DNA of 64,000 nt from positions 8,370,001-8,434,000 of the forward strand of contig CM069160.1 of the NCBI GenBank assembly GCA_035221665.1. The letters run 5' to 3'. Both the position numbers and the translations under genes were made by a program. This stretch comes from Okamejei kenojei. Lineage: Eukaryota. The notes beneath the pieces were generated by a model. That model made no database searches, was not told the origin of the DNA, and saw only the letters and a list, made by a program, of their open reading frames with translations. Shown one piece after another: positions 1 to 64,000 of this stretch. The first letter of the stretch is position 1. Each line of letters opens with the position of its first letter.

Positions 1-500
1 GGTGCCCAGCGGTCCTGGAATCCCCCCCACGGTGCCCGTGGACACCGCGTGTTCCTTTTCGAGGGACAACCTCAGGCACAGACGTAAAGAGGCTGCAGTT
101 GGCTTGGACGGAGCCCTCTTCTGCCTGGTGCCGTAACCCATGAATGGTCAGCTTGGCCAGGCCCAGAGGCAAACCAACTAGGACATCCTCTGCTTTATCC
201 ACTCCCTTATGCACTGTGTGGCCAAAGTGTGGATGGTGGGACTGAAGTACAGCCAGAGGCTGGACAAGGGTGAGGAAGTGTATGGTGTGGAGGAGTCCAT
301 ACAGGGGGTGCCTCCCTCGTCTCGGAAGGGTATGAAGGGTGCCGATGAAAGACAGCTCAGGTTGTGTGCGACTGACTCCTGAGGTCTGGGTCCAACGAGT
401 ACTTCCGGCTGAGCGGGGGTTTAGCTCAGCCTGAAATACACCATCTGATGACCGCCAGTGGAGTCCTGATGAGTTAGCGCCTGACTGATGGCCTGAGATA
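1..500 (-). mobile_element. Tx1/L1-clade LINE ORF2 C-terminal remnant
   Basis: Minus-strand translation gives ...LGLAKLTIH... and ...LSLEKEHAVSTGTVGGFQDRWAP, typical of Tx1-type ORF2 ends. Frame-shifted. Confidence 0.6.
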
Positions 501-3304
501 CACAATTGACTAACACAAGGGACGTTGATCACCCTTTTCATCCTGGCACTATGCTCCATGCAGCTACCTTGGATCCAGAATTGGACTCCCTGCACCCCCA
601 ATGTCATCTGTGCCCTGGACACCCCCAGCACCAGGTTCTTTCTCAGACACACCGAAGTATTAGCTTCTGTCCCTGGACTTCTCCACAACATCAGACTCTG
701 TCCCTGGTGCCCAGGATATTTCTGCGATAGCAACTTTCTTTATTACTGTGACATTAATTCCTCTATCTACTTTACTGCAGCATAAACCTTGGCTGGTCAG
801 ATGGCCTAAAGGGTATCTGTTAGTTGCTCCACACTTGGAAATGTACCGTGTGGCTTTGAGGTGAAGTCTCTTAGGGTCAACTGGATATTTGCAGAGGCAA
901 CCCAGTGAATCCTGATCTCAAGGTCTATTGCCAGCGAGTAAAAATATGCATATCAATTTATTAATACATAATCCAGTAACGATTATCATTGTTCAAAAGG
1001 TTATTTTGTTTAACAATAAATAAACCAAAATCCACTAATAACAAGTTTATAGAATATGTTTAGTTTAATTGACAAGTATATTTGATTTTCTGCATTGTTC
1101 CAATGTGTTATAGAGAAAACAAGGAACTTACGAAACACATCAATATGGATTTGGCAGGATCTTTGACAAAATCAAGGGTATCAATCAAAACAGCCATTGA
1201 AAATTTAAAACCCTAATTCAGAGTTTGTGCACTTTTAATGTTACAATGTGGAGTAAAGGGTTTGCCTGAAGCCATTCAGAGCAATTTATTGTCTTCTCAG
1301 ACTGAGAATATGGGTGCGGACATCTAGATGTGCCCATTGGAAGCATTACCATCTCTAATGTAAAAGAATCAAGGGCAAGAATCACTGGTTTCTGAAATTG
1401 TAATGCGTGAGAAACTTCAACATAAGTTACTGTTTAAGGCATTTGAAAAGGGAAAATAGGTCTGGTCTATAAGGGGATAGTTATATTTTCCTTAAAAGGA
1501 AATAGTGGAAAGCAATATTGATTTTCCTGCGTATTATATGGAAGAAAATTTTGAGGAAGTGAGATTTGACAATGACAATTCCTCTCAGTCCATTAATATT
1601 GCTTGCTGGATTCTTGTTCAAAGAATGAAACAGGCATAATATGTTGGCAAAGTCAGCGTGCTGCAGTGAAGAGACACCGTGCCAATAAATTGAACCAGAT
1701 GAGAGCACCTAATTTTGTATTGGACAATAAAGTTTCTCCAGGGCTCAGGATAAAGAGAAAATGCCAATTTAAAAAATGTGCAAATTGAACTGTATTAAGA
1801 GACGGGACATAAGGTAGCAAAAAATACACTATGAAATGGGATTTTAATATTTTTTTTAGCAGAGAGGAAAGTGTAGGTCAGAATAGTAATTTGACTGCCC
1901 TTTCTTGGTGATGGATAGATAGATAGGTAGGTAGGTAGGTATGTAGGTAGGGAGAGAGCGAGAGATAAAAAAGGAAGGGAAGGATATACAGAGAAAGATA
2001 GAAATAAATTATTTTGGTGCCATTTCCGTTCCCCCAGCACAAGTCCCTATTGTTCTCGGGGGGCCCCACTCTGGGTCCCCTTCCTCCTTCGTGACCTTAG
2101 TGCCAAGGTACTCCGACCTCGATGTTCCATGTCCCTCCCCATTCTTGGTCAATGCCGGTGGCTTGGGCCCGGGTTCGGACTCCGTGGTGCACGGGCCTAC
2201 CAGTCCTACCTGTAGGTCTCCCATCGACGGTCCTTAGCAAGCGATTCTCCGTCCGCGGCGGACGGTCATCTGTCATCGGACCACGGCGAGCGATCTGCGA
2301 GGGGCAGTCCCCAGTGATCGCTCCACCTCGGCTGCCCTGGAGGCCGCAGCGTCCTGTGGGGAGTGTGGTCGAGTTCTTGTTATTAAGAGACTAGTATGAG
2401 GCAGACCAACCCCTTTCCAGGATCAAGATGGGGAAGATTAAATAGTAAAAGTCTTCAAGCACTCCACGATCTGTTGATAAAGTTAGTTGAAAATCCAATC
2501 GGGGCCTGCATTGGATGTTGCACATGGTATTATATCAGGGTACCAGTGTGTACATGTGTGGAAAAGTAATGCTACCAGAGTGCAGAAATCCAAGTCAAAT
2601 TTGCACTGAAGAGGAGATTCTCTGACACATTTCATGAGTTGGCAAGTCACTAGATGGACACAAAATGATGGAGTAACTCAGCAGGACAGGCAGCCACAAG
2701 CAACTGACATATTCTCCACAGTGGGGCAATCAAAGTAATGAATCACGCGGAAAGTGTTACAACAAGCTGCTAATTTACAGGGCTTGAAGTTGAGCTCTGG
2801 TGGTCTCGGGTGTTTGAGACCTGGAGTAACTTTGTCCACAATTACTTAATAATATAGTACACTGTAACTTTTTGTACAATATGATCTCCTCTGTATGATA
2901 TATATGTAACCAAATGCAACCCAGATTACTTTTGTGTGTTTGGGTAAATATATTAATTGACTGTGAACTTCAAAAATGATCTAAAATAAAATCAGGAAGA
3001 TGCATGTCAGTTTCACTCAAAATAAAATGTTTTAATATTTAAGAAATGCAAAGCAAACCTAGCCATTTCTTTATCATCTTTTAGTGGCAGATGAATTCGG
3101 GATAAAGGGAAATCTTAAGCTTATCCCCGTGTGTGGACAACAGCTCAGATTAAAAATGAAAGAGCAAAGAATTGATATATCCAGCTCAAGGTTCATATCC
3201 GTACTATAAGAGATGGATTCCCAAACTTTCACATGGCACAATTGGAGTTAAATGTTATTCCTGTACATTAACTAAACAAACAAATTTTGCTGAATCTTTT
3301 AATC

Positions 3305-3683
3305 ATAAGTTATGGGAGTACAATTAGGCCATTCGGCCCATTAAGTCTACTCCGCCATTCAATCATGGCTGATCTATATCTCCCTCCTAGCCCCATACGT
3401 CTGCCTTCTCCCCATAACCTCTAGCACCTGTACTAATCAAGAATATATCTATCTCTGCCTTAAAAAATATCCACTGATTTGGCCTCCACATCCTTCTGTG
3501 TCAAAGAATTCCACAGATTCACCACCCTCTGATAAAATAAATTTCTCCTCATCCTCCTAAAAGAACGTCCTTTAAATCTGAGGCTATTGCCTCTAGTCTT
3601 AGACTCTCCCAAGCATTTATTCAGTATGTTTCAATGAGCCCCCCAACCCCCCTCATTCTTACAAACTCCAGTAGGTACAGGCC
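3305..3683 (-). mobile_element. CR1 LINE 3' fragment
   Basis: Same CR1 3' end seen many times in the window (gaattccacagattcaccaccctctg, ccattcaatcatggctgatc). Confidence 0.75.
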
Positions 3684-3780
3684 AGGCACCTGCCGTGAGT
3701 AATTACTCAGGGTAGGCAGTCAGCCGGCTTTTAAAAAAAAATCTTAAACCACGCATGCGCAGATTGTTCTCTTCGTAAAA
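3684..3780. mobile_element. Left end of a hAT-type DNA transposon (same family as 59161-60395)
   Basis: CAGGCACCTGCCGTGAGTAATTACTCAGGGTAGGCAGT...CGCATGCGC matches the left terminus at 59161. No right end found. Confidence 0.6.
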
Positions 3781-4296
3781 AATAAAAATTAAGTAACAAT
3801 TCAATTTTCCCAAGGCTTCTCAATCTCCTTCATTTATTAATCACTGAATGGGTGGGGGATGGAGGATGAAGGCAGGTGGAGAGATGGTGTGAAAAACGGG
3901 AGCACACCGGGACGTTGAATCAGTTGTCATCTTATTGAATGACTATACTAATTCAAGGGTCCATTTGGAGGGAGAGTTCCTTTCACAGCGTGTGGAGAGT
4001 CTGCGCCAGGGGTTAAAGATGCAGGGAAGGCAGGAGTGTTGAGAAGGAGTGGGTCAGAGATCATATCAGTAACTCACTCACCGCTGCCGCAGCGCTCCTG
4101 GCACGGACAGCAGAACTGGCCGCCACTTCCGGGGATAGAAGCAGCTCAGGTGCGAGCGGCCGCCGGGACCCGACAACAGAACCGGCTGCCACTTCAGCGC
4201 CTTCTGCCGGCCCGCTCACCTCTGGCAGTGCACTTCGTCTGAACATCTCTCACCTGCCGCTCGCCGGCTTCGCTCATGTCAACCGCGTCCCGCAAA

Positions 4297-6452
4297 TCAA
4301 TCACATGAGAGGAATAAGGTCAGTATCATGTGATATTCCGCCTAACCTCATTTGGGACTGGTGTATTTCCAGAAATATCTGGGTCTCAGCTATCTACCTG
4401 CCAGGTAGATAAAATGTGGTGGCAGACAACAGGTCACGGAAATTTAATGACCACATAGAATGGATGCTAAATCCTGATGTTGTTAAAATGATTGTCAGCC
4501 TCTATGGTTTGCCAGATATTGATCTGTTTGCATCCAGGCTAAATCAGCCATGGTATTGTCAATCTGGAGCTGAACATGTAAATTATTCATTGGTGAACAA
4601 TAAGCTTTTAATCCATAGAATGCCCAAGCAATTCTAAGTAATTTATACCTAAATACATTTTGTGGGAACCAGATCCAGGAGCAGTAGCGGTGGATGCATT
4701 CTCGCTACATTGGGGACGTACGTTCTTTTACGATTTTCCCCCATTCTGCCTCATTAGGCAATGCCTCACCAAAATAGAGCAGAACTCTGCCTCAGGCATT
4801 TTGGTGGTTCCGGACTGGCCTACACAGCCATGGTTCCCATTGGTGCTGAGAATGATGACAGCCATTCATGGCTAACCCCAGCTGCAGTAATTTGTTGGTG
4901 CATCCAGTAACAGGAGAAAGTCATCCGTTACATGATCGTATTAATTTGTTAATCTGCAGGTTCTGATCAGACCGTTCCAAGGGCTTGGACTGTCGAGTAG
5001 GACCATGGATGTGATAACTGCTGCTTGGAGAGATAGCACTAAAAATCAATATGTGTCTCATATTAAGAAATGGGAGATGTTTTGCTTGCAGTCAGATATA
5101 TCTTATCATACTGCAAGCATACCGGATGTATTGGAGTTCCTTGCTACATTGCATTTTGATGAACACTCGAGCTATAGTGCCATTAATAGTGCTTGGAGTA
5201 CTTTGTCCTCCTATTTAGGGCAGTTTTCAGAACAACAATCTATCGGGTCTCATCCATTTGTATCCCGATTCACAAGAACCCTCCTAATCCTAGATATACA
5301 GAAATCTGGGATGTTAGTATAGTTCTCACACTGCTTCGGCAATGGGCTCCAATTACGTCACTGTCTTTTCAGAAGTTAACACTTAAAGTGGTTATGCTCA
5401 TGGCGCTAGTATCAGCGCAACAAGTTCATACATTGCAAAAGCTACGATTAGATAGCATGTACTTTTCTGCAGATAACATTACGTTTTATCTGTATTTAAT
5501 CAAACAAAGCAGGCCAGGAATGGTCGGAACCAAAGTAAGCTTTAAAGCATACCCCGTTGACTAAACGTTATGAGTAGTCAAGCACCTGAGTCAATATATC
5601 GAGGTAACTAAGAGTCTCAGAGGCTCTAAGACAGCAATGCTCATCAGCAATAAAAAAACCTCATAAGAAGGTGTCAGTACAAACTATTTCTAGATGGTTA
5701 AAACAGGTTTTGGATTGTGCTGGAGTAGACACTTGTGTTTAAATCTCACTCCACCAGGGTGGCATCAACATCTGCAGCGAAGGCACAGGACGTGCCTCTA
5801 GACCAAATCCTCAGGGCCGCAGGAAGGTCTAAGGAGGCGGCCTTCTCCAAATTTTATGATAAACCTGTCCTGACAGTGCAAGGTTTTGGGCATGCTGTTT
5901 TGGGTTCGGTTTGATTTATTTTTCCTTTCTAAATTTTATTTGTAATTTCCCCCTGGGATAGAGGGGTTATTACTGTTTTGTTTGTTATTATTATTAAAAT
6001 GATTATTGGATAATTCGAAGCAATGTTCAATACATTATTTATTCACTACTGTGTCAACTGAAGCAGTGTGTCGTATGGAATTGCTCTACGGCGTGAAATC
6101 ACAGAGCTTTGAAATCTTCACGTAGTCATTCACGTGACTCCGAAGTAAAATAGTAAGATTAAACGAGAACTTACCAGTTTGAAGTTTGATTTTTATTTTA
6201 TGAGGAGTTACGATGAGGGATTACTTGCCCTCCGCTCCCGGCCCTCATAATCACAAAGATCATCTGGTAGTTCTAGTCTTCTGAGTCTTACTATATCACT
6301 TCAGCTATAGTTTCTGTGTTTTCACGCCACTGCTTTGAAGTATGACGCGCATACATTTAGCGGGGTTTCTTCACTTAATCCCTCATCGTAACTCCTCATA
6401 AACTAAAGATCAAACTTCAAACTGGTAAGTTATCATTTAATCTTAAACTATT
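4297..6452 (+). mobile_element. 5'-truncated DIRS1-type tyrosine-recombinase retrotransposon (RNase H end, MTase-like domain, YR, ICR, right terminus)
   Basis: Collinear with 45650-47733. Motifs DLFASRLN, FPPF, VPDWPTQPW and the YR LMALVSAQ and HSTR. ICR at 6116-6227 is complementary to the right terminus at 6370-6452. Multiple stops and frameshifts. Confidence 0.9.
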
Positions 6453-6454
6453 AC

Positions 6455-6826
6455 TGCATCCTCTGGGCTTGAACATTGAATTTTCTCAATTCTGTTAACC
6501 CTTGCTGTCTCCTCCCCTTCTCACTTCTCCCTCAGCCCTCAGGCCCTGGCATTCCCTCTATCTCTATCTCCCTCCCCCACCCTAGTCGCACTAGCTTCTC
6601 ATTTTCACACCACAAACAGCTTACAATGGCTTGTTCCCTTTATCATCGATATTTTTTTGCATATCTTTCATTCATTGTCTTTATCTCTCCACATCACCGT
6701 CTATATCTCTCGTTTCCCTGATCCCTGACCAGTCTGAAGAAGGGTCTCGACCCGAAACGTCGCCTATCTCCTTCGCTCCTTAGATGCTGCTGCACCCGCT
6801 GAGTTTCTCCAGCCTTTTGTGTAACC
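6455..6826 (+). mobile_element. Penelope-like element 3' fragment/pLTR with hammerhead-like core
   Basis: Matches 51327-51560 (end of the GIY-YIG ORF plus 3' repeat). CTGAAGA-a-GGGTC-tc-GACCC-GAAACGTC at 6734-6761. Confidence 0.75.
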
Positions 6827-6879
6827 CTTTAACTATTACTTGTTGCTCTGGAAACTGCTCAACCTCTAATCACAGCATG

Positions 6880-6898
6880 TAGCCACTAGGGGGCTCTG
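6880..6898 (+). promoter_or_regulatory. Candidate CTCF binding motif
   Basis: TAGCCACTAGGGGGCTCTG closely matches the CTCF core CCASYAGRKGGC and lies in non-repeat sequence. Confidence 0.4.
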
Positions 6899-8002
6899 CA
6901 ATCTTCCATATGAACACTTGGCCAAACTTTCGAAAGTCTGCCAGTGAATGGGCCGGGGAATGATCTATTCCCAAAGCTGGGAAGTCATGCACACTTCCAG
7001 CCCTCAGTCTGGTAATTCAGACTACTAACTCCAGGGCAAGTTCTCCAGCGATATGTACAACAGACCATTTACATGAATGGGAGAAGTGAACTGTCTGCAG
7101 AAAGGTAAGAACAACTTTCCTTATAGTTTAATTTAATATATGTTTCAAATTATTTTTGTGTGCGCATTCAGCCTTTCTAATTACAGTAAAACTCCAATAA
7201 TTCGGAAACCTTAGAACTTTATTGGTGCTCGCCTAGTGGATTGTTCAGGGAATTCCCTATTATCGCAGGAATGAGTGGGTTAACATATGATGAGCGTTAG
7301 ATGGCACTGGACCTGGACTCGCTGTAGAAGGATGAGGGGAGCCTTATTGAAATTTACCAAATAGAGTGGATGTGGAGAGGATGTTTCTACTATTGGGAGA
7401 GTTGAGGACCAGAGGCCATAGCCTCAGAATAAAATGACTTGCCTTTAGGATGGAGATGAGGAGGAAGTCAGAAGTCGGAGGGTGGTGAATTTGTGGAATT
7501 CATCGCCACAGCAGGCTGTGGAGGCCATCAATTGATATTTTTAAGGCAGACATTGATAGATTCTTGATTAGTACGGGTGTCAGAGGTTATGGAGCGAAGG
7601 GCAGGAGAATGGTGTTGTGAGGGGAAGATAGATCAGCCATGATTGAATGGTGGAGTAGGCTTAATGGCCGAGTGGCCTAATTCTGATCCTCAACATGAAC
7701 TTAAGAACACCAAATGCAGTTTTTTAAAATATGTTTGAGATATGTATAATATCTGAGATCCTGGCTCCTGTCCTAAACCAAAATTAGTGATGACACAAGA
7801 AACTGCAGCTGCTGGAAACTAAAGCAAAACACAAACTGCTGGAGGAAGCCTACAGGTCAGGCATCATCTATGGAGCAAATTAACAGATGACGTTTCGAGT
7901 CAAGGCCCTTCTTCAGACGGATATGAGAGAAAGCTAGAAAAGAGATGTGGGGAAGGGAAAAAGTCGGGCAATTGATTGGTGGATGTAGTAGGTCATGTAA
8001 TA

Positions 8003-9243
8003 GAAATATAGAAAATAGGTGCAGGAGTAGGCCATTCGGCCCTTCGAGCCTGCACCACCATTCAATATGATCATGGCTGATCATCCAACTCAGTATCCTG
8101 TACCTGCCTTCTCTCCATACCCCCTGATCCCTTTAGCCACAAGGGCCACATCTAACTCCCTCTTAAATATAGCCAATGAACTGGCCTCAGCTACCTTCTG
8201 TGGCAGAGAATTCCAGAGACTCACAACTCTCTGTGCAAAATGTTTTCCTCATCTCGGTCCTAAAGGAATTCCCCCTTATCCTTAGACTGTGACCCCTTAT
8301 TCTGCACTTCCCCAACATCAGGAACAATCTTCCAGGGGTCTATCCAACCCCTTAAGAATTTTGTAAAGAAGGAACTGCAGATGCTGGAGAATCGAGGGTA
8401 CACAAAAAGCTGGAGAAAACTCAGCGGGTGCAGCAGCATCTAAGGAGCGAAAGGAGATAGGCGACGTTTCGGGCCGAGACCCTTCTTCTTTTCCCTTAAG
8501 AATTTTGTAAGTTTCCATAAGATCCCCCTTAACTCTTCTAAATTCTAGCGAGTACAAGCCAAGACTATCCAGTCTTTCCTCATATGAAAGTCCTGATATC
8601 CCAGGAATCAGTCTGGTGAACCTTCTCTGTACCCCCTATATGGCAAGAATGTCTTTCCTCAGATTTGGAGACCAAAACTATACGCAATACTCCAGGTGTG
8701 GTCTCACCAAAACCCTGTACAACTGCAGTAGAACCTCCCTGCTCCTATACTCAAATCCTTTCGCTATGAATGCTAACATACCATTTGTTTTCTTCACTAC
8801 CTGCTGCACCTGCATGCCTACTTTCAATGATTGGTGTACCATGACACCCAGGTCTCGTTGCATCTCCCCTTTTCCTAATTTGCCACCATTAAAATAATAG
8901 TCTACCCTCCTGTTTTTGCCACCAAAGTGGATAACCTCACATTTATCCACATTATACTGCATCTGCCATGCATTTGCCCACTCACCCAGCCTATCCAAGT
9001 CACCTTGCAGCCTCCTAGCATCCTCCTCACAGCTAACACTACCCCCCAGCTTAGTGTCATCCGCAAACTTGGAGATGTTGCATTCAATTCCCTCGTCCAA
9101 ATCATTAATGTATATTGTAAATAGCTGGGGTCCCAGCACTGAGCCTTGCGGTACCCCACTAGTCACTGCCTGTGATTCTGAAAATAACCCGTTTACTCCT
9201 ACCCTTTGCTTCCTGTCTGCCAGCCAGTTCTCTATCCACATCA
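8003..9243 (-). mobile_element. CR1 LINE, 5'-truncated RT and 3'UTR
   Basis: ORF 8678-9244 has VPQGSVLGP, KFADDTK and RPHLEYCV. 3' tail is (TTTCTATR)n. Confidence 0.92.
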
Positions 9244-9559
9244 ATAGGAGCAGAATTAGGCCATTCTGCCCATCAAGTCTATTCCACTATTCAATCATGG
9301 CTGATCTATCTCTCCCTCCTAACCACATTCTCCTACTTTCTCCCTATAACCCCTGACACCTGTACAGGTCTTCTTATCGAGTCCACATCACATGATTAGA
9401 TATTGTTCAGCCAGAGCTGAACAAACTTCATGGCATCTTCATTGTAGGCTTCGAGATCATCAGCTATATAATTGGTTTTCCAGTTTGTGGGCATTTCAGC
9501 AGGTGTTCCATTGTTTGTGATTCAATACCACATTCGCAGGTGACATCGTTGGAGTTGTA

Positions 9560-10120
9560 CAGGTGAGGTGGGTAGAGTGGGTGGAGTTAGTAACAAAAGC
9601 CAGAGGTGAAAAGGGGACAAAAGAATAAGGAGAAAAGAAGAGTGCAACGCAAAGCCAAAGGGAAGGATGTAGATGGGTGGGGGCAGGGGAAAGGAGAAAG
9701 AGAGAGGATAAAGGGGAAATAGGGGACTCGTGGATTGGAGATGAACGCTGAAAGGAGTGGAAAGGAGCGGGATTATGGGGTTGGCGGTGTGGGAGAAATG
9801 GCTGCGCAAAGGGGTGGATGGGGGGAGCACAGCAACGAGAAGGGTTTTGGGAAGCATTACTTGAAATTGGTAAGTTCAGTGTTCATATCATTTGTTTGTT
9901 AACGACCCAAGCGGAATACGAGGTGCTGTTGCTCCGATTTGCGTGTGGCCTCACTCTGGCAATGGAGGAGGCCCAAGGCACAAAGTTCGGTCTGGGAATG
10001 GGAAGGGGAGTTAAAATGGCTGCAACCGGGTGATCCAGCAGGCCTTGGCAGACAGACACAAGTGTTCGGCAAATCAGTTACTTAGCCTTTTTTGGTATAA
10101 CTGATGTAAAGGAGGATATG
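9560..10120 (-). mobile_element. Degraded Penelope fragment
   Basis: Reverse complement resembles the GIY-YIG C-terminus (LGLLHCQSE...EQQHLVFRLG) and the C/T-rich 3' region. Confidence 0.65.
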
Positions 10121-12507
10121 TGGCCCTCACCCATGCTCCCATTGCACTCCTGCCATCGGGAAGAAGGTATTAGAGTCTGAAAACCGTGACCTCAAGGTTC
10201 AAGAATTGCTTCATCCCAACAACCATCAACCATTCGAACTCGACAAACACCAAATAAATTATGAACTACAAACTGTCTCAGGTGCATTAAAGACTTCAGG
10301 ATCTTCGCAATATTATTTTGTAGGTTTTCAATTTTTAGAATTATTTTTGTTTATTATGTTATCTTTGATTACTGTTTACTGGCCTGTTACGCTGCTGCAA
10401 GTAAGGATTTAATTGTTCAATTTTATGTACATATGACTATTAAACCCCTCCACCTACATTCTCGACCCCCAGCTCACATCTATCCAGGTGCCAGATCTGC
10501 AATTTGAATAATTGGATGCCACATTATTGGGGTTTTATCACATTTAACTTTTTAATCAGTGTCAAATGATTTCCAATGTACACGAGTTTGAAAAAAGACA
10601 TGTGTCGGAAGGAACTGCAGATGCTGGTTTACACTGAAGATAGACACAAAATGCTGGAGTAACTCACCGGGTCAGGCAGCATTCTGGAGGAAAGGAATAA
10701 ATAGATGACGTTTCAGGTTGAGACCCTTCTTTGGACTGAGAGTCAGGATAGAGGCAAACTAGTCCTCTATTCTCTCTCTCCATGGCTCAATCTGAAGAAG
10801 GGTATGGACCCCGAAATGTCACCTATTTTCTCCAGAGATGCCACCTGACCCGTTGAGTTTAGTTTAGAGGTACAGCGTGGAAACAGGCCCTTACAAAACA
10901 TACAAACTCTGTACAGACAGCGCCTCTGGCGCTGCAATCGCTGTAAAGCAGCAACTCTACCGCTGCGCCAACCAAAAGTCACGCCAACATTTTGTGTCTA
11001 TTTTCCATGAAAAACTATGTAAAACGATGAAAAACTCAAGCCGTCAAGCAGGGTGAGGTCAGTCTCCTTCGCAATTCTCTTGCTGCAGGAATCACCAGGA
11101 TCCCGTGTAAATGGGCAGCACTCTCAACGCACAGTAGATCTCGACGATAGCTGTTACATGGCACACTTTGGAACATGTGAGAGCCCCTTCAGAGACACCA
11201 GGGAGCAACAATCGAAAGATTTGGCAAATTTGGCGGGGTGTAATAAATGGTTGGGTGTTGGTGGGGTATTGGTGAAAGGTTTTATCGAAGATTGAGATCA
11301 GATTAAAAGGGTGGGAGGCAGCTGCTAGTAGCCTGTAGCAGTTGTAGAAGTGATAACCGATGGGATCTGGGGGCTGAGAGTACAGCTCCATCAACACTGA
11401 AGAAGCTTGATAGCATCCAAGGAATGACACAAAATGTTGGCAGCATGGTGGCGCAGCAGTAGAGTTGCCACCTTACAGCGCCCAAAAGTTACTCCAGTGG
11501 GTGTTTCTAAAGCGGAGATTGATAGGTTCTTGATTAGTAAGGGCGTCAAAGGTTACGGGGAGAACATGGTGAGGGACAAATATATTGGCCATGATGGAAT
11601 GGTGGAGCAGATTCAATGAACTGAATGGCTAATTCTGCACCTATGTCATATGGTCTAAGGAAATGACCGCGCTCTCTCTATGGACCAGTGATGTTGACAG
11701 GGCAACAGCAACGAGTGTCTTCTCTGTCACTGCAAATATAATTGTGTTATTCGTGGACCACCCAACAACATCAAATGGTAGGTACACAAAAAGCTGGAGA
11801 AACTCAGCGGGTGCAGCAGCGTCTATGGAATCGAAGGAGATAGGCGACATTTCGGGCCGAACATCAAATGGTACATCTGACTCTGGGATATGACAGTACT
11901 TCAGGTTATTGTTTTAGATTTTGCGATAGTGAAGACAACTCTGATTCTGTAACTGCAGTTCATCTTCACATCTCCTCCTCTCCATCTCTATGATGCAATC
12001 CAGTTCAGGCTTCAGAAGGACTCGACCCGAAACGTCACCCATTACCTTCTCTCCAGAGATGCTGCCTGTACCGCTGAGTTACTCCAGCATTTTGTGTCTA
12101 TCTTTGACCAAATATCTACCGGGTTCTGCTCACATTTTAAACAACATGCCCCTCACTGGCAGTCTCCCAATGGGGATAGAGTTCTTCTTGAGTAGAAAGT
12201 GTTCTCATTCTGCATTTCCACTTCCAACGAGGCATTTCCAAATGCCCAGTAAAGCTTTCTCTGCTCTGTCACATCACACTGCCTTGTGGGCACAAATTTG
12301 GCAGCAATGGTCTGACACACACCACACCGGCAATGGAGTACTCCCAAATTGGGGAGGAGCAGCTCATCTCAAGCAGTCCTTGAAAGGGAATTAAGAACAA
12401 GTGGACTTAGGTTTAAGGTGAGAGGGGCAAGATTTAATAGAAACCTGTGGGAACCTTCCTCACTCAGAGGGTGGTGGGTATATGGGCCAAGCTGCCGGAG
12501 TATGGGC

Positions 12508-12810
12508 ACTGGGCAGCACAGTGGCACAATGATAGAGGTGCTGCCTTGCAGCGCCAGATAAATACCCGAGTTCGATCCTGACTATGGGTGCTGTCTATAG
12601 GGAGTTTGTACATTCTCCCTGTGACCATGTGGATTTTCTCCAGGTGCTCCGGTTTCCACCCACAAACCAAAGACGTACAGGTTTGTAGATTAATTGGCTT
12701 TCGTAAATTGACCCCAGTGTGTAGGTAGTGCTAGTGTATGGGGTGATCACTGGTCGTAGTGGACTCGGTGGGACGAGGGGCCTGTTTTCATGCTCTGACT
12801 AAAATTAAGT
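12508..12810 (+). mobile_element. tRNA-derived HE1-like SINE
   Basis: A-box-like 5' end, B box GAGTTCGATCC, conserved body and CR1-like tail. Further copies at about 14860-15120(-), 18740-18950(+), 28190-28440(-), 30505-30830(-), 34813-35093(+), 35640-35950(-), 56336-56840(+). Confidence 0.75.
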
Positions 12811-13463
12811 AAAAGAGGTCGTTGAGGCAAGTACCATTTCAGCATTGAAATGACACTTGGACAGGTAGATAAGTGGGAAAGGTTCTGAGGAATAAGGGCC
12901 AAACACAAGCAAATGGGACTAGTTCAGATGGAACATCTTGGCCAGAATGGACGAGATGGGCCGCAGAGCCTGTTACTGTGCTGTATGACTCCATAAGATT
13001 AAAACATCAAACTTCAAAATTAAATTCTGAGTGAAATGTAACAAAAAGTTGAAACATTGCTAAAAGAGTTTGTTGCAAAGTAGCAGAAGACTCAGCAACC
13101 AGTCACTACAATGGAGGCACACTAAGCTTGATGAATAGGAAGGAGCTGCAAATGCTGGTTTAAACTGAAGATAGACACAAACAGCTGGAGTAACTCAGCG
13201 GGTCAGGCAACATCTCTGGAGAAAATGAATAGGCGACATTTCGGGTGGAGACCCTTCTTGATGAGGTATGCAGCCACTCATCATTGTAACAGGTAGAAGC
13301 TTCATCTAGTATTCGGGTTAGGACCAGATGTTCGTCTGGAAAGGAGAAATGAGAGGAGATTGGATCAGAAATGAGAAGAGAGTTTGTCACATCATCGAGT
13401 CTTAGTGAAGGAGTTTGCGCACTCGCTCACCTGTTATCACACCTGGCCTCTCATTGTTCATCT

Positions 13464-13549
13464 CTACAATGCTCCAACGATCATCACAAGCGTAGCCATG
13501 AGCACCAGCATGGAACTAGCTCCAAATGCCTCATGTGGCCCACCAACAC
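13464..13549 (-). CDS. Candidate exon 5 of the MHC class I gene: GPI-signal-like hydrophobic C-terminus and stop
   Basis: Unique, non-repeat sequence with acceptor tttgcttgctgggcAG. In phase 1 it reads GVGGPHEAFGASSMLVLMATLVMIVGAL*. A strong donor CAG|GTGAGC lies 33 nt after the stop (exon end 13431). I found no other phase-compatible hydrophobic exon between 21141 and here. Confidence 0.68.
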
Positions 13550-16500
13550 CTGCCCAGCAAGCAAATACAGTAGAAATTAGGCAAAGTACATAGATCATGT
13601 GATAGGAGCAGAATTGGGCCATTCAGCCCATCAAGTCTACTCTGCCATGGTTGCTCTATCTCTCCCTCCTAACCCAATTCTGCCTTCTCCCCATAACTTC
13701 TGAAACCTGTACTAATCAAGAATCTATCTATCTGCCTTCAATATATCCACTGGTGGCCTCCACAGCCTTCTGTGGCAAAACATTACTCAGAGTTGCCACA
13801 CTCTTTATATGTCTTAGGATCATACAGCATGGAAAACAAACACCTTGCCCTAACTCTTTGGTCTAGTTAGTGTGGTTTATTGTCACGTGTACTGAGGTAA
13901 AGTGAAAACTCATCCTTGCCAACATATGATGCCCCATCTCAGCTAATCCTATTTGCCCATGTATCAGTCCAAGTATCTTAAATGCTGTTATAGTACCTGC
14001 CACAACTACCTCCTCTGGCATTTCGTTCCATGTACCCACCACCCTCAAATTCCCTCAGTTTCCTATTACATCTTGTCCCTCTCACCTTAAACATACACCC
14101 TCTGGTTCTTGATTCCCCTTTCCTAGATAAAAGACTGGGCATTCACTCTATCTATTCCCCTCATTTGTTCACCTCTATAAGATCACCCCTCAGACTCCTG
14201 TGCTCTAAGAAGTTCTAGCCTGCCTAACTTCTCCCGATGCTCAAACTTTTACAGGTAAGAAGCCGAAGCTCTCCCGAAGCTCAAACTTTTACAGGTAACA
14301 TCGCAGGTCAGGCAGCATCTCTGGAGAAAAGGAATAAGTGATGCTTCGGGTCAAGACCCTAATTCAGACCCTCCCCATGCTCAGTCTCTTGAGTCCTAGC
14401 AGCATCCTTGTATATCTTCTCTGCACTCATTCCATCTTAATGAAATCCTTGTTATGGCAGGGTGACTAAACCTGAACACAATACTCCAACTGTGGCCTCA
14501 CAAAATTCTTGTACAAATGTAACGTAACGTCTCAACTTCTATCTTTAATACCATGCCTGATGAAGCTCAATGTACCACAAGCTTTCTTTACTGCCCTAAA
14601 TACCTTTTTAATGCCAGTGTCATGGAACTCTGTACCTGTACTCCAAGATTCCTCTGCTCTATAATGCACTCCAGGACCCTGCCAATGATGGCACTGGAGG
14701 GGATGCAGGTGAGATTTACAGAGACTGAGTAAATTAGCCATAGAGTCATCCAGTCCAGAAAAAGACCCTTTGGCCCAGTTCGTTCTTGCTGACCAAGATG
14801 ACCCAGTTGCCCATGTCAGGAATATTTGAATAGGCTGTGGTTCTTTAGTTTATTTTTAGTTTAGAGATACAGCCATCTCTGCACATTAACACTATCCTAC
14901 ACATACACTAGAGACAATTTACAATTTTACACTTAAACCAGCCAATTAACATACAAACTTTTACATCTTAGGAGTGTGGGAGGAAACCGAAGATCTATGA
15001 GAAAATCCATGCGATCACGGGGAGAACGTACAAACTCCATACAGACAACTCCCATAGTCAGAATCGAACCTGGGTCGCGGGCGCTGTAAGGCAGCAACTC
15101 TACCGCTGCACCACCGTTCCTCTCAGGAAGCTGAAGGTTGGATTAATATGGGACCTGACAGAGTAAATAGGGAAGACCTACTGTCCTCAACAGAGCAGTC
15201 AAAACAAAATGAAAGATTGGATGTGATCGGTAGGATTCGGAGGAGAGTTTGAAACATTTTCCACAAAGGTGTGAGGGGTCTGGAAATCATTGCAGGTAAA
15301 GTGTTATGGAGACAGGAACACTGACCACATTTAAACTGGCTCAATGTGTACTTGAATTGCTGATCTTTGAACCCAATGCTCGAAGATGGGGTGACCGATA
15401 AGATACTTTAGAACTTTATTCATCCCAGGAGGGAAATTCATCTGCCAACAGTCATAAAAACACAAAATATATGAAACATAAAATTAATGTGACGAGTGGA
15501 AAGGATTGGGGCTGTGCAAAGATTGGAGAGGGTGGAGGGTGGGTGGGAGTGGAGAGTCTGTCTCAGTCTACCCCACAACAGAAGAGGTCACAGCCTCAGA
15601 ATTAAAGGACGTTCTTTTAGGAAGGAGATGAGAAGGAATTTCTTTAGTCAGATGGTGGTGAATCTGTGGAATTATTTGCCACGTAGGGCTGTGGAGGCCA
15701 AGTCAGTGGATATTTGTAAGAGATAGATAAATTCTTGATTAGTAAGGCTGTCGGGTTATGGGGTGAAGGCAGTAGAATGGGATTAGGAGAGAGAGATAGA
15801 TCAGCCAGGATTGAAAGGTGGAGTAGACTTGATGGGCTGAATGGCCTAATTCTGCTCCTATTACTTATGAAATGAGTACAGGAGGAACTCAGCGGGTCAG
15901 TCAGCATCTGTGGAGGGAAATGGACAGGCAACGCTTCAAGTCAAAACTCATGCTTAGGATTACAGCATCTGAAGTTCTTTGTGTCCATTCCCTCCCCAGG
16001 TGCTGCCTGATCTGCTGAGTTACTCCAGCACATTGTGTCTTGTTCAGGATTCCGCTGCACTTCATTGTGTCTGACCCCAAACGCCACTTGTTCCATTTCC
16101 CTGCACTGGGGCAACCTGACCGCCTGAGTTTGTACAGCGCTTTCTGTTTTCCTCAACGTCCCAGCATTTGGAGCTTCTTGTTTTTGACTGCAAACAAAGG
16201 AGATCGTGATGGGCTTCAGGAAGTGAAGAGGCACAGTCTTTTACCCAGAGTAGGGGAATCAAGAACCAGAGGAGATCAGTTTAAGGTGAGAGGGGAAAGA
16301 TTTGAGGGGCAACTTTGAGGGGCAACGTTTTTGGACAGCAGGTGGTGGTTATGAAATGAGCGGCCAGAGGAGTAAGTTAGGCAGAAATTATCACAGCTTT
16401 TAAAAGACAGTTGGATAGGAAATGTTTAGAGGTATATGGACCAAACATGAGCAGGTGGGGATGGAGTTGCTGGCGCACCTTGGCCGGCATGGGCAAGCTG

Positions 16501-17519
16501 GGCTGAAGGGCCCGTTTCCGTGCTTTAGGACTATGACTGTAACTGTGGACATAAACAAGGTCTGTTGTACATGTAGCACTGTTCTCAAAGCAAGGTTGCT
16601 CAAGATTGCTGAAGAAAGGTCTCGACCCGGAACATCACCCATTCTCTCCAGAGATGCTGCCTGTCCCACTGAGTTACTCCAGCATTTGATGTCTATTTTA
16701 GATTTAAACCAGAATCTGCATTTCCTTCCTGCACAAGGTTTCTCAAGTGTTACCACAGACCATCCGAGACTAATGATGTAACTATGCCCATATTGTATCT
16801 CTATGTCTTACTGCATGGCAACCAACGCATCTACCATTCTTACTTCATAAACCTTTGAACAAAAATAGCCTCCAAGTTGCATCAGACGGGGGATTCCAGT
16901 AAAATAAAATCAAACTGGTTTTGCAACTGGCATCAGAATGTTGATGAAGGATATTTGATCTAGTTGCTCTGTTTCTCTCACCACAAATGAAACTTAATCT
17001 TCTGAATGTTTGCAGCACATTCTGCTTTTATTTTAGATTTCCAGAAGCTGCAGTTGTATTTAATTGATTTTGAACTCTGTTGAACCACCACATGTGTAAG
17101 GAAGGACATTGTTGATATATGCAGGTAACGCCAGGAAAATACAATGGGATCTTCAAACACAATGGTGGGGCTCCAGCGTGAACTGATATAATGGGAACAC
17201 TCATTTAACATACCAGTTTTGAGAAAGTTATCGATTTCTAATTAGGCTCTGTTGCAGCTGGTAGAGTCATAGCCGTAGAGCATGGAAACCGGCCCTTCAG
17301 CCCAACTTGCCCTTGCTAACCAAGATGCCCCATCTACACCCGTCCCACCTGCCCAGGTTTGGCATATAACCCTTTCCTACCCATGTGGCTATCCAAAGAT
17401 CTGTTATGGTACCTGCCCTCGCTGCCTCTTCTGGTAGTTCTTTCCATATACCTACCATCCCCTGTGTGAAAAAGTTGCTTCTCAAGTTCTATTTCTCTTT
17501 CTCAACTTAGAACCATTTA

Positions 17520-18508
17520 CAATACAATACAATATACAATATTTATTCATTGTCATTTGAACCTGAGAGAGTTAGATAGAGCTCTAGGGGCTAGTGCAGT
17601 CAAGGGATATGGGGAGAAGGCCGGCACGGGTTATTGATAGCGGACGATCAGCCATGATCACAATGAATGGCGGTGCTGGCTCGAAGGGCCGAATGGCCTC
17701 CTCCTGCACCTATTTTCTGTGTTTCTAACCTCAATGAGGCTCAAACGGAACTGTTTCTACAGCCATACAAACAGAACAATTTCTACAAGACACACAAATA
17801 ATTAAATTCACACAAACATCCATCACGGTGAATCTCCTCCTCACTGTGATGGAAGGCAAAATCTTTTCTCTCCCCTGTGTTCCATTTTTCTCCCGCTGTT
17901 AAAGCCCTAGGCGGGCGATGGTAAGTCCCACGGCCGTTGAGGCCGCGCTGGGCGATGTACGGCCCTGCTCCAGGTCTTAATGTCTCAATGTGGGAGCCCC
18001 CCGGAAGGCGTTGGCATGTCCCGCGACCGTTAAAGTCGCGCCGGGCGATGTACGCCCCCGCGACACAGGCGGGAGAGGTTTTGTTGCGGGAGCTCTGAAA
18101 AACGGTCTCCCACCAGGCCCCCGCAAGCTCCCGATGTTCCTTTCCACTGGGCCTGCGCCTGGAGCCTCCAAGCTCCGGAGTCGGGCCTCAGCAGCGAGCC
18201 ACCACCTTTCCCCACGCTCCGAGGCCGACCAGCCCCACGATGGTACGTAGTCCGCAGGCTTCACGACTGGAGCCCCAGGTCGTTCCGGTTGGAGGCCGCT
18301 CCACGGTACTAGGCTCCAACGACAACGGAGACCCGACAGGAAAAAGGTCGGGTCTCCCGTGCAGGGAAGAGATTTTAAAAGTTCCCCCCGCCCCCCACAT
18401 ATACATAGCCAAAAACAGTGTAAAAGAACACAACAACTACATTTCACTGGACAAAAAAAAAAGTCAGACAGACTGCAGGGTCCGCTGCAACATGAGTCAC
18501 GCCCCCAA
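17520..18508 (-). mobile_element. GC-rich non-autonomous retroelement family with microsatellite tail
   Basis: Related blocks at about 25620-26225, 39810-40560 and (partial) 42050-42440. The first three share a cactgtgatggaaggc-like motif and a (TTGTA)/(TGAA)/(TCTTG)-type tail. Confidence 0.5.
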
Positions 18509-21140
18509 CTGAATTTGTTCTTGATTCCCTTACTCTGGTTAAAAGACTATGCATTCGCCTTAACGTTTCCCCTCATGATCTGACACACCGCTGTAAGATC
18601 ACCCCTCTGCGTCCTGCGCTCTATGGAATAAAGTCCTAACCTGCCCCACCTCTCCCTGTAACAGGCCCCAAAGTCTTAGCAACATCCTCAGAAATCTTCT
18701 CAGTACTCATTCCAGCTTAATGACACCCTTCCTAGAGCAGGGTAACGGGGTGGAGCTGCTGTCTCAATGCGACAGCGACCCGGGTTCTATCCTGATACCT
18801 GGTGCCAACTGCGTGGAGTTTGCGCATGCTCCCTGTGACTGAGCGGGGTTCCTCCGGGTGCTCCGGTTTCGGCGAACATCCCAAAGACATGCGGGATTGC
18901 CCCCAGTGTGTAGGGAGTGGATGAGAAAGTGGATGGGATAACATAGAAACGACGTGAGTGAGTTTAGTTGAGCTTAGTGGAGTTTAGTATATTGTCTGAG
19001 AAAGTGAATGAATAGCTTTTTGATGCATGATAAAGTCTGATTAAAGATAGTCTGAGGATTGGAGGAATGAGTGATCTGTGGTCAGCGTGGACTTCGTAGG
19101 CAAAGGGCTTGTTTGCATGCTGTGTCTGCCAATCAATTAAAAATGTTAAGTATAACAATTAACTACAGATGCTGGTTTACACTGAAGATAGACACAAAAT
19201 ATTAGAGTAACTCAGCAGGACAGGCAACATCTCTGGAGAAAAGGAATAGGTGACGTTTCGGGTCGAGACACTTTATCAGATTGGTGTCAAAAATATTTCT
19301 TATTTTGGGCTGGATATTTGTCCGACAGCTCAAAGGTAAGTTAATGCTGGGTCTATAAGGATGTCTGTAGACATAATAGCAGTTTCTCAAATTATGACAG
19401 ATGTAGATTTGGTGGAGAGTGAGAATTTCTTTTCCCAGAATGGAAAGGACAAAGATTAGAGGGTATAGCTTTAAGGTGAGAGGGACAGGCTTTAAAGGAA
19501 GAAGAAGAAGGGTATCGGCCCGAAACGTTGCCTATCTCCTTCGCTCCATAGATGCTGCTGCACCTGCTGAGTTTCTCCAGCATTTTGTGTACCCCCAGGC
19601 TTTAAAGGAGATGTGCGGAGCATGTTTCTTTTTTAAACATAGGGGAGTGGTGGGTGCCTGGAATGCACAGCCAGGGGCTGTGGTGGTGAGGCAGATGTGA
19701 TAGAGGTATTTAGGAGGCTTTTATATCACCACATGGATATGCAGAAAATGGAGCTATGTGGTTCACATGCTGGCAGAGGAGTTTAACTGGCATTCAATAC
19801 GATAGAAGGTTATTTATCCCAGGAGGGAAATTGGTCTGCCAACAGTCATAAACACATCAAGATACATGAAACATGGAATTAAAGTGACTAGTGGAAACGA
19901 TTGTTGATGTTCAAAAATTGGGGATGGAGGGAGGAGGGGGGGAGGGGGGAGGGGAGTCAATCTACCTTACGACAGAAGTGGGAGGAGTTATAGTTTGGAA
20001 GCCACAGGGAAAAAAAGGATCTGTACTGCAAATTGGTGGAACTAGTCTGTTGCTGAAGGTACTTCTCAGGTTGACCAGTGTGTCACGGAGGGGGTGAGCT
20101 GTACTGTCCAAGATGCTTTGCAGTTTGAGGAACATCCCTCCAAGACCATCTCCCACGAATCCAACTCCACCCCCAGGATGGAGCCAGCCTTCCCAGCACA
20201 CGGCAGCGAAGAAGACGGCACTGGCCACCACCAATTGGTGGGACATCTGCAGCATCCTACTGCAGACGTTGAAGGAGCCTCATATTCAGCATGGACATTG
20301 AGGGCTGAGGGTCAGTTCCTGTACTATACTGTTCTATGTTTCATGTCATTCAAACCCCATGTGTTCCTTCCCCATAAAATACGGTGAATTCCCCAATATT
20401 GCCAGACTTCCACGAAAGATGCTCCGAGTCCACGGTGACCATCGGTCACCCGTTCACACTGAGCTCATAAGTCCTAGGAGCAGAATAAGGCCATTGGCCT
20501 ACCAAGTCTACTGTGCCATTCATTCATGGCTAATCTATCTTTCCCTCTTAACCCCATTCTCCTGCCTTCTCCCCATAACGCGTGATACGCTTACTCATCA
20601 AGAATCTGTCAATCTCCGCCTTTGTGAATATCCATTGATGATCTCCACAGCCGTTTGTGGCAATGAATTCCACAGATTCACCACCCTCTGACTAAAGACA
20701 TTCCTCCTCATCTCCTTTCTAAAGGCAAGTCCTTTTATTCTGAGGGTATGGCCTCTGGTCCTCAACTCTCCCACTAGTGGAAACATCCTCTCCACATTCA
20801 CTCTATCCAGACCTTTCACAATTCAGTACGTTTCAATGAGGTCCCCCCTCATCCATCTAAACTCCAGTGAGTACAGGCTCAGTGCCTTCAAACAATCATC
20901 ATATGTGAGCCCAATCATTCCTAGAATCTTCCTCGTAATACTTCTCTGGACCCTCTCCAACGGCTGCACATCCTTCTTCAGAGGAAGGGATGTTTCCTTA
21001 AAAATATCCATTGACTTGGCGTGCACGGCCTTCTGTGGCATTGAATTCCACAGATTCACCACCCTCCAACTAAAGAAATTCCTCATCTCCTTTCTACAAG
21101 CAGGAGTGAAGCAGATTGTGGACAACATACAGTGACTTAC

Positions 21141-21422
21141 CTCCACTAAGTGTCATTGTCAGCGTCTCTGACAGGCTGCTGTGCTGGACCTGACAGCTGT
21201 ACATCTTCGGATCTTGGCCGTGTAGCTCGATGAGCAGTTCCATCCTGTACGTGTCATCGTGGTTTGGTAGAAGGATCTCGTTTATGCCTTTGGAGACGGC
21301 CTGCCCATTTCTCAGCCAGGTGGCGTTGATGGCGCGGGGGTAAAAGGGAGTGATGACGCACCGGAGACCCTCGCCTGTGTCAGCCGTCAGCTCCCTTTTC
21401 AACACTGTCACCCCTGGAACAA
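21141..21422 (-). CDS. Non-classical MHC class I heavy chain, exon 4 (alpha3, Ig C1-set domain)
   Basis: Acceptor ctccccAG and donor G|GTAAGT, 282 nt. Encodes VVPGVTVLKR...LRCVITPFYPRAINATWLRNG...LLPNHDDTY...YSCQVQHSSL...LSG, with the C1-set motifs C..FYP..I..W and YxCxVxH. Confidence 0.95.
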
Positions 21423-21529
21423 CTGGGGAGGAATGGAGAGTAACGTCACTAATTTAGCACAGTGGACATTATCTTACAGATGGGGATTATGCACACCAGC
21501 CTTGCTGTCTCACCATTACACTCACAAAC

Positions 21530-22180
21530 TAGTTAGCTCGTTCATGAAACATGGTGGAGTACATGCCCCACTCAGTATCAATTGTGCCAAAGTAGAAATA
21601 GTTCAGATCTTCAAGTTCTTGGCATTAGTATTACCAACGATCTATCACAGACCAACCGCATTGATACAACAGCCAAGAAGGCATACCAAGGCCTTTACTA
21701 CCTTAGGAGACTCAGGAAATTTGGCATGACTCCAATGATTCTTACAATCCGCTGCAGAAGCCCCATACTGTCACTGCTTGGTTTGGGAACAGCTCTACCC
21801 AAGACCACAAAAGATTACAAAGAGTTGTAGATATAGCCCAGACCATCATGCAGTCCAGACTCCCCATCACTGACTCCATCTACATTTCACGCTGCCACAG
21901 AAAAGCAGCCAACACAATCAAAGACTTGTCCCACCCTCGGTCATTCCTTCTTCTCCCTGCTCCCGTCGGGCAAATGGTACAAAGGCTTGAAAGCGTGCAT
22001 CACCACCACCACCTCTGCTACCAGGTTTCTGAGCGGTCCTTCCATAAGCTGGAGTACTGTCCAATTCACCTCTACCCCATTGGATTCTGTCTCTTGGACT
22101 GATGAACTGTATCTTCCCCTTAGCACTATCTATTGTACTTGAGTTTAACTTTATTATATTTACATACAGTATAATCTGAT
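21530..22180 (+). mobile_element. Rex1/Babar-type LINE 3' fragment in MHC intron 3
   Basis: Degenerate translation FKFL.., KKAYQGLYYLRRLRKFG and IKDLSHP. Confidence 0.7.
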
Positions 22181-23234
22181 CTATCTCTCCATCCTCACCC
22201 CATTCTCCTGCCTTCTCCCCATAACCTCAGGCACCCTACTAATCACTGGAATTTAGAAGGATGAGAGGATATCTTGTAGAAACATATAAAATTATAAAAG
22301 GACTGGACAAGCTAGATGCAGGAAAAATGTTCCCAATGTTGGGGGAGTCCAGAACCAGGGGCCACAGTTTAAGAATAAGGAGCAAGCCATTTAGTACGGA
22401 GACGAGGAAACACTTTTTCTCACAGAGAGTTGTGAGTCTGTGGAATTCTCTGGATACTTTTAAGAGAGAGCTAGATAGGGCTCTTAATGATAGCGGAGTC
22501 AGGGGAGGCCATTTAAAACTGAGATGAGAAAAAAACGTTGTCACCCACAGAGTTATGAATTTGTGGAATTCTCTGCCACAGAAGGTAGTGGAGGCCAATT
22601 CACTGGATGAATTTAAAAAAGAGTTAGATAGAGCTCTAGGGGCTAGTGGAATCAAGGGGTATGTGGGAGAAGGCAATCACTGGTTACTGATTGTGGATGA
22701 TCAGCCATGATCACAATGAATGGCGGCGCTGGCTCAAAGGGCCAAATGGCCTCCTCCTGCACCTATTTTCTATAATTCAAATCAAAAAACTGTCTATCTC
22801 TGCATTTTTAAAAAGTCCACTGAATTGGCCTCTACAGCCTTCTGTGGCAAAGAATTCCACAGATTCACCACCCTCTGATTAAATACATTTCTCCTCATCT
22901 CATTCGTAAAACAATTCTGAGGCGGTGACTAGTCCTAGACTCTCCCACCAGTGGAAACATCCTCTCCATGTCCACTCTATCCAAACCTTTCACTGTTCTG
23001 CATGTTTCAATCAGGTCCCTCCTCATTCTTCTAAACTCCTGCGAGTACAAGCCCAGTGCTGGAAAATGGTGATCATAGATTAACCCACTCATTCCTGGGA
23101 TCAATTTTGTAAACCTCCTCTGGACTCTCTCAAGAGCCAGCACACGCCGAAAATTGCTCACAATTGACCAGCAAATCGCTTGCCATCCCAGGTCAAAAAT
23201 TCCCTCTTTGCCCCTGATCAGCAGACAGAATGTT

Positions 23235-24125
23235 AAATCCCTCACCAACCCAGATCAGGAACCATTACAATCCTGGACCAGGTTATCATTCACTGTCCAG
23301 AGAAGGAGATCTCTCACCGTCAGATCATAAGCTCCCTCACCATCCTAGATCATAGATCCCTCATTGTCCCAGATCAGAAGGCCTCTGTCAATTCTGGATC
23401 AGGATATCATTTACCGTCCAGACCGTGAGATTCCTCACTGTTCAGACCAGAAGATCCCTGACCACCAAGTCAGTGGATATATTTAAGGCAGTGATAGATA
23501 GATGTTCAAGAAGGAAGTGCAGATGCTGGAAAATCGAAGGTAGATAAAAGTGCTGGAGAAACTCAGTGGGTGCGGCAGCATCTATGGAGCGAAGGAAATA
23601 GGCAACGTTTCGGTAGAAAGGGTTCTCAATTCTGAATTTTGAAGAAGGGTTTCGGCATGAAACGTTGCCTATTTCCTTCGCTCCATGGACGCTGCTGCAC
23701 CCGCTGAGTTTCTCCAGCACTTTTGTCTACCAGTGATAGATAGATTCTCAATTAGTACGGGTGTCGGAGGTTATGGGGAGAAGGCAGCAGAATGGGGTTA
23801 GCAGGGAAAGATAGACCAGCCATGACTGAATGGCAGAGTAGACTTGATGGGCCGAATGGTCTAATTCTGCTCCTATCACTGATGATCTTGATCAGAAGCT
23901 CCCTCACCATCCGCGATTGGGAAATCGTCCCAGATCAGTGCTCCCTCACCATCATGGATGGGAGCTCCCTTGTTGTCTGGGTCAAGAGACACCTCACAGT
24001 CCCAGAGTGGAAGCTCCCTCACTACACTATATCGGAGCTCCCTCACCTCCCTGGATCAGAGCTTCCTCACTGCCCCAAATGGGTGCTCCCACACCTTCCC
24101 GGATCATAGCTCCCACTCCGTCACA
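23235..24125. repeat. Degenerate ~24-bp tandem repeat (cccagatcagaagctccctcacca-like), interrupted by a CR1/Penelope insert
   Basis: Visible recurring gatc..gagctccctcac units immediately 3' of the alpha2 donor. Confidence 0.6.
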
Positions 24126-24159
24126 CACAGGGGTTTAAGTACTGAGAAGTCCTACCTAC

Positions 24160-24429
24160 CTCTCCTCTCGAGTGCTGCGTCACCAAGCCGCAGAGCTTTC
24201 TGCAAGTCTGGAATGCAGCTGCTGGTCACTGCTTGAAGTACAGCATTATTAAAGAAAGTCTGTAGGTCCTGTGGATTGTTCAATAATGTAAGGATACCAG
24301 TGGCAGAACAGTTCGCTGCGACCAGATCACAGTCAATCTCACCGATGTCTTGGATGCCAAACTTTAGAAACAGATGGATCATATTTTCAGACTGTGTGCA
24401 GCCCCAAATCCCCTGGAAGTAGCTGATAT
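24160..24429 (-). CDS. Non-classical MHC class I heavy chain, exon 3 (alpha2 domain, divergent)
   Basis: Acceptor ccttacAG and donor G|GTAGGT, 270 nt, open, phase 1-1. Encodes DISYFQGIWGCTQSENMIHLFLKFGIQDIGEIDCDLVAANCSATGILTLLNNPQDLQTFFNNAVLQAVTSSCIPDLQKALRLGDAALERR. It has QxxxGC (C101), CxxxLxxxLxxG (C164) and the typical LERR end. Confidence 0.9.
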
Positions 24430-24989
24430 CTGTAAGGAACCAATTGTCATTAATGAGAAGCCATTCCCTATTGTAGATTGGTTATTGCATGTGAACCAAT
24501 CATAGTAGAGTAGCATCATTAACCCCACCTTACTGTATGCTTTATATTAACACCCACTTCGTACATTAAGTAGTCTTGGAAGCGGTAGTGATGAATTAAC
24601 AACTAACAACCTGCTGTACCGCTATACTATGTGTTACAATTAAAGATGACTTTAAACTCCAGGCCTGTGTAACATAATCATTTACACCTACCAAACACGG
24701 AAATGCGACACGCACTGTGTGACCACGAGATGCAGGGAGCAACAGACTGCAGTGAGGGAATGATGCTAGAGCCGGGGCTGAGGGTGGAGAGAATGCAGTG
24801 TTGTCGGTGGTGGTACAGCTCACAATGTCTCAAACGATCTGTGATCACGGTGAGCAAATGTGTACAGTCAGGGTGAGTGGGTACACAGGGGGATGATCAT
24901 GGCGAGGGGCTGTGTGTGCACTCACATCATTGTGTGCTAAGCAGGGGATCAAATAGGAGAGGGTGTACCGTGTATCATTGTGGGCAGAG

Positions 24990-25600
24990 CAGGGGATTAC
25001 AGCGAGAAGGTGTATTGTGGATCAGTGTGTGTATAGGGTAGGGTTTTACACTGAGAAGGTGTACTGTGGATCAGGGTGTGTATAGGGTAGGGGTTTACAG
25101 TGAGATGGTGAATTGTGGATCAGTGTGTGTATAGGGTAGGGGATTACAGTGAGATGGTGTACTGTGGATCAGGGTGTGTATAGGGTAGGGGTTTACAGTG
25201 AGATGGTGAATTGTGGATCAGTGTGTGTATAGGGTAGGGGATTACAGTGAGATGGTGTATTGTGGATCAGTGTGTGTATAGGGTAGGGGATTACAGTGAG
25301 ATGGTGAATTGTGGATCAGTGTGTGTATAGGGGAGGGGATTACAGTGAGAAGGTGTATTGTGGATCAGGGTTGTATAGGGTAGGGGATTACAGTGAGAAG
25401 GTGTATTGTGGATCAGTGTGTGTATAGGGTAGGGGATTACAGTGAGATGGTGTATTGTGGATCAGTGTGTGTATAGAGTAGGGGATTACATTGAGAAGGT
25501 GTACTGTGGATCAGGGTGTGTGTAGATTAGGGGATTACAGTGAGATGGTGCACTGTGGATCAGGGTGAGTATAGAGTAGGGGTTTACAAAGAGATGATGT
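24990..25600. repeat. 49-bp minisatellite in MHC intron 2
   Basis: Unit GGGGATTACAGTGAGATGGTGTATTGTGGATCAGTGTGTGTATAGGGTA, about 12 copies. Decayed copies extend to about 24840, 26235-26330 and 26830-27085. Confidence 0.9.
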
Positions 25601-26326
25601 GCATTGCATCATTGTAATTCTAATTGTAATTCATTCATTCACCAAGTATGTAAAAACATGCAAAGAATTTGATTTGCCATTCAGTCATACCAAAAAAAGC
25701 AACAAGACACATGAAACAACATAAAAATTAACATAAACATCCACCACTGTGATGGGATGGAAGGCAATAGCGTATTATCTTCTTCCCTGCTTTTTCTCTC
25801 GTGGTCGAGGGGCAGTCGAACCATCCGCAGTTGGGCTGATCGAAGCTCCCGCAGCTGGAGATGAAGCTCCCGCGTCGGGGCGATCGAAGCTCCTGCAGTT
25901 TGAGCTCCCGAAGTCGATCCCTAACCAAGGGACCATGATTTCCACGATGTTAAGTCCGCAGGCTCCCGCAGTTGGAGCTCCCGCAGTCGATCCCTAACCA
26001 AGAGACCGCCAGCTCCACGATGTTAGGCCGCAGTGTGGACGGATTTACGATACGGAAAAAGTCGCATCTCCGACGAGGAAAGAGACAAAAATGTTTCCCC
26101 CATCCCCCACATAATACAAACTGAAGATACAATAACACATACATTTAACAATGGACTAAAAACAACAAAAGAAGAAACGGACGACAAGGACTGTTGGCGA
26201 AGCTGCCATCGTACGATGCCACCCGCTATTAATCCATTGTGTGTATAATGCAGGGGATAGTGAGAGATGGTGTACTGTGGATCCGTTTATACAGTGCAGT
26301 GGATAGTGAGAGATGGTGTACTGTGC

Positions 26327-26823
26327 ATAGAAACATAGACAATAGGTGCAGGAGTAGGTCATTCGGCCTTTCGAGCCTGCACCGCCATTCAATATGATCA
26401 TGGCTGATCATCCAACTCAGTATCCCGTACCTGCCTTCTCTCCATACCCTCTGATCCCTTTAGCCACAAGGGCCACATCTAACTCCCTCTTAAATATGGC
26501 CAACGAACTGGCCTCAACTACCTTCTGTGGCAGAGAATTCCAGAGACTCACCACTCTCTGTGTGAAAAGTGTTTTCCTCATCTCGGTCCTAAAAGACTTC
26601 CCCCTTATCCTTAAGCTGTGACCCCTTGTTCTGGACTTCCCCAACATCGGGAACAATCTTCCTGCATCTAGCCTGTCCAACCCCTTAAGAATTTTGTAAG
26701 TCTCTATAAGATCCCCCCCTCAAACTTCTAAATTCCAGCGAGTGCAAGCCGAGTCTATCCAGTCTTTCTTCATATGGAAGTCCTGCCATCCCAGGAATCA
26801 GTCTGGTGAACCTTCCCTGTACT
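26327..26823 (-). mobile_element. CR1 LINE 3' fragment
   Basis: ORF 26417-26680 (DRLDAGRLFP...FTQRVVSLWNSLP), with tail. Confidence 0.85.
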
Positions 26824-27349
26824 CAGTTTATACAGGGCAGGGGATAGTGAGAGATGGTGTACTGTGCATCAGTGTGGGCAAAGCAGGGGATCACAGTGAG
26901 ATGTTTTACTACGCATCATTGTGCATAGAGCAGGGATTACAGTGAGTGATGATGTACTGTACATCCGTATGTGTATAGTGCAGGCGATAGTGACAGAGAG
27001 AGTCTACTGTGCATCATCGTGGGCAGAGAAGGGGATCACAGTGAGAGATGGTGTACTGTGGATCAGTGTGTCTCTAGAGCAGGGCGATCGCATTGAGACT
27101 GAAGTTGTCGGCATGTTGCTGCCTTACAGCGCCAGAGACCCGGGTTCGATCCTGACAATGAGTGTACGGTCTTTGTACGTGCTCACTATGACCATGCCGG
27201 TTTTCTCCAGGTGCCTCCAGTTTCCTCCCATATTCCAAAGCAGGGAAAGGAATTTCTGCTTCGTCATCGGATCCATCTGATAGCGGTTATTTTGGCCATG
27301 TGAAATTTACTGTGAGCCTGAGAGGTGAGAGGGGCACGAAGACACATAC

Positions 27350-27598
27350 CAAGCATTGGGCCAAATATCCTCAATTGTTCAGAGACAGTCTTGTGAATGG
27401 TGTCTGCGATCTGCTTCTGCCGTGTCCAGTATTCCGCCGTGAAGCCGTTCGCAATCCACTGCTGCCTGGGTGCCACTTCTTCGAGGGAGCTGTCGTAGTA
27501 ATCTATCTGCAGATCATCCAACATCCCAACCCTGGCGAAGGTTGGCAGGTCAGGAATGCTGAGGGAGTAGGTGGCGAAATATCTCAAGCTGTGGGAAT
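27350..27598 (-). CDS. Non-classical MHC class I heavy chain, exon 2 (alpha1 domain)
   Basis: Acceptor ttgctcAG and donor G|GTATGT, 249 nt, phase 1-1. Encodes DSHSLRYFATYSLSIPDLPTFARVGMLDDLQIDYYDSSLEEVAPRQQWIANGFTAEYWTRQKQIADTIHKTVSEQLRIFGPML, with the class I alpha1 hallmarks SHSLRYF, VGxLDD, YDS, PRxxW and EYW. Confidence 0.93.
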
Positions 27599-27680
27599 CT
27601 GAGCAAAGGACACAAGTAAAGAGTGTTAGAAACATACCAAACAAAAAGGTCGAATGCCCAGAGAATACCCATCAGGTGAA

Positions 27681-27982
27681 GGGCTGCACGGTGGTGTAGC
27701 AGTAGAGCTACTGCTTTACAGCGCCAGAGACCCAGGTTCAATCCTGGCTACGGGTGCCTGGCTGTACGGAATTTGTACGTTCACCCCGTGACCTGCGTGG
27801 GTTTTCTCCGATATCCTCGGTTTCCTCCCACCATCCAAAGACGGACAGGTTTGTAGGTTAATTGGCTTGGTATAAATATTAAATTATCCCTAGTGTTTGT
27901 AGGTTAGTCTTAATGTGCGGGGATCGCTGGTCGGTGCCCCGAAGGGCCTGTTTCTACGCTGTATCTCTATACTAAACTAAAA
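27681..27982 (+). mobile_element. Full-length HE1-like SINE adjacent to the alpha1 acceptor
   Basis: GGGCTGCACGGTGGTGTAGC...GGTTCAATCC B box...CTGTATCTCTA(CTAAA)n tail. Confidence 0.8.
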
Positions 27983-29289
27983 TATTAAAAGAGCCTGATG
28001 GAATAAGTTAGGGGTTAGAATTATCATTGTCAGGTGTACCAAGGTACAGCACAAAGTTTTGTTTTGGATGCTATCCAAACAGACCAGGCATACTATACAT
28101 AAATACAATTAATTCAAATTGAGTACAACAGATAGAGCAAAGGGGATATTGCAGAAAATATGGTTTACACTTTACATTTCAGAGATATAGCCCTTTTAGG
28201 AAACAGGCCCTTCGGCCCACCGAGTCTGTGCCGACCAGCGATCATCCAATACACTAGCAGTATCCTACACGCAAGGGCCAATTTTCAATTTTACCAAAGC
28301 CAATTAACTGACAAACTGTAGCACCCGAAAAAACCCACGTGGTTTCAGGGAGAACGTACAAGCTCCGTACAGACAGCACCCGTCGTCAGTCTCTGGCGCT
28401 GTAAGGCAGCAACTCTACCGCTTCGCCACTGTGCCACCCTGCCCAGCATCGAGTTAATAAAAAAGGAGCTGCAAATGCTGGTTTATACCGAAGATAGACA
28501 GAAAATTGCTGGAGCAACTCAGCAGATCAGGGAGCATCTCTGGCGAAAATGGATTGGTGATGTCTTGGGTCGGGGCCCTTTTTTAGATTGATCGTAAGTG
28601 GAGTGGGGGTGGGGGGAACTGGAAGCAAGAAAACATCAGGCCAAATCAGGACTGGCAACATATGACCTCAGGCAGGGTGGTTCCCTGATAGGGCAAGAAT
28701 GGCCTATCTTTAGTTCTTGGCATTGACAAGCAAGAATTTCATTGTCCTATCTGGGACACATGACAATAAAACTCTCTTGACTCTTGACTCTCTTGTAAGT
28801 GTAACAGTTCCATGAACAAAGTTCAACGTATGCAATGTGGTAAAGGTCAATCGGACAGTACGCTAGCTTAAGGAAGGACTGCTCAGAAACCTGATAACAG
28901 AGGGGATGAAGCTGTTCCTGAGCCTGGTGGTGCGTGCTTTCAAACTTCTGTACCTTCTGCCAGATGGGAGTAGGGAGAAGGAGGATATGAAAGGTTTGAT
29001 CAGGCAGGATGTCTGTGATAATGAAGGCTGATCTTCCAAGGCACTCTGAGCTATAGATGTCGAATACTCTCCACTTAGAGTCATCGAGTCATTCAACACG
29101 GAAACAGGTCCTTCGGCCCAACTTGTCCATGCAAACCAAGATGCCCCATACAAGCTAGTTCCATTTGCCTGCATTTTCCCCAAATAGTCATAGTCATTCA
29201 GCACAGAAACAGGTCCATCAGCCCAGCATGCCCTTGCTGAGCAAGATATCCCACCTGCCCGCGTTTGGCCCATATCCTACCAAACCTTT

Positions 29290-29856
29290 CATTGTCATTG
29301 AGTGATACAGTATGGAAACTGGCCCTTCAGCCCAGCTTGCCCACATCGGCCAGCATGTCCCGGCTGCACTAGTCCCACCTACCTGAGCTTGGTCCATATC
29401 CCTCCAAATTTGTCCTAACCATATACCTGTCTAACTGTTTCTTAAATGTTGGGACAGTCCCAGCCTCAACTGCTTCCTCTGGCAGCTCGTTCCATACACC
29501 CACCACCCTTTGTCTGAAAAGGTTACCAAGCAGATTCCTATTACATCTTTTCCCCTTCACCTTGAACCTAAGTATTCTGGTCCTCGATTCCCCCACTCTG
29601 AGCAAGAGACACTGTGCATCTACCTGATCTATTACCCCTCATGATTTTGTACACCTCTATAAGATCACCCCTCATCCTCCTGTGCTGGAACGAATAGGCA
29701 TCCATCCTACTCAACCTCTCCCTATAGCTCAGGCCCTCTTGTCCTGGCAACATTCTCATAAATCTTCCCTGAACCCTTTCAAGCTTGACAATATCTTTCC
29801 TATAACATGGTGCCCAGAACTGAACACAATACTCTAAATGCGGCCTCACCAACATT
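29290..29856 (-). mobile_element. CR1 LINE 3' fragment
   Basis: ORFs 29568-29855 (RPHLEYCVQFW) and 29369-29605. Confidence 0.85.
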
Positions 29857-32800
29857 CCTATCCGATTGTCTTATATGTGTTGTTGTTCCTGCATCAACTA
29901 CCTCCTCTGGCAGAATGAGTGCACCTCCAACCTGCAGACACCATCCCAGAATAAACAGCCCCCCTCCCCCCTGTGTTTGCTTTCTGTGCCCCACTATCAC
30001 TAACAGCCCTTGTTCAAGAAGCAGTACAAGCTGGGCCGGCGCAGCTGTGCAGCAGGTTTATAGCGCCAGGTGACTCAGTGTGGTCTGAAGGACCCATTTC
30101 CATGCTGTATCTCAAAATAAACTAAAACTTTCCACGCAAAAGGGTGACCAAAACTGAACATAATACTCCAATGTCGCCACACCTGCGCCTTGTACAGCTG
30201 TAACATAACATGACAACCTTTTTTTTTTACATTTCAAAATAGACTTTATTCATATGATAAACATATCCAATACATGACCCTCGCGGAAAATCCATCCGAC
30301 ATTTTCGGAGGCTACACAAATTGGTCAATACAGTTTATACATCTTTTCCTAATCACAAATCAGTGCCCACCCGTGCCACTCATGTGGCACACTGGCGTGG
30401 ATACCTTCCCTTATTTTGAGGGGACATCTCCACCATACCATGTCCCCAAAAGGCGAGTACACTGGCTCAATGCACTGTGGCATGGTTGATTGTATCCATG
30501 TGTAGTTTCGTTTCCAGTTTACTGTTCGCAGATACAGCGCGGAAACACTTACCGGCCCACACAGATTGCTGGAGTAGCTAGTAAAAATTTGATGGGCCAA
30601 CAAGTCCGTGCTGATAGGCGATCCCCGAGCACTAACACTACCCTACACACGCCAGCGAAATGTACGATTTTACCAAGCCAATTGGCCCACAAACCTATAT
30701 GTCTTTGGAGTGTGGGAGGAAACCGGAGCAGCCGGAGTAAGCCCACGCAGGTCACGGGGAGAACGTACAAATTCTGGGCAGGCAGCGCCCGTACTCAGGG
30801 TCGAACCCGGGTCTCTGGCGCTGAAAGGACGCAAGTCTGCTGTTGCGCAGGCATGGCGTCCAAAGTAATATTCTTTACTTTGATAGGATAGCACGCAAAC
30901 GTAACTTTTCACTGCACCTCGTGACAATATGACATATGTGACAATAATAAACTAAACTAAGCAAACATTTAACTAAAATTTCATAACCGACCAGGAAATA
31001 TTCCATTCACCACAAGCAACCATCACAGGTTCAGTGCACAAAGCAATCTCCCTGCAAACACATAGACAGATACATAGATATAGACAATAGACAATAGGTG
31101 CAGGAGGAGGCCATTCGCCCCTTCGAGCCAGCACCGCCATTCACTGTGATCATGGCTGATCATGATAGGAAAGGTTTAGAGGGACAAAGGCCAAATGTGG
31201 GCAGGTGGGACTAACTTGGATGGGACATCTGGGTTGACATGGACCAGTTGGGCTGAAGGGCCTGTTTCTGTGTTGTTTGACTGGTTGACTCTAAAGGAAG
31301 CATTTTAAGAAATGGGTTAGTGTTAGAGTTAAGAATGGTCTTGACCCGAAATGTCCAGAGAAGTTACCTGTCCCGCTGAGTAACTCCAGCTTTTTGTGTC
31401 TCTTTTCAAGAAATGACCAGCCATGCTACCATGTTAAATTAAATTGGTAATTAGGCCCAGACAGGATGATGGATAAAATGAACCATCCGTGCCCAGGGAG
31501 ATGTGATGAAGCTGTTAGTACATTGCATCCCAGTGTGGATAGAGACCTTCCCCCAGTGCATGCAGAGCACTGCTTGCCCAGTTCATCCCACTGACAGCGT
31601 CTAGGTCTCACACTGACACACTGACTGAACACTGCAACTCTGTCTCTGCACCATAACCTCTGACCAACCTCTCGAAAATGCACAGCCCACTAACAGTGCA
31701 GCACTCCCTCGGTCCCCGTCTGACCATGTTATGCTCCGACACTGGGCATTGTAAAGCTCACTCAATACTCAGCCACAACACACAAGGTCAAAACCTGCCC
31801 GAACCACCCATTCCAGTCCCTCAATACTCAGTCCCTCCATACTCAGTCCCTCAAAACTAAGCCACAACACACAAGGTCAAAACCTGCCCGAACCACCCAC
31901 TCCAGTCCCTTAGATAGACACAAAATGCTGGAATAACTCAGCGGGACAGGCAGCATCTATGGAGAGAAGGAATGGGTGACGTTTTGAGTCAAGACCCATC
32001 TTCACACCATGAATAACACCCATTCAGAGATTCAGCCTGTCCCGCTGAGTTACTCCAGCATTTTGGTTTAAACCAGCAAGCAGTTCCTCCCTACACTCTA
32101 GTCTAGCCCCTTCTTCCTCATCCCTCATACTCTGAATTGAATTGAACGATACAGCATGGAAACAGGCTATTCGGCCCATCAAGTCGACACTGTCCATTGG
32201 TCATCCATTTACACTAGTTCTATGTCATACCACTTTCTCAACCACTTAACCAATCTACCTACAAACCCGCACGTCTTTGGTGTCTAAAAAACAAAGAGAA
32301 GAGAATGGACAGGCAACGTTTCGGATTGGGAACCCTTCTTAGAATCACACTGCACAGAAACGGACCATTCGACCCAACTCGTCCATACCAAGATGAGCCA
32401 TCTAAGCTATTCCCATTTCTCCGCATTTGGTCCATATCCCTCTCAACCTATCCTACCCACTCACCTGTCCATGTGTCTTTTAAATACTGTTACTGATTCT
32501 GCCTCATCTACCTCCGCCGTCTGAAGAAGGGTTTCGACCCAAAACGTCACCCGTGTCTTCTCTCCAGCGATGCTGCCTGTCCCGCTGAGTTACTCCAGCA
32601 TTTTGCGCCTACAGTTTAAACCGGCATCTGCAGTTTCTTCCTACATACTTCCTCTGGCAACTCATTCCGTGCACCCACCATCATCCGAGTGAAAATGTTG
32701 CCCCTCAGGTTCCTATTAAATCTTTCCCCTCTCACCTTATGCCTTCCGGTTCCCGATTTTCCTCCCCTGGGTCAGAGCTTGTCCACTTCCCTCCACGGGT

Positions 32801-32903
32801 GCTGCCCGACCCGCTGAGTTTCTCCTGTTATTTTCTCGAAGAATACAATTGGCTTTTCCAAATGCAATCCTTGCCATTCGCCACCCCACAACCACTGTCT
32901 TAC

Positions 32904-32979
32904 CTGCGTGGTCTCCCGACACAGGGCAGAGAGAAAAGACGGCGAACAGGAGTGATACAGGTACGTTGTAACTTTCCAT
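32904..32979 (-). CDS. Non-classical MHC class I heavy chain, exon 1 (signal peptide)
   Basis: ATG at 32979 in a strong Kozak context (GCCGCCGAGATGG). Encodes MESYNVPVSLLFAVFSLCPVSGDHA with a hydrophobic core. Ends in a phase-1 donor CAG|GTAAGA. Sits at the edge of a CpG-rich island. Confidence 0.85.
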
Positions 32980-33420
32980 CTCGGCGGCTCCTCACACCGA
33001 CCGAACCGTCTCTGCTGTTTCGTGAAGTACTGAGGGCGGAATTAAAATTGACTGGGTAAATAATGAGCAGAGTTCTCAACAGAAAGCAGGAAGGAGCGAG
33101 CAGGAGAAAGTCGGATCGAGAACCAAATTCTTCTGAGTGCTCGCTACCCCCCTCTCGGAGAGTGTAGAAGTGGGAGTAGAGGAAACGCATTCACGTCTGC
33201 AGCTGACGCGGAGCCCAAACGCTTCCAACAAGAGAGAGTGGGTCAATCAGGGTCAGGTTGCGTCAATGTGCGGCGAGCAGGAGGCAGGGCGGCGCTGGCG
33301 GCAGCGCCCGGTGACTAACGCTGCGCCGGGCACACTTCCAGGATCCTCCCGGAGACCTCGCGGACAAGCCGAGCACCGCAGACCGCTCTGTGCGCTCGAC
33401 ATCTCGTCCCAGCTTCCCCA
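32980..33420 (-). promoter_or_regulatory. CpG-rich promoter/5'UTR of the MHC class I gene
   Basis: CpG-dense stretch immediately upstream of the ATG. GC box GGGCGG at 33034-33039, CRE/X2-like TGACGC half-sites at 33204-33210 and 33258-33265, DR4 GGGTCA-atca-GGGTCA at 33240-33255. Confidence 0.6.
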
Positions 33421-33479
33421 CCCCTCACTCATGTGCTCCCGAGAAATCATTCTGCCCATACCTCGTGCGCCCTACACCT

Positions 33480-34790
33480 CACCCCTTCAGTCCCCCTCCC
33501 CTCCCATTCTATCCCACTCCCCTTTACCCAACTGCCTAGACCCCACTCCCATGTCACACATTCTTACAGCATGAACCCCTCCATTCCCACTCCCCGCCAT
33601 CCCACTCCCCGCCATCCCCTCAATCCCCTCCATCCCAATCCCCTCCATCCCAATCCCCACCATCCCAACTCCCATCATGCCAATCCCCTCTGTGAGATAT
33701 GGGATGTGCTCACAATCACTACTCAAAGACTAAACCGTGGAAGCAAGAGATTCTTTATTTTCGAGTCTGCAGAGTCGGGTGCCTCTCCAAGTTGAGACAC
33801 ACCGAAGTCAGAAGGGTAAACCCCCTTTATACACACAATTCTACATCCAACCTCCTCTCCTTTGACCCCCTCCAATCAGACACTGAGGTGCACAATCTGT
33901 AGGTACGTCCCCCCAGTACCTCCCACATCATACATCGCATGTCCAGACATGTGCATGGTAATGAGCAGTTTCTTGACCAGGGGTGTGTTGTAATATTCAT
34001 TTATTTTATTAAGCATGCTCAGTTGTTCATGACCTACCCTAGTTTTACTCACCTCCAAGTGAACTCTCTCAGTCCTCCTATATCAGCACTAAAGCTAAGC
34101 TATAGTGACAAGGGTCCCATCTATCACTCCCTTCTACTGATAGGGATCTATCTACATCACTCCCTTTTACCGCTATACAATGCTATCACTTCTTACTCAA
34201 GGATGGGTCTGGTAACTTTTGATACACAGCTGTGTCAGAACCCTCTCCCTGGCCCCTATCGGTTTGAATCCTCTTTAAAGCCCCTTACAATAGTGGGGTT
34301 TAATCACTTTATCCCTCACACCACCATCCCAATCACCTCCAACCCAATCCCCACCATCCCACTCCCCACCACCCCCACCATCCCACTCCCTTCCATCCCA
34401 CCTCCAAATCCCCTTAATCCCAATCCCCTTCATCCCACTCCCTCTGTACTCCAGTACTCTACACTTCACTAGGCACTCCCTCTCCTGCCCGTGCACTCCC
34501 TCTCACTGCCCTGAATGACCTCTCACTCCCCGTGCTCTCTCTCACACGCTATCCGAACCTTCTCCTGCACTCTCTCCAACACTCCACCTGCACTCTCTCC
34601 AACACTCCCCCTGCTCTCTCTCCCACACTCCCCCTCCACTCTCTCCCACAATCGCCCTGCACTCTCACAACTCCCCCTTCCCTCTCCCCCACTCCCCCTG
34701 CTCTTTCTCTCCCTGCACTCTCTCCTACACTCCCCCTGCACTCCCTCTTACTCCCCCCTGCACTCTCGTCCACACTCTCTCTTCCTATAC
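33480..34790. repeat. C-rich low-complexity repeats flanking the solo LTR
   Basis: (cccaatcccctccat)-like and (cactccccctgcactctct)-like arrays. G-rich on the minus strand. Confidence 0.7.
33691..34320 (-). mobile_element. Solo LTR (ERV/Gypsy-type)
   Basis: Bounded by TGTGAG...CTCACA inverted termini. On the minus strand TATAAA (33826-33831) is followed by AATAAA (33754-33759). It interrupts a C-rich repeat, with a near-TSD CCTC/CCAC. Confidence 0.65.
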
Positions 34791-36589
34791 AGTCCAAATG
34801 TCTTTCCCCAGAGTGGTGCAGCGGTAGAGCTGCTGCCTTCCAGCGCCAGAGACCCGGGTTTGATCCTGACCACAGGTGCTGTCTGCATGGTGTTTGCACG
34901 TTCTCCCTGTGTTGAAGTGGGCTTTCCCCTAGTGCCCCGGTTTCTGCTCACATCCCAAAGAAGAGCAGGTTTGCAGGTCAATTGGCTTCTGTAAATTGTC
35001 CCTCGGGTGTAGGATAGAAGCAGTGTGAATGGTCGTTCAATGGTCAGCGCGGACCCGATGGGCCGAAGGGCCTGTTTCCACGCTGTATCTCTAAAATGAA
35101 GACTCAGCTAAATCAAAGAGAGATAACACAAGAGGATGTAGATCTAGGGTAAAGGGGAAGAGATTTGGAGGTGATCGGAGGGACCTTTCTCAGTCAGAGT
35201 GTGATGAGTACCTGGAACACACCAAGGCAGAGTCACTGACAGCGTTTAAGAAGTGAATGGACATGCTTTTGAATCACCTTGAAAGCTTGGGACCGATTGC
35301 TGGGGGAATGGGATTAATTCTAATTGGTGGCCATCGATCAACGTGAACGTGGTGGGCCGCACGGCCTGTTTCCATGCTGTACCGCTCTGTCACTCGCCCA
35401 CCATGTGCTCTCCCACACCCAGGGTGGGCTCCCTCTAATTCTTCCTCTTCCCCTTTCCTCTCCCCTGCCCACGTCCTTCCCACTCACCCGACATGTCTAC
35501 CGTCTCTCTTGCCCTGGGTCAAACCCACGGCCCATTTTGTTGGTACCGCTTCAGAATTCCTCATGAATATATCACAAGAATTTTTTACCCTGGGTCTTCA
35601 ACTGGTGATGAGTCTGAACTCACTGCTTGCCCCAACTGGATTTGAGTTTAGAGTTACAGCGTGGAAACAAGCCCTTTGGTCCACTGAGTTCACGCCAACC
35701 GTTAGCACGAGTTCTAAATTATTCTACTTTCTCATCACACGAGGGGTAATTTACTCCACTTACACACTGGGTGCGTTTTACAGAGGTCAATTCACCTCCA
35801 AAACCGCACGTCTTTGGGATGTGGGTGAAAACCGGAGCACCTGGAGGAAGCCCATGGAGTAACCGTGAGACCATGCAAACACAACACCCGAGGTCAGGAT
35901 CGAACCCGGGTCTCTGGCGCTCTGAGGCAGCAGCACCACCATTGTGCCACTCACTGTTCTGTTTGTAATCCTCAGGACATGCCCACATATCGAGCGGTGT
36001 AGACTACCCCTGGCCCTGCCCTTGCTTTGCTACCCCCGAATGCCCACCTGTGCAGCACCCTCACCCACCTCCCCACACCAGGTTCGCCACACACCTTGAG
36101 GAAATGGTAGCAGGAAGCACAAGGAACTGCAGATGCTGGAACCTTGAGCAAAACACAAAGCGCTGGAGGAACTCAACGGGTCGGGCAGAATCTGTGGAAG
36201 GGGATGGACAGATGATTGTTCGGTTCGGGACCCTTCTTCAGTCCCTGCAAATGGCATTAGAGGTAGGCCACCCAGCCCATCAAGTGTGTCCCGCCATTCA
36301 ATCCCACAAGAGCTGTTGTGCTCCACTTCTCATTTCCCCTTCTGATTCGGTTCCTTCCACAGTGCCTGCTGGCGAGAGGAACCATGGAACAGCTGTATAA
36401 CTTGGCAGGTGAAAGGCCACATGGATTAGAGGAGCTAAGTCACCCACCAATCCAAAGATGCCCTGCAGTTTAACAACTATGTTGGAAGAAAATCAAACCA
36501 AACACTTAGGTTTATTTATAAAGGGACAAACTCTGAAATTGGAGACTTCTGTTATGACTGTGTTGAGGCACACAGAATACCAGGGGATC

Positions 36590-37865
36590 GAGGATCTAGT
36601 GGGAGGGAGGAACTGAAGGGAATCCACATTAGTCAGGAAATGGTGTTAGGTAAACTGTTGGGACTGAAGGCTGATAAATCCCTAGGGTCTGATCCCAGAG
36701 TATCAAGGAGGTGGCCCTGGAAATTGTGGATGCATTGATGATCATTTTCCAATTTCTCTCGACCCTTTGATCAGTTCTTGTGGACTGGAGAGTAGCCAAT
36801 GTAACTGGTCCTATACAGGATCGCAGGCAGTGACTAGTGGGGTGCCACAAGGCGCAGTGCTGGGACCCCAGTTATTTACAATATATATTAACGATTTAGA
36901 CGAAGGAATTAAATGTAACATCTCCAAGTTTGTGGATGAAGCAAAGCTGGGTGGTAGTGTGAGCTGTGAGGATGATGCTATGAGGCTGCAGGGTGACTTA
37001 GATAGGTTGGGAGAGGGGGAATATAGAAACATAGAAAATAGGTGCAGGAGTAGGCCATTCGGCCCTTCGAGCCTGCACCGCCATTCAATATGATCATGGC
37101 TGATATCAAACTCAGTATCCCGTACCTGCCTTCTCTCCATACCCCCTGATCCCTTTAGCCACAAGGCCCACATCTAACTCCCTCTTAAATATAGCCAACA
37201 AACTGGTCTCAACTACCTTCTGTGGCAGAGAATTCCGCAGATTCACCACTCTCTGTGTGAAATGGCAGATGCAGTATAATGTGCATGGCAGATGCAGTAT
37301 AATGTGGTTAAATGTGAGGTTATCCACTTTGGTGGCAAGAACAAGGCAGATTATTATCTGAATGATGTCAGACTAGGAAAAGGGGAAGTGCACGAGACCT
37401 GGGTGCCCTTTTACATCAGTCGCTGAAAATAAGCATGCAGGCACAGCAGGCAATGAAGAAAGCTAATTTAATGTTGGTCTTCATTGCAAGAGGTTTTGAG
37501 TTTAAGAGCAAGGAGGTCCTACTGCAGTTGTACAGGGCCCTGGTGAGACCGCACCTGGAGTATTGCGTGCAATTTTGGTCTCATAATTTGAGGACAGACA
37601 TTGTTTCTATTGAGGAAGTGCAGCGTAGGTTCACCAGGTTAATTCCCAGGATGGCGGCACTGATATATGATGAAAGAATGGGTCGACTGGGCTTGTATTC
37701 AGTGGAATTTAGAAGGATGAGAGGGGATCTTGTAGAAACATATAAAATTCTTAAAGGATTGGACAGGCTAGATACATGAAACATGTTCCTGATGTTGGGG
37801 GAGTCCAGAACCAGGGGTCACAGTTTAAGAACAGGGGGTAGGCCATTTGGGGCTGAGATGAGGAA
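36590..37865 (+). mobile_element. CR1 LINE fragments with an inverted CR1 3' end inserted at ~37022-37262
   Basis: ORFs 36767-37093 and 37435-37779 carry RT motifs. The antisense 3'UTR copy lies in the middle. Confidence 0.85.
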
Positions 37866-38029
37866 GGGCCTGCTTCCACACTGTATCTCTAACCTAAACT
37901 AAAATTAAATGCTTTGATAGTGTGGTTTCCATTTGTGAGAAGCGTATAAATAGAAGCTGTCGCTAAATCACGTTCAGCAGCAAATGCGGTTGCAAATTTA
38001 GCAGAAATCCTTCAACCCACAAGAATCAA

Positions 38030-38910
38030 AGTCACAGAGTGATACAGTGTGGAAACAGGCCCTTCAGCCCAGCTCGCCCACACCAGCCAACATGTCCCAG
38101 CTACACTAGTCCCACCTGCCTGCGCTTGGTCCATATCCCTCCAAACCTGTCCTATCCATGTACCTGTATAACTATTTCTTAAACGTTGGGATAGTCCCAA
38201 CTACCTCCTCTGGCATCTTGTTCCATACACCCACCACCCGTTGTGTGAAAAAGTTACCCCTCAGATTCCTATTGAATCCTTTCCCCTTCACCTTGAGCCT
38301 ATGTCCTCTGGTCCTTGATTCCCCTACTCTGGGCAAGAGACTCTGTGCATTTACCCAATCAATTCCTTTCATGATTTAATACACATCAATAAGACCACCC
38401 CTCATCCTCTGCGCTCCAATGAATAGAGATCCAGCCTACTCAACCTCTCCCTATAGCTCACACCCTCTATTCCTGGCAACATCCTCGTAAATCTTCTCTG
38501 AAATCTTTCAAGCTTGACTGTACCTTTCCTATAAAATGGTGCCAGAACTGAACACAATATTCCAAATGTGGTCTCACCAACGTCTTATACTGCTGCAACA
38601 TGACCTCTCAACTTCTTTACTCAATACACTGCCTGATGAAGGCCAAAGTGCCAAAAGCCTTTCTGACAAACTTCTCTACCTGTGACTCAACCTTGAAGGA
38701 ACCATGTACCTGTACTCCTAGATCCCTCTGCTCCACAACACTCCCCAGAGGGCTACCATTCACTGTGTAGGTCCGGCCCTTGTTCGACGTCCCAAAATGC
38801 AACATCTCACATTTCTCTGTATTAAATTCCATCAACCATTCTTCAGCCCACCTGGCCAATCGATCAAGATCCTGCTGCAATCTTTCACAGCCATCTTCAC
38901 TAACTGCAAG
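38030..38910 (-). mobile_element. CR1 LINE 3' fragment (second subfamily)
   Basis: ORFs 38617-39036 and 38172-38372. Confidence 0.8.
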
Positions 38911-39216
38911 AGCAGTGAGTGTTTGGAACCAGCCCCCAACAGAAACTGGTAGGTGGATTTTTGTAGACAAATTCATAAGGTATAGGAGTAGAATTTGGCA
39001 AATCGGCCCATCGGGTCTGCTCGGCCATTCATTCATAACTGATCTACCTTGCCCACTTAATCCTATTCTCCCTGTAACTTTTGATGCCCTTACTAATCAA
39101 GAACCTATCAATCTCTGCTTTACAAATACCCAATAATGGGTCGGGTACTTTTCTGTGCTGCCGTTTCGGCGCCCCTGTTTTGGTGCTTCCGTTTATAATA
39201 TCTGTACTCATCAGAA

Positions 39217-39473
39217 CCCTAACCCTAACCCTAACCCTAACCCTAACCCTAACCTCTGTAAATACCTCCAGATAAATAAAAGTGTTCCGTGCGTCACAAT
39301 ACTCCGGGATAGTGAATTCCAGAGATTCATCGCCCTCTGCAAGAAGTTCCTATGCCAAGGATATTGCAAGTGAGATCAGCTTTATGTTAACAAGTTTGGA
39401 AATTGGTTCCCACTGGCCCACCGCTGTGGCACCCTAACCCTATCCCTAACCCATACCCTAACCCTAACTCTAA
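39217..39473. repeat. Interstitial telomere-like (CCCTAA)n tracts
   Basis: Six perfect CCCTAA units at 39217-39252 and about seven degenerate units at 39432-39473. Confidence 0.85.
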
Positions 39474-42458
39474 CACCCCGAAACGGAGGAGCCGAAATGG
39501 CGGAGCCGAATGGTAAAATTCCGCCAATAATGGGACGTCCTTTGATTCTGAGGCCGTACCATTTGTTTCTGGACTCTCCCACTGGTGGAAACATCATCTG
39601 CACATCCACTCTATCCTGGCCTTTCATTATTTGGCAAGTTTCAATGAGTTTCCCCCTTGTCCTTCTGAACTCCAGCGAGTAGAGGCCCAGGGCAGTCAAA
39701 TGCTCTTCATAACAATGATCCAATGACCCAATCATCCCACCCGGATCATTCTCGTAAACCTCCTTTGGACCCTCTCCAACGCCAGCTGGATGGTTTAAGG
39801 GAAGACTGACAAGGCAAGATAAGACAAGAGATATTTATTGTCACATGCACCAATTGATACAATGAAATTTGGGGTCACCATACAGCCTTACGAATAAAAA
39901 AAGAACACAACACACGATAGAGTAACATAAAACATCCCCACACAGCGGAATCAAAGTTTTCCCACAGTGAGGGAAGGCACCAAAGTTCAGTCATCCTCCT
40001 CTGATGTTCTTCGATATTCACCCGTGTTCGGGGCCTCCCGAGCCCTCCGCCAGCCCAATGTTCAGGCCCTCTCGCCGGGATGATGGAACTCCGACGTCGG
40101 AACTAAAGAACATCCTCAGCGGCTTGGACTTCCGAATCGGCCACTTCCTACGGAGACCGCGGCTTCCACAGTCCACATGCCGAGCTGGTGGAGATTCACA
40201 CTGGCGGCCCGCGCCAAAGGGATCCCAGGCCTCTGCGATGTTGAAGTCAGCGCTGCCCGCGGCTAGAAGCTCCGCAAACCACAGCTCCACGACATTGAAG
40301 CAGCAGGCCCAACACTCCGGAGCTTCAAAACGGCGATCCCAGGTAAGGAATCGCTCGCTCCGCGATGAAAGGCCGCGCCAATCCAGTTGGTAGGCCGTGA
40401 GGGGGAGGCGAGGATGCGACTCGGAGAATGGTCGCATCCTCGTCAGGAAGTGTTTGGGAAACAGTTTCTCCCTTAACCTCCTCACCTACCCCACATAGAA
40501 ATACTAAGTACAGTGAGATGGACCCACGTAGTCACAGCGAGAGCGTGCATACTCCGCATCCTAAGCAGCAGTGGTTTAATTTAGTTTATTTTATTTACAG
40601 TGAAAAACTTTTTGTTGCGTGCTATCCAGTTAAAGAAAAGACTATACATGATTGCAATCGAGGCGACCCCATTGTACAGATACAGGAAAAAGGGAATAAC
40701 GTTTAGTGCAAGATAAAGGCTGACAAAGTCCAATTAAAGGTGGTCCAATGGTCTCCAGTGAGGTCAGGATCGCTCTCGAGTTGGTGAGAGGATGGTCCAG
40801 TTGCCTGATAACAGCTGGGAAGAAACCGTCTCTGAAGCTGGAGGTGTGCATTTTCAGAATTCTGTACGTCTTCCCTGATGGGAGAGAGGAGCAGAGGGCG
40901 TGTCCGGGGTGAGTGCTTTTTTTATTGTGTTGGCGGCTTAGCCGAGGCAGCATGAAGAGTAGATGGAGGCAACGGAAGGGAGGTTGATTCGTGCGATGGT
41001 CTGGGCTAACTCCACAACTCTCTATAATTTCTTGCCGTCTTGGATACACTTGCTTCCAACCATACCATGATGCATCCTGATAAAATGCTTTCCATGAGAC
41101 ATCTGTAGAAGTTGGTGAGGATTGTTGGGGACACGCCACATTTCCGAAGCCTTCTAAGGGAAGTAAAGGCGTGTTGTGTTTTCTTAATCGTTGATCGATG
41201 CGGCTGATCCAGGACAAATTTCTCATGATAATTATTTCTAAGAACTTGAAGCTTTCGACCATCTCTAGTTCGGTGCATTGATGTATACTGGGGTGTGTGT
41301 ACTGCTTTGCTTCACGAAGTCAATCACAATCTCCTTTGTCTTGCTGATATTGGCGGAGTGGTTGTAATCTTGGCACCGTGTCACAAGTGATAGGAGCAGA
41401 ATTAGGCCATTTGGCCCATCAAATCTACTCCACCATTCAATCGGCTGATCTATCTCTCCCTCCTAACTCCATTCTCCTGCCTTCTCCCCATAACCTCTGA
41501 CACCTGTACTAATCAAAAATCAATCTCTCTCTGTCTTAAAAATATCCACTGATTTGGCCTCCACAGCCGTCTGTGGCAAAGAATCCCACAGATTCAACAC
41601 CCTCTGACTATAGAAATTTCTCCTCATCTCCTTCTTAAAAAATGTCCTTTAATTCTGAGGCTATGGCCTCTAGTCCTAGACTCTCGCACTAGTGGAAGCA
41701 TCCACTCTATCCAAGCCTTTTACTATTGTGTACGTTTCAATGAGGTCCCCCCACATTCTTCTAATCTCCAGCGAGTACAGGCCCAGTGCCGACAAACGCT
41801 CATCATAGATTAGCTACTCATGTTGTGATCATTTTTCTTTTGGGGTTCACAATCTCCTTTGTGTACTCTGTTTCGTCATTAGTTGATATCCGGCCCACTA
41901 TGGTGGTGTCGTCTGCGAACTTGTATACTGAGTTGCAGTGGTATTTGACCGCAGAGTCATGACAGGGCCGTTGTAACGCTTGGGCATGCTGGGCAGTTGC
42001 CCGGGGCCCCACGAGCATAGGGGCCCCATGCTAATCTATGTACGTTATGACTTGCAACTCGATGCAAAGTCCACGGTCCCAGCGATCTTCAGGACGTTGT
42101 AATCCGTGTGCTAGCGGTCGCAGCACTTCTTCTGGCGACCCCTGGCAAGGGATCGCTGGGCTCCGCGATGGAAAGTCCGCTCTGCGCCCGCTGCTGAAGC
42201 TCTGGACCCGACTCCGGGAAAGGCCGCACCAACCCAAGCCGTTAGGCCGCGAGGGAGGGCGAAATGCAACTAGGAGAAAAGTCGCATTCCACCGAGCTAA
42301 GTGACTAAAAACCAGTTTCCCCCAATTCCAGCCGCCAGCCCACCACACTAAAACACACTTTTAGACATACTAAACACAAAGAAAAAGTGGAAAGGACGAA
42401 CAACTGTTGGCGAAGCTGCTAGCTCACGGCACCACCCGTTGTTCGAACGTTTGTGTTG

Positions 42459-45400
42459 ATTTTACTTCGGAGTCACGTGAGTGACTACGTGAAGGAGCCC
42501 CGCCAGGCGCGTGCGCATCATTACGTCCGCGCATGTCGCACTGAACGGGCTGGAGAGCGCAGCTCCACCAGCGGTAAGTAGAAACTTCACAGGTAAGTGG
42601 TTTTGAAAACTTTGCCTGGAAGTATTTAAACTCCGTCAAGCTGGCTCGAGCAGTCAGTAGGAGTCGGTGGTACGGAGCGGTCAGGTAGAAGAGTTCGCAG
42701 CAAGCGTGGGTCCAGCGATGCAGATTCACAAATTAGATCGGGTCGGCAGATTACAGAGGCAACGCCGGTTCTGAAACTGGGTGCCGTTTTACCGACAGCC
42801 GTTATACTAGATAGTGAACTTTCTACACCAGCTCCAGGGACTTAGGAGCCTGAGGCCACTGATAGCCATAGGAAGGCTAAAGGAAAGTCTATCAGAGCGG
42901 TTTTGTCAGACGAGTGTCAGAAGAAGAAGGAGACCCCTCCAGATAATAAAAGAATGTGGGGGAGGATGCAAAATATGGAGAAGATGCTCCAAACTTTGAT
43001 AAATCAAGGGTAAAAGGCCCCAGTGGTTCCCCAGACAGCTGCTCAAGAAACATAGAAACATAGAAACATAGAAATTAGGTGCAGGAGTAGGCTATTCAGC
43101 CCTTCGAGCCTGCACCGCCATTCAATATGATCATGGCTGATCATCCAACTCAGTATCCCGTACCTGCCTTCTCTCCATACCCTCTGATCCCCTTAGCCAC
43201 AAGGGCCACATCCAACTCACTCTTAAATATAGCCAATGAACTGGCCTCAACTACCCTCTGTGGCAGAGAGTTCCAGAGACTCACCACTCTCTGTGTGAAG
43301 AAAGTCTTTCTCATCTCGGTCTTAAAGGATTTCCCCCTTATCCTTAAGCTGTGACCCCTTGTCCTGGACTTCCCCAACATCGGGAACAATCTTCCTGCAT
43401 CTAGCCTGTCCAACCCCTTAAGACAGAAGGCCCATATCAAGAAGAATATGTGGAGTATCAGCAAGGGGATTTCCTTCCAGCGCCTTGTTTAGGACTGGAG
43501 GATGCCTCCCTACAGTATGACTTGGGAGAAGCAGGGCAGGATGAAGCTGACCCTGATTCTGGTGTCCCTGCTCACGTGCATACACCAGAGCACAAGAGCC
43601 ACGCTCCGGGTGTCCCGGAAATAGCAGTGAGTTTTGCTATTCCGGAGGGGACTGGTGAGGCAATGGACGAGTATCTTGCCAACAATATCAATTATTTAGT
43701 GTCTCACCAGCTCCAGCAAGCTATGATGCACGAGACTACTGGCAAATATAAGACACCTGTCAATTGTGCATCATTGAAAGTGCCCACGGTGAACCCAGCA
43801 ATCTGGGCACCCATGAGTCCTTCTATGAGGGGACAGGAGGTTCGGTATCGACACGTCCTCCAACTGGTGGCTGCAGCCCTTACTGCATTTGGCACAATGG
43901 TCCAAGGGACAATGATTACTCAAACTCAAAAAGATATGTTGGCTCTTTTATGCAATGCATTTTTTGAGGTAAATTGCATCAGGAAAATTGCCATTAGGCC
44001 AACACTCAATCAGAAATTTGCTGCTTTATGTAAGGCAACTAATGTACAAACGCCTGAATTCCTGTTTGGAGCAGACCTTGTCAAGCAAATTCGTGAAATT
44101 GATGATGAGGCAAAAACTATTGGTTTAATGAAGCCAACCATCTCACGGCCACCTATTCGAAAGCCTGGTTTAATGTACCGAAGGTCGGATCCAGGTGCTG
44201 GGCCCAGCAGGGGGAGGCCAGTGGGGCAACGAGTTTACCCACCAATACAGACCGGCTACAACCCCAATATGGGCAGACAACAGGCTTACAGACCAACTGG
44301 AGAGGTACAGGGAATTTTTGTTAACGATAAAGTTTCTGGTGGACAACCTCCTATTGGAGGTAGATTACAATTGTTTTATAATGAATGGTGCTGTATAACA
44401 TCTGATATGTTTATACTAAATACTGTATCAGGTTCTACCATTGGGTTTATCTCAGGGATAGATCCACCTCAACAGCACAAGCCTAATAAAATGTTAGTGT
44501 TTTCTGCTCCAGAGACTGAACAGGTAAACGAGATTAAGAATTTATGCCAAAAAGGAGTGATTGAGAAAGCCATTAATCATCCTCAACAATTTGTGTCTAA
44601 TATATTCCCCGGACCTAAAAAAGATGGGGGTTGTAGAGTAATTCTGGACCTCACTCACTTAAATTCTTCAGTTCTCTATAGGCATTTTAAAATGGACACC
44701 TTCGTTACTGCTAAACAGCTGGTATCACAGGACTGTTATATGGCAACTATTGATTTGCAAGATGCATATTATTCAGTGCCAATTCATGCTCATTATCGCG
44801 GGTACTTGAAATTTAATTGGATGGGACAGCTGTGGCAATACAAAGCATTGCCTAATAGATTAAGTTCAGCACCTAAGCTATTTACTAAATTGCTAAAAAA
44901 CCTGTGCTGGGGCTATTGAGGGCCCATAATCGCATTGTCATGGCTTATTTAGATGATATCTTAAGTATCAGCAACACTAAAGAGTCAGCTGAAGAGTCGG
45001 TTACAGCAACCAAAATATGTGTTTGAAACATTAGGGTTTTTGGCCCATCCAACTAAGTCCAAGTTACAGCCAACCCAAAATATTGAGTATTTGGGATTTC
45101 TTATTGATTCAGTTGATATGACAGTAACATTACCAACAGCCAAGGTTGTGGATATTGCTCATGTCTGTACTTGCCTCACACAAAAACTTTATCCCTCCAT
45201 CCGAGAAGTCCCTAAGGTCATTGGGAAATTGGTAGCAGCTTTCCCTGCAGCACAGTTCAGAACTTTGCATTATCAACATTTGCAAAGAGCAGAGAGCAAG
45301 CACTAAAAGAGCATGCAGGCCATTTTGATCGGGTTATGCAGTTACCAACCACAGCCCTAGCAGAATTGCAGTGGTGGATTGTTAATGTTAGTCAAGCTAC

Positions 45401-47733
45401 CAATAACATTTTGGTGCAAGAACCTTCAGTGATCTTACAGACTGATGTAAGCACTCTCGGATGGGGGGCTACGGACACCGAGTCTAGCTGTGGGGGTAGA
45501 TGGAATGAACAAGAAGGTTTGATTCTCCACACACAAGGAATCAATTATTTGGAATTATTGGGGGCATTTTATGGGTTAAAGGCATATTGCTCCACAATGA
45601 ATAATTTACACGTTCAACTCCAGATTGATAACACCACAGCAGTGGCATATATTAATCATATGGGAGGAGCAAGATCAGTATCATGTGATAACTTGGCTAA
45701 CCTCATGTGGCGTTGGTGTATTTCAAGGAACATCTGGGTTTCAGCCATCTATCTACCAGGTATAGGCAATGTGGTGGCAGACCATAGGTCGCAAAAGTTT
45801 AATGACAATATAGAATGGATGTTGAATTCTGAAATTTTTCAAACAATTGTCACTCGATTTGGGTTGCCAGATATCGATATGTTTGCATCCAGATTAAATC
45901 ACCAGTTGCCTAAATATGTTTCATGGGAGCCAGATCCAGGAGCAGTAGCCGTGGATGCATTCTCATTACATTGGGGGCACTCATTCTTTTATGCATTTCC
46001 TCCATTTTGTCTGATCATGAAATGCCTCACCAAAATAGAGCGTGACTCCGCCACAGGCGTTTTGGTGGTCCCAGATTGGCCAACACAACCATGGTTGCCA
46101 TTAGTACTCAGAATGATGGCTCAGCCATTCATGATGATTCCCAGCTGCAGTAATTTGTTGGTGCTTCCAGTTACAGGAGAAAGTTACCCATTACATGACC
46201 GTATTCATTTGTTGGTCTGCAGGTTCTGACCAGACCATTCCAGGGCCTTGGATTGTCGAACAGTACCATGGAGGTTATCACTCCAGCCTGGAAAAATAGC
46301 ACTCAAAAACAATATGTGGTTCACATAAAGAAATGGGAGATGTTCTGTGTACAATCCAATATATCTTATCATACTGCAAGCATATGTGATGTGTTGGAGT
46401 TCCTTGCTAAGTTGCATTTTGATGAGCACTTGAGTTATAGTGCCATTAACAGTGCTCGGAGTGCTTTGTCCTCCTATTTGAGGCAGTCTTGAGAACAACA
46501 ACCTATCGGGTCTCATCCGTTAGTATCCCGATTTATGAGTGGAATTTTAACAAAAACCCTCCTAAACCTAGATATACAGAAATCTGGGATATCAGTATAG
46601 TTCTCACACTGCTTCAGCAATGGGCTCCAATTACGTCATTATCTATGCAGAGATTAACTCTTAAAGTGGTTATGCTAATGGCGCTGGTTTCAGCACAACG
46701 TGTACAAACATTACAATTGTTACGAATAGATTGTATGCATTTGTCTGTAGATGACATTACATTTTATGTCTATGATTTAATCAAACAAAGCAGGCCAGGT
46801 ATGGCAGGAACCAAAGTGATGTTTAAAGCCTATCCTGTTGACCAAATGTTATGTGTAGTTAAACACTTAAGCCAATATATTGAGTTAACAAGGAGTCTCA
46901 GAGGTTCTGCGACAGGACTGCTCATTAGTCACAAAAAGCCATATAAAAGAGTGTCAGTACAAACTATTTCTAGATGGTTAAAACAGGTTCTCAATTATGC
47001 TGGAGTCGACACTCATGTATTTAAATCTCACTCCACCAGGGCGGCATCAATATCCGCGGCGAAGGCTCAGGACGTGCCGCTAGACCAAATCCTCGCGGCC
47101 GCAGGATGGTCTAGAGAATCAACATTTTCACAATTCTATGACAAACCTGTACAGACAGTGCCACGGTTTGGGCATGCTGTTTGGGTTCCATTTAATTCAT
47201 TTGCTTTGTTTTATATCATTGTTTGTAATTTCCCCCTGGGACAGAGGGGTTATTACTGTTTTTTTGTTATTATTAAAAATAGTTATTGAATAATTTGAAG
47301 CAATGTTCAATATATTATTTATTCACTACTGTGTCAACCGAAGCAGATTGTCGTATGGAGTGCATCTACGGCATGAAAACACAGAGCTTTGAAATCTTCA
47401 CGTAGTCACTCACGTGACTCCAAAGTAAAATAGTAAGATTAAATGAGAACTTACCAGTTTGAAGTTTGATCCTTATCTTATGAGGTGTTACGTTGAGGGA
47501 TTACGTGCCCTCCGCTCCCACCCTCATAATCTGAGAGATCATCTGGTAGCTCCAGTCTTCTTAAAGCCTTACTATGTTACTTCGGCTATTTGTTTTCTGT
47601 GTTTTCACGCCGCTGCTTTGAAGTATGACGCGCGTGCGCGTGGCGGGGCTTCTTCACGTAATCCCTCAACGTAACTCCTCATAAAATAAGGATCAAACTT
47701 CGAACTGGTAAGTTCTCATTTAATCTTACTATT
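42459..47733 (+). mobile_element. Near-complete DIRS1-type retrotransposon (gag, RT, RNase H, MTase-like domain, tyrosine recombinase)
   Basis: Gag-like/RT ORF 43450-44919 (DLQDAYY), YLDD at 44946-44957, RNase H plus MTase-like ORF 45336-46229 (TD..GWG, INYLEL, DNTTAV, DMFAS, FPPF), YR 46253-47289 (R..HSTR..GW..FY). It has ITRs, an ICR at 47396-47507 and ATT at both ends. Disabled by frameshifts. Confidence 0.95.
43045..43422 (-). mobile_element. CR1 3' fragment inserted into DIRS gag
   Basis: (AGAAACAT)n tail plus CR1 3' coding end, near-identical to 59577-59849. Confidence 0.9.
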
Positions 47734-48307
47734 AATCTTTACTGTACAGGATGTTTTTTTAATGTTTAATCACTGATTTTGTTGGAAGTACCAACAAATG
47801 TTTAATTTTATCGACCATTTACATTTTATTCCTGTGAGTAGTTGTGTGGGTAGGGCCCCAGTGCACTGCTTTGCACGGGGGCCTATAATGCTGTGAAGAC
47901 GGCTCTGAGTCATGAGTGTATGAGGAGTGAAGAAGGGAGCTGAGAATGCATCCTTGCGGGGCAGCTGTGTTGAAGGTTATCGTACGTAGAGGATGATTTG
48001 TCAGCTCTTCTTCACTGATTGCGGTCTGTTGGTCAGGATGTCAAGGATCCAGAAGCAGCCGGGAAGTGCTGACACCAAGTTTCGAGATGCATTTGGTTGG
48101 GACTATGGTATTAAAAGTAGAACCACTGTACGTGATCGGAAACTTCCTGCATCATTACCCTGGCTTGGTTGCAGTTCCTGTTTTAATTTAGTTTATTTTA
48201 GAAATACAACGCCAGAGCAGGCCCTTCAGCCCACTGAGTTCACACTGGCCAGGGACAATTTTTTACCTTTTACATTTATACCAAGCCAATTTTAACTTAC
48301 AAACCTT

Positions 48308-48765
48308 TTGTTTAAGAAGGAACTACAGATGCTGGAAAATAGCGTTGGCTTGGCGATCGTTTCGCCTAACACTTCCACTCGATCCGCATTAACCAACCTG
48401 ATCTTCCTGTGGCTCAGCACTTCAACTCCCCCTTCCATTCCGAATCCGACCTTTCTGTCCTGGGCCTCCTCCATGGCTAGAGTCAGCACCACCGGAAATT
48501 GGAGGAGTAGCACCTCATATTCCGCTTGGGCAGTTTGCACCCTAGTGGCATAAACATTTTCTCCAATTTCCGGTAGCCCTTGCTGTCTCCTCCCCTTCTC
48601 AGCTCTCTCTCAGCCCTCTGTTCCTCCTCTTCCTTTCTCCTTTCTTCTACCCCCCCCCCCCCCCCCCCACCCTACATCAGTCTGAAGAAAGTGTTTCTTA
48701 TTGCGTATTTTCTTCGCTCCATAGATGCTGCTGCACCCGCTGAGTTTCTCCAGCATTTTCGTCTC
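48308..48765 (+). mobile_element. Penelope 3' fragment
   Basis: GIY-YIG C-terminal remnant (VAQHFNSP, LSVLGLLH) plus terminal repeat. Confidence 0.8.
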
Positions 48766-50497
48766 ACTTTCAAACCTGTCTGTCTTTGGAGTGTGGGAGA
48801 AAACCTGAGATCTCGGAGGTTAATTAGTTGTTGTAAACTGCACCTAGTGTGTCAGGAGGCAGGACAATTTGGCCAGTGTTGATGAAAATGTAGGGAACAT
48901 AGAACAGTACAGCACAGGATCAGGCCTTTTGGCCCGCAACATCTGTGCTGTGCCAGATGAATCTAATGTGCCTTTCAAAAAGTCTCTTAAATGTCACAAT
49001 TGTATCTGGTCCCACGACCGCTCCTGGCAACATGTTTCAGACACCCACCATGCTCTGTGTAAAAAAAACCTTTAAACTTTCCTTAAAACTTTGCTCCTCT
49101 CCTTTCACTTAAAGCTATTCCCTCTAGTCTTTGACATCTCCGCTCCAGGAGAAAGGTTCTGACTCTCTACCCTATCCATGTCTCTCATTAGTAGATATAC
49201 TTCTATCAGGTCTCCCCCTCATTCTCTGGCATTCCAGAGAAAACAATCCAAGTTTTCCTAACCTCCTTATAGCTAGGTGTGTGGGAAGGAACTGCAAAAT
49301 GTTGGTCTGAATGGAAGATAGATATAAAATGCTGGAGTAACTCAGAACAGGCGGCGTCTCTGGGTAGAGGAATGGGTGACATTTTAGCCACGATCAGCCA
49401 TGATCACAATGAATGGCGCTGCTGGCTCGAAGGCCCGAATGGCCTCCTCCTGCACCTATTTTCTATGTTTCTAAGGCCGAAACCCTTCTTCAGACTAGTC
49501 AAAGGAAAAGGAAATGAGAGATGTAGACGGTGATCTAGAGTGATATAGAACAAATGAATAAAAGATATGCAAAAAAGTAACGATGATAAAGTAAACAGGG
49601 CCTTGTTAGGGGTTTATAGGTGAGAATGAGAAGTTGGTGTGACTTAGGTGAGGGAGAGTTGGAGCCTTCTGCACCCTCTCCAAAGTCTCCACATCCTGCC
49701 CGCGGGCTGAAGGGTCTGTTTCTGCGTGGCATCTCTCTGTAGTACCAAGGTGAGATGGTCGTAAGTGGGACGGAAGAACTGAGGAGAAAAATCAATTGTA
49801 GAAAATGAGAATAGTGGATGCAATGGTCTAATGGGGTTGTCCCTGCCTGAAGGTCCTGAGGAAAAGGTGCTGCATAGGTTTGGGCCTAGTTTAGACTTTG
49901 CTTGAGACTTTAGAGATGCAGTGCATAAACAGGCCCTTCGGCCCATTGAGTCTGCACCGACCAGCGATTACCCCGTACACCAGCGCTGTCCTACACACTC
50001 GGGACAATCTACAATGTTTTTTACCAAAGCCAATTAACTTACAAACCTGCACATCTTTCCATAGTTAGGATGGAACTTGAGTGCATGGCGCTGTAAGGTA
50101 GCAACTCTACTGCTGCACTGCTGTGCTGCCCAATTCTACAGAAGGTTTTTGTCGCCTGGCATTGAAGTCACGCTTGTCCAAACAGGCGGCAAGGTGGCAC
50201 AGGGTGAGTTGCTACCTCGCAGAACCAGAGACCAGGGTTCAATGTTATCTGAGTTGAGTTTGCATGGTCTTACAGTCACCAGACTCTCAGAGACAGTACT
50301 AGCAGGATCTCTGAAGATCATGGATAGGTAGACAAAAATGCTGGAGAAGCTCAGCAGGTGAGGCAGCATCCATGGAGCGAAGGAAATAGGCAACATTTCG
50401 GGCCAAAACCCTTCTTCAGACTCACCTCAGATAGGTGACGTTTTTTGGTTGAGACCCTTCTTCAGACAGGAAAGTGAGTCAGAAAAGATTCAAAAGA

Positions 50498-51562
50498 GTC
50501 TGAAGAAGGGTCTCGATCCGAAACGTCACCCATTCCTTCTCTCCAGAGATGCTGCCTGTCCTGCTGGGTTACTCCAGCTTTTTGTGTCTATCTTCGGTTT
50601 AAACCAGCATCTGCAATTCCTTCTTACACATTGTCCTCATTCTTCAGAGAACGGGGATTCCCCTCTCCCTCTATAGTTGAGACTCGCACCAGGGTCTCCT
50701 CCGTACCCCGCAACACTGCCCTCTCTCCCCATCCCCCCACTCACAACAAGGGCAGAGTCCCCTTGGTCCTCACCTTTCACCCCACCAGCCGGCACATACA
50801 ACACATAGTCCTCCGCCAGTTTCGCCACCTCCAACGTGACCCCACCACTTGCCACATCTTCCCATCTCCCCCCTTGTCTGCCTTCCACAAAGACCGCTCC
50901 CTCCGCAACTCCCTTGTCAATTCTTCCCTTCCCTCCCGCTCCACCCCTTCCCCAGGCACTTTCCCTTGCAACCGCAAGAGATGCTACACTTGTCCCTTCA
51001 CCTCCCCCCTCCACTCCTTTCAAGGACCCAAGCAGTGCTTCCTGGTCCGACAGAGGTTCACCTGCACCTCCGCCAACCTCATCTATTGCATCCGCTGCTC
51101 TAGATGCCAGCTGATCTATATCGGTGAGACCAAGCGGAGGCTTGCCAATCGTGTCGCCGAACACTTCCGCTCGGTCCGCAATAACCAACCCGACCTCCCG
51201 GTGGCTCAGCACTTCAACTCCCCCTCCCATTCCATATCCGACCTCTCTGTCCTGGGCCTCCTCCACAGCCAGAGTGAGCGACACCGCAAGCTGGAGGAAC
51301 AGCACCTCATATTCCGCTTGGGGAGTCTGCATCCTCTGGGCTTGAATATTGAATTCTCTCAATTCTGTTGACCCTTGCTGTCTCCTCCCCTTCCCACCTC
51401 TCCCTCAGCCCTCGGGCTCCTCCTCCTTTTTCCTTTCTTCCCCCCGCCTCCCCCCACCCCCTATCAGTCTGAAGAAGGGTTTTGGCCCGAAACTTTGCCT
51501 ATCTCCTTCGCTCCATAGATGCTGCTGCACCCGCTGAGTTTCTCCAGCCTTTTGTGTACCCC
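50498..51562 (+). mobile_element. Penelope-like element: GIY-YIG endonuclease ORF remnant between two direct terminal repeats
   Basis: ORF 50631-51371 with CxRxRCxTC and LIYCIRC..C..IYIGETKR.L..R..EH. Repeats carrying the CTGAAGA...GAAA core start at 50500 and 51469. Confidence 0.92.
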
Positions 51563-52068
51563 CTTCCTACACATGTTCTCCAGACATGTGACCTGACCCC
51601 CTGAGTTGCTCCCTCCACAACTTTGTGTCCTTTTTTATGTCCTACCATACGTGTGCCAATGGCAATAAACCCAACTTCTGACTTGTGAATATCGTCTAAC
51701 ATAGTCTCCTGGTGCCTTTTGATTCCTCTACACCTTCCGTCCCACAGCAGGGCAGCCTGAAGGACAATTTCCTTTGTCATTTCCTTTCTACAAATCAAAG
51801 GCGTCACCATGGGAACTCCCGTGAGCCCCATCTACGCCCCTCTCTTCACAGATACACAGAGCCGTACCTGTTTCAGACTGAAACAAGTATCTGCCTCATC
51901 TCTTTGCATCTACTTGTTCTGCGTGCTGCTCCCAAATTCACTCCCAGCACCTACTGGAATCTGAGTAAACCTGTTCAACTAGTGTGAGGTAGTCGAAAAT
52001 GTGACTTACCGTCAGGTGACAAAAGGGATCGGAGGGATGGTCAAACAAAGCATGATGTCGTTAACTAA

Positions 52069-52394
52069 AGGGCCTGTCCCACTTGGGGGTCATTTGCATG
52101 TCATTTACGCGACATCATTCATTGCATCACTGCAGATGCTGGTTTAAACTGAAGATAGACACAAAAAGCTGGAGTCCCTCACCGGGACAGGCAGCATCTC
52201 TGGAGAGAAGGAATGGGTGACGTTTCGGGTTGAGACACTTTCTTCAGACTCTTTAGAATCTTTTCCGACTCTCACTTTCGTGTCTGAAGAAGGGTCTCAA
52301 CCAAAAAACGTTGCGCGCGGCTCACCAGGATTTTGGGATGTACAAAATCTTTGCATGCCATCTGCGCAAATGACACCCAAGTGGGACAGCCCCT
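52069..52394. mobile_element. PIF/Harbinger-type MITE
   Basis: TIRs AGGGCCTGTCCCACTTGGG / CCCAAGTGGGACAGCCCCT with a TAA TSD. Penelope repeat inserted inside. Confidence 0.8.
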
Positions 52395-52512
52395 TAAAGA
52401 TGCAAGAGCAGACTCAGCAATTTCAAATGGCGCAGCTGGTAGAGCCACTGTCTCACAGCGCCAGAGACCAGGAACAAGGAAATGCAGATGCTGGTTATAA
52501 AAAAAAAGACAA

Positions 52513-54690
52513 AATTCAATTCAATTCAACTTTAATGTCATTGCACAGATACAAGTATGGGTACAACGAAATGCAGTTTAGTGTCAGTACGTAGTGATAG
52601 CAACATATAGATAAATACAGATAAATAAATACAGATGTGGGAATCTATCGGCGGGACTCCGAGTTCAGCAGAGCGATCGTGTTATTGTAGAAGCTAAGCC
52701 TCATCCTGCTGGTGCGGGACCTGAGGCTCCTGTACCGCCTCCCCGATGGTAGGAGGGCAAACAGTCCATGGTTAGGGTGGGAGGGGTCCTTGATGATCTT
52801 CCCGGCCCGTCTCAGACACCGTTTTTGGTGGAGGGCATCCATGGCAGAGAGCGGGGCACCGATGATGTACTGGGCGGTTTTCACCACCCGTTGTAGTGCC
52901 TTCCTGTCTGCTACGGTGCAACTGCTGTACCAGACCGTAAAGCAGGTGGTCAGGATGCTTTCGATGGTACAGCGGTAGAAGTTGGTCAGGATCTGGAGGG
53001 ACAGGTGGGCTTTTTTGAGCCTCCTCAGAAAGTAAAGGCGCTGCTGCGCCTTTTTGATCAGCTTGGAGGTGTTGAGGGACCAGGACAGATCCTCTGAGAT
53101 GTGTACCCCGAGGAATTTGTAGTTGGAGACCCGCTCCACCTCAGTCCCGTTTATATGGATGGGGGTGTGTCTGTCCCCTCTGTTCTTTCTGAAGTCGACA
53201 GTGATTTCCTTCGTCTTCTGGGAGTTGAGGACGAGGTTGTTATTGGCACACCAGGTTGTCAGGTGCTGGACCTCCTCCCTGTAGGCTGACTCGTCGTTGT
53301 CGCTGATCAGTCCTACCACCGTGGTGTCGTCGGCAAATTTTATGATGGCGTTGGAGCCATGCTTAGGGATGCAGTCATGGGTGAAGAGAGAGTAGAGGAG
53401 AGGACTGAGCACACAGCCCTGTGGCACGCCAGTGTTCAGTGTTATAGTGGAGGAGGTGAGGTTGTTGATCCTAACAGACTGGGGTCTGTTAGTGAGGAAA
53501 TCCAGTGTCCATTTGCAGAGGGAAGTGGAGAAGCCAAGACCGCTGAGTTTGGTGATCAAGCTAGCGGGTATGACAGTGTTAAAGGCGGAACTGAAGTCGA
53601 TGAACAGCAGCCTGATGTAGGTGTTATTGCTGTCCAGGTGGGTCAGGGCAGAGTGTAGGGCCGCAGATATGGCGTCTTCTGTTGACCTGTTGGTCCGGTA
53701 GGCAAACTGATGGGGGTCCAGTGTGGGGGGAGGCTGGCTTTGAGGTGAGCCAAGATCAGCCGCTCGAAGCACTTGGCGATGACAGGGGTGAGTGCCACTG
53801 GCCGGAAATCGTTGAGACTCCCTGTCGTTGATTGTTTGGGCACTGGCACAATGGTAGATGTCTTGAGGCAAGTGGGGACGACACCCTGGGCCAGTGACAG
53901 ATTGAAGATGTCAGTGAGGACCAGGGATAGTTGTCCAGCACATGCCCTGAGCACCCGCCCGGGGATGCCATCGGGGCCGGCAGCTTTGTGCTCATTCACC
54001 TTGCTCAGTGCATCTTGTACAGCAGAGGTGGAGAGACTGAGGGGTTGTTCATGCGGGGGTGGGGCAACTTTGATGGCTGGAGTTTTGTTGTCCCGGTCAA
54101 AGCGGGCGTAGAAATGGTTTAGCTCGTCAGGAAGGGAGGCATTGTCTGGGGGGGGGGGGGGGTGTTGACTTTATGGTAATCGGCAATGGATTTGATTCCT
54201 TGCCACATGCGCCTGGGGTCAGAGTTGTTTCGGAAATGCTCCTCGATCCACCGTTTGTGATTGAGTTTAGCATTCCTAATTCCCTTTTTCAGATTGGCCC
54301 TGGATGAGCTGTATCCCTCAGCATCGCCAGATTTAAAAGCGGCGTCGCGAGCCTTCAGCAGGAGTCTGACCTCCCTGCTCATCCACGGCTTCTGGTTAGG
54401 ATAGGTCTTTATCTCTTTGTGGGTAGTGACGTTGTCCGTGCAGAATTTTATATAGTCCAGAACGGTTGAGGTGTATGAGTTGATGTTCACTTGGGAGGTG
54501 AAGGTGGCCTGAGTGGCAAACAGACTCCAGTCTGTTTGCTGAAACTGTTCCTGTAAAACAGAGACAGCCCCCTCAGGCCAGACCTTCATTGTCCTCACGG
54601 TAGGTTTCACACGTCTGATCAGAGGTGTGTATTTGGGGAGCAGGAACAGAGAGAGGTGGTCAGACTGTCCCAGGTGGGGGAGGGCTCCCG
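52513..54690 (-). mobile_element. Young 5'-truncated Rex1/Babar-type LINE (RT)
   Basis: ORFs 54119-54610, 53643-53999 and 52645-53871 join through frameshifts: [41 protein letters not shown]. 3' (TTGAA)n tail. Confidence 0.92.
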
Positions 54691-55071
54691 TACAGATTTG
54701 TAGGTTGATTGACGATACAAAATGTAAAATTGTCCCCAGTGCTTGTAGAGTGCTGTTAATGTGCGGAGATCACTGGTCAGTGTGGACCCGGTGGGCTGAA
54801 GGGCTTATTTCCGTGCTGCATCTCTAGACTAAAACTAAAACAAAAATTCGGTATTGTCTCCGGAGATCGTGGGTAGGTGATGTTCCAGTTTAGGACTCAT
54901 TCTTCAGACTGATTGCAGTGGGGGCAGTTAAGAATGTAGGAAAAGAGGAAGGGAAAAGAGGAAGATTGTGACCGGTAATTTAGTAATGGGTGATCACAGG
55001 CGAGGGGGTTGTCTGATAGGCAGAGACGAAAAGAATAGCGTAATCCCAAAAAGGATAAAGAGTTACGAATT

Positions 55072-56308
55072 GTGAAAGGTAAATCATGTCTGACGAATCT
55101 TGTGGAATTTTTCGAGGATGTAACTAGTAGCGTGGATAAGGGTGAACCAGTGGATGTGGTATATCTGGACTTCCAGAAGGCTTTCGACAAGGTCCCACAT
55201 AAGAGATCAGTATACAAACTTAAAGCATACGGCATTGGGGGTTCAGTATTGATGTGGATAGAGAACTGGCTGGCAAACAGGAAGCAAAGAGTAGGAGTAA
55301 ACGGGTCTTTTCACAATGGCTAGCAGTGACTAGTGAGGTACCGCAGGGCTCAGTGCTGGGACCCCAGCTATTTACAATATGTATTAATGATCTGGATGAG
55401 GGAATTGAAGGCAATATCTCCAGGTTTGCGGATGACACTAAGCTGGGGGGAAGTGTTAGCTGTGAGGAGGATGCTAGGAGACTGCAAGGTGACTTGGATA
55501 GGCTGGGTGAGTGGGCAAATGTTTGGCAGATGCAGTATAATGTGGATAAATGTGAGGTTATCTGCTTTGGTGGCAAAAACAGGAAAGCAAACTATTATCT
55601 AAATGGTGGCCGATTAGGAAAAGGGGAGATGCAGCGAGACCTGGGTGTCATGGTACACCAGTCATTGAAAGTAGACATGCAGGTGCAGCAGGCAGTGAAG
55701 AAAGCGAATGGTATGTTAACTTTCATAGCAAAATAATTTGAGTATAGGAGCAGGGAGGTTCTACTTCAGTTGTACGGGGTCTTGGTGAGACCACACCTGG
55801 AGTATTGCGTACAGTTTTGGTCTCCAAATCTGAGGAAGGACATTATTGCCATAGAGGGAGTGCAGAGAAGGTTCACCAGACTGATTCCTGGGATGTCAGG
55901 ACTGTCTTATGAAGAAAGACTGGATAGACTCGGTTTATACTCTCTAGAATTTAGGAAATTGAGAGGGGATCTTATAGAAACTTACAAAATTCTTAAGGGG
56001 TTGGACAGGCTAGATGCAGGAAGATTGTTCACGATGTTGGGGAAGTCCAGGACAAGGGGTTACAGCTTAAGGATAAAGGGGAAATCCTTTAAGACCGAGA
56101 TGAGAAAGACTTTTTTCACACAGAGAGTGGTGAGTCTCTGGAACTCTCTGCCACAGAGGGTAGTTGAGGTCAGTTCATTGACTATATTTAAGAGGGAGTT
56201 AGATGTGGCCCTTGTGGCTAAGGGGGTCAGAGGGTATGGAGAGAAGGCAGGTACAGGATACTGAGGATACTGCAGCCTGCTCCTGCACCTAATTTCTATG
56301 TTTCTATG
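55072..56308 (+). mobile_element. CR1 LINE RT and 3' end
   Basis: YLDFQKAFDKV, VPQGSVLGP, FADDTK. (TTTCTATG)n tail. Confidence 0.93.
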
Positions 56309-56560
56309 AAACCCAAGATTAGAAAAGTGGGTAGTGGCACGGTGGCGCAGGTGCAGAATTGCTGCCTTACAGTGCCAGAGATCCGGGTTTGATCCTGACC
56401 ACGGGTGCTGTTTGTACGGAGTTTGTACGCTCTCCCCTAGATCACTTGGGATTTCTCCGAGATCTTCGGTTTCCTCCCACACTCCAAAGATGTACAGGTT
56501 GATAGGTTAATTGGCTTGTTGTAAGTGTAAATTGTCCCGAATGTGTGTAGGATAGTGTTA

Positions 56561-56786
56561 AGGGCCCGTCCCACTTTCACGACCTAATTCACGACCTCTG
56601 CAGAGTTTGCCCTTGACTCATACTTGCATCATGGTCGTAGGAGGTCGTAGGTACGTCGTACGTATGTCGTGATGCTAGTCGTAGGTACTCATGGCATCAA
56701 GTAGGTCGGGGCATTTTTCTAGCCTGTTGAAAAATGTCCATGAGTAAAAAAGGTTGTGAATTAGTTGTGAAAGTGGGACAGGCCCT
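56561..56786. mobile_element. PIF/Harbinger-type MITE inside an HE1-like SINE
   Basis: TIRs AGGGCCCGTCCCACTTTCAC / GTGAAAGTGGGACAGGCCCT with a TTA TSD. Confidence 0.85.
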
Positions 56787-56902
56787 TTAGTGTTCAGGGG
56801 CCGCTGGATGGTGCAGACTCGGTGCACTGCTGTATCTCTAATAAAAATATTTGTTTTAAAGTAGCTAATTATTCATCCAATTCAAGGAAAGCGGGATGGG
56901 AT

Positions 56903-56935
<33 letters not shown>

Positions 56936-57129
56936 GGGAGGGGGAGAACCCAATGCAAGGTCAATTAGGGGTCAAAGGAGTGGGAGGGAGGGAAATAAAT
57001 GTTTGTAGGTTAATTGACCTCTGTAAATCGCCCCTAAACTGCAGGGAATGGATGACAAAGTGTGATAACATAGAACTTGTGTGAATGGTCAGTGTGAACT
57101 CAGTGCGTTGGAGGGCTGTTTCCATTCTA

Positions 57130-58200
57130 ACATAGAAACATGGAAAATAGGTGCAGGAGTTGGCCATTCGGTCCTTCGAGCCTGCACCACCATTCAATAT
57201 GATCATTGCTGATCATCCAACTCAGTATCCCGTACCTGCCTTCTCTCCATACCCCTTGATCCCCTTAGCCACAAGGGCCACATCTAACTCCCTCTTAAAT
57301 ATAGACAATAAACTGGCCTCAACTACCTTCTGTAGCAGAGAATTCCACAGATTCACCACTCTCTGTGTGAAAAATGTTTTTCTCATCTCGGTCCTACAAG
57401 ACTTCCCCCTTATCCTTAAACTGTGACCCCTTGTTCTGGACTTCCCCAACGTCGGGAACATGTTGTAGCTTTCAATCCAAACAAGATGCAAAAGTGGTAT
57501 CTGGTGAAAGAGATAGCAAGCAACATCTGAAGAATATAGCAGTTCAGTTATGCTGCAGCTTCATAGGAATTTGGTTCGGCTACATTTGAAGTATTGCATG
57601 TTGTTCTGGTCGCCTCGTTACGGGAAGGATGTGGAGAATGGAGAGGGTCCTGAGGGAAATTTACCAGAATGTTGCCTGGATTACAGGGTATTTGCTATAA
57701 GGGGAGGTTGGGCATGCTGGAGGTTGAGGGGAGGCCTGATGGAAGTACATAAAATGATGAGAGGCATAGATGGGGTAGATGGACAGAATCTATTCCCTAG
57801 GGTGGATCTCATAGAAACATATTAAATTATAAAAGGACTGGACAAGCTAGATGCAGGAAAAATGTTCCCAATGTTGGGTGAGTCCAGAACCAGGGGGCCA
57901 CAGTCTTAGAATATAGGGGAGGTCATTTAAGACTGAGGTGAGAAAAAACTTTTTTACCAAGAGAGTTGTGAATTTATGGAATTCCCTGCCACAGAGGGCA
58001 GTGGAGGCCAAATCACTGGATGGATTTAAGAGAGAGTTGGATAGAGCTCTAGGGGCTAGTGGGGTCAGGGGCTATGGGGAGAAGGCAGGCACGGGTTATT
58101 GATAGAGGACGATCAGCCATGATCACAATGAATGGCGGTGCTGGCACGAAGGGCCAAATGGCCTCCTCCTGCACCTATTTTCTATGTTTCTATGTTTCTG
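57130..58200. mobile_element. Cluster of CR1 3' fragments in both orientations
   Basis: 57130-57460(-), 57530-57800(+) and 57800-58200(+), with CR1 C-terminal motifs and tails. Confidence 0.8.
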
Positions 58201-59160
58201 TGTCTAAAATCTAAAGCTGCCAGTGATAAATCTTAAAAGGCATGGGGGACTATTCATCTGTAAACCTACGAAAACATCTAATACTTCCTTATTTTATCAT
58301 GCTATTATGTCCTCACACCCTCTGTCTGCAGTGCTCCATATTTCTCCCTGTTCCCTGCATTTTCAGGCGGTTGTCTAAAAGCCTCTTAAATGTCATTCTC
58401 TGCCTCCACCACCACTCCCGTCATGCCTGAAGCGTCTGCAGTGTGGAATGTCGAGCTGCCACTCCTGCCCGACTCGCAGCCATGTCTCCTCGATAGCAAC
58501 GGCACACAGTCCTTTGTGTTGATCAACGCCCAAATTAATTTACCTTACCTGTCAGACACTTTGCATTAAAATGACTGGAATTTAGCCTTACATTCCCCAC
58601 ACCCTTGTTTCACCTGTTCGCTCTGCTGACTGGACTGGATTAGTGTCCCTGCAATTGCTGACTGTGCTTCCTGTTAACCCCTCCCCCCCCAGCACTCTGT
58701 GCCCCATTCCTTTGCCAAATTAGTTGAAATACAACGTGGCTGTGGTACCGGGTTTGAAGCAGGGTTTCAACCCGAAACGTTGCCTATTTCCTTCGCTCCA
58801 TAGATGCTGCCTCACCCGCTGAGTTTCTCCAACATGTTCGTCTACCTCAGTTTAAAGGCAAAGTGCTGGAGTAACTCACCCTTTAGGCAACATCTCTGTC
58901 GAGCACGGATCCATACCCTCCACAGATGGTGCCCGGCCTGCTGAGTTACTCCAGCACTTGGTACGTTTTTTTCCTTTTGTAAACCGGCATCTGCGGTTCC
59001 TCGTGTCTCCAAATTGATGGTTTCGTGGCCATGTTTGCAGATGATACGAAGATAGTTGGAGGTGCAGGTAGTGTTGAGGAAGCAGAGAGGCTGCAGAAGG
59101 ACTTGGACCAATTGGGAGAGTGGGCAAAGAAGTGACAAATACATTGCACTACAGCAAGAT

Positions 59161-60395
59161 GAGGCACGTGCCGTGAGTAATTAGTCAGGGTAGGCAGTGG
59201 CTTTTAAAAATCTTGAAAACCGCGCATGCGCTGATTGTTCTCTTGAGTTTTATCAAGTAATTTTTCTTTAATAGGTCCTATCTCTTAATAAAGTATTAAA
59301 AAACATATACTTTTTACTTACCATATTATTTGTAAACAAAATCCATTTTTCACTGTTAAAGAAGGAACTGCAGATGCTGGAAAATCGAGGGTGCACAAAA
59401 TGCTGGAGAAACTCAGCGGGTGCAGCAGCATCAATGGAGCGAAGGAGATAGGTAACGTTTCGGGCTGAAACCCTTCTTCGGGTTTTAGCCCGAAACGTTA
59501 CCTATCTCCTTCGCTCCATAGATGCTGCTGTACCTGCTGAGTTTCTCCAGCATTTTGTGTACCATCCATTCATAGACATAGAAACATAGAAACATAGAAA
59601 TTAGGTGCAGGAGTAGGCCATTCAGCCCTTCGAGCCTGCACCACCATTCAATATGATCATGGCTGATCATCCAACTCAGTATCCCGTACCTGCCTTCTCT
59701 CCATACCCTCTGATCCCCTTAGCCACAAGGGCCACATCCAACTCACTCTTAAATATAGCCAATGAACTGGCCTCAACTACCCTCTGTGGCAGAGAGTTCC
59801 AGAGACTCACCACTCTCTGTGTGAAAAAAGTCTTTCTCATCTCGGTCTTAATATACTTCGCTCTTTATATTCTTCGCTCTTTGTTTCCTGTTGTACCAAG
59901 CTGTTTTAAATGTTCTAATTATTTTTGTTCCTTTGCACTGTTGAAGTTCTTTATGTTCCGGCGTTGGTCTGCCGTTTTCAATTATGTTGGTCTTTTCCTC
60001 GAATGTTTGCTTCGAGGAACTCTTCAGGTAGTCACTATCCATGTTTGAAAAACCCACCAAGAAACCTGTGCATGCGTAGTGCGCAACGCAGCACATGCAC
60101 GCAGTCCGCGGTGTAAAGGCAGAGTTTCAGCTGCCTTTACGGACCGTTCCCACTGATGGCTTGAAGCAGCGTCGACGGCACGTGAGTACCTCATACCTCC
60201 GCGTATTAAATGCACTGCGCTTGATAGGCATGGGACAATTACACTCGCAGGCATAATTCTCACGTGCCTTTACTATTTATGACCATTTTATATATGTTTT
60301 ATATATATATTTTATATATATAAAATAATGAACATTTTATAATTTTAGTCAGGGTAGGCACTGCCTACCTTGCCTACCCTGACGGCACGTGCCTG
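59161..60395 (-). mobile_element. Internally deleted hAT transposon with transposase N-terminal remnant
   Basis: TIRs (G/C)AGGCACGTGCCGT with 8-bp TSD AGCAAGAT (59153-59160 and 60396-60403). Minus ORF ...FEEKTNIIENGRPTP...RTFKTAWY resembles the start of TTF-type zinc-finger hAT transposases. Confidence 0.8.
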
Positions 60396-60470
60396 AGCAA
60401 GATGTATGATCGTAGAAGGAATAATGGTGTAGATTATTTTCTAAATGGGGAGAGGATTCAGAAATCAGAG

Positions 60471-61580
60471 TTCTTCAAATACATAGCTTTGCGAAAACAG
60501 TGTTTTCCCTCATTTCCTCATCTGTCCACTAAGAGCCAATTAGACACTATTCTGGTGTTAAAGAAGGAACTGCAGATGCTGGAGAATCGAGGGTACACAA
60601 AAGGCTGAAAAAGGGTCTTGACCCGAAACGTCGCCTATCTCCTTCGCTCCTTAGACACTATTCTGGAGTTGGACCCCTTTGACAAGAAATGTGTTGCAGC
60701 AATTTACACATTAATACAGGAATTAAAACAGATAACCTGGGACAAAACTAAAGTGGCATGGAAGAGGGACCTGGGTGTAGAGCTTTCTGATGAGGCGTGG
60801 CGAGAGAGCTTAATTCGTATACACACCTCTTCGCTCTGTATACGCCATGGGTTGATCCAATTTAAAGTCCTTCACCGTCTTCATTATTCAAGAGACAAAC
60901 TTGCCGGAATCTTTTCTACCACAGATCTTGGCTGCCCTAGATGTGACAATAGCCCAGCCTCTGCAGGACACATGTTTTGGACATGTCCCTCTCTCAACAG
61001 CTACTGGGGAAACATATTTGAGGTATTCTCCCATATCTGCAGACAGACTATAAATCCTGACTTGCACACAGCTATCTTTGGACTACCACCCCCAAATTGT
61101 AAGCTTACAAATTTACAAACAAATGCTTTAGCATTTGCATCATTGCTTGCTCGCAGGCTTAATCTTTTCAACTGGAAGTCAAAAAAAGCTCCATCTTTTT
61201 TGCAGTGGTAAAAGGAAAGGAGGTGCTCTCCTTTTTACCCTTGGAAAAGATCAGGTATAAACGGTGCAACTAAGGCCTGCAGAAACTTCACTCTGACCTG
61301 GAACCCTTTTATAGATTTTATTACAGATTTTTCCTTTAACTGAAAATATTGTCTACACAGTCATAATCATTTATTTATATGTGTATGTTGCTGTTGTTAA
61401 CATGTAGCATTAGACTTTAAAAAATGATTATTCTTATTTTTTTCGCTTTCTCTTTTTCGAGCCTTGGGGATGGGGAGGGGGGTATATAAGTTGTGTAGTG
61501 CTCTGTACTGTTTGTTGGTGTTCTGTGTAAATTTGTGTTTATAACTTGAAAACCAAAAATAAAGTTATTTAAAAAAAAAA
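60471..61580 (+). mobile_element. 5'-truncated L1-clade LINE
   Basis: ORF 60618-61211 with QFKVLHR and CPRC...HMFWTC zinc knuckle. AATAAA plus poly(A). TSD AAATC(A/G)GAG. Inserted in a CR1 fragment. Confidence 0.88.
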
Positions 61581-61750
61581 AAATCGGAGAGGCAAAGGGA
61601 CTTGAAGTGCTGGTGCAGGATTCCTAAAAGATTAATTTCCAGGTTAAAGTGATGGTAGGAAAGGCAAATTCATTTGAAGGGGACTAGAATATAAAAGTAC
61701 GAGCAAATGCTGAGGCTTTATCAGGCGCTGGTGAGGTTACATTAGGAATA

Positions 61751-62165
61751 CTTCTCTGTGGATTGTCACCTTTTCGTGGTGGAGAAGCTTGTGTGGTCCT
61801 GAGATCCTGAGAGCGATGCCGTATGGAGCTATGCTCCTGGTAGGGTCACCCAAGGCGGTAAGGTCGAGGGGGAGGTCTCTGACAAATAGCAATCCAACCA
61901 AGACCTCAACGGTGGAACAGGCGGAGGACGATGGCTGACCTTAGTGGAGCGTCACCAACGGCTGGGAAGGCGGATGAAGGCTGCAGCAGAAAAGGGTGTC
62001 CGGTCGTCTTGGACTCCATGCCACTGGATCCTGACCCAGATCTGTCAAGGACCATGGGGTGGCTGCCTGTGCACCAGTCTCCCCACGATAAACAAAGTCA
62101 CGCACAGGCGTCCTCCAGGAGAGGACAGCCACACTTGTTTCGAGTGATCGCCGATGATGATGAAG
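61751..62165 (+). mobile_element. Short bipartite RTE-derived non-autonomous retroelement
   Basis: 12-bp TSD ACATTAGGAATA (61739-61750 and 62166-62177). 5' part resembles RTE/BovB/Rex3 5'UTRs (gatgccgt..ggtagggtcacccaaggcgg..ctgacaaa). 3' (GAT)n tail, no ORF2. Confidence 0.7.
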
Positions 62166-64000
62166 ACATTAGGAATAATGTGAGCAGCTTTGGGTCCCAT
62201 ATCAGAGGAAGTATGTGCTGGTGTTGGAGAGAGAACAGTGCACGTTTACGAGAATGATCCCGGGAATGTTTGGGTTAACGTATGTGGAGCATTTGATGGC
62301 TCTGGGCCTGTACTCGCTGGAGTTTGGAAGGAAAGGGGATATTTTATTGAAAACTATCATATAATGAAACGCCTAGATGGTGTGGATGTGGAGAGGATGT
62401 TTCCAGTAACATCCAGATCCAGAGGACACAGCCTCGGAATAAAAGGAAGTGCCTTCAGATTGGAGACGAGGAGGAATTTCTTTAGCCGACGGATGGTGAA
62501 TCTGAGGAATTAATTATCATAGATGGCTGAGGAGGCTGTTATTGGGTATTTTTAAAGTGGAAATGATAGTTTCTTATTCAGAAAGGGCATGAAAGGTTAC
62601 AGGGAGGGAAGTAGAATAGGATTGAGAACGAAAGATCAGCCATAATGGAGGAGAATGGCGGAAAAGACTTGATGGGCTGAATGGCCTAATTCTGCTCCTA
62701 TATCTTGAGGTGTTTTGGTCAAAATAGTTTACACCTTCGCAAGCAGCACAGGCAAAACTTAGGTAAGGATGTTGGTTCAATTTCAGTTCAGGTGTAGACA
62801 CAAGGAACTGCAGATGCTGGAATCCCGAGCAAAGCACAAAGTGGTGGAGGAACTCAGTGATTCAGGCGGCAACTGTGGAAGGAATGGACGGGCAACGTTT
62901 CGAGTCGGGATACTTCTTCAGCCTGATAGGAGTAGGCGGGAGAAAGCTGTAAAAGAGAGATGGGCTGGAACAAAGTGATGGGTGGAAAGCGATAGGTGGA
63001 TACAGGTGAGGGGGAGATTGGGTGGAGCAAGTGACAAAGGCTAGAGGTGAAAAGTAGAAGACAAGTTGTCAGCTAACAGAAGAAGAATTTATAGTTTAGC
63101 TTGGAAACGCGCCCTTCATCCCAACAAGTCCACACCAACCCCTGATCACCAGTTCACACAAGTTCTATCTTATCTCACTTGGGGTAATTGACCTACAAAC
63201 TCGCCTGTTCAAGAAGGAACTGCAGATGCTGGAAAGTCGAAGGTTGACAAAAGTGCTGGAAAAACTCAGTGGGTGCGGCTGCATCTATGGAGCGAAGGAA
63301 ATAAGCAACGTTTCGGGCTGCAGCACCCGCTGTGCTTATCCAGCACTTTTGTCATCCTACAAACTCGCCTGTCTTTGCAATGTGGGAGGAAACCAGGGCA
63401 TTGAGGGAAATCCCACATGGTCAGAGAGAGAACGTGCAAACTCTGCACAGACAGCACCCAAAATCAGGATTGAACCTGTGTCTCTGGCACAACGAGGCAA
63501 TGGCTCTACCAGAATCGCCACTGCCGTGCTCTAAAAGGAGAGGTGAAATGTAAGCTGGAGGGAGGGATGCAGGTGGAAGGGGACAGAGGGAAGGGAACGG
63601 GGGGTGGGGCGGGAGGAAGGGGGGGGTTGGTGGTGGGGGGGAGGGGGCGGGGGGGGGGGAATAAAAGGGAAATTATGGAGGAGCGTAAAGGGTCAGCATG
63701 ACTGGAGATTGTCCAGGTGCAAGCTGTCCAGCTTGTGAAAGTCACACTTGCCCCAGAAGTGGCCTCTTTATTGTAAAAACCTACAACTACCTTTCCCATA
63801 CTACTCGCCACACATTCATCAGACCTGCCATCCCATTGCCCTTCTTGTACCCAGTGGAAGGTGGCTCCAGAGACAGAAGGGTCCAGACCCAAAATGTCAC
63901 CTAGCCACGTTCTCCAGCGACAATTTCTTCACAGGAGCTATCAGACAATTGGGCAACAAGGTACACAAGGTATACAAATAGTCAGCACATAAAGGGCGCT

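What the first reader, a model, noticed from the sequence alone, without database searches (positions are those of the whole stretch)
13431..32979. Intact, highly divergent MHC class I gene that appears to be GPI-anchored and non-peptide-binding
Seen: five phase-1 GT-AG exons (76+249+270+282+86 nt) splice into an uninterrupted 320-aa protein. The ORF track shows only pieces of it and misses the last exon. The protein is leader-alpha1-alpha2-alpha3 followed by ...TLSG-GVGGPHEAFGASS-MLVLMATLVMIVGAL*: small residues (S-G-G, candidate omega site), a short polar spacer, a ~15-aa hydrophobic end and no cytoplasmic tail. Established: this is the layout of a GPI-attachment signal. GPI-linked class I-like molecules are known in mammals (Qa-2, MILL, ULBP/RAE-1), and several non-classical class I lineages (UBA, UCA, UDA, UEA) are described in cartilaginous fish. 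Inference: this may be an undescribed GPI-anchored class I lineage in an elasmobranch, possibly a lipid-binding molecule or a stress ligand for NK/innate T receptors.
Basis: partly seen in the sequence, partly recalled or inferred. Interest (0 to 1): 0.9.

Follow-up and report, generated by a model that had tools for sequence, protein, structure and literature searches.

The report
Skate UFA gene with GPI-like tail
This is an intact, transcribed skate copy of UFA, a shark and ray MHC class I-like gene whose structure is already solved, and its protein ends in a short greasy tail with no cytoplasmic part, which probably marks it for a lipid (GPI) anchor.

Summary
Five minus-strand, phase-1, AG/GT-bounded exons (76+249+270+282+86 nt) are at the stated coordinates. 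Spliced contigs from 3 samples of one study carry the last coding exon with its TAG and no indel.

The claim of an undescribed lineage does not hold. All three ectodomain exons match PDB 8gm8_A best. Foldseek titles that entry "shark nonclassical MHC CLASS I, UFA". RefSeq models exist in 8 batoid and at least 7 shark species. The window groups with the skate orthologues.

The tail reading is strengthened:
- 49 of 55 lineage proteins end, like this one, in a 13-20 residue hydrophobic stretch with 0-4 residues after it.
- Classical relatives carry 25-33 further residues.
- The end fits the remembered layout of a GPI signal. No predictor was available and nothing was tested at the bench.

The five alpha2 peptide-terminus anchors are replaced and the alpha2 helix is uncharged and hydrophobic. 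This agrees with the reported CD1-like lipid binding of UFA.

No paper I could search mentions a GPI anchor for UFA. Earlier notes of this scan cover this same window and UGA copies elsewhere, but not UFA on other DNA.

The parts
32904..32979 (-). Exon 1: start codon and leader peptide (76 nt, ends in phase 1, donor CAG|GTAAGA)
   Evidence: It translates to a 25-residue leader with a hydrophobic core. It is 88% identical to the Amblyraja and Leucoraja orthologues.
27350..27598 (-). Exon 2: alpha1 domain (249 nt)
   Evidence: One search gives the splice sites. Pfam MHC_I, 1.8e-11; best PDB match 8gm8_A, 2.7e-19; 82% identical to Amblyraja P0179.
24160..24429 (-). Exon 3: alpha2 domain of the UFA type, with four cysteines and no peptide-terminus anchors (270 nt)
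   Evidence: 8gm8_A at 8e-10, the only match below E = 0.9; matches only 3 (plus 1 borderline) of the 150 representatives found with alpha1. Searches cover the cysteines, the anchors and the helix make-up.
21141..21422 (-). Exon 4: alpha3 Ig C1-set domain (282 nt)
   Evidence: C1-set, 4.2e-13; 8gm8_A at 3.1e-27, next hit 2.8e-15; runs X1-X4 hold 0.83-1.00 of its sampled words.
13464..13549 (-). Coding part of exon 5: connecting piece, candidate omega site, hydrophobic C-terminus and TAG stop (13466-13464)
   Evidence: One search gives the translation; contigs X2 record 15, X3 record 23 and X4 record 30 cover it with 0 gaps; the same end is found across the lineage.
13431..13463 (-). 3' untranslated end of exon 5, with two alternative donors: CAG|GTGTGA after 13443 and CAG|GTGAGC after 13431, which are 21 and 33 nt past the stop
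   Evidence: One search gives the sequence. X2 and X3 contigs end this exon at 13443. The X4 contig skips 95 nt, and the tool places the pieces at 13427/13331. I read this as the canonical pair 13431|13430 and 13336|13335, uncertain by 4 nt.
13336..13430 (-). Intron in the 3' UTR (95 or 107 nt)
   Evidence: table 8. The depth of bin 13328-13524 in X2, X3 and X4 equals what the spliced contigs alone contribute (my arithmetic), so no contig covers this intron.
13204..13335 (-). 3' UTR exon, as far as the contigs reach. They stop inside a high-copy repeat, so the true transcript end is not known.
   Evidence: X1 record 8 and X4 record 30 reach 13204, and X2 record 15 reaches 13230. Acceptor TTTCCAG|ACGAAC.

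Best explanation
The locus is the single, intact, transcribed copy in this skate of UFA, a non-classical MHC class I lineage shared by sharks and rays.

Shown here:
- The five-exon structure.
- A spliced mRNA that keeps the stop codon.
- Membership of the UFA lineage, by sequence for all three domains and by fold for the orthologue.
- Loss of the alpha2 peptide-terminus anchors.
- A lineage-wide C-terminus made only of a short linker and a 13-20 residue hydrophobic stretch.

Inferred:
- The heavy chain pairs with beta2-microglobulin through its C1-set alpha3 domain.
- It holds a hydrophobic, probably lipid, ligand in a groove lined by uncharged helices.
- Its C-terminal hydrophobic stretch is a GPI-attachment signal. 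It would be cut near the conserved S/G-G-V-G motif and replaced by a GPI anchor.
- The molecule would then sit in the outer membrane leaflet with no cytoplasmic sorting motif, and could be shed.
- It would sample ligands in the secretory pathway or at the cell surface and not through tyrosine-motif endosomal recycling.

The last coding exon looks like a former transmembrane exon shortened by a stop that was fixed before sharks and rays split. The downstream intron survives in the 3' UTR, 21-33 nt after the stop.
For: Gene model.

Domains.

UFA identity:
- 8gm8_A is the best PDB hit for alpha1 (2.7e-19), alpha2 (8e-10, the only real hit) and alpha3 (3.1e-27).
- titles 8gm8 'shark nonclassical MHC CLASS I, UFA'. 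It ranks first for the model of the Amblyraja orthologue P0179.
- P0178, the nurse shark 265-aa 'MHC class I protein', lies inside the shark clade of the domain trees.
- The window's exons group with the skates, with SH-aLRT support of 89 (alpha1), 97 (alpha2) and 99 (alpha3).

Transcription and the stop: 3 samples of 1 study.

The tail:
- 19 of 19 full-length lineage rows end at the same alignment column. The classical row P0034 runs on through the rest of its membrane span and a tail beginning YRKK.
- 49 of 55 lineage proteins have 0-4 residues after their best 13-residue hydrophobic window. Five classical-type relatives have 25-33 residues after their best 19-residue window.
- In rays and sharks the hydrophobic run after a conserved proline is only 13-15 residues, too short for a membrane-spanning helix.

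The groove:
- T143, K146, W147, Y159 and Y171 equivalents are replaced by N, gap/P, Q, A and A. The numbering is recalled.
- The alpha2 helix has 4 of 39 charged residues and mean hydropathy +0.26. The classical P0034 has 13 of 40 and -1.01.

Literature: UFA is CD1-like in its binding region (PMC10751288, passage). A crystal structure and mass spectrometry suggest lipids (PMC12562908, passage, given there as a personal communication).
Against: - No GPI predictor and no biochemical test were available. The omega site is chosen by eye from remembered rules.
- In skates the moderately hydrophobic run is 20-21 residues long (best 21-residue window has mean hydropathy 2.14). It could in principle span a membrane as a tail-less anchor.
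- Several orthologues carry a K, R or E within the last five residues, which is not typical of GPI signals.
- Lipid binding is taken from two secondary mentions. It was not shown for this protein.
- Foldseek lists no CD1 among its 46 listed rows, so 'CD1-like' is functional at most.
- The model folded was the orthologue, not the window's protein.
- Contigs drop rare isoforms. Narcine has alternative ends without the hydrophobic stretch (P0169 and P0197).
Confidence: 0.65

Rival explanations
1. Same gene and lineage, but the hydrophobic end is not cleaved. UFA would be a type I membrane protein with a short span and no cytoplasmic tail.
For: In the window's protein and the other skates, the run from A/F-G-A-S to the end is 20-21 residues with mean hydropathy about 2.1. 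The segment aligns with the first two thirds of the classical membrane span. AlphaFold draws a helix at 296-315 of the orthologue, at pLDDT under 50.
Against: In rays and sharks the run after the conserved proline is only 13-15 residues. No basic stop-transfer residues follow it. Small residues (S/G-G-V-G) lie 9-13 positions before the hydrophobic run across the lineage, as a GPI signal needs (recalled rule).
Confidence: 0.22
2. One reading: an undescribed class I lineage of elasmobranchs.
For: Pfam does not recognise alpha2. No paper in the searchable library describes UFA in detail.
Against: PDB 8gm8 (UFA, released 2024-11-27) matches all three domains. RefSeq models exist in at least 15 species. 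UFA is named in PMC10751288 and PMC12562908.
Confidence: 0.02
3. The tail-less end is a recent frameshift, a pseudogene feature or an assembly error in this genome.
For: After the stop, the +2 frame stays open to the donor at 13431. The splice-defined exon is 119 nt, one short of a phase 1-1 exon of 120 nt.
Against: Contigs from three samples show 0 gaps in this exon. The stop lies at the same alignment column in 19 of 19 full-length orthologues from sharks and rays.
Confidence: 0.02
4. The main product is a soluble, secreted molecule, and the hydrophobic end is incidental.
For: Narcine isoforms X2 and X3 end without a hydrophobic stretch (P0169 and P0197). Retention of intron 4 in the window would add 15 residues and a stop (ORF 21094-21411).
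Against: The hydrophobic end is conserved in 49 of 55 proteins. It is the form seen in every contig that crosses the exon here.
Confidence: 0.05

Closest known systems
UFA, shark non-classical MHC class I (PDB 8GM8, nurse shark)
   Same: All three ectodomains match it best. It shares the alpha2 type with the extra cysteine pair. The domain trees follow the species tree.
   Different: The crystallised construct stops at residue 265, before the tail (P0178), so it says nothing about anchoring. The window's protein is a batoid orthologue. Its Amblyraja counterpart P0179 is 45% identical to the nurse shark chain over the whole length.
UGA, shark non-classical MHC class I (PDB 9CH4)
   Same: It is the second-best fold match and a good alpha1 match (1.7e-12). 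It is said to be the other CD1-like lineage of sharks and rays (PMC12562908).
   Different: It does not match the alpha2 exon at all. Earlier notes of this scan place UGA copies 3.6-3.7 Mb away and describe a CD1b-like sorting tail (not tested by me).
CD1 of tetrapods, especially CD1a (recalled: CD1a lacks the tyrosine sorting motif)
   Same: A hydrophobic groove without peptide-terminus anchors. Lipid cargo is reported for UFA.
   Different: It is not a close relative by sequence or fold: no CD1 appears among the 46 Foldseek rows, and CD1c matches only alpha3. CD1 has a membrane span and a cytoplasmic tail.
Qa-2 (H2-Q7), MILL, ULBP and RAE-1: GPI-linked class I-like molecules of mammals (recalled; MILL2 listing only, PMC6193965)
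   Same: A class I-like ectodomain followed by a short hydrophobic end without a cytoplasmic tail.
   Different: They are unrelated lineages with independent origins. GPI linkage has been shown experimentally for them, but not here. NCBI's automatic name 'H-2 ... Q7 alpha chain-like' for P0151 is a best-hit label, not evidence.
Classical shark class I, UAA (PDB 6LUP; P0034-type proteins)
   Same: The exon plan, the leader, the start of alpha1 (SHSLRYF), Y7 and Y59, the C1-set alpha3 domain and the canonical alpha2 disulphide.
   Different: The alpha2 anchors are lost. The end of alpha1 is four residues shorter. There is an extra cysteine pair. The membrane span is cut short and there is no cytoplasmic tail.

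Membership tests
UFA lineage (elasmobranch MHC-Ib) | Closest sequence relative in all three ectodomains is a named UFA | tested here: met
   8gm8_A is the top hit for alpha1, alpha2 and alpha3. The entry is titled UFA.
UFA lineage (elasmobranch MHC-Ib) | Lineage-specific alpha2 domain | tested here: met
   The alpha2 exon matches only 8gm8 in the PDB. It matches 3 (plus 1 borderline) of 150 alpha1-selected representatives. The extra cysteines are present in 21 of 25 and 20 of 21 aligned lineage members.
UFA lineage (elasmobranch MHC-Ib) | Groups with UFA orthologues in a tree | tested here: met
   Domain-wise trees: the window groups with the skates, inside a batoid clade, beside a shark clade that holds 8gm8. 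Only one outgroup was used (classical P0034). No named UBA, UDA, UEA or UGA rows were included.
UFA lineage (elasmobranch MHC-Ib) | Fold closest to the UFA crystal structure | tested here: met
   rank 1, E 1.4e-26, TM 0.64/0.76. This is for the model of the Amblyraja orthologue P0179 (pLDDT 72.5), not the window's own protein.
UFA lineage (elasmobranch MHC-Ib) | Lies in the MHC-Ib cluster with UDA and UEA (PMC10751288) | not tested
   The window holds no other class I gene. Earlier notes place class I genes 10-36 kb beyond its end, which I did not check.
UFA lineage (elasmobranch MHC-Ib) | Binds lipid | not testable with these tools
   There is only indirect support: an uncharged, hydrophobic alpha2 helix and secondary mentions in papers.
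Classical peptide-presenting class I | Conserved residues that hold the peptide termini | tested here: not met
   Y7 and Y59 are kept. The equivalents of T143, K146, W147, Y159 and Y171 are replaced. The region around position 84 is deleted. The numbering is recalled.
Classical peptide-presenting class I | Full membrane span followed by a cytoplasmic tail | tested here: not met
   the stop comes directly after the hydrophobic stretch.
GPI-anchored proteins | N-terminal signal peptide | tested here: met
   The leader exon has a hydrophobic core and small residues before the mature SHSL start. This is by inspection; no predictor was run.
GPI-anchored proteins | C-terminal signal: small residues at omega and omega+2, a polar spacer, a hydrophobic end, nothing after it | tested here: inconclusive
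   The layout fits by eye. S-G-G or G-V-G is followed by a spacer of 6-12 residues, then 15-21 hydrophobic residues. The rules are recalled, and NetGPI and PredGPI were not available.
GPI-anchored proteins | Release by PI-PLC, or a chemically shown anchor | not testable with these tools
   A bench test is needed.
CD1 | Sequence or fold nearest to CD1, and a tyrosine-based sorting tail | tested here: not met
   No CD1 appears among the 46 listed Foldseek rows. There is no cytoplasmic tail.

The most novel reading that the evidence does not exclude
UFA as a whole lineage is GPI-anchored, and has been since before sharks and rays diverged. That would make it the oldest known GPI-linked class I molecule and a lipid-binding one.

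Together with UGA, which earlier notes describe as carrying an endosomal sorting tail, cartilaginous fish would split lipid sampling between a surface or raft-resident, sheddable presenter and an endosome-recycling one. This would parallel CD1a against CD1b-d in mammals and would have arisen independently.

No paper I could search says this. The primary UFA paper, if it exists, was not available to me.
Probability: 0.35. Interest if true: 0.6.

Novelty: new member of a known kind. Interest (0 to 1): 0.35.

Why it matters
The gene itself is an ordinary orthologue of a lineage that is already named, annotated in many genomes and solved by crystallography. It does not add a new kind of MHC molecule.

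What may be worth a specialist's attention is the anchor. Every full-length UFA aligned here (19 of 19 rows), from eight batoid and at least seven shark species, ends in a short hydrophobic stretch with no cytoplasmic residues. The crystallised construct leaves this part out.

If the end is a GPI signal, a CD1-like lipid binder of the oldest jawed vertebrates would reach and leave the cell surface by a different route from CD1. It would have no adaptor-dependent endosomal recycling and would sit in rafts. It could also be shed. That bears on where it loads its ligands and which cells see it. The question can be tested directly with a transfection and PI-PLC assay.

Tried and rejected
Frameshift or assembly error in the last exon. 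I considered this because the splice-defined exon is 119 nt and another frame stays open after the stop. I rejected it because the contigs show 0 gaps and 19 of 19 orthologues stop at the same column.

A weak donor T|GTAGAG at 13469 that would bypass the stop. None of the three contigs that cross the exon uses it. Rare isoforms cannot be excluded from contigs.

Another membrane-span exon in intron 4 or downstream. A crude scan gave 5 candidates, none resembling a class I connecting piece or span. The scan's pyrimidine filter also missed the real exon, so it is a weak negative.

Paralogues in the window. tblastn of each exon against the window found only the exons themselves.

UGA-type proteins among my hits, to test the sorting-tail contrast. 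A motif search found none, so that contrast rests on earlier notes only.

Papers. 8GM8 is in no held paper. PMC7002201 and PMC8454915 (the UDA and UEA papers) are not held.

Not done:
- NetGPI and PredGPI (not available).
- dN/dS (no orthologous DNA).
- Any search or fold of the joined 320-residue product.
Full report
**What is in the sequence.** On the minus strand there are five exons:
- leader, 32979-32904 (76 nt)
- alpha1, 27598-27350 (249 nt)
- alpha2, 24429-24160 (270 nt)
- alpha3, 21422-21141 (282 nt)
- last exon, 13549-13464 (86 nt with the stop)

Every acceptor is AG and every donor GT. All junctions are phase 1, and each exon reads open in that phase. The arithmetic gives 320 residues. 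The window has no N and no second class I gene (tblastn of each exon). The rest of the window is retroelement debris.

**What the exons are.** Pfam calls alpha1 MHC_I (1.8e-11) and alpha3 an Ig C1-set domain (4.2e-13). It does not recognise alpha2 or the tail. Against all PDB chain sequences the best match of every ectodomain is 8gm8_A:
- alpha1, 2.7e-19. The next hits are 6lup_A at 1.2e-12 and 9ch4_A at 1.7e-12.
- alpha2, 8e-10, with no other match below E = 0.9.
- alpha3, 3.1e-27, next hit 2.8e-15.

**Is it transcribed, and how does the message end?**
- Four runs of one study (three samples; X1 and X2 share one) hold 0.83-1.00 of the sampled words of the alpha3 exon. The tool is unsure whether they are RNA.
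- Laid on 8600-14500, their contigs are spliced.
  - X2 record 15 (403 nt) lies on 13551-13443 and then on 13335-13230.
  - X3 record 23 (556 nt) lies on 13443-13551, with 320 more letters upstream.
  - X4 record 30 (1358 nt) lies on 13551-13427 and then on 13331-13204, with 1105 more letters upstream.
  - X1 record 8 (1346 nt) ends on 13335-13204.
- The depth of bin 13328-13524 in X2, X3 and X4 is exactly what these contigs alone contribute (my arithmetic). No contig covers the small intron, so the material behaves as RNA.
- The last coding exon shows 0 gaps and 0, 0 and 1 other letters. The TAG at 13466-13464 is therefore in mature mRNA.
- Two donors are used, after 13443 (CAG|GTGTGA) and after 13431 (CAG|GTGAGC). 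The second is my reading of a 95-nt skip that the tool placed 4 nt aside.
- Both donors lie after the stop, by 21 and 33 nt. By the remembered 50-55 nt rule this keeps the message out of nonsense-mediated decay.
- I could not see the upstream letters of the contigs, so the alpha3-to-13549 junction is inferred here from lengths. In other skates it is read through by a RefSeq model and by transcript contigs of 1.1-1.35 kb (cluster of P0180).

**Which lineage?**
- A search of 1.84 billion representatives with alpha1 gave 322 hits at E <= 0.001.
- Three of the 150 listed have the same architecture and the same alpha2 type: P0009 (Hemitrygon akajei), P0010 (a form without alpha2) and P0014 (Cetorhinus maximus).
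- Word-based searches with P0009 and P0014 added models from the following species:
  - Batoids: Hypanus, two Mobula species, Pristis, Narcine, Amblyraja and Leucoraja.
  - Sharks: Carcharodon, Mustelus, Pristiophorus, Heterodontus, Chiloscyllium, Heptranchias and Scyliorhinus.
  - They also returned the 265-residue nurse shark chain P0178.
- NCBI's automatic names vary (MR1-like, CD1d-like, Q7-like, HFE homologue) and mean nothing.
- Identity of the window's exons to Amblyraja / Leucoraja is 82/78% (alpha1), 78/69% (alpha2), 88/89% (alpha3) and 89/80% (tail). The window therefore comes from a third skate taxon. It carries four extra residues in the first loop of alpha3.
- Domain-wise trees place each exon with the skates (support 89, 97 and 99). 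The skates lie inside a batoid clade, beside a shark clade in which the nurse shark chain is sister to Chiloscyllium (22 rows, one classical outgroup).
- I folded the Amblyraja orthologue with an alignment of 25 lineage members (pLDDT 72.5). Foldseek puts 8gm8_A first, titled 'Crystal structure of shark nonclassical MHC CLASS I, UFA', released 2024-11-27. It puts 9ch4_A ('... UGA') second.
- The gene is therefore the skate UFA orthologue.

**The tail.**
- In an alignment of 19 full-length lineage members and one classical relative, all 19 stop at the same column. That column is five residues before the end of the classical membrane span. The classical chain then runs on into a tail beginning YRKK.
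- Over all 55 lineage proteins I held, 49 have 0-4 residues after their best 13-residue hydrophobic window (mean hydropathy 1.8-2.9).
- The six exceptions are a fragment (P0167), two alternative Narcine isoforms (P0169 and P0197), a partial model (P0176), an old hypothetical model (P0146) and the crystallisation construct (P0178).
- Many of the 49 are near-duplicates or isoforms. By species there are eight batoids and at least seven sharks.
- Five classical-type relatives have 25-33 residues after their best 19-residue window.
- After a conserved proline, rays and sharks have only 13-15 hydrophobic residues, too few to cross a bilayer as a helix.
- Nine to thirteen positions before the hydrophobic run lies a conserved S/G-G-V-G. 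This offers small residues at omega and omega+2 (remembered rule).
The comparative data make it a property of the lineage and not an accident of this genome.
- It remains a prediction. In skates the run is 20-21 residues long and could act as a tail-less span.

**The groove.** Against the classical row, Y7 and Y59 are kept. The equivalents of T143, K146, W147, Y159 and Y171 are N, gap/P, Q, A and A. The end of alpha1 is four residues shorter (the numbering is recalled from HLA-A2).

| Helix | Window | Classical P0034 | Nurse shark UFA |
|---|---|---|---|
| alpha2: charged residues | 4 of 39 | 13 of 40 | 7 of 39 |
| alpha2: mean hydropathy | +0.26 | -1.01 | +0.47 |
| alpha1: charged residues | 8 of 40 | 12 of 40 | 8 of 40 |
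| alpha1: mean hydropathy | -0.60 | -1.27 | -0.39 |

A second cysteine pair in alpha2 is present in 21 of 25 and 20 of 21 aligned members. Heptranchias has Y and W there, close to the classical F and W.

**What is in print.**
- PMC10751288 (passages read) says UFA is a new elasmobranch MHC-Ib lineage 'very similar to CD1' in its binding region. It says UFA maps with UDA and UEA, and cites unpublished data.
- PMC12562908 (passages read) says UFA and UGA are CD1-like, MHC-linked and single- or low-copy. It says crystal structures and mass spectrometry suggest lipids, as a personal communication.
- Neither paper contains 'GPI' or 'GPI-anchored' (listing).
- Searches found no primary UFA paper. 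Subscription journals are not covered, and supplements were closed.

**Mechanism and rivals.**
- My best reading is a beta2-microglobulin-associated, lipid-holding class I-like molecule attached by GPI. I put its membership of UFA at about 0.95 and the GPI anchor at about 0.65.
- The main rival is the same molecule held by an uncleaved short span (0.22).
- A new lineage, a recent frameshift and a mainly soluble product are each unlikely, for the reasons given under rivals.

**Verdict.** Its functional guesses (GPI, non-peptide, perhaps lipid) are reasonable and now better supported. Its novelty claim fails, because the lineage is named, annotated and crystallised. Interest is moderate. It rests on the anchor, which the crystal construct omits and which I could not find discussed.

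Noticed in passing
window 13431-13463: Two alternative donors are used in the 3' UTR, 21 and 33 nt after the stop. Both join to the same acceptor at 13336/13335. X2 and X3 use the first and X4 the second.
   Followed up: partly
window 21380-21400 (alpha3 exon, first loop): The window's alpha3 has four residues (within KRELTADTGEG) that the Amblyraja and Leucoraja orthologues lack (KRDKGEG). Rays and sharks have the longer form.
   Followed up: no
window exons alpha1/alpha2 against alpha3: Among skates, alpha1 and alpha2 differ much more (78-82% and 69-78% identity) than alpha3 (88-89%). This could reflect relaxed or diversifying change in the ligand-binding part. No orthologous DNA was at hand for dN/dS.
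   Followed up: no
related proteins P0154-P0168: UFA is expanded in stingrays and manta rays. The 90%-identity clusters number at least 6 each in Mobula birostris and Hemitrygon akajei and 4 in Hypanus sabinus. Sharks and skates show one per species. Stingrays also have isoforms without alpha2 (P0010, P0153 and P0170, 231 aa).
   Followed up: partly
P0177 (Heptranchias perlo): This hexanchiform UFA has Y and W where the other members have the extra cysteine pair of alpha2, close to the classical F and W. The second disulphide may have arisen after the earliest shark split, or been lost there.
   Followed up: no
P0169 and P0197 (Narcine bancroftii isoforms X2 and X3): These alternative ends lack the hydrophobic stretch, which would give soluble forms.
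   Followed up: no
window 43405-47286 (+): Three long open frames (504, 337 and 279 aa). The last has a tyrosine-recombinase domain (Phage_integrase, 2.8e-07). This looks like a DIRS/Ngaro-type retroelement, and a related fragment lies at 4945-5561.
   Followed up: partly
window 52648-54769 (-) and 8681-9286 (-): LINE-type reverse transcriptase frames (RVT_1, 8.5e-26 and 7.6e-14). Many short copies of the same element's C-terminal part lie inside the UFA introns.
   Followed up: partly
window 33000-33300 (-), upstream of the start codon: The 1358-nt contig of X4 leaves about 230 letters for a 5' UTR. The region upstream of the ATG has TTTC-rich stretches and an ATTGA box. I did not test it for ISRE or SXY elements.
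   Followed up: no

Follow-up and report, generated by a model that had tools for sequence, protein, structure and literature searches.

An intact UFA-type MHC class I gene of a skate with an additional cysteine pair in the alpha2 domain and a GPI-signal-like C-terminus

The UFA gene of the window and its relatives

The window (the whole stretch of DNA that was analysed, 64 kb in length) carries an intact MHC class I heavy chain gene on the reverse strand, which is the skate copy of UFA and has its alpha2 exon at 24429-24160. Five coding exons with canonical splice sites yield an open frame of 320 residues. The exons, with their support from contigs of four runs (X1, X2, X8 and X9), and the cysteine codons of the alpha2 exon (HLA numbering) are as follows:

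32904..32979, reverse strand: exon 1, signal peptide; ATG at 32979, 88% identity to residues 1-25 of the Amblyraja ortholog, GT donor
27350..27598, reverse strand: exon 2, alpha1 domain; 249 nt, best PDB match 8GM8 (E 2.7e-19), AG/GT borders
24160..24429, reverse strand: exon 3, alpha2 domain; best PDB match 8GM8 (E 5.8e-10), spliced to alpha3 in X1 and X8 contigs
24398..24400, reverse strand: Cys101 codon, canonical alpha2 disulfide
24329..24331, reverse strand: extra Cys, HLA position 126
24308..24310, reverse strand: extra Cys, HLA position 133, middle of an N-C-S sequon
24215..24217, reverse strand: Cys164 codon, canonical alpha2 disulfide
21141..21422, reverse strand: exon 4, alpha3 Ig C1 domain; 92-93% identity to rajid orthologs, spliced contigs
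13431..13549, reverse strand: exon 5, GPI-signal-like C-terminus; stop TAG at 13466-13464, joined to alpha3 in X1, X2 and X9 contigs
13204..13335, reverse strand: exon 6, non-coding 3' exon; X1 and X9 contigs, AG acceptor, its extent being a minimum that reaches the limit of the searched stretch

The alpha2 exon (270 nt, phase 1-1) coincides exactly with the interval of the initial annotation, has an open frame and is bordered by an AG acceptor upstream of 24429 and a GT donor downstream of 24160. The four runs, presumed to be RNA, come from no more than three samples of a single study; their contigs were searched over 13200-24600, i.e. from the alpha2 exon onward, so that the leader and alpha1 junctions lie outside this range. 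A single X1 contig comprises alpha2, alpha3, exon 5 and the 3' non-coding exon as one intron-free series; X2, X8 and X9 contigs span subsets of the alpha2/alpha3/exon 5/3' exon junctions. The simplest reading of these intronless contigs is spliced mRNA of the UFA gene in the window; a very recent retrocopy of this gene is another possible source. Single low-depth contigs from other individuals contained residue-changing variants at 24254 and 24259 (T>A and F>L, adjacent in the alpha2 helix at HLA 150-151) as well as at 21202 and 13509 (M>I in alpha3 and M>I in the tail).

No further class I exons were found elsewhere in the 64-kb window. The intron between alpha1 and alpha2 harbors a 49-base minisatellite (12.5 copies, 24991-25600). 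By their motifs, long overlapping frames at 43405-47286 and a second, decayed copy at 4642-5800 resemble a retrotransposon of the DIRS type with gag, reverse transcriptase, RNase H and tyrosine recombinase. The stretches 52648-54769 (reverse strand) and 50478-51368 presumably hold reverse transcriptase frames of the LINE type together with a GIY-YIG-like frame from an element of the Penelope type.

In every PDB search the top match was 8GM8 ('shark nonclassical MHC class I, UFA'; released on 2024-11-27), the structure of nurse shark UFA; one of the searches gave bit scores of 247 for this entry versus 128 for UGA and 85 for shark UAA (6LUP). By sequence and by fold, the window protein is nearer to nurse shark UFA than to UAA, UDA or UGA. 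In a tree from which UAA, UBA, UCA, UEA, UGA and any CD1 sequence were left out, the 29 rows that include nurse shark UFA formed one clade (support 100/98), with UDA and four teleost sequences for comparison. The novelty implied by the initial annotation was not upheld, as UFA has already been named and crystallised (8GM8) and was published as a shark and ray lineage that resembles CD1 and for which lipid binding was suggested. The window gene adds one species to this lineage, and its features are not peculiar to it.

The nearest proteins are those of the skates Amblyraja, Leucoraja and Rhinoraja. Amblyraja XP_032903622.1 shows 84% overall identity to the window protein (alpha1 82%, alpha2 78%, alpha3 92%), and the faster divergence of the platform sequence possibly reflects diversifying selection. 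Both this protein and Leucoraja XP_055521808.1 are annotated as 'MHC class I-related gene protein-like' and have the cysteine pair, the sequon and the tail of the window protein, which differs from them by an alpha3 domain that is four residues longer and by the lack of their N177 sequon. Nurse shark UFA (Ginglymostoma cirratum, 8GM8, P0025), with 30% identity to the window protein in alpha2, 43% in alpha1 and 54% in alpha3, likewise has the C126/C133 pair, the short alpha1 end, the loss of anchors and the hydrophobic groove positions, and the model of the Amblyraja ortholog superimposes on 8GM8 with a platform rmsd of 2.2 A over 172 residues. Differences between the two proteins include R24 of the window protein versus M in 8GM8, a groove hydropathy of 1.13 versus 1.73 and the N-C-S sequon of the window protein. 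Shark UGA (PDB 9CH4) retains F126/W133 and has no extra cysteine pair.

The closest matches from outside the elasmobranchs (P0033-P0036, from Conger, Synaphobranchus, Megalops and Anguilla) are class Ib proteins of teleosts that lack both Y7 and Y59; their groove positions are hydrophobic (0.76-0.80) and their membrane tail is normal. For UFA, a place in the MHC-Ib cluster beside UDA and UEA would be expected. In Rhinoraja longicauda, an 809 aa gene model (P0002) joins a UDA-like class I to the UFA gene; the fusion is probably an annotation artefact, and it shows that the two genes adjoin in this species.

The additional cysteine pair of the alpha2 domain

Four cysteines are present in alpha2, at residues 10, 33, 40 and 71 of the domain. 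The initial annotation had placed them by manual alignment at HLA positions 101 and 164, kept from the canonical disulfide, and at about 126 and 133. This was matched by the part of the published alpha2 alignment in Supplemental File 10 of Verissimo 2023 (PMC10751288) that covers these columns: there, the UFA cysteines share columns with HLA-A2 C101, L126, W133 and C164, which confirms the numbering, and the 126/133 pair occurs in two of 26 rows, both of them UFA. Independent support for the mapping comes from the UFA of Heptranchias perlo (P0026), which has the ancestral type at both positions, Tyr at 126 and Trp at 133.

The motif of two cysteines with six residues between them, for which the initial annotation had suggested a search of elasmobranch genomes, is present in 23 of 29 aligned elasmobranch homologs, including 8GM8 with its hairpin sequence DCDLFTVRC, and the same pair is present in the Rhinoraja model, which lies outside the 29-row alignment. 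Since so many homologs carry it, the pair is not due to chance. The six rows without it are Heptranchias and five stingray paralogs that form one clade (100/98); in the latter, a short deletion extends over the second cysteine, and P0019 alone retains C126. As a placement of Heptranchias as sister to all other UFA was not rejected (p-AU 0.289), retention and reversal are indistinguishable as the origin of its pair-less state.

In both AlphaFold models of the Amblyraja ortholog, the two cysteines (117 and 124 of the model) are located on facing strands of one hairpin, one step from the loop, with the strands at 113-118 and 123-126 and the register taken from the secondary-structure strings. Cross-strand disulfides commonly form between facing hairpin positions of this kind. 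The second alpha2 disulfide that the initial annotation had proposed is favored by the conservation of the two cysteines, by their joint loss and by the register of the hairpin, and a C126-C133 bond is predicted. The N-C-S sequon around the second cysteine, which the initial annotation had also noted, is present in the window protein but is not a trait of the lineage: only three of the 29 rows carry it, all from rajid skates (Amblyraja and two rows of the Leucoraja cluster), and it is thus considered to lie outside the lineage design.

Peptide anchors, groove and C-terminal tail

W147 is a peptide-terminus residue of classical class I molecules. As read initially, T143, K146 and W147 are gone from the window protein: no W or K is present between 136 and 152, so that these residues are absent in either of two registers. 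The substitutions Y159>A, W167>D and Y171>A in alpha2 were also found as described. In alpha1 (27350..27598), which has a short C-terminal end, Y7 and Y59 are retained, Y84 is replaced by M and the N86 glycan site is gone. Two of eight classical UAA-type anchors are therefore kept (from Y7, Y59, R/Y84, T143, K146, W147, Y159 and Y171, a list taken in part from PMC8236899). Loss of R/Y84, T143, K146, W147, Y159, W167 and Y171 is lineage-wide. Y7 is kept in 21 of 27 UFA and Y59 in 24 of 27, while Y159 and Y171, their partners in the P1 network (PMC8236899), are missing in all 27, as are the C-terminal anchors. The alpha2 helix is indeed rich in hydrophobic residues: L/F/V/A/I account for 17 of the 40 residues 136-175, whereas the UDA comparator has 11 of 41.

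At the sequence level, the groove is thus hydrophobic, devoid of most peptide anchors and CD1-like, and a review reports lipids for UFA/UGA by crystal structure and mass spectrometry. Together, these points argue for a groove that would be suited to lipids rather than peptides; the initial annotation had supposed lipids, small molecules or no ligand at all. Position 24 of the groove floor is Arg or Lys in most of the batoid rows examined and hydrophobic in sharks; the head group of a lipid might be held by the basic residue.

In the last exon, small residues are followed by a brief spacer of polar character and then by a run of about 15 hydrophobic residues that extends to the stop; a cytoplasmic tail is absent. 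By inspection, the signal peptide, small-residue site, spacer and terminal hydrophobic tail form the pattern of GPI-anchored proteins, and the tail fits the description of GPI signals in an extract of PMC5054108. Among the elasmobranch rows that have a C-terminus, a count that omits the nurse shark entry (an ectodomain without the tail part), 26 of 29 show such an end; the exceptions are one isoform from Narcine, an incomplete model from Scyliorhinus and the second of the models from Chiloscyllium. In each of the four teleost controls, basic residues come after a membrane span. The window UFA is hence predicted to be GPI-anchored. Precedents with an MHC class I fold are mouse Qa-2 (Q7/Q9; extract of PMC6292030) and some ULBP/RAET1 (extract of PMC6769792), although Qa-2 binds peptides, ULBP/RAET1 are without alpha3 and small ligands, and neither has a tie of descent to UFA as far as tested. 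GPI anchoring of UFA was not found in the literature searched; the primary UFA/UGA structure paper may report it.

Proposed function and competing explanations

UFA was likened to the CD1 family (human CD1b and CD1d, chicken CD1), which has no peptide anchors, a hydrophobic groove and lipid ligands. In CD1b, a cysteine near the W133 column pairs with a helix cysteine, and CD1a-d span the membrane and usually end in a cytoplasmic tail with a sorting function. UFA differs from CD1 in that it retains Y7 and Y59 and has no transmembrane-plus-cytoplasmic part, the stop following directly after the hydrophobic stretch. In the part of the published alignment that contains human CD1, a cysteine lies close to the W133 column and the CD1 rows are without C126 (PMC10751288). 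According to the authors who described the UFA lineage, orthology of UFA and CD1 is hard to assess. Most likely, UFA works like CD1, which is meant as a likeness of function and does not imply membership of the CD1 family.

We consider it probable that UFA is a beta2-microglobulin-associated class Ib molecule whose hydrophobic groove is occupied by lipids, and in which a C126-C133 disulfide takes the place of L126/W133 packing and a GPI anchor that of a tail. In such a molecule, the disulfide would replace the packing of L126 and W133 beneath the start of the alpha2 helix and would stiffen the hairpin, and the removal of the bulky Trp from the F-pocket end would make room for acyl chains. UFA would pair with beta2-microglobulin, would take up lipids within the secretory pathway or once at the cell surface and not in lysosomes, since it has no cytoplasmic sorting tail, and might display them to innate-like T or NK-type receptors.

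It is also conceivable, though unlikely, that the groove is closed or empty and that UFA is a ligand-independent surface signal like ULBP/RAET1, MIC and FcRn, the extra disulfide compensating for the missing ligand. The platform fold comparison gave ties with FcRn and ULBP6, closed grooves are described for some of the GPI-anchored ULBP/RAET1 (extract of PMC6769792), and identities among skates of 78-82% in alpha1/alpha2 versus 92-93% in alpha3 fit a receptor arms race. However, the lipids that the review gives for UFA/UGA come from crystal structure and mass spectrometry, and the alanines at 67, 155, 159 and 171 would be expected to open space rather than fill it. Binding of hydrophobic peptides or lipopeptides without terminal anchors, as in chicken YF1 or mouse Qa-2, is very improbable in view of the complete absence of Y159 and Y171 and the missing C-terminal anchors, even though Y7 and Y59 are kept in most UFA, YF1 ranks 2-7 for the full-length model (within 1 Z of classical BF2) and Qa-2 is itself a GPI-anchored, peptide-loaded class Ib molecule (extract of PMC6292030).

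We regard it as similarly improbable that the extra cysteines are not bonded to each other, being free or linking chains or other domains. The pair is known from a facing hairpin register and not from a distance, and stingray P0019 has C126 alone; the facing positions are nevertheless seen in both models of this extracellular domain, the six-residue spacing is fixed in 23 of 29 rows, and the cysteines were lost jointly in five of six cases. A decaying pseudogene that lost its anchors by drift, a reading in favor of which nothing was found, was refuted by the 320-residue frame in five exons, the canonical splice sites, the spliced contigs from up to three samples of a single study and the changes shared by sharks and rays.

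UFA itself is of interest because, on its account, lipid presentation of the CD1 type may be as old as the jawed vertebrates. A GPI anchor, if real and unreported, would mean no tail-driven endosomal routing, and location in rafts and enzymatic shedding would be likely. A class I molecule that is GPI-anchored, tail-less, CD1-like and lipid-presenting at once was not found in the literature searched. Only tentatively do we extend this combination to the whole UFA lineage, with a hairpin disulfide that can be switched and thereby gives a natural series of grooves from peptide to lipid; its states would be fixed in most sharks and rays, deleted together with part of the hairpin in the young stingray clade and ancestral Tyr/Trp in the sevengill shark. 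Most noteworthy for specialists are two points outside the interval of the initial annotation, the GPI-like tail shared across the lineage and the naturally occurring paralogs that have no cysteine pair. UFA paralogs with and without the pair would permit a direct test of the effect of the disulfide on ligand binding.

UFA was described as single- or low-copy, yet five protein clusters each were obtained for Hemitrygon akajei (P0004, P0015, P0019, P0021 and P0023) and Mobula birostris (P0010, P0012, P0014, P0017 and P0018). In addition, annotated isoforms of Hemitrygon (P0030) and Hypanus (P0032) omit the entire alpha2 exon in frame.
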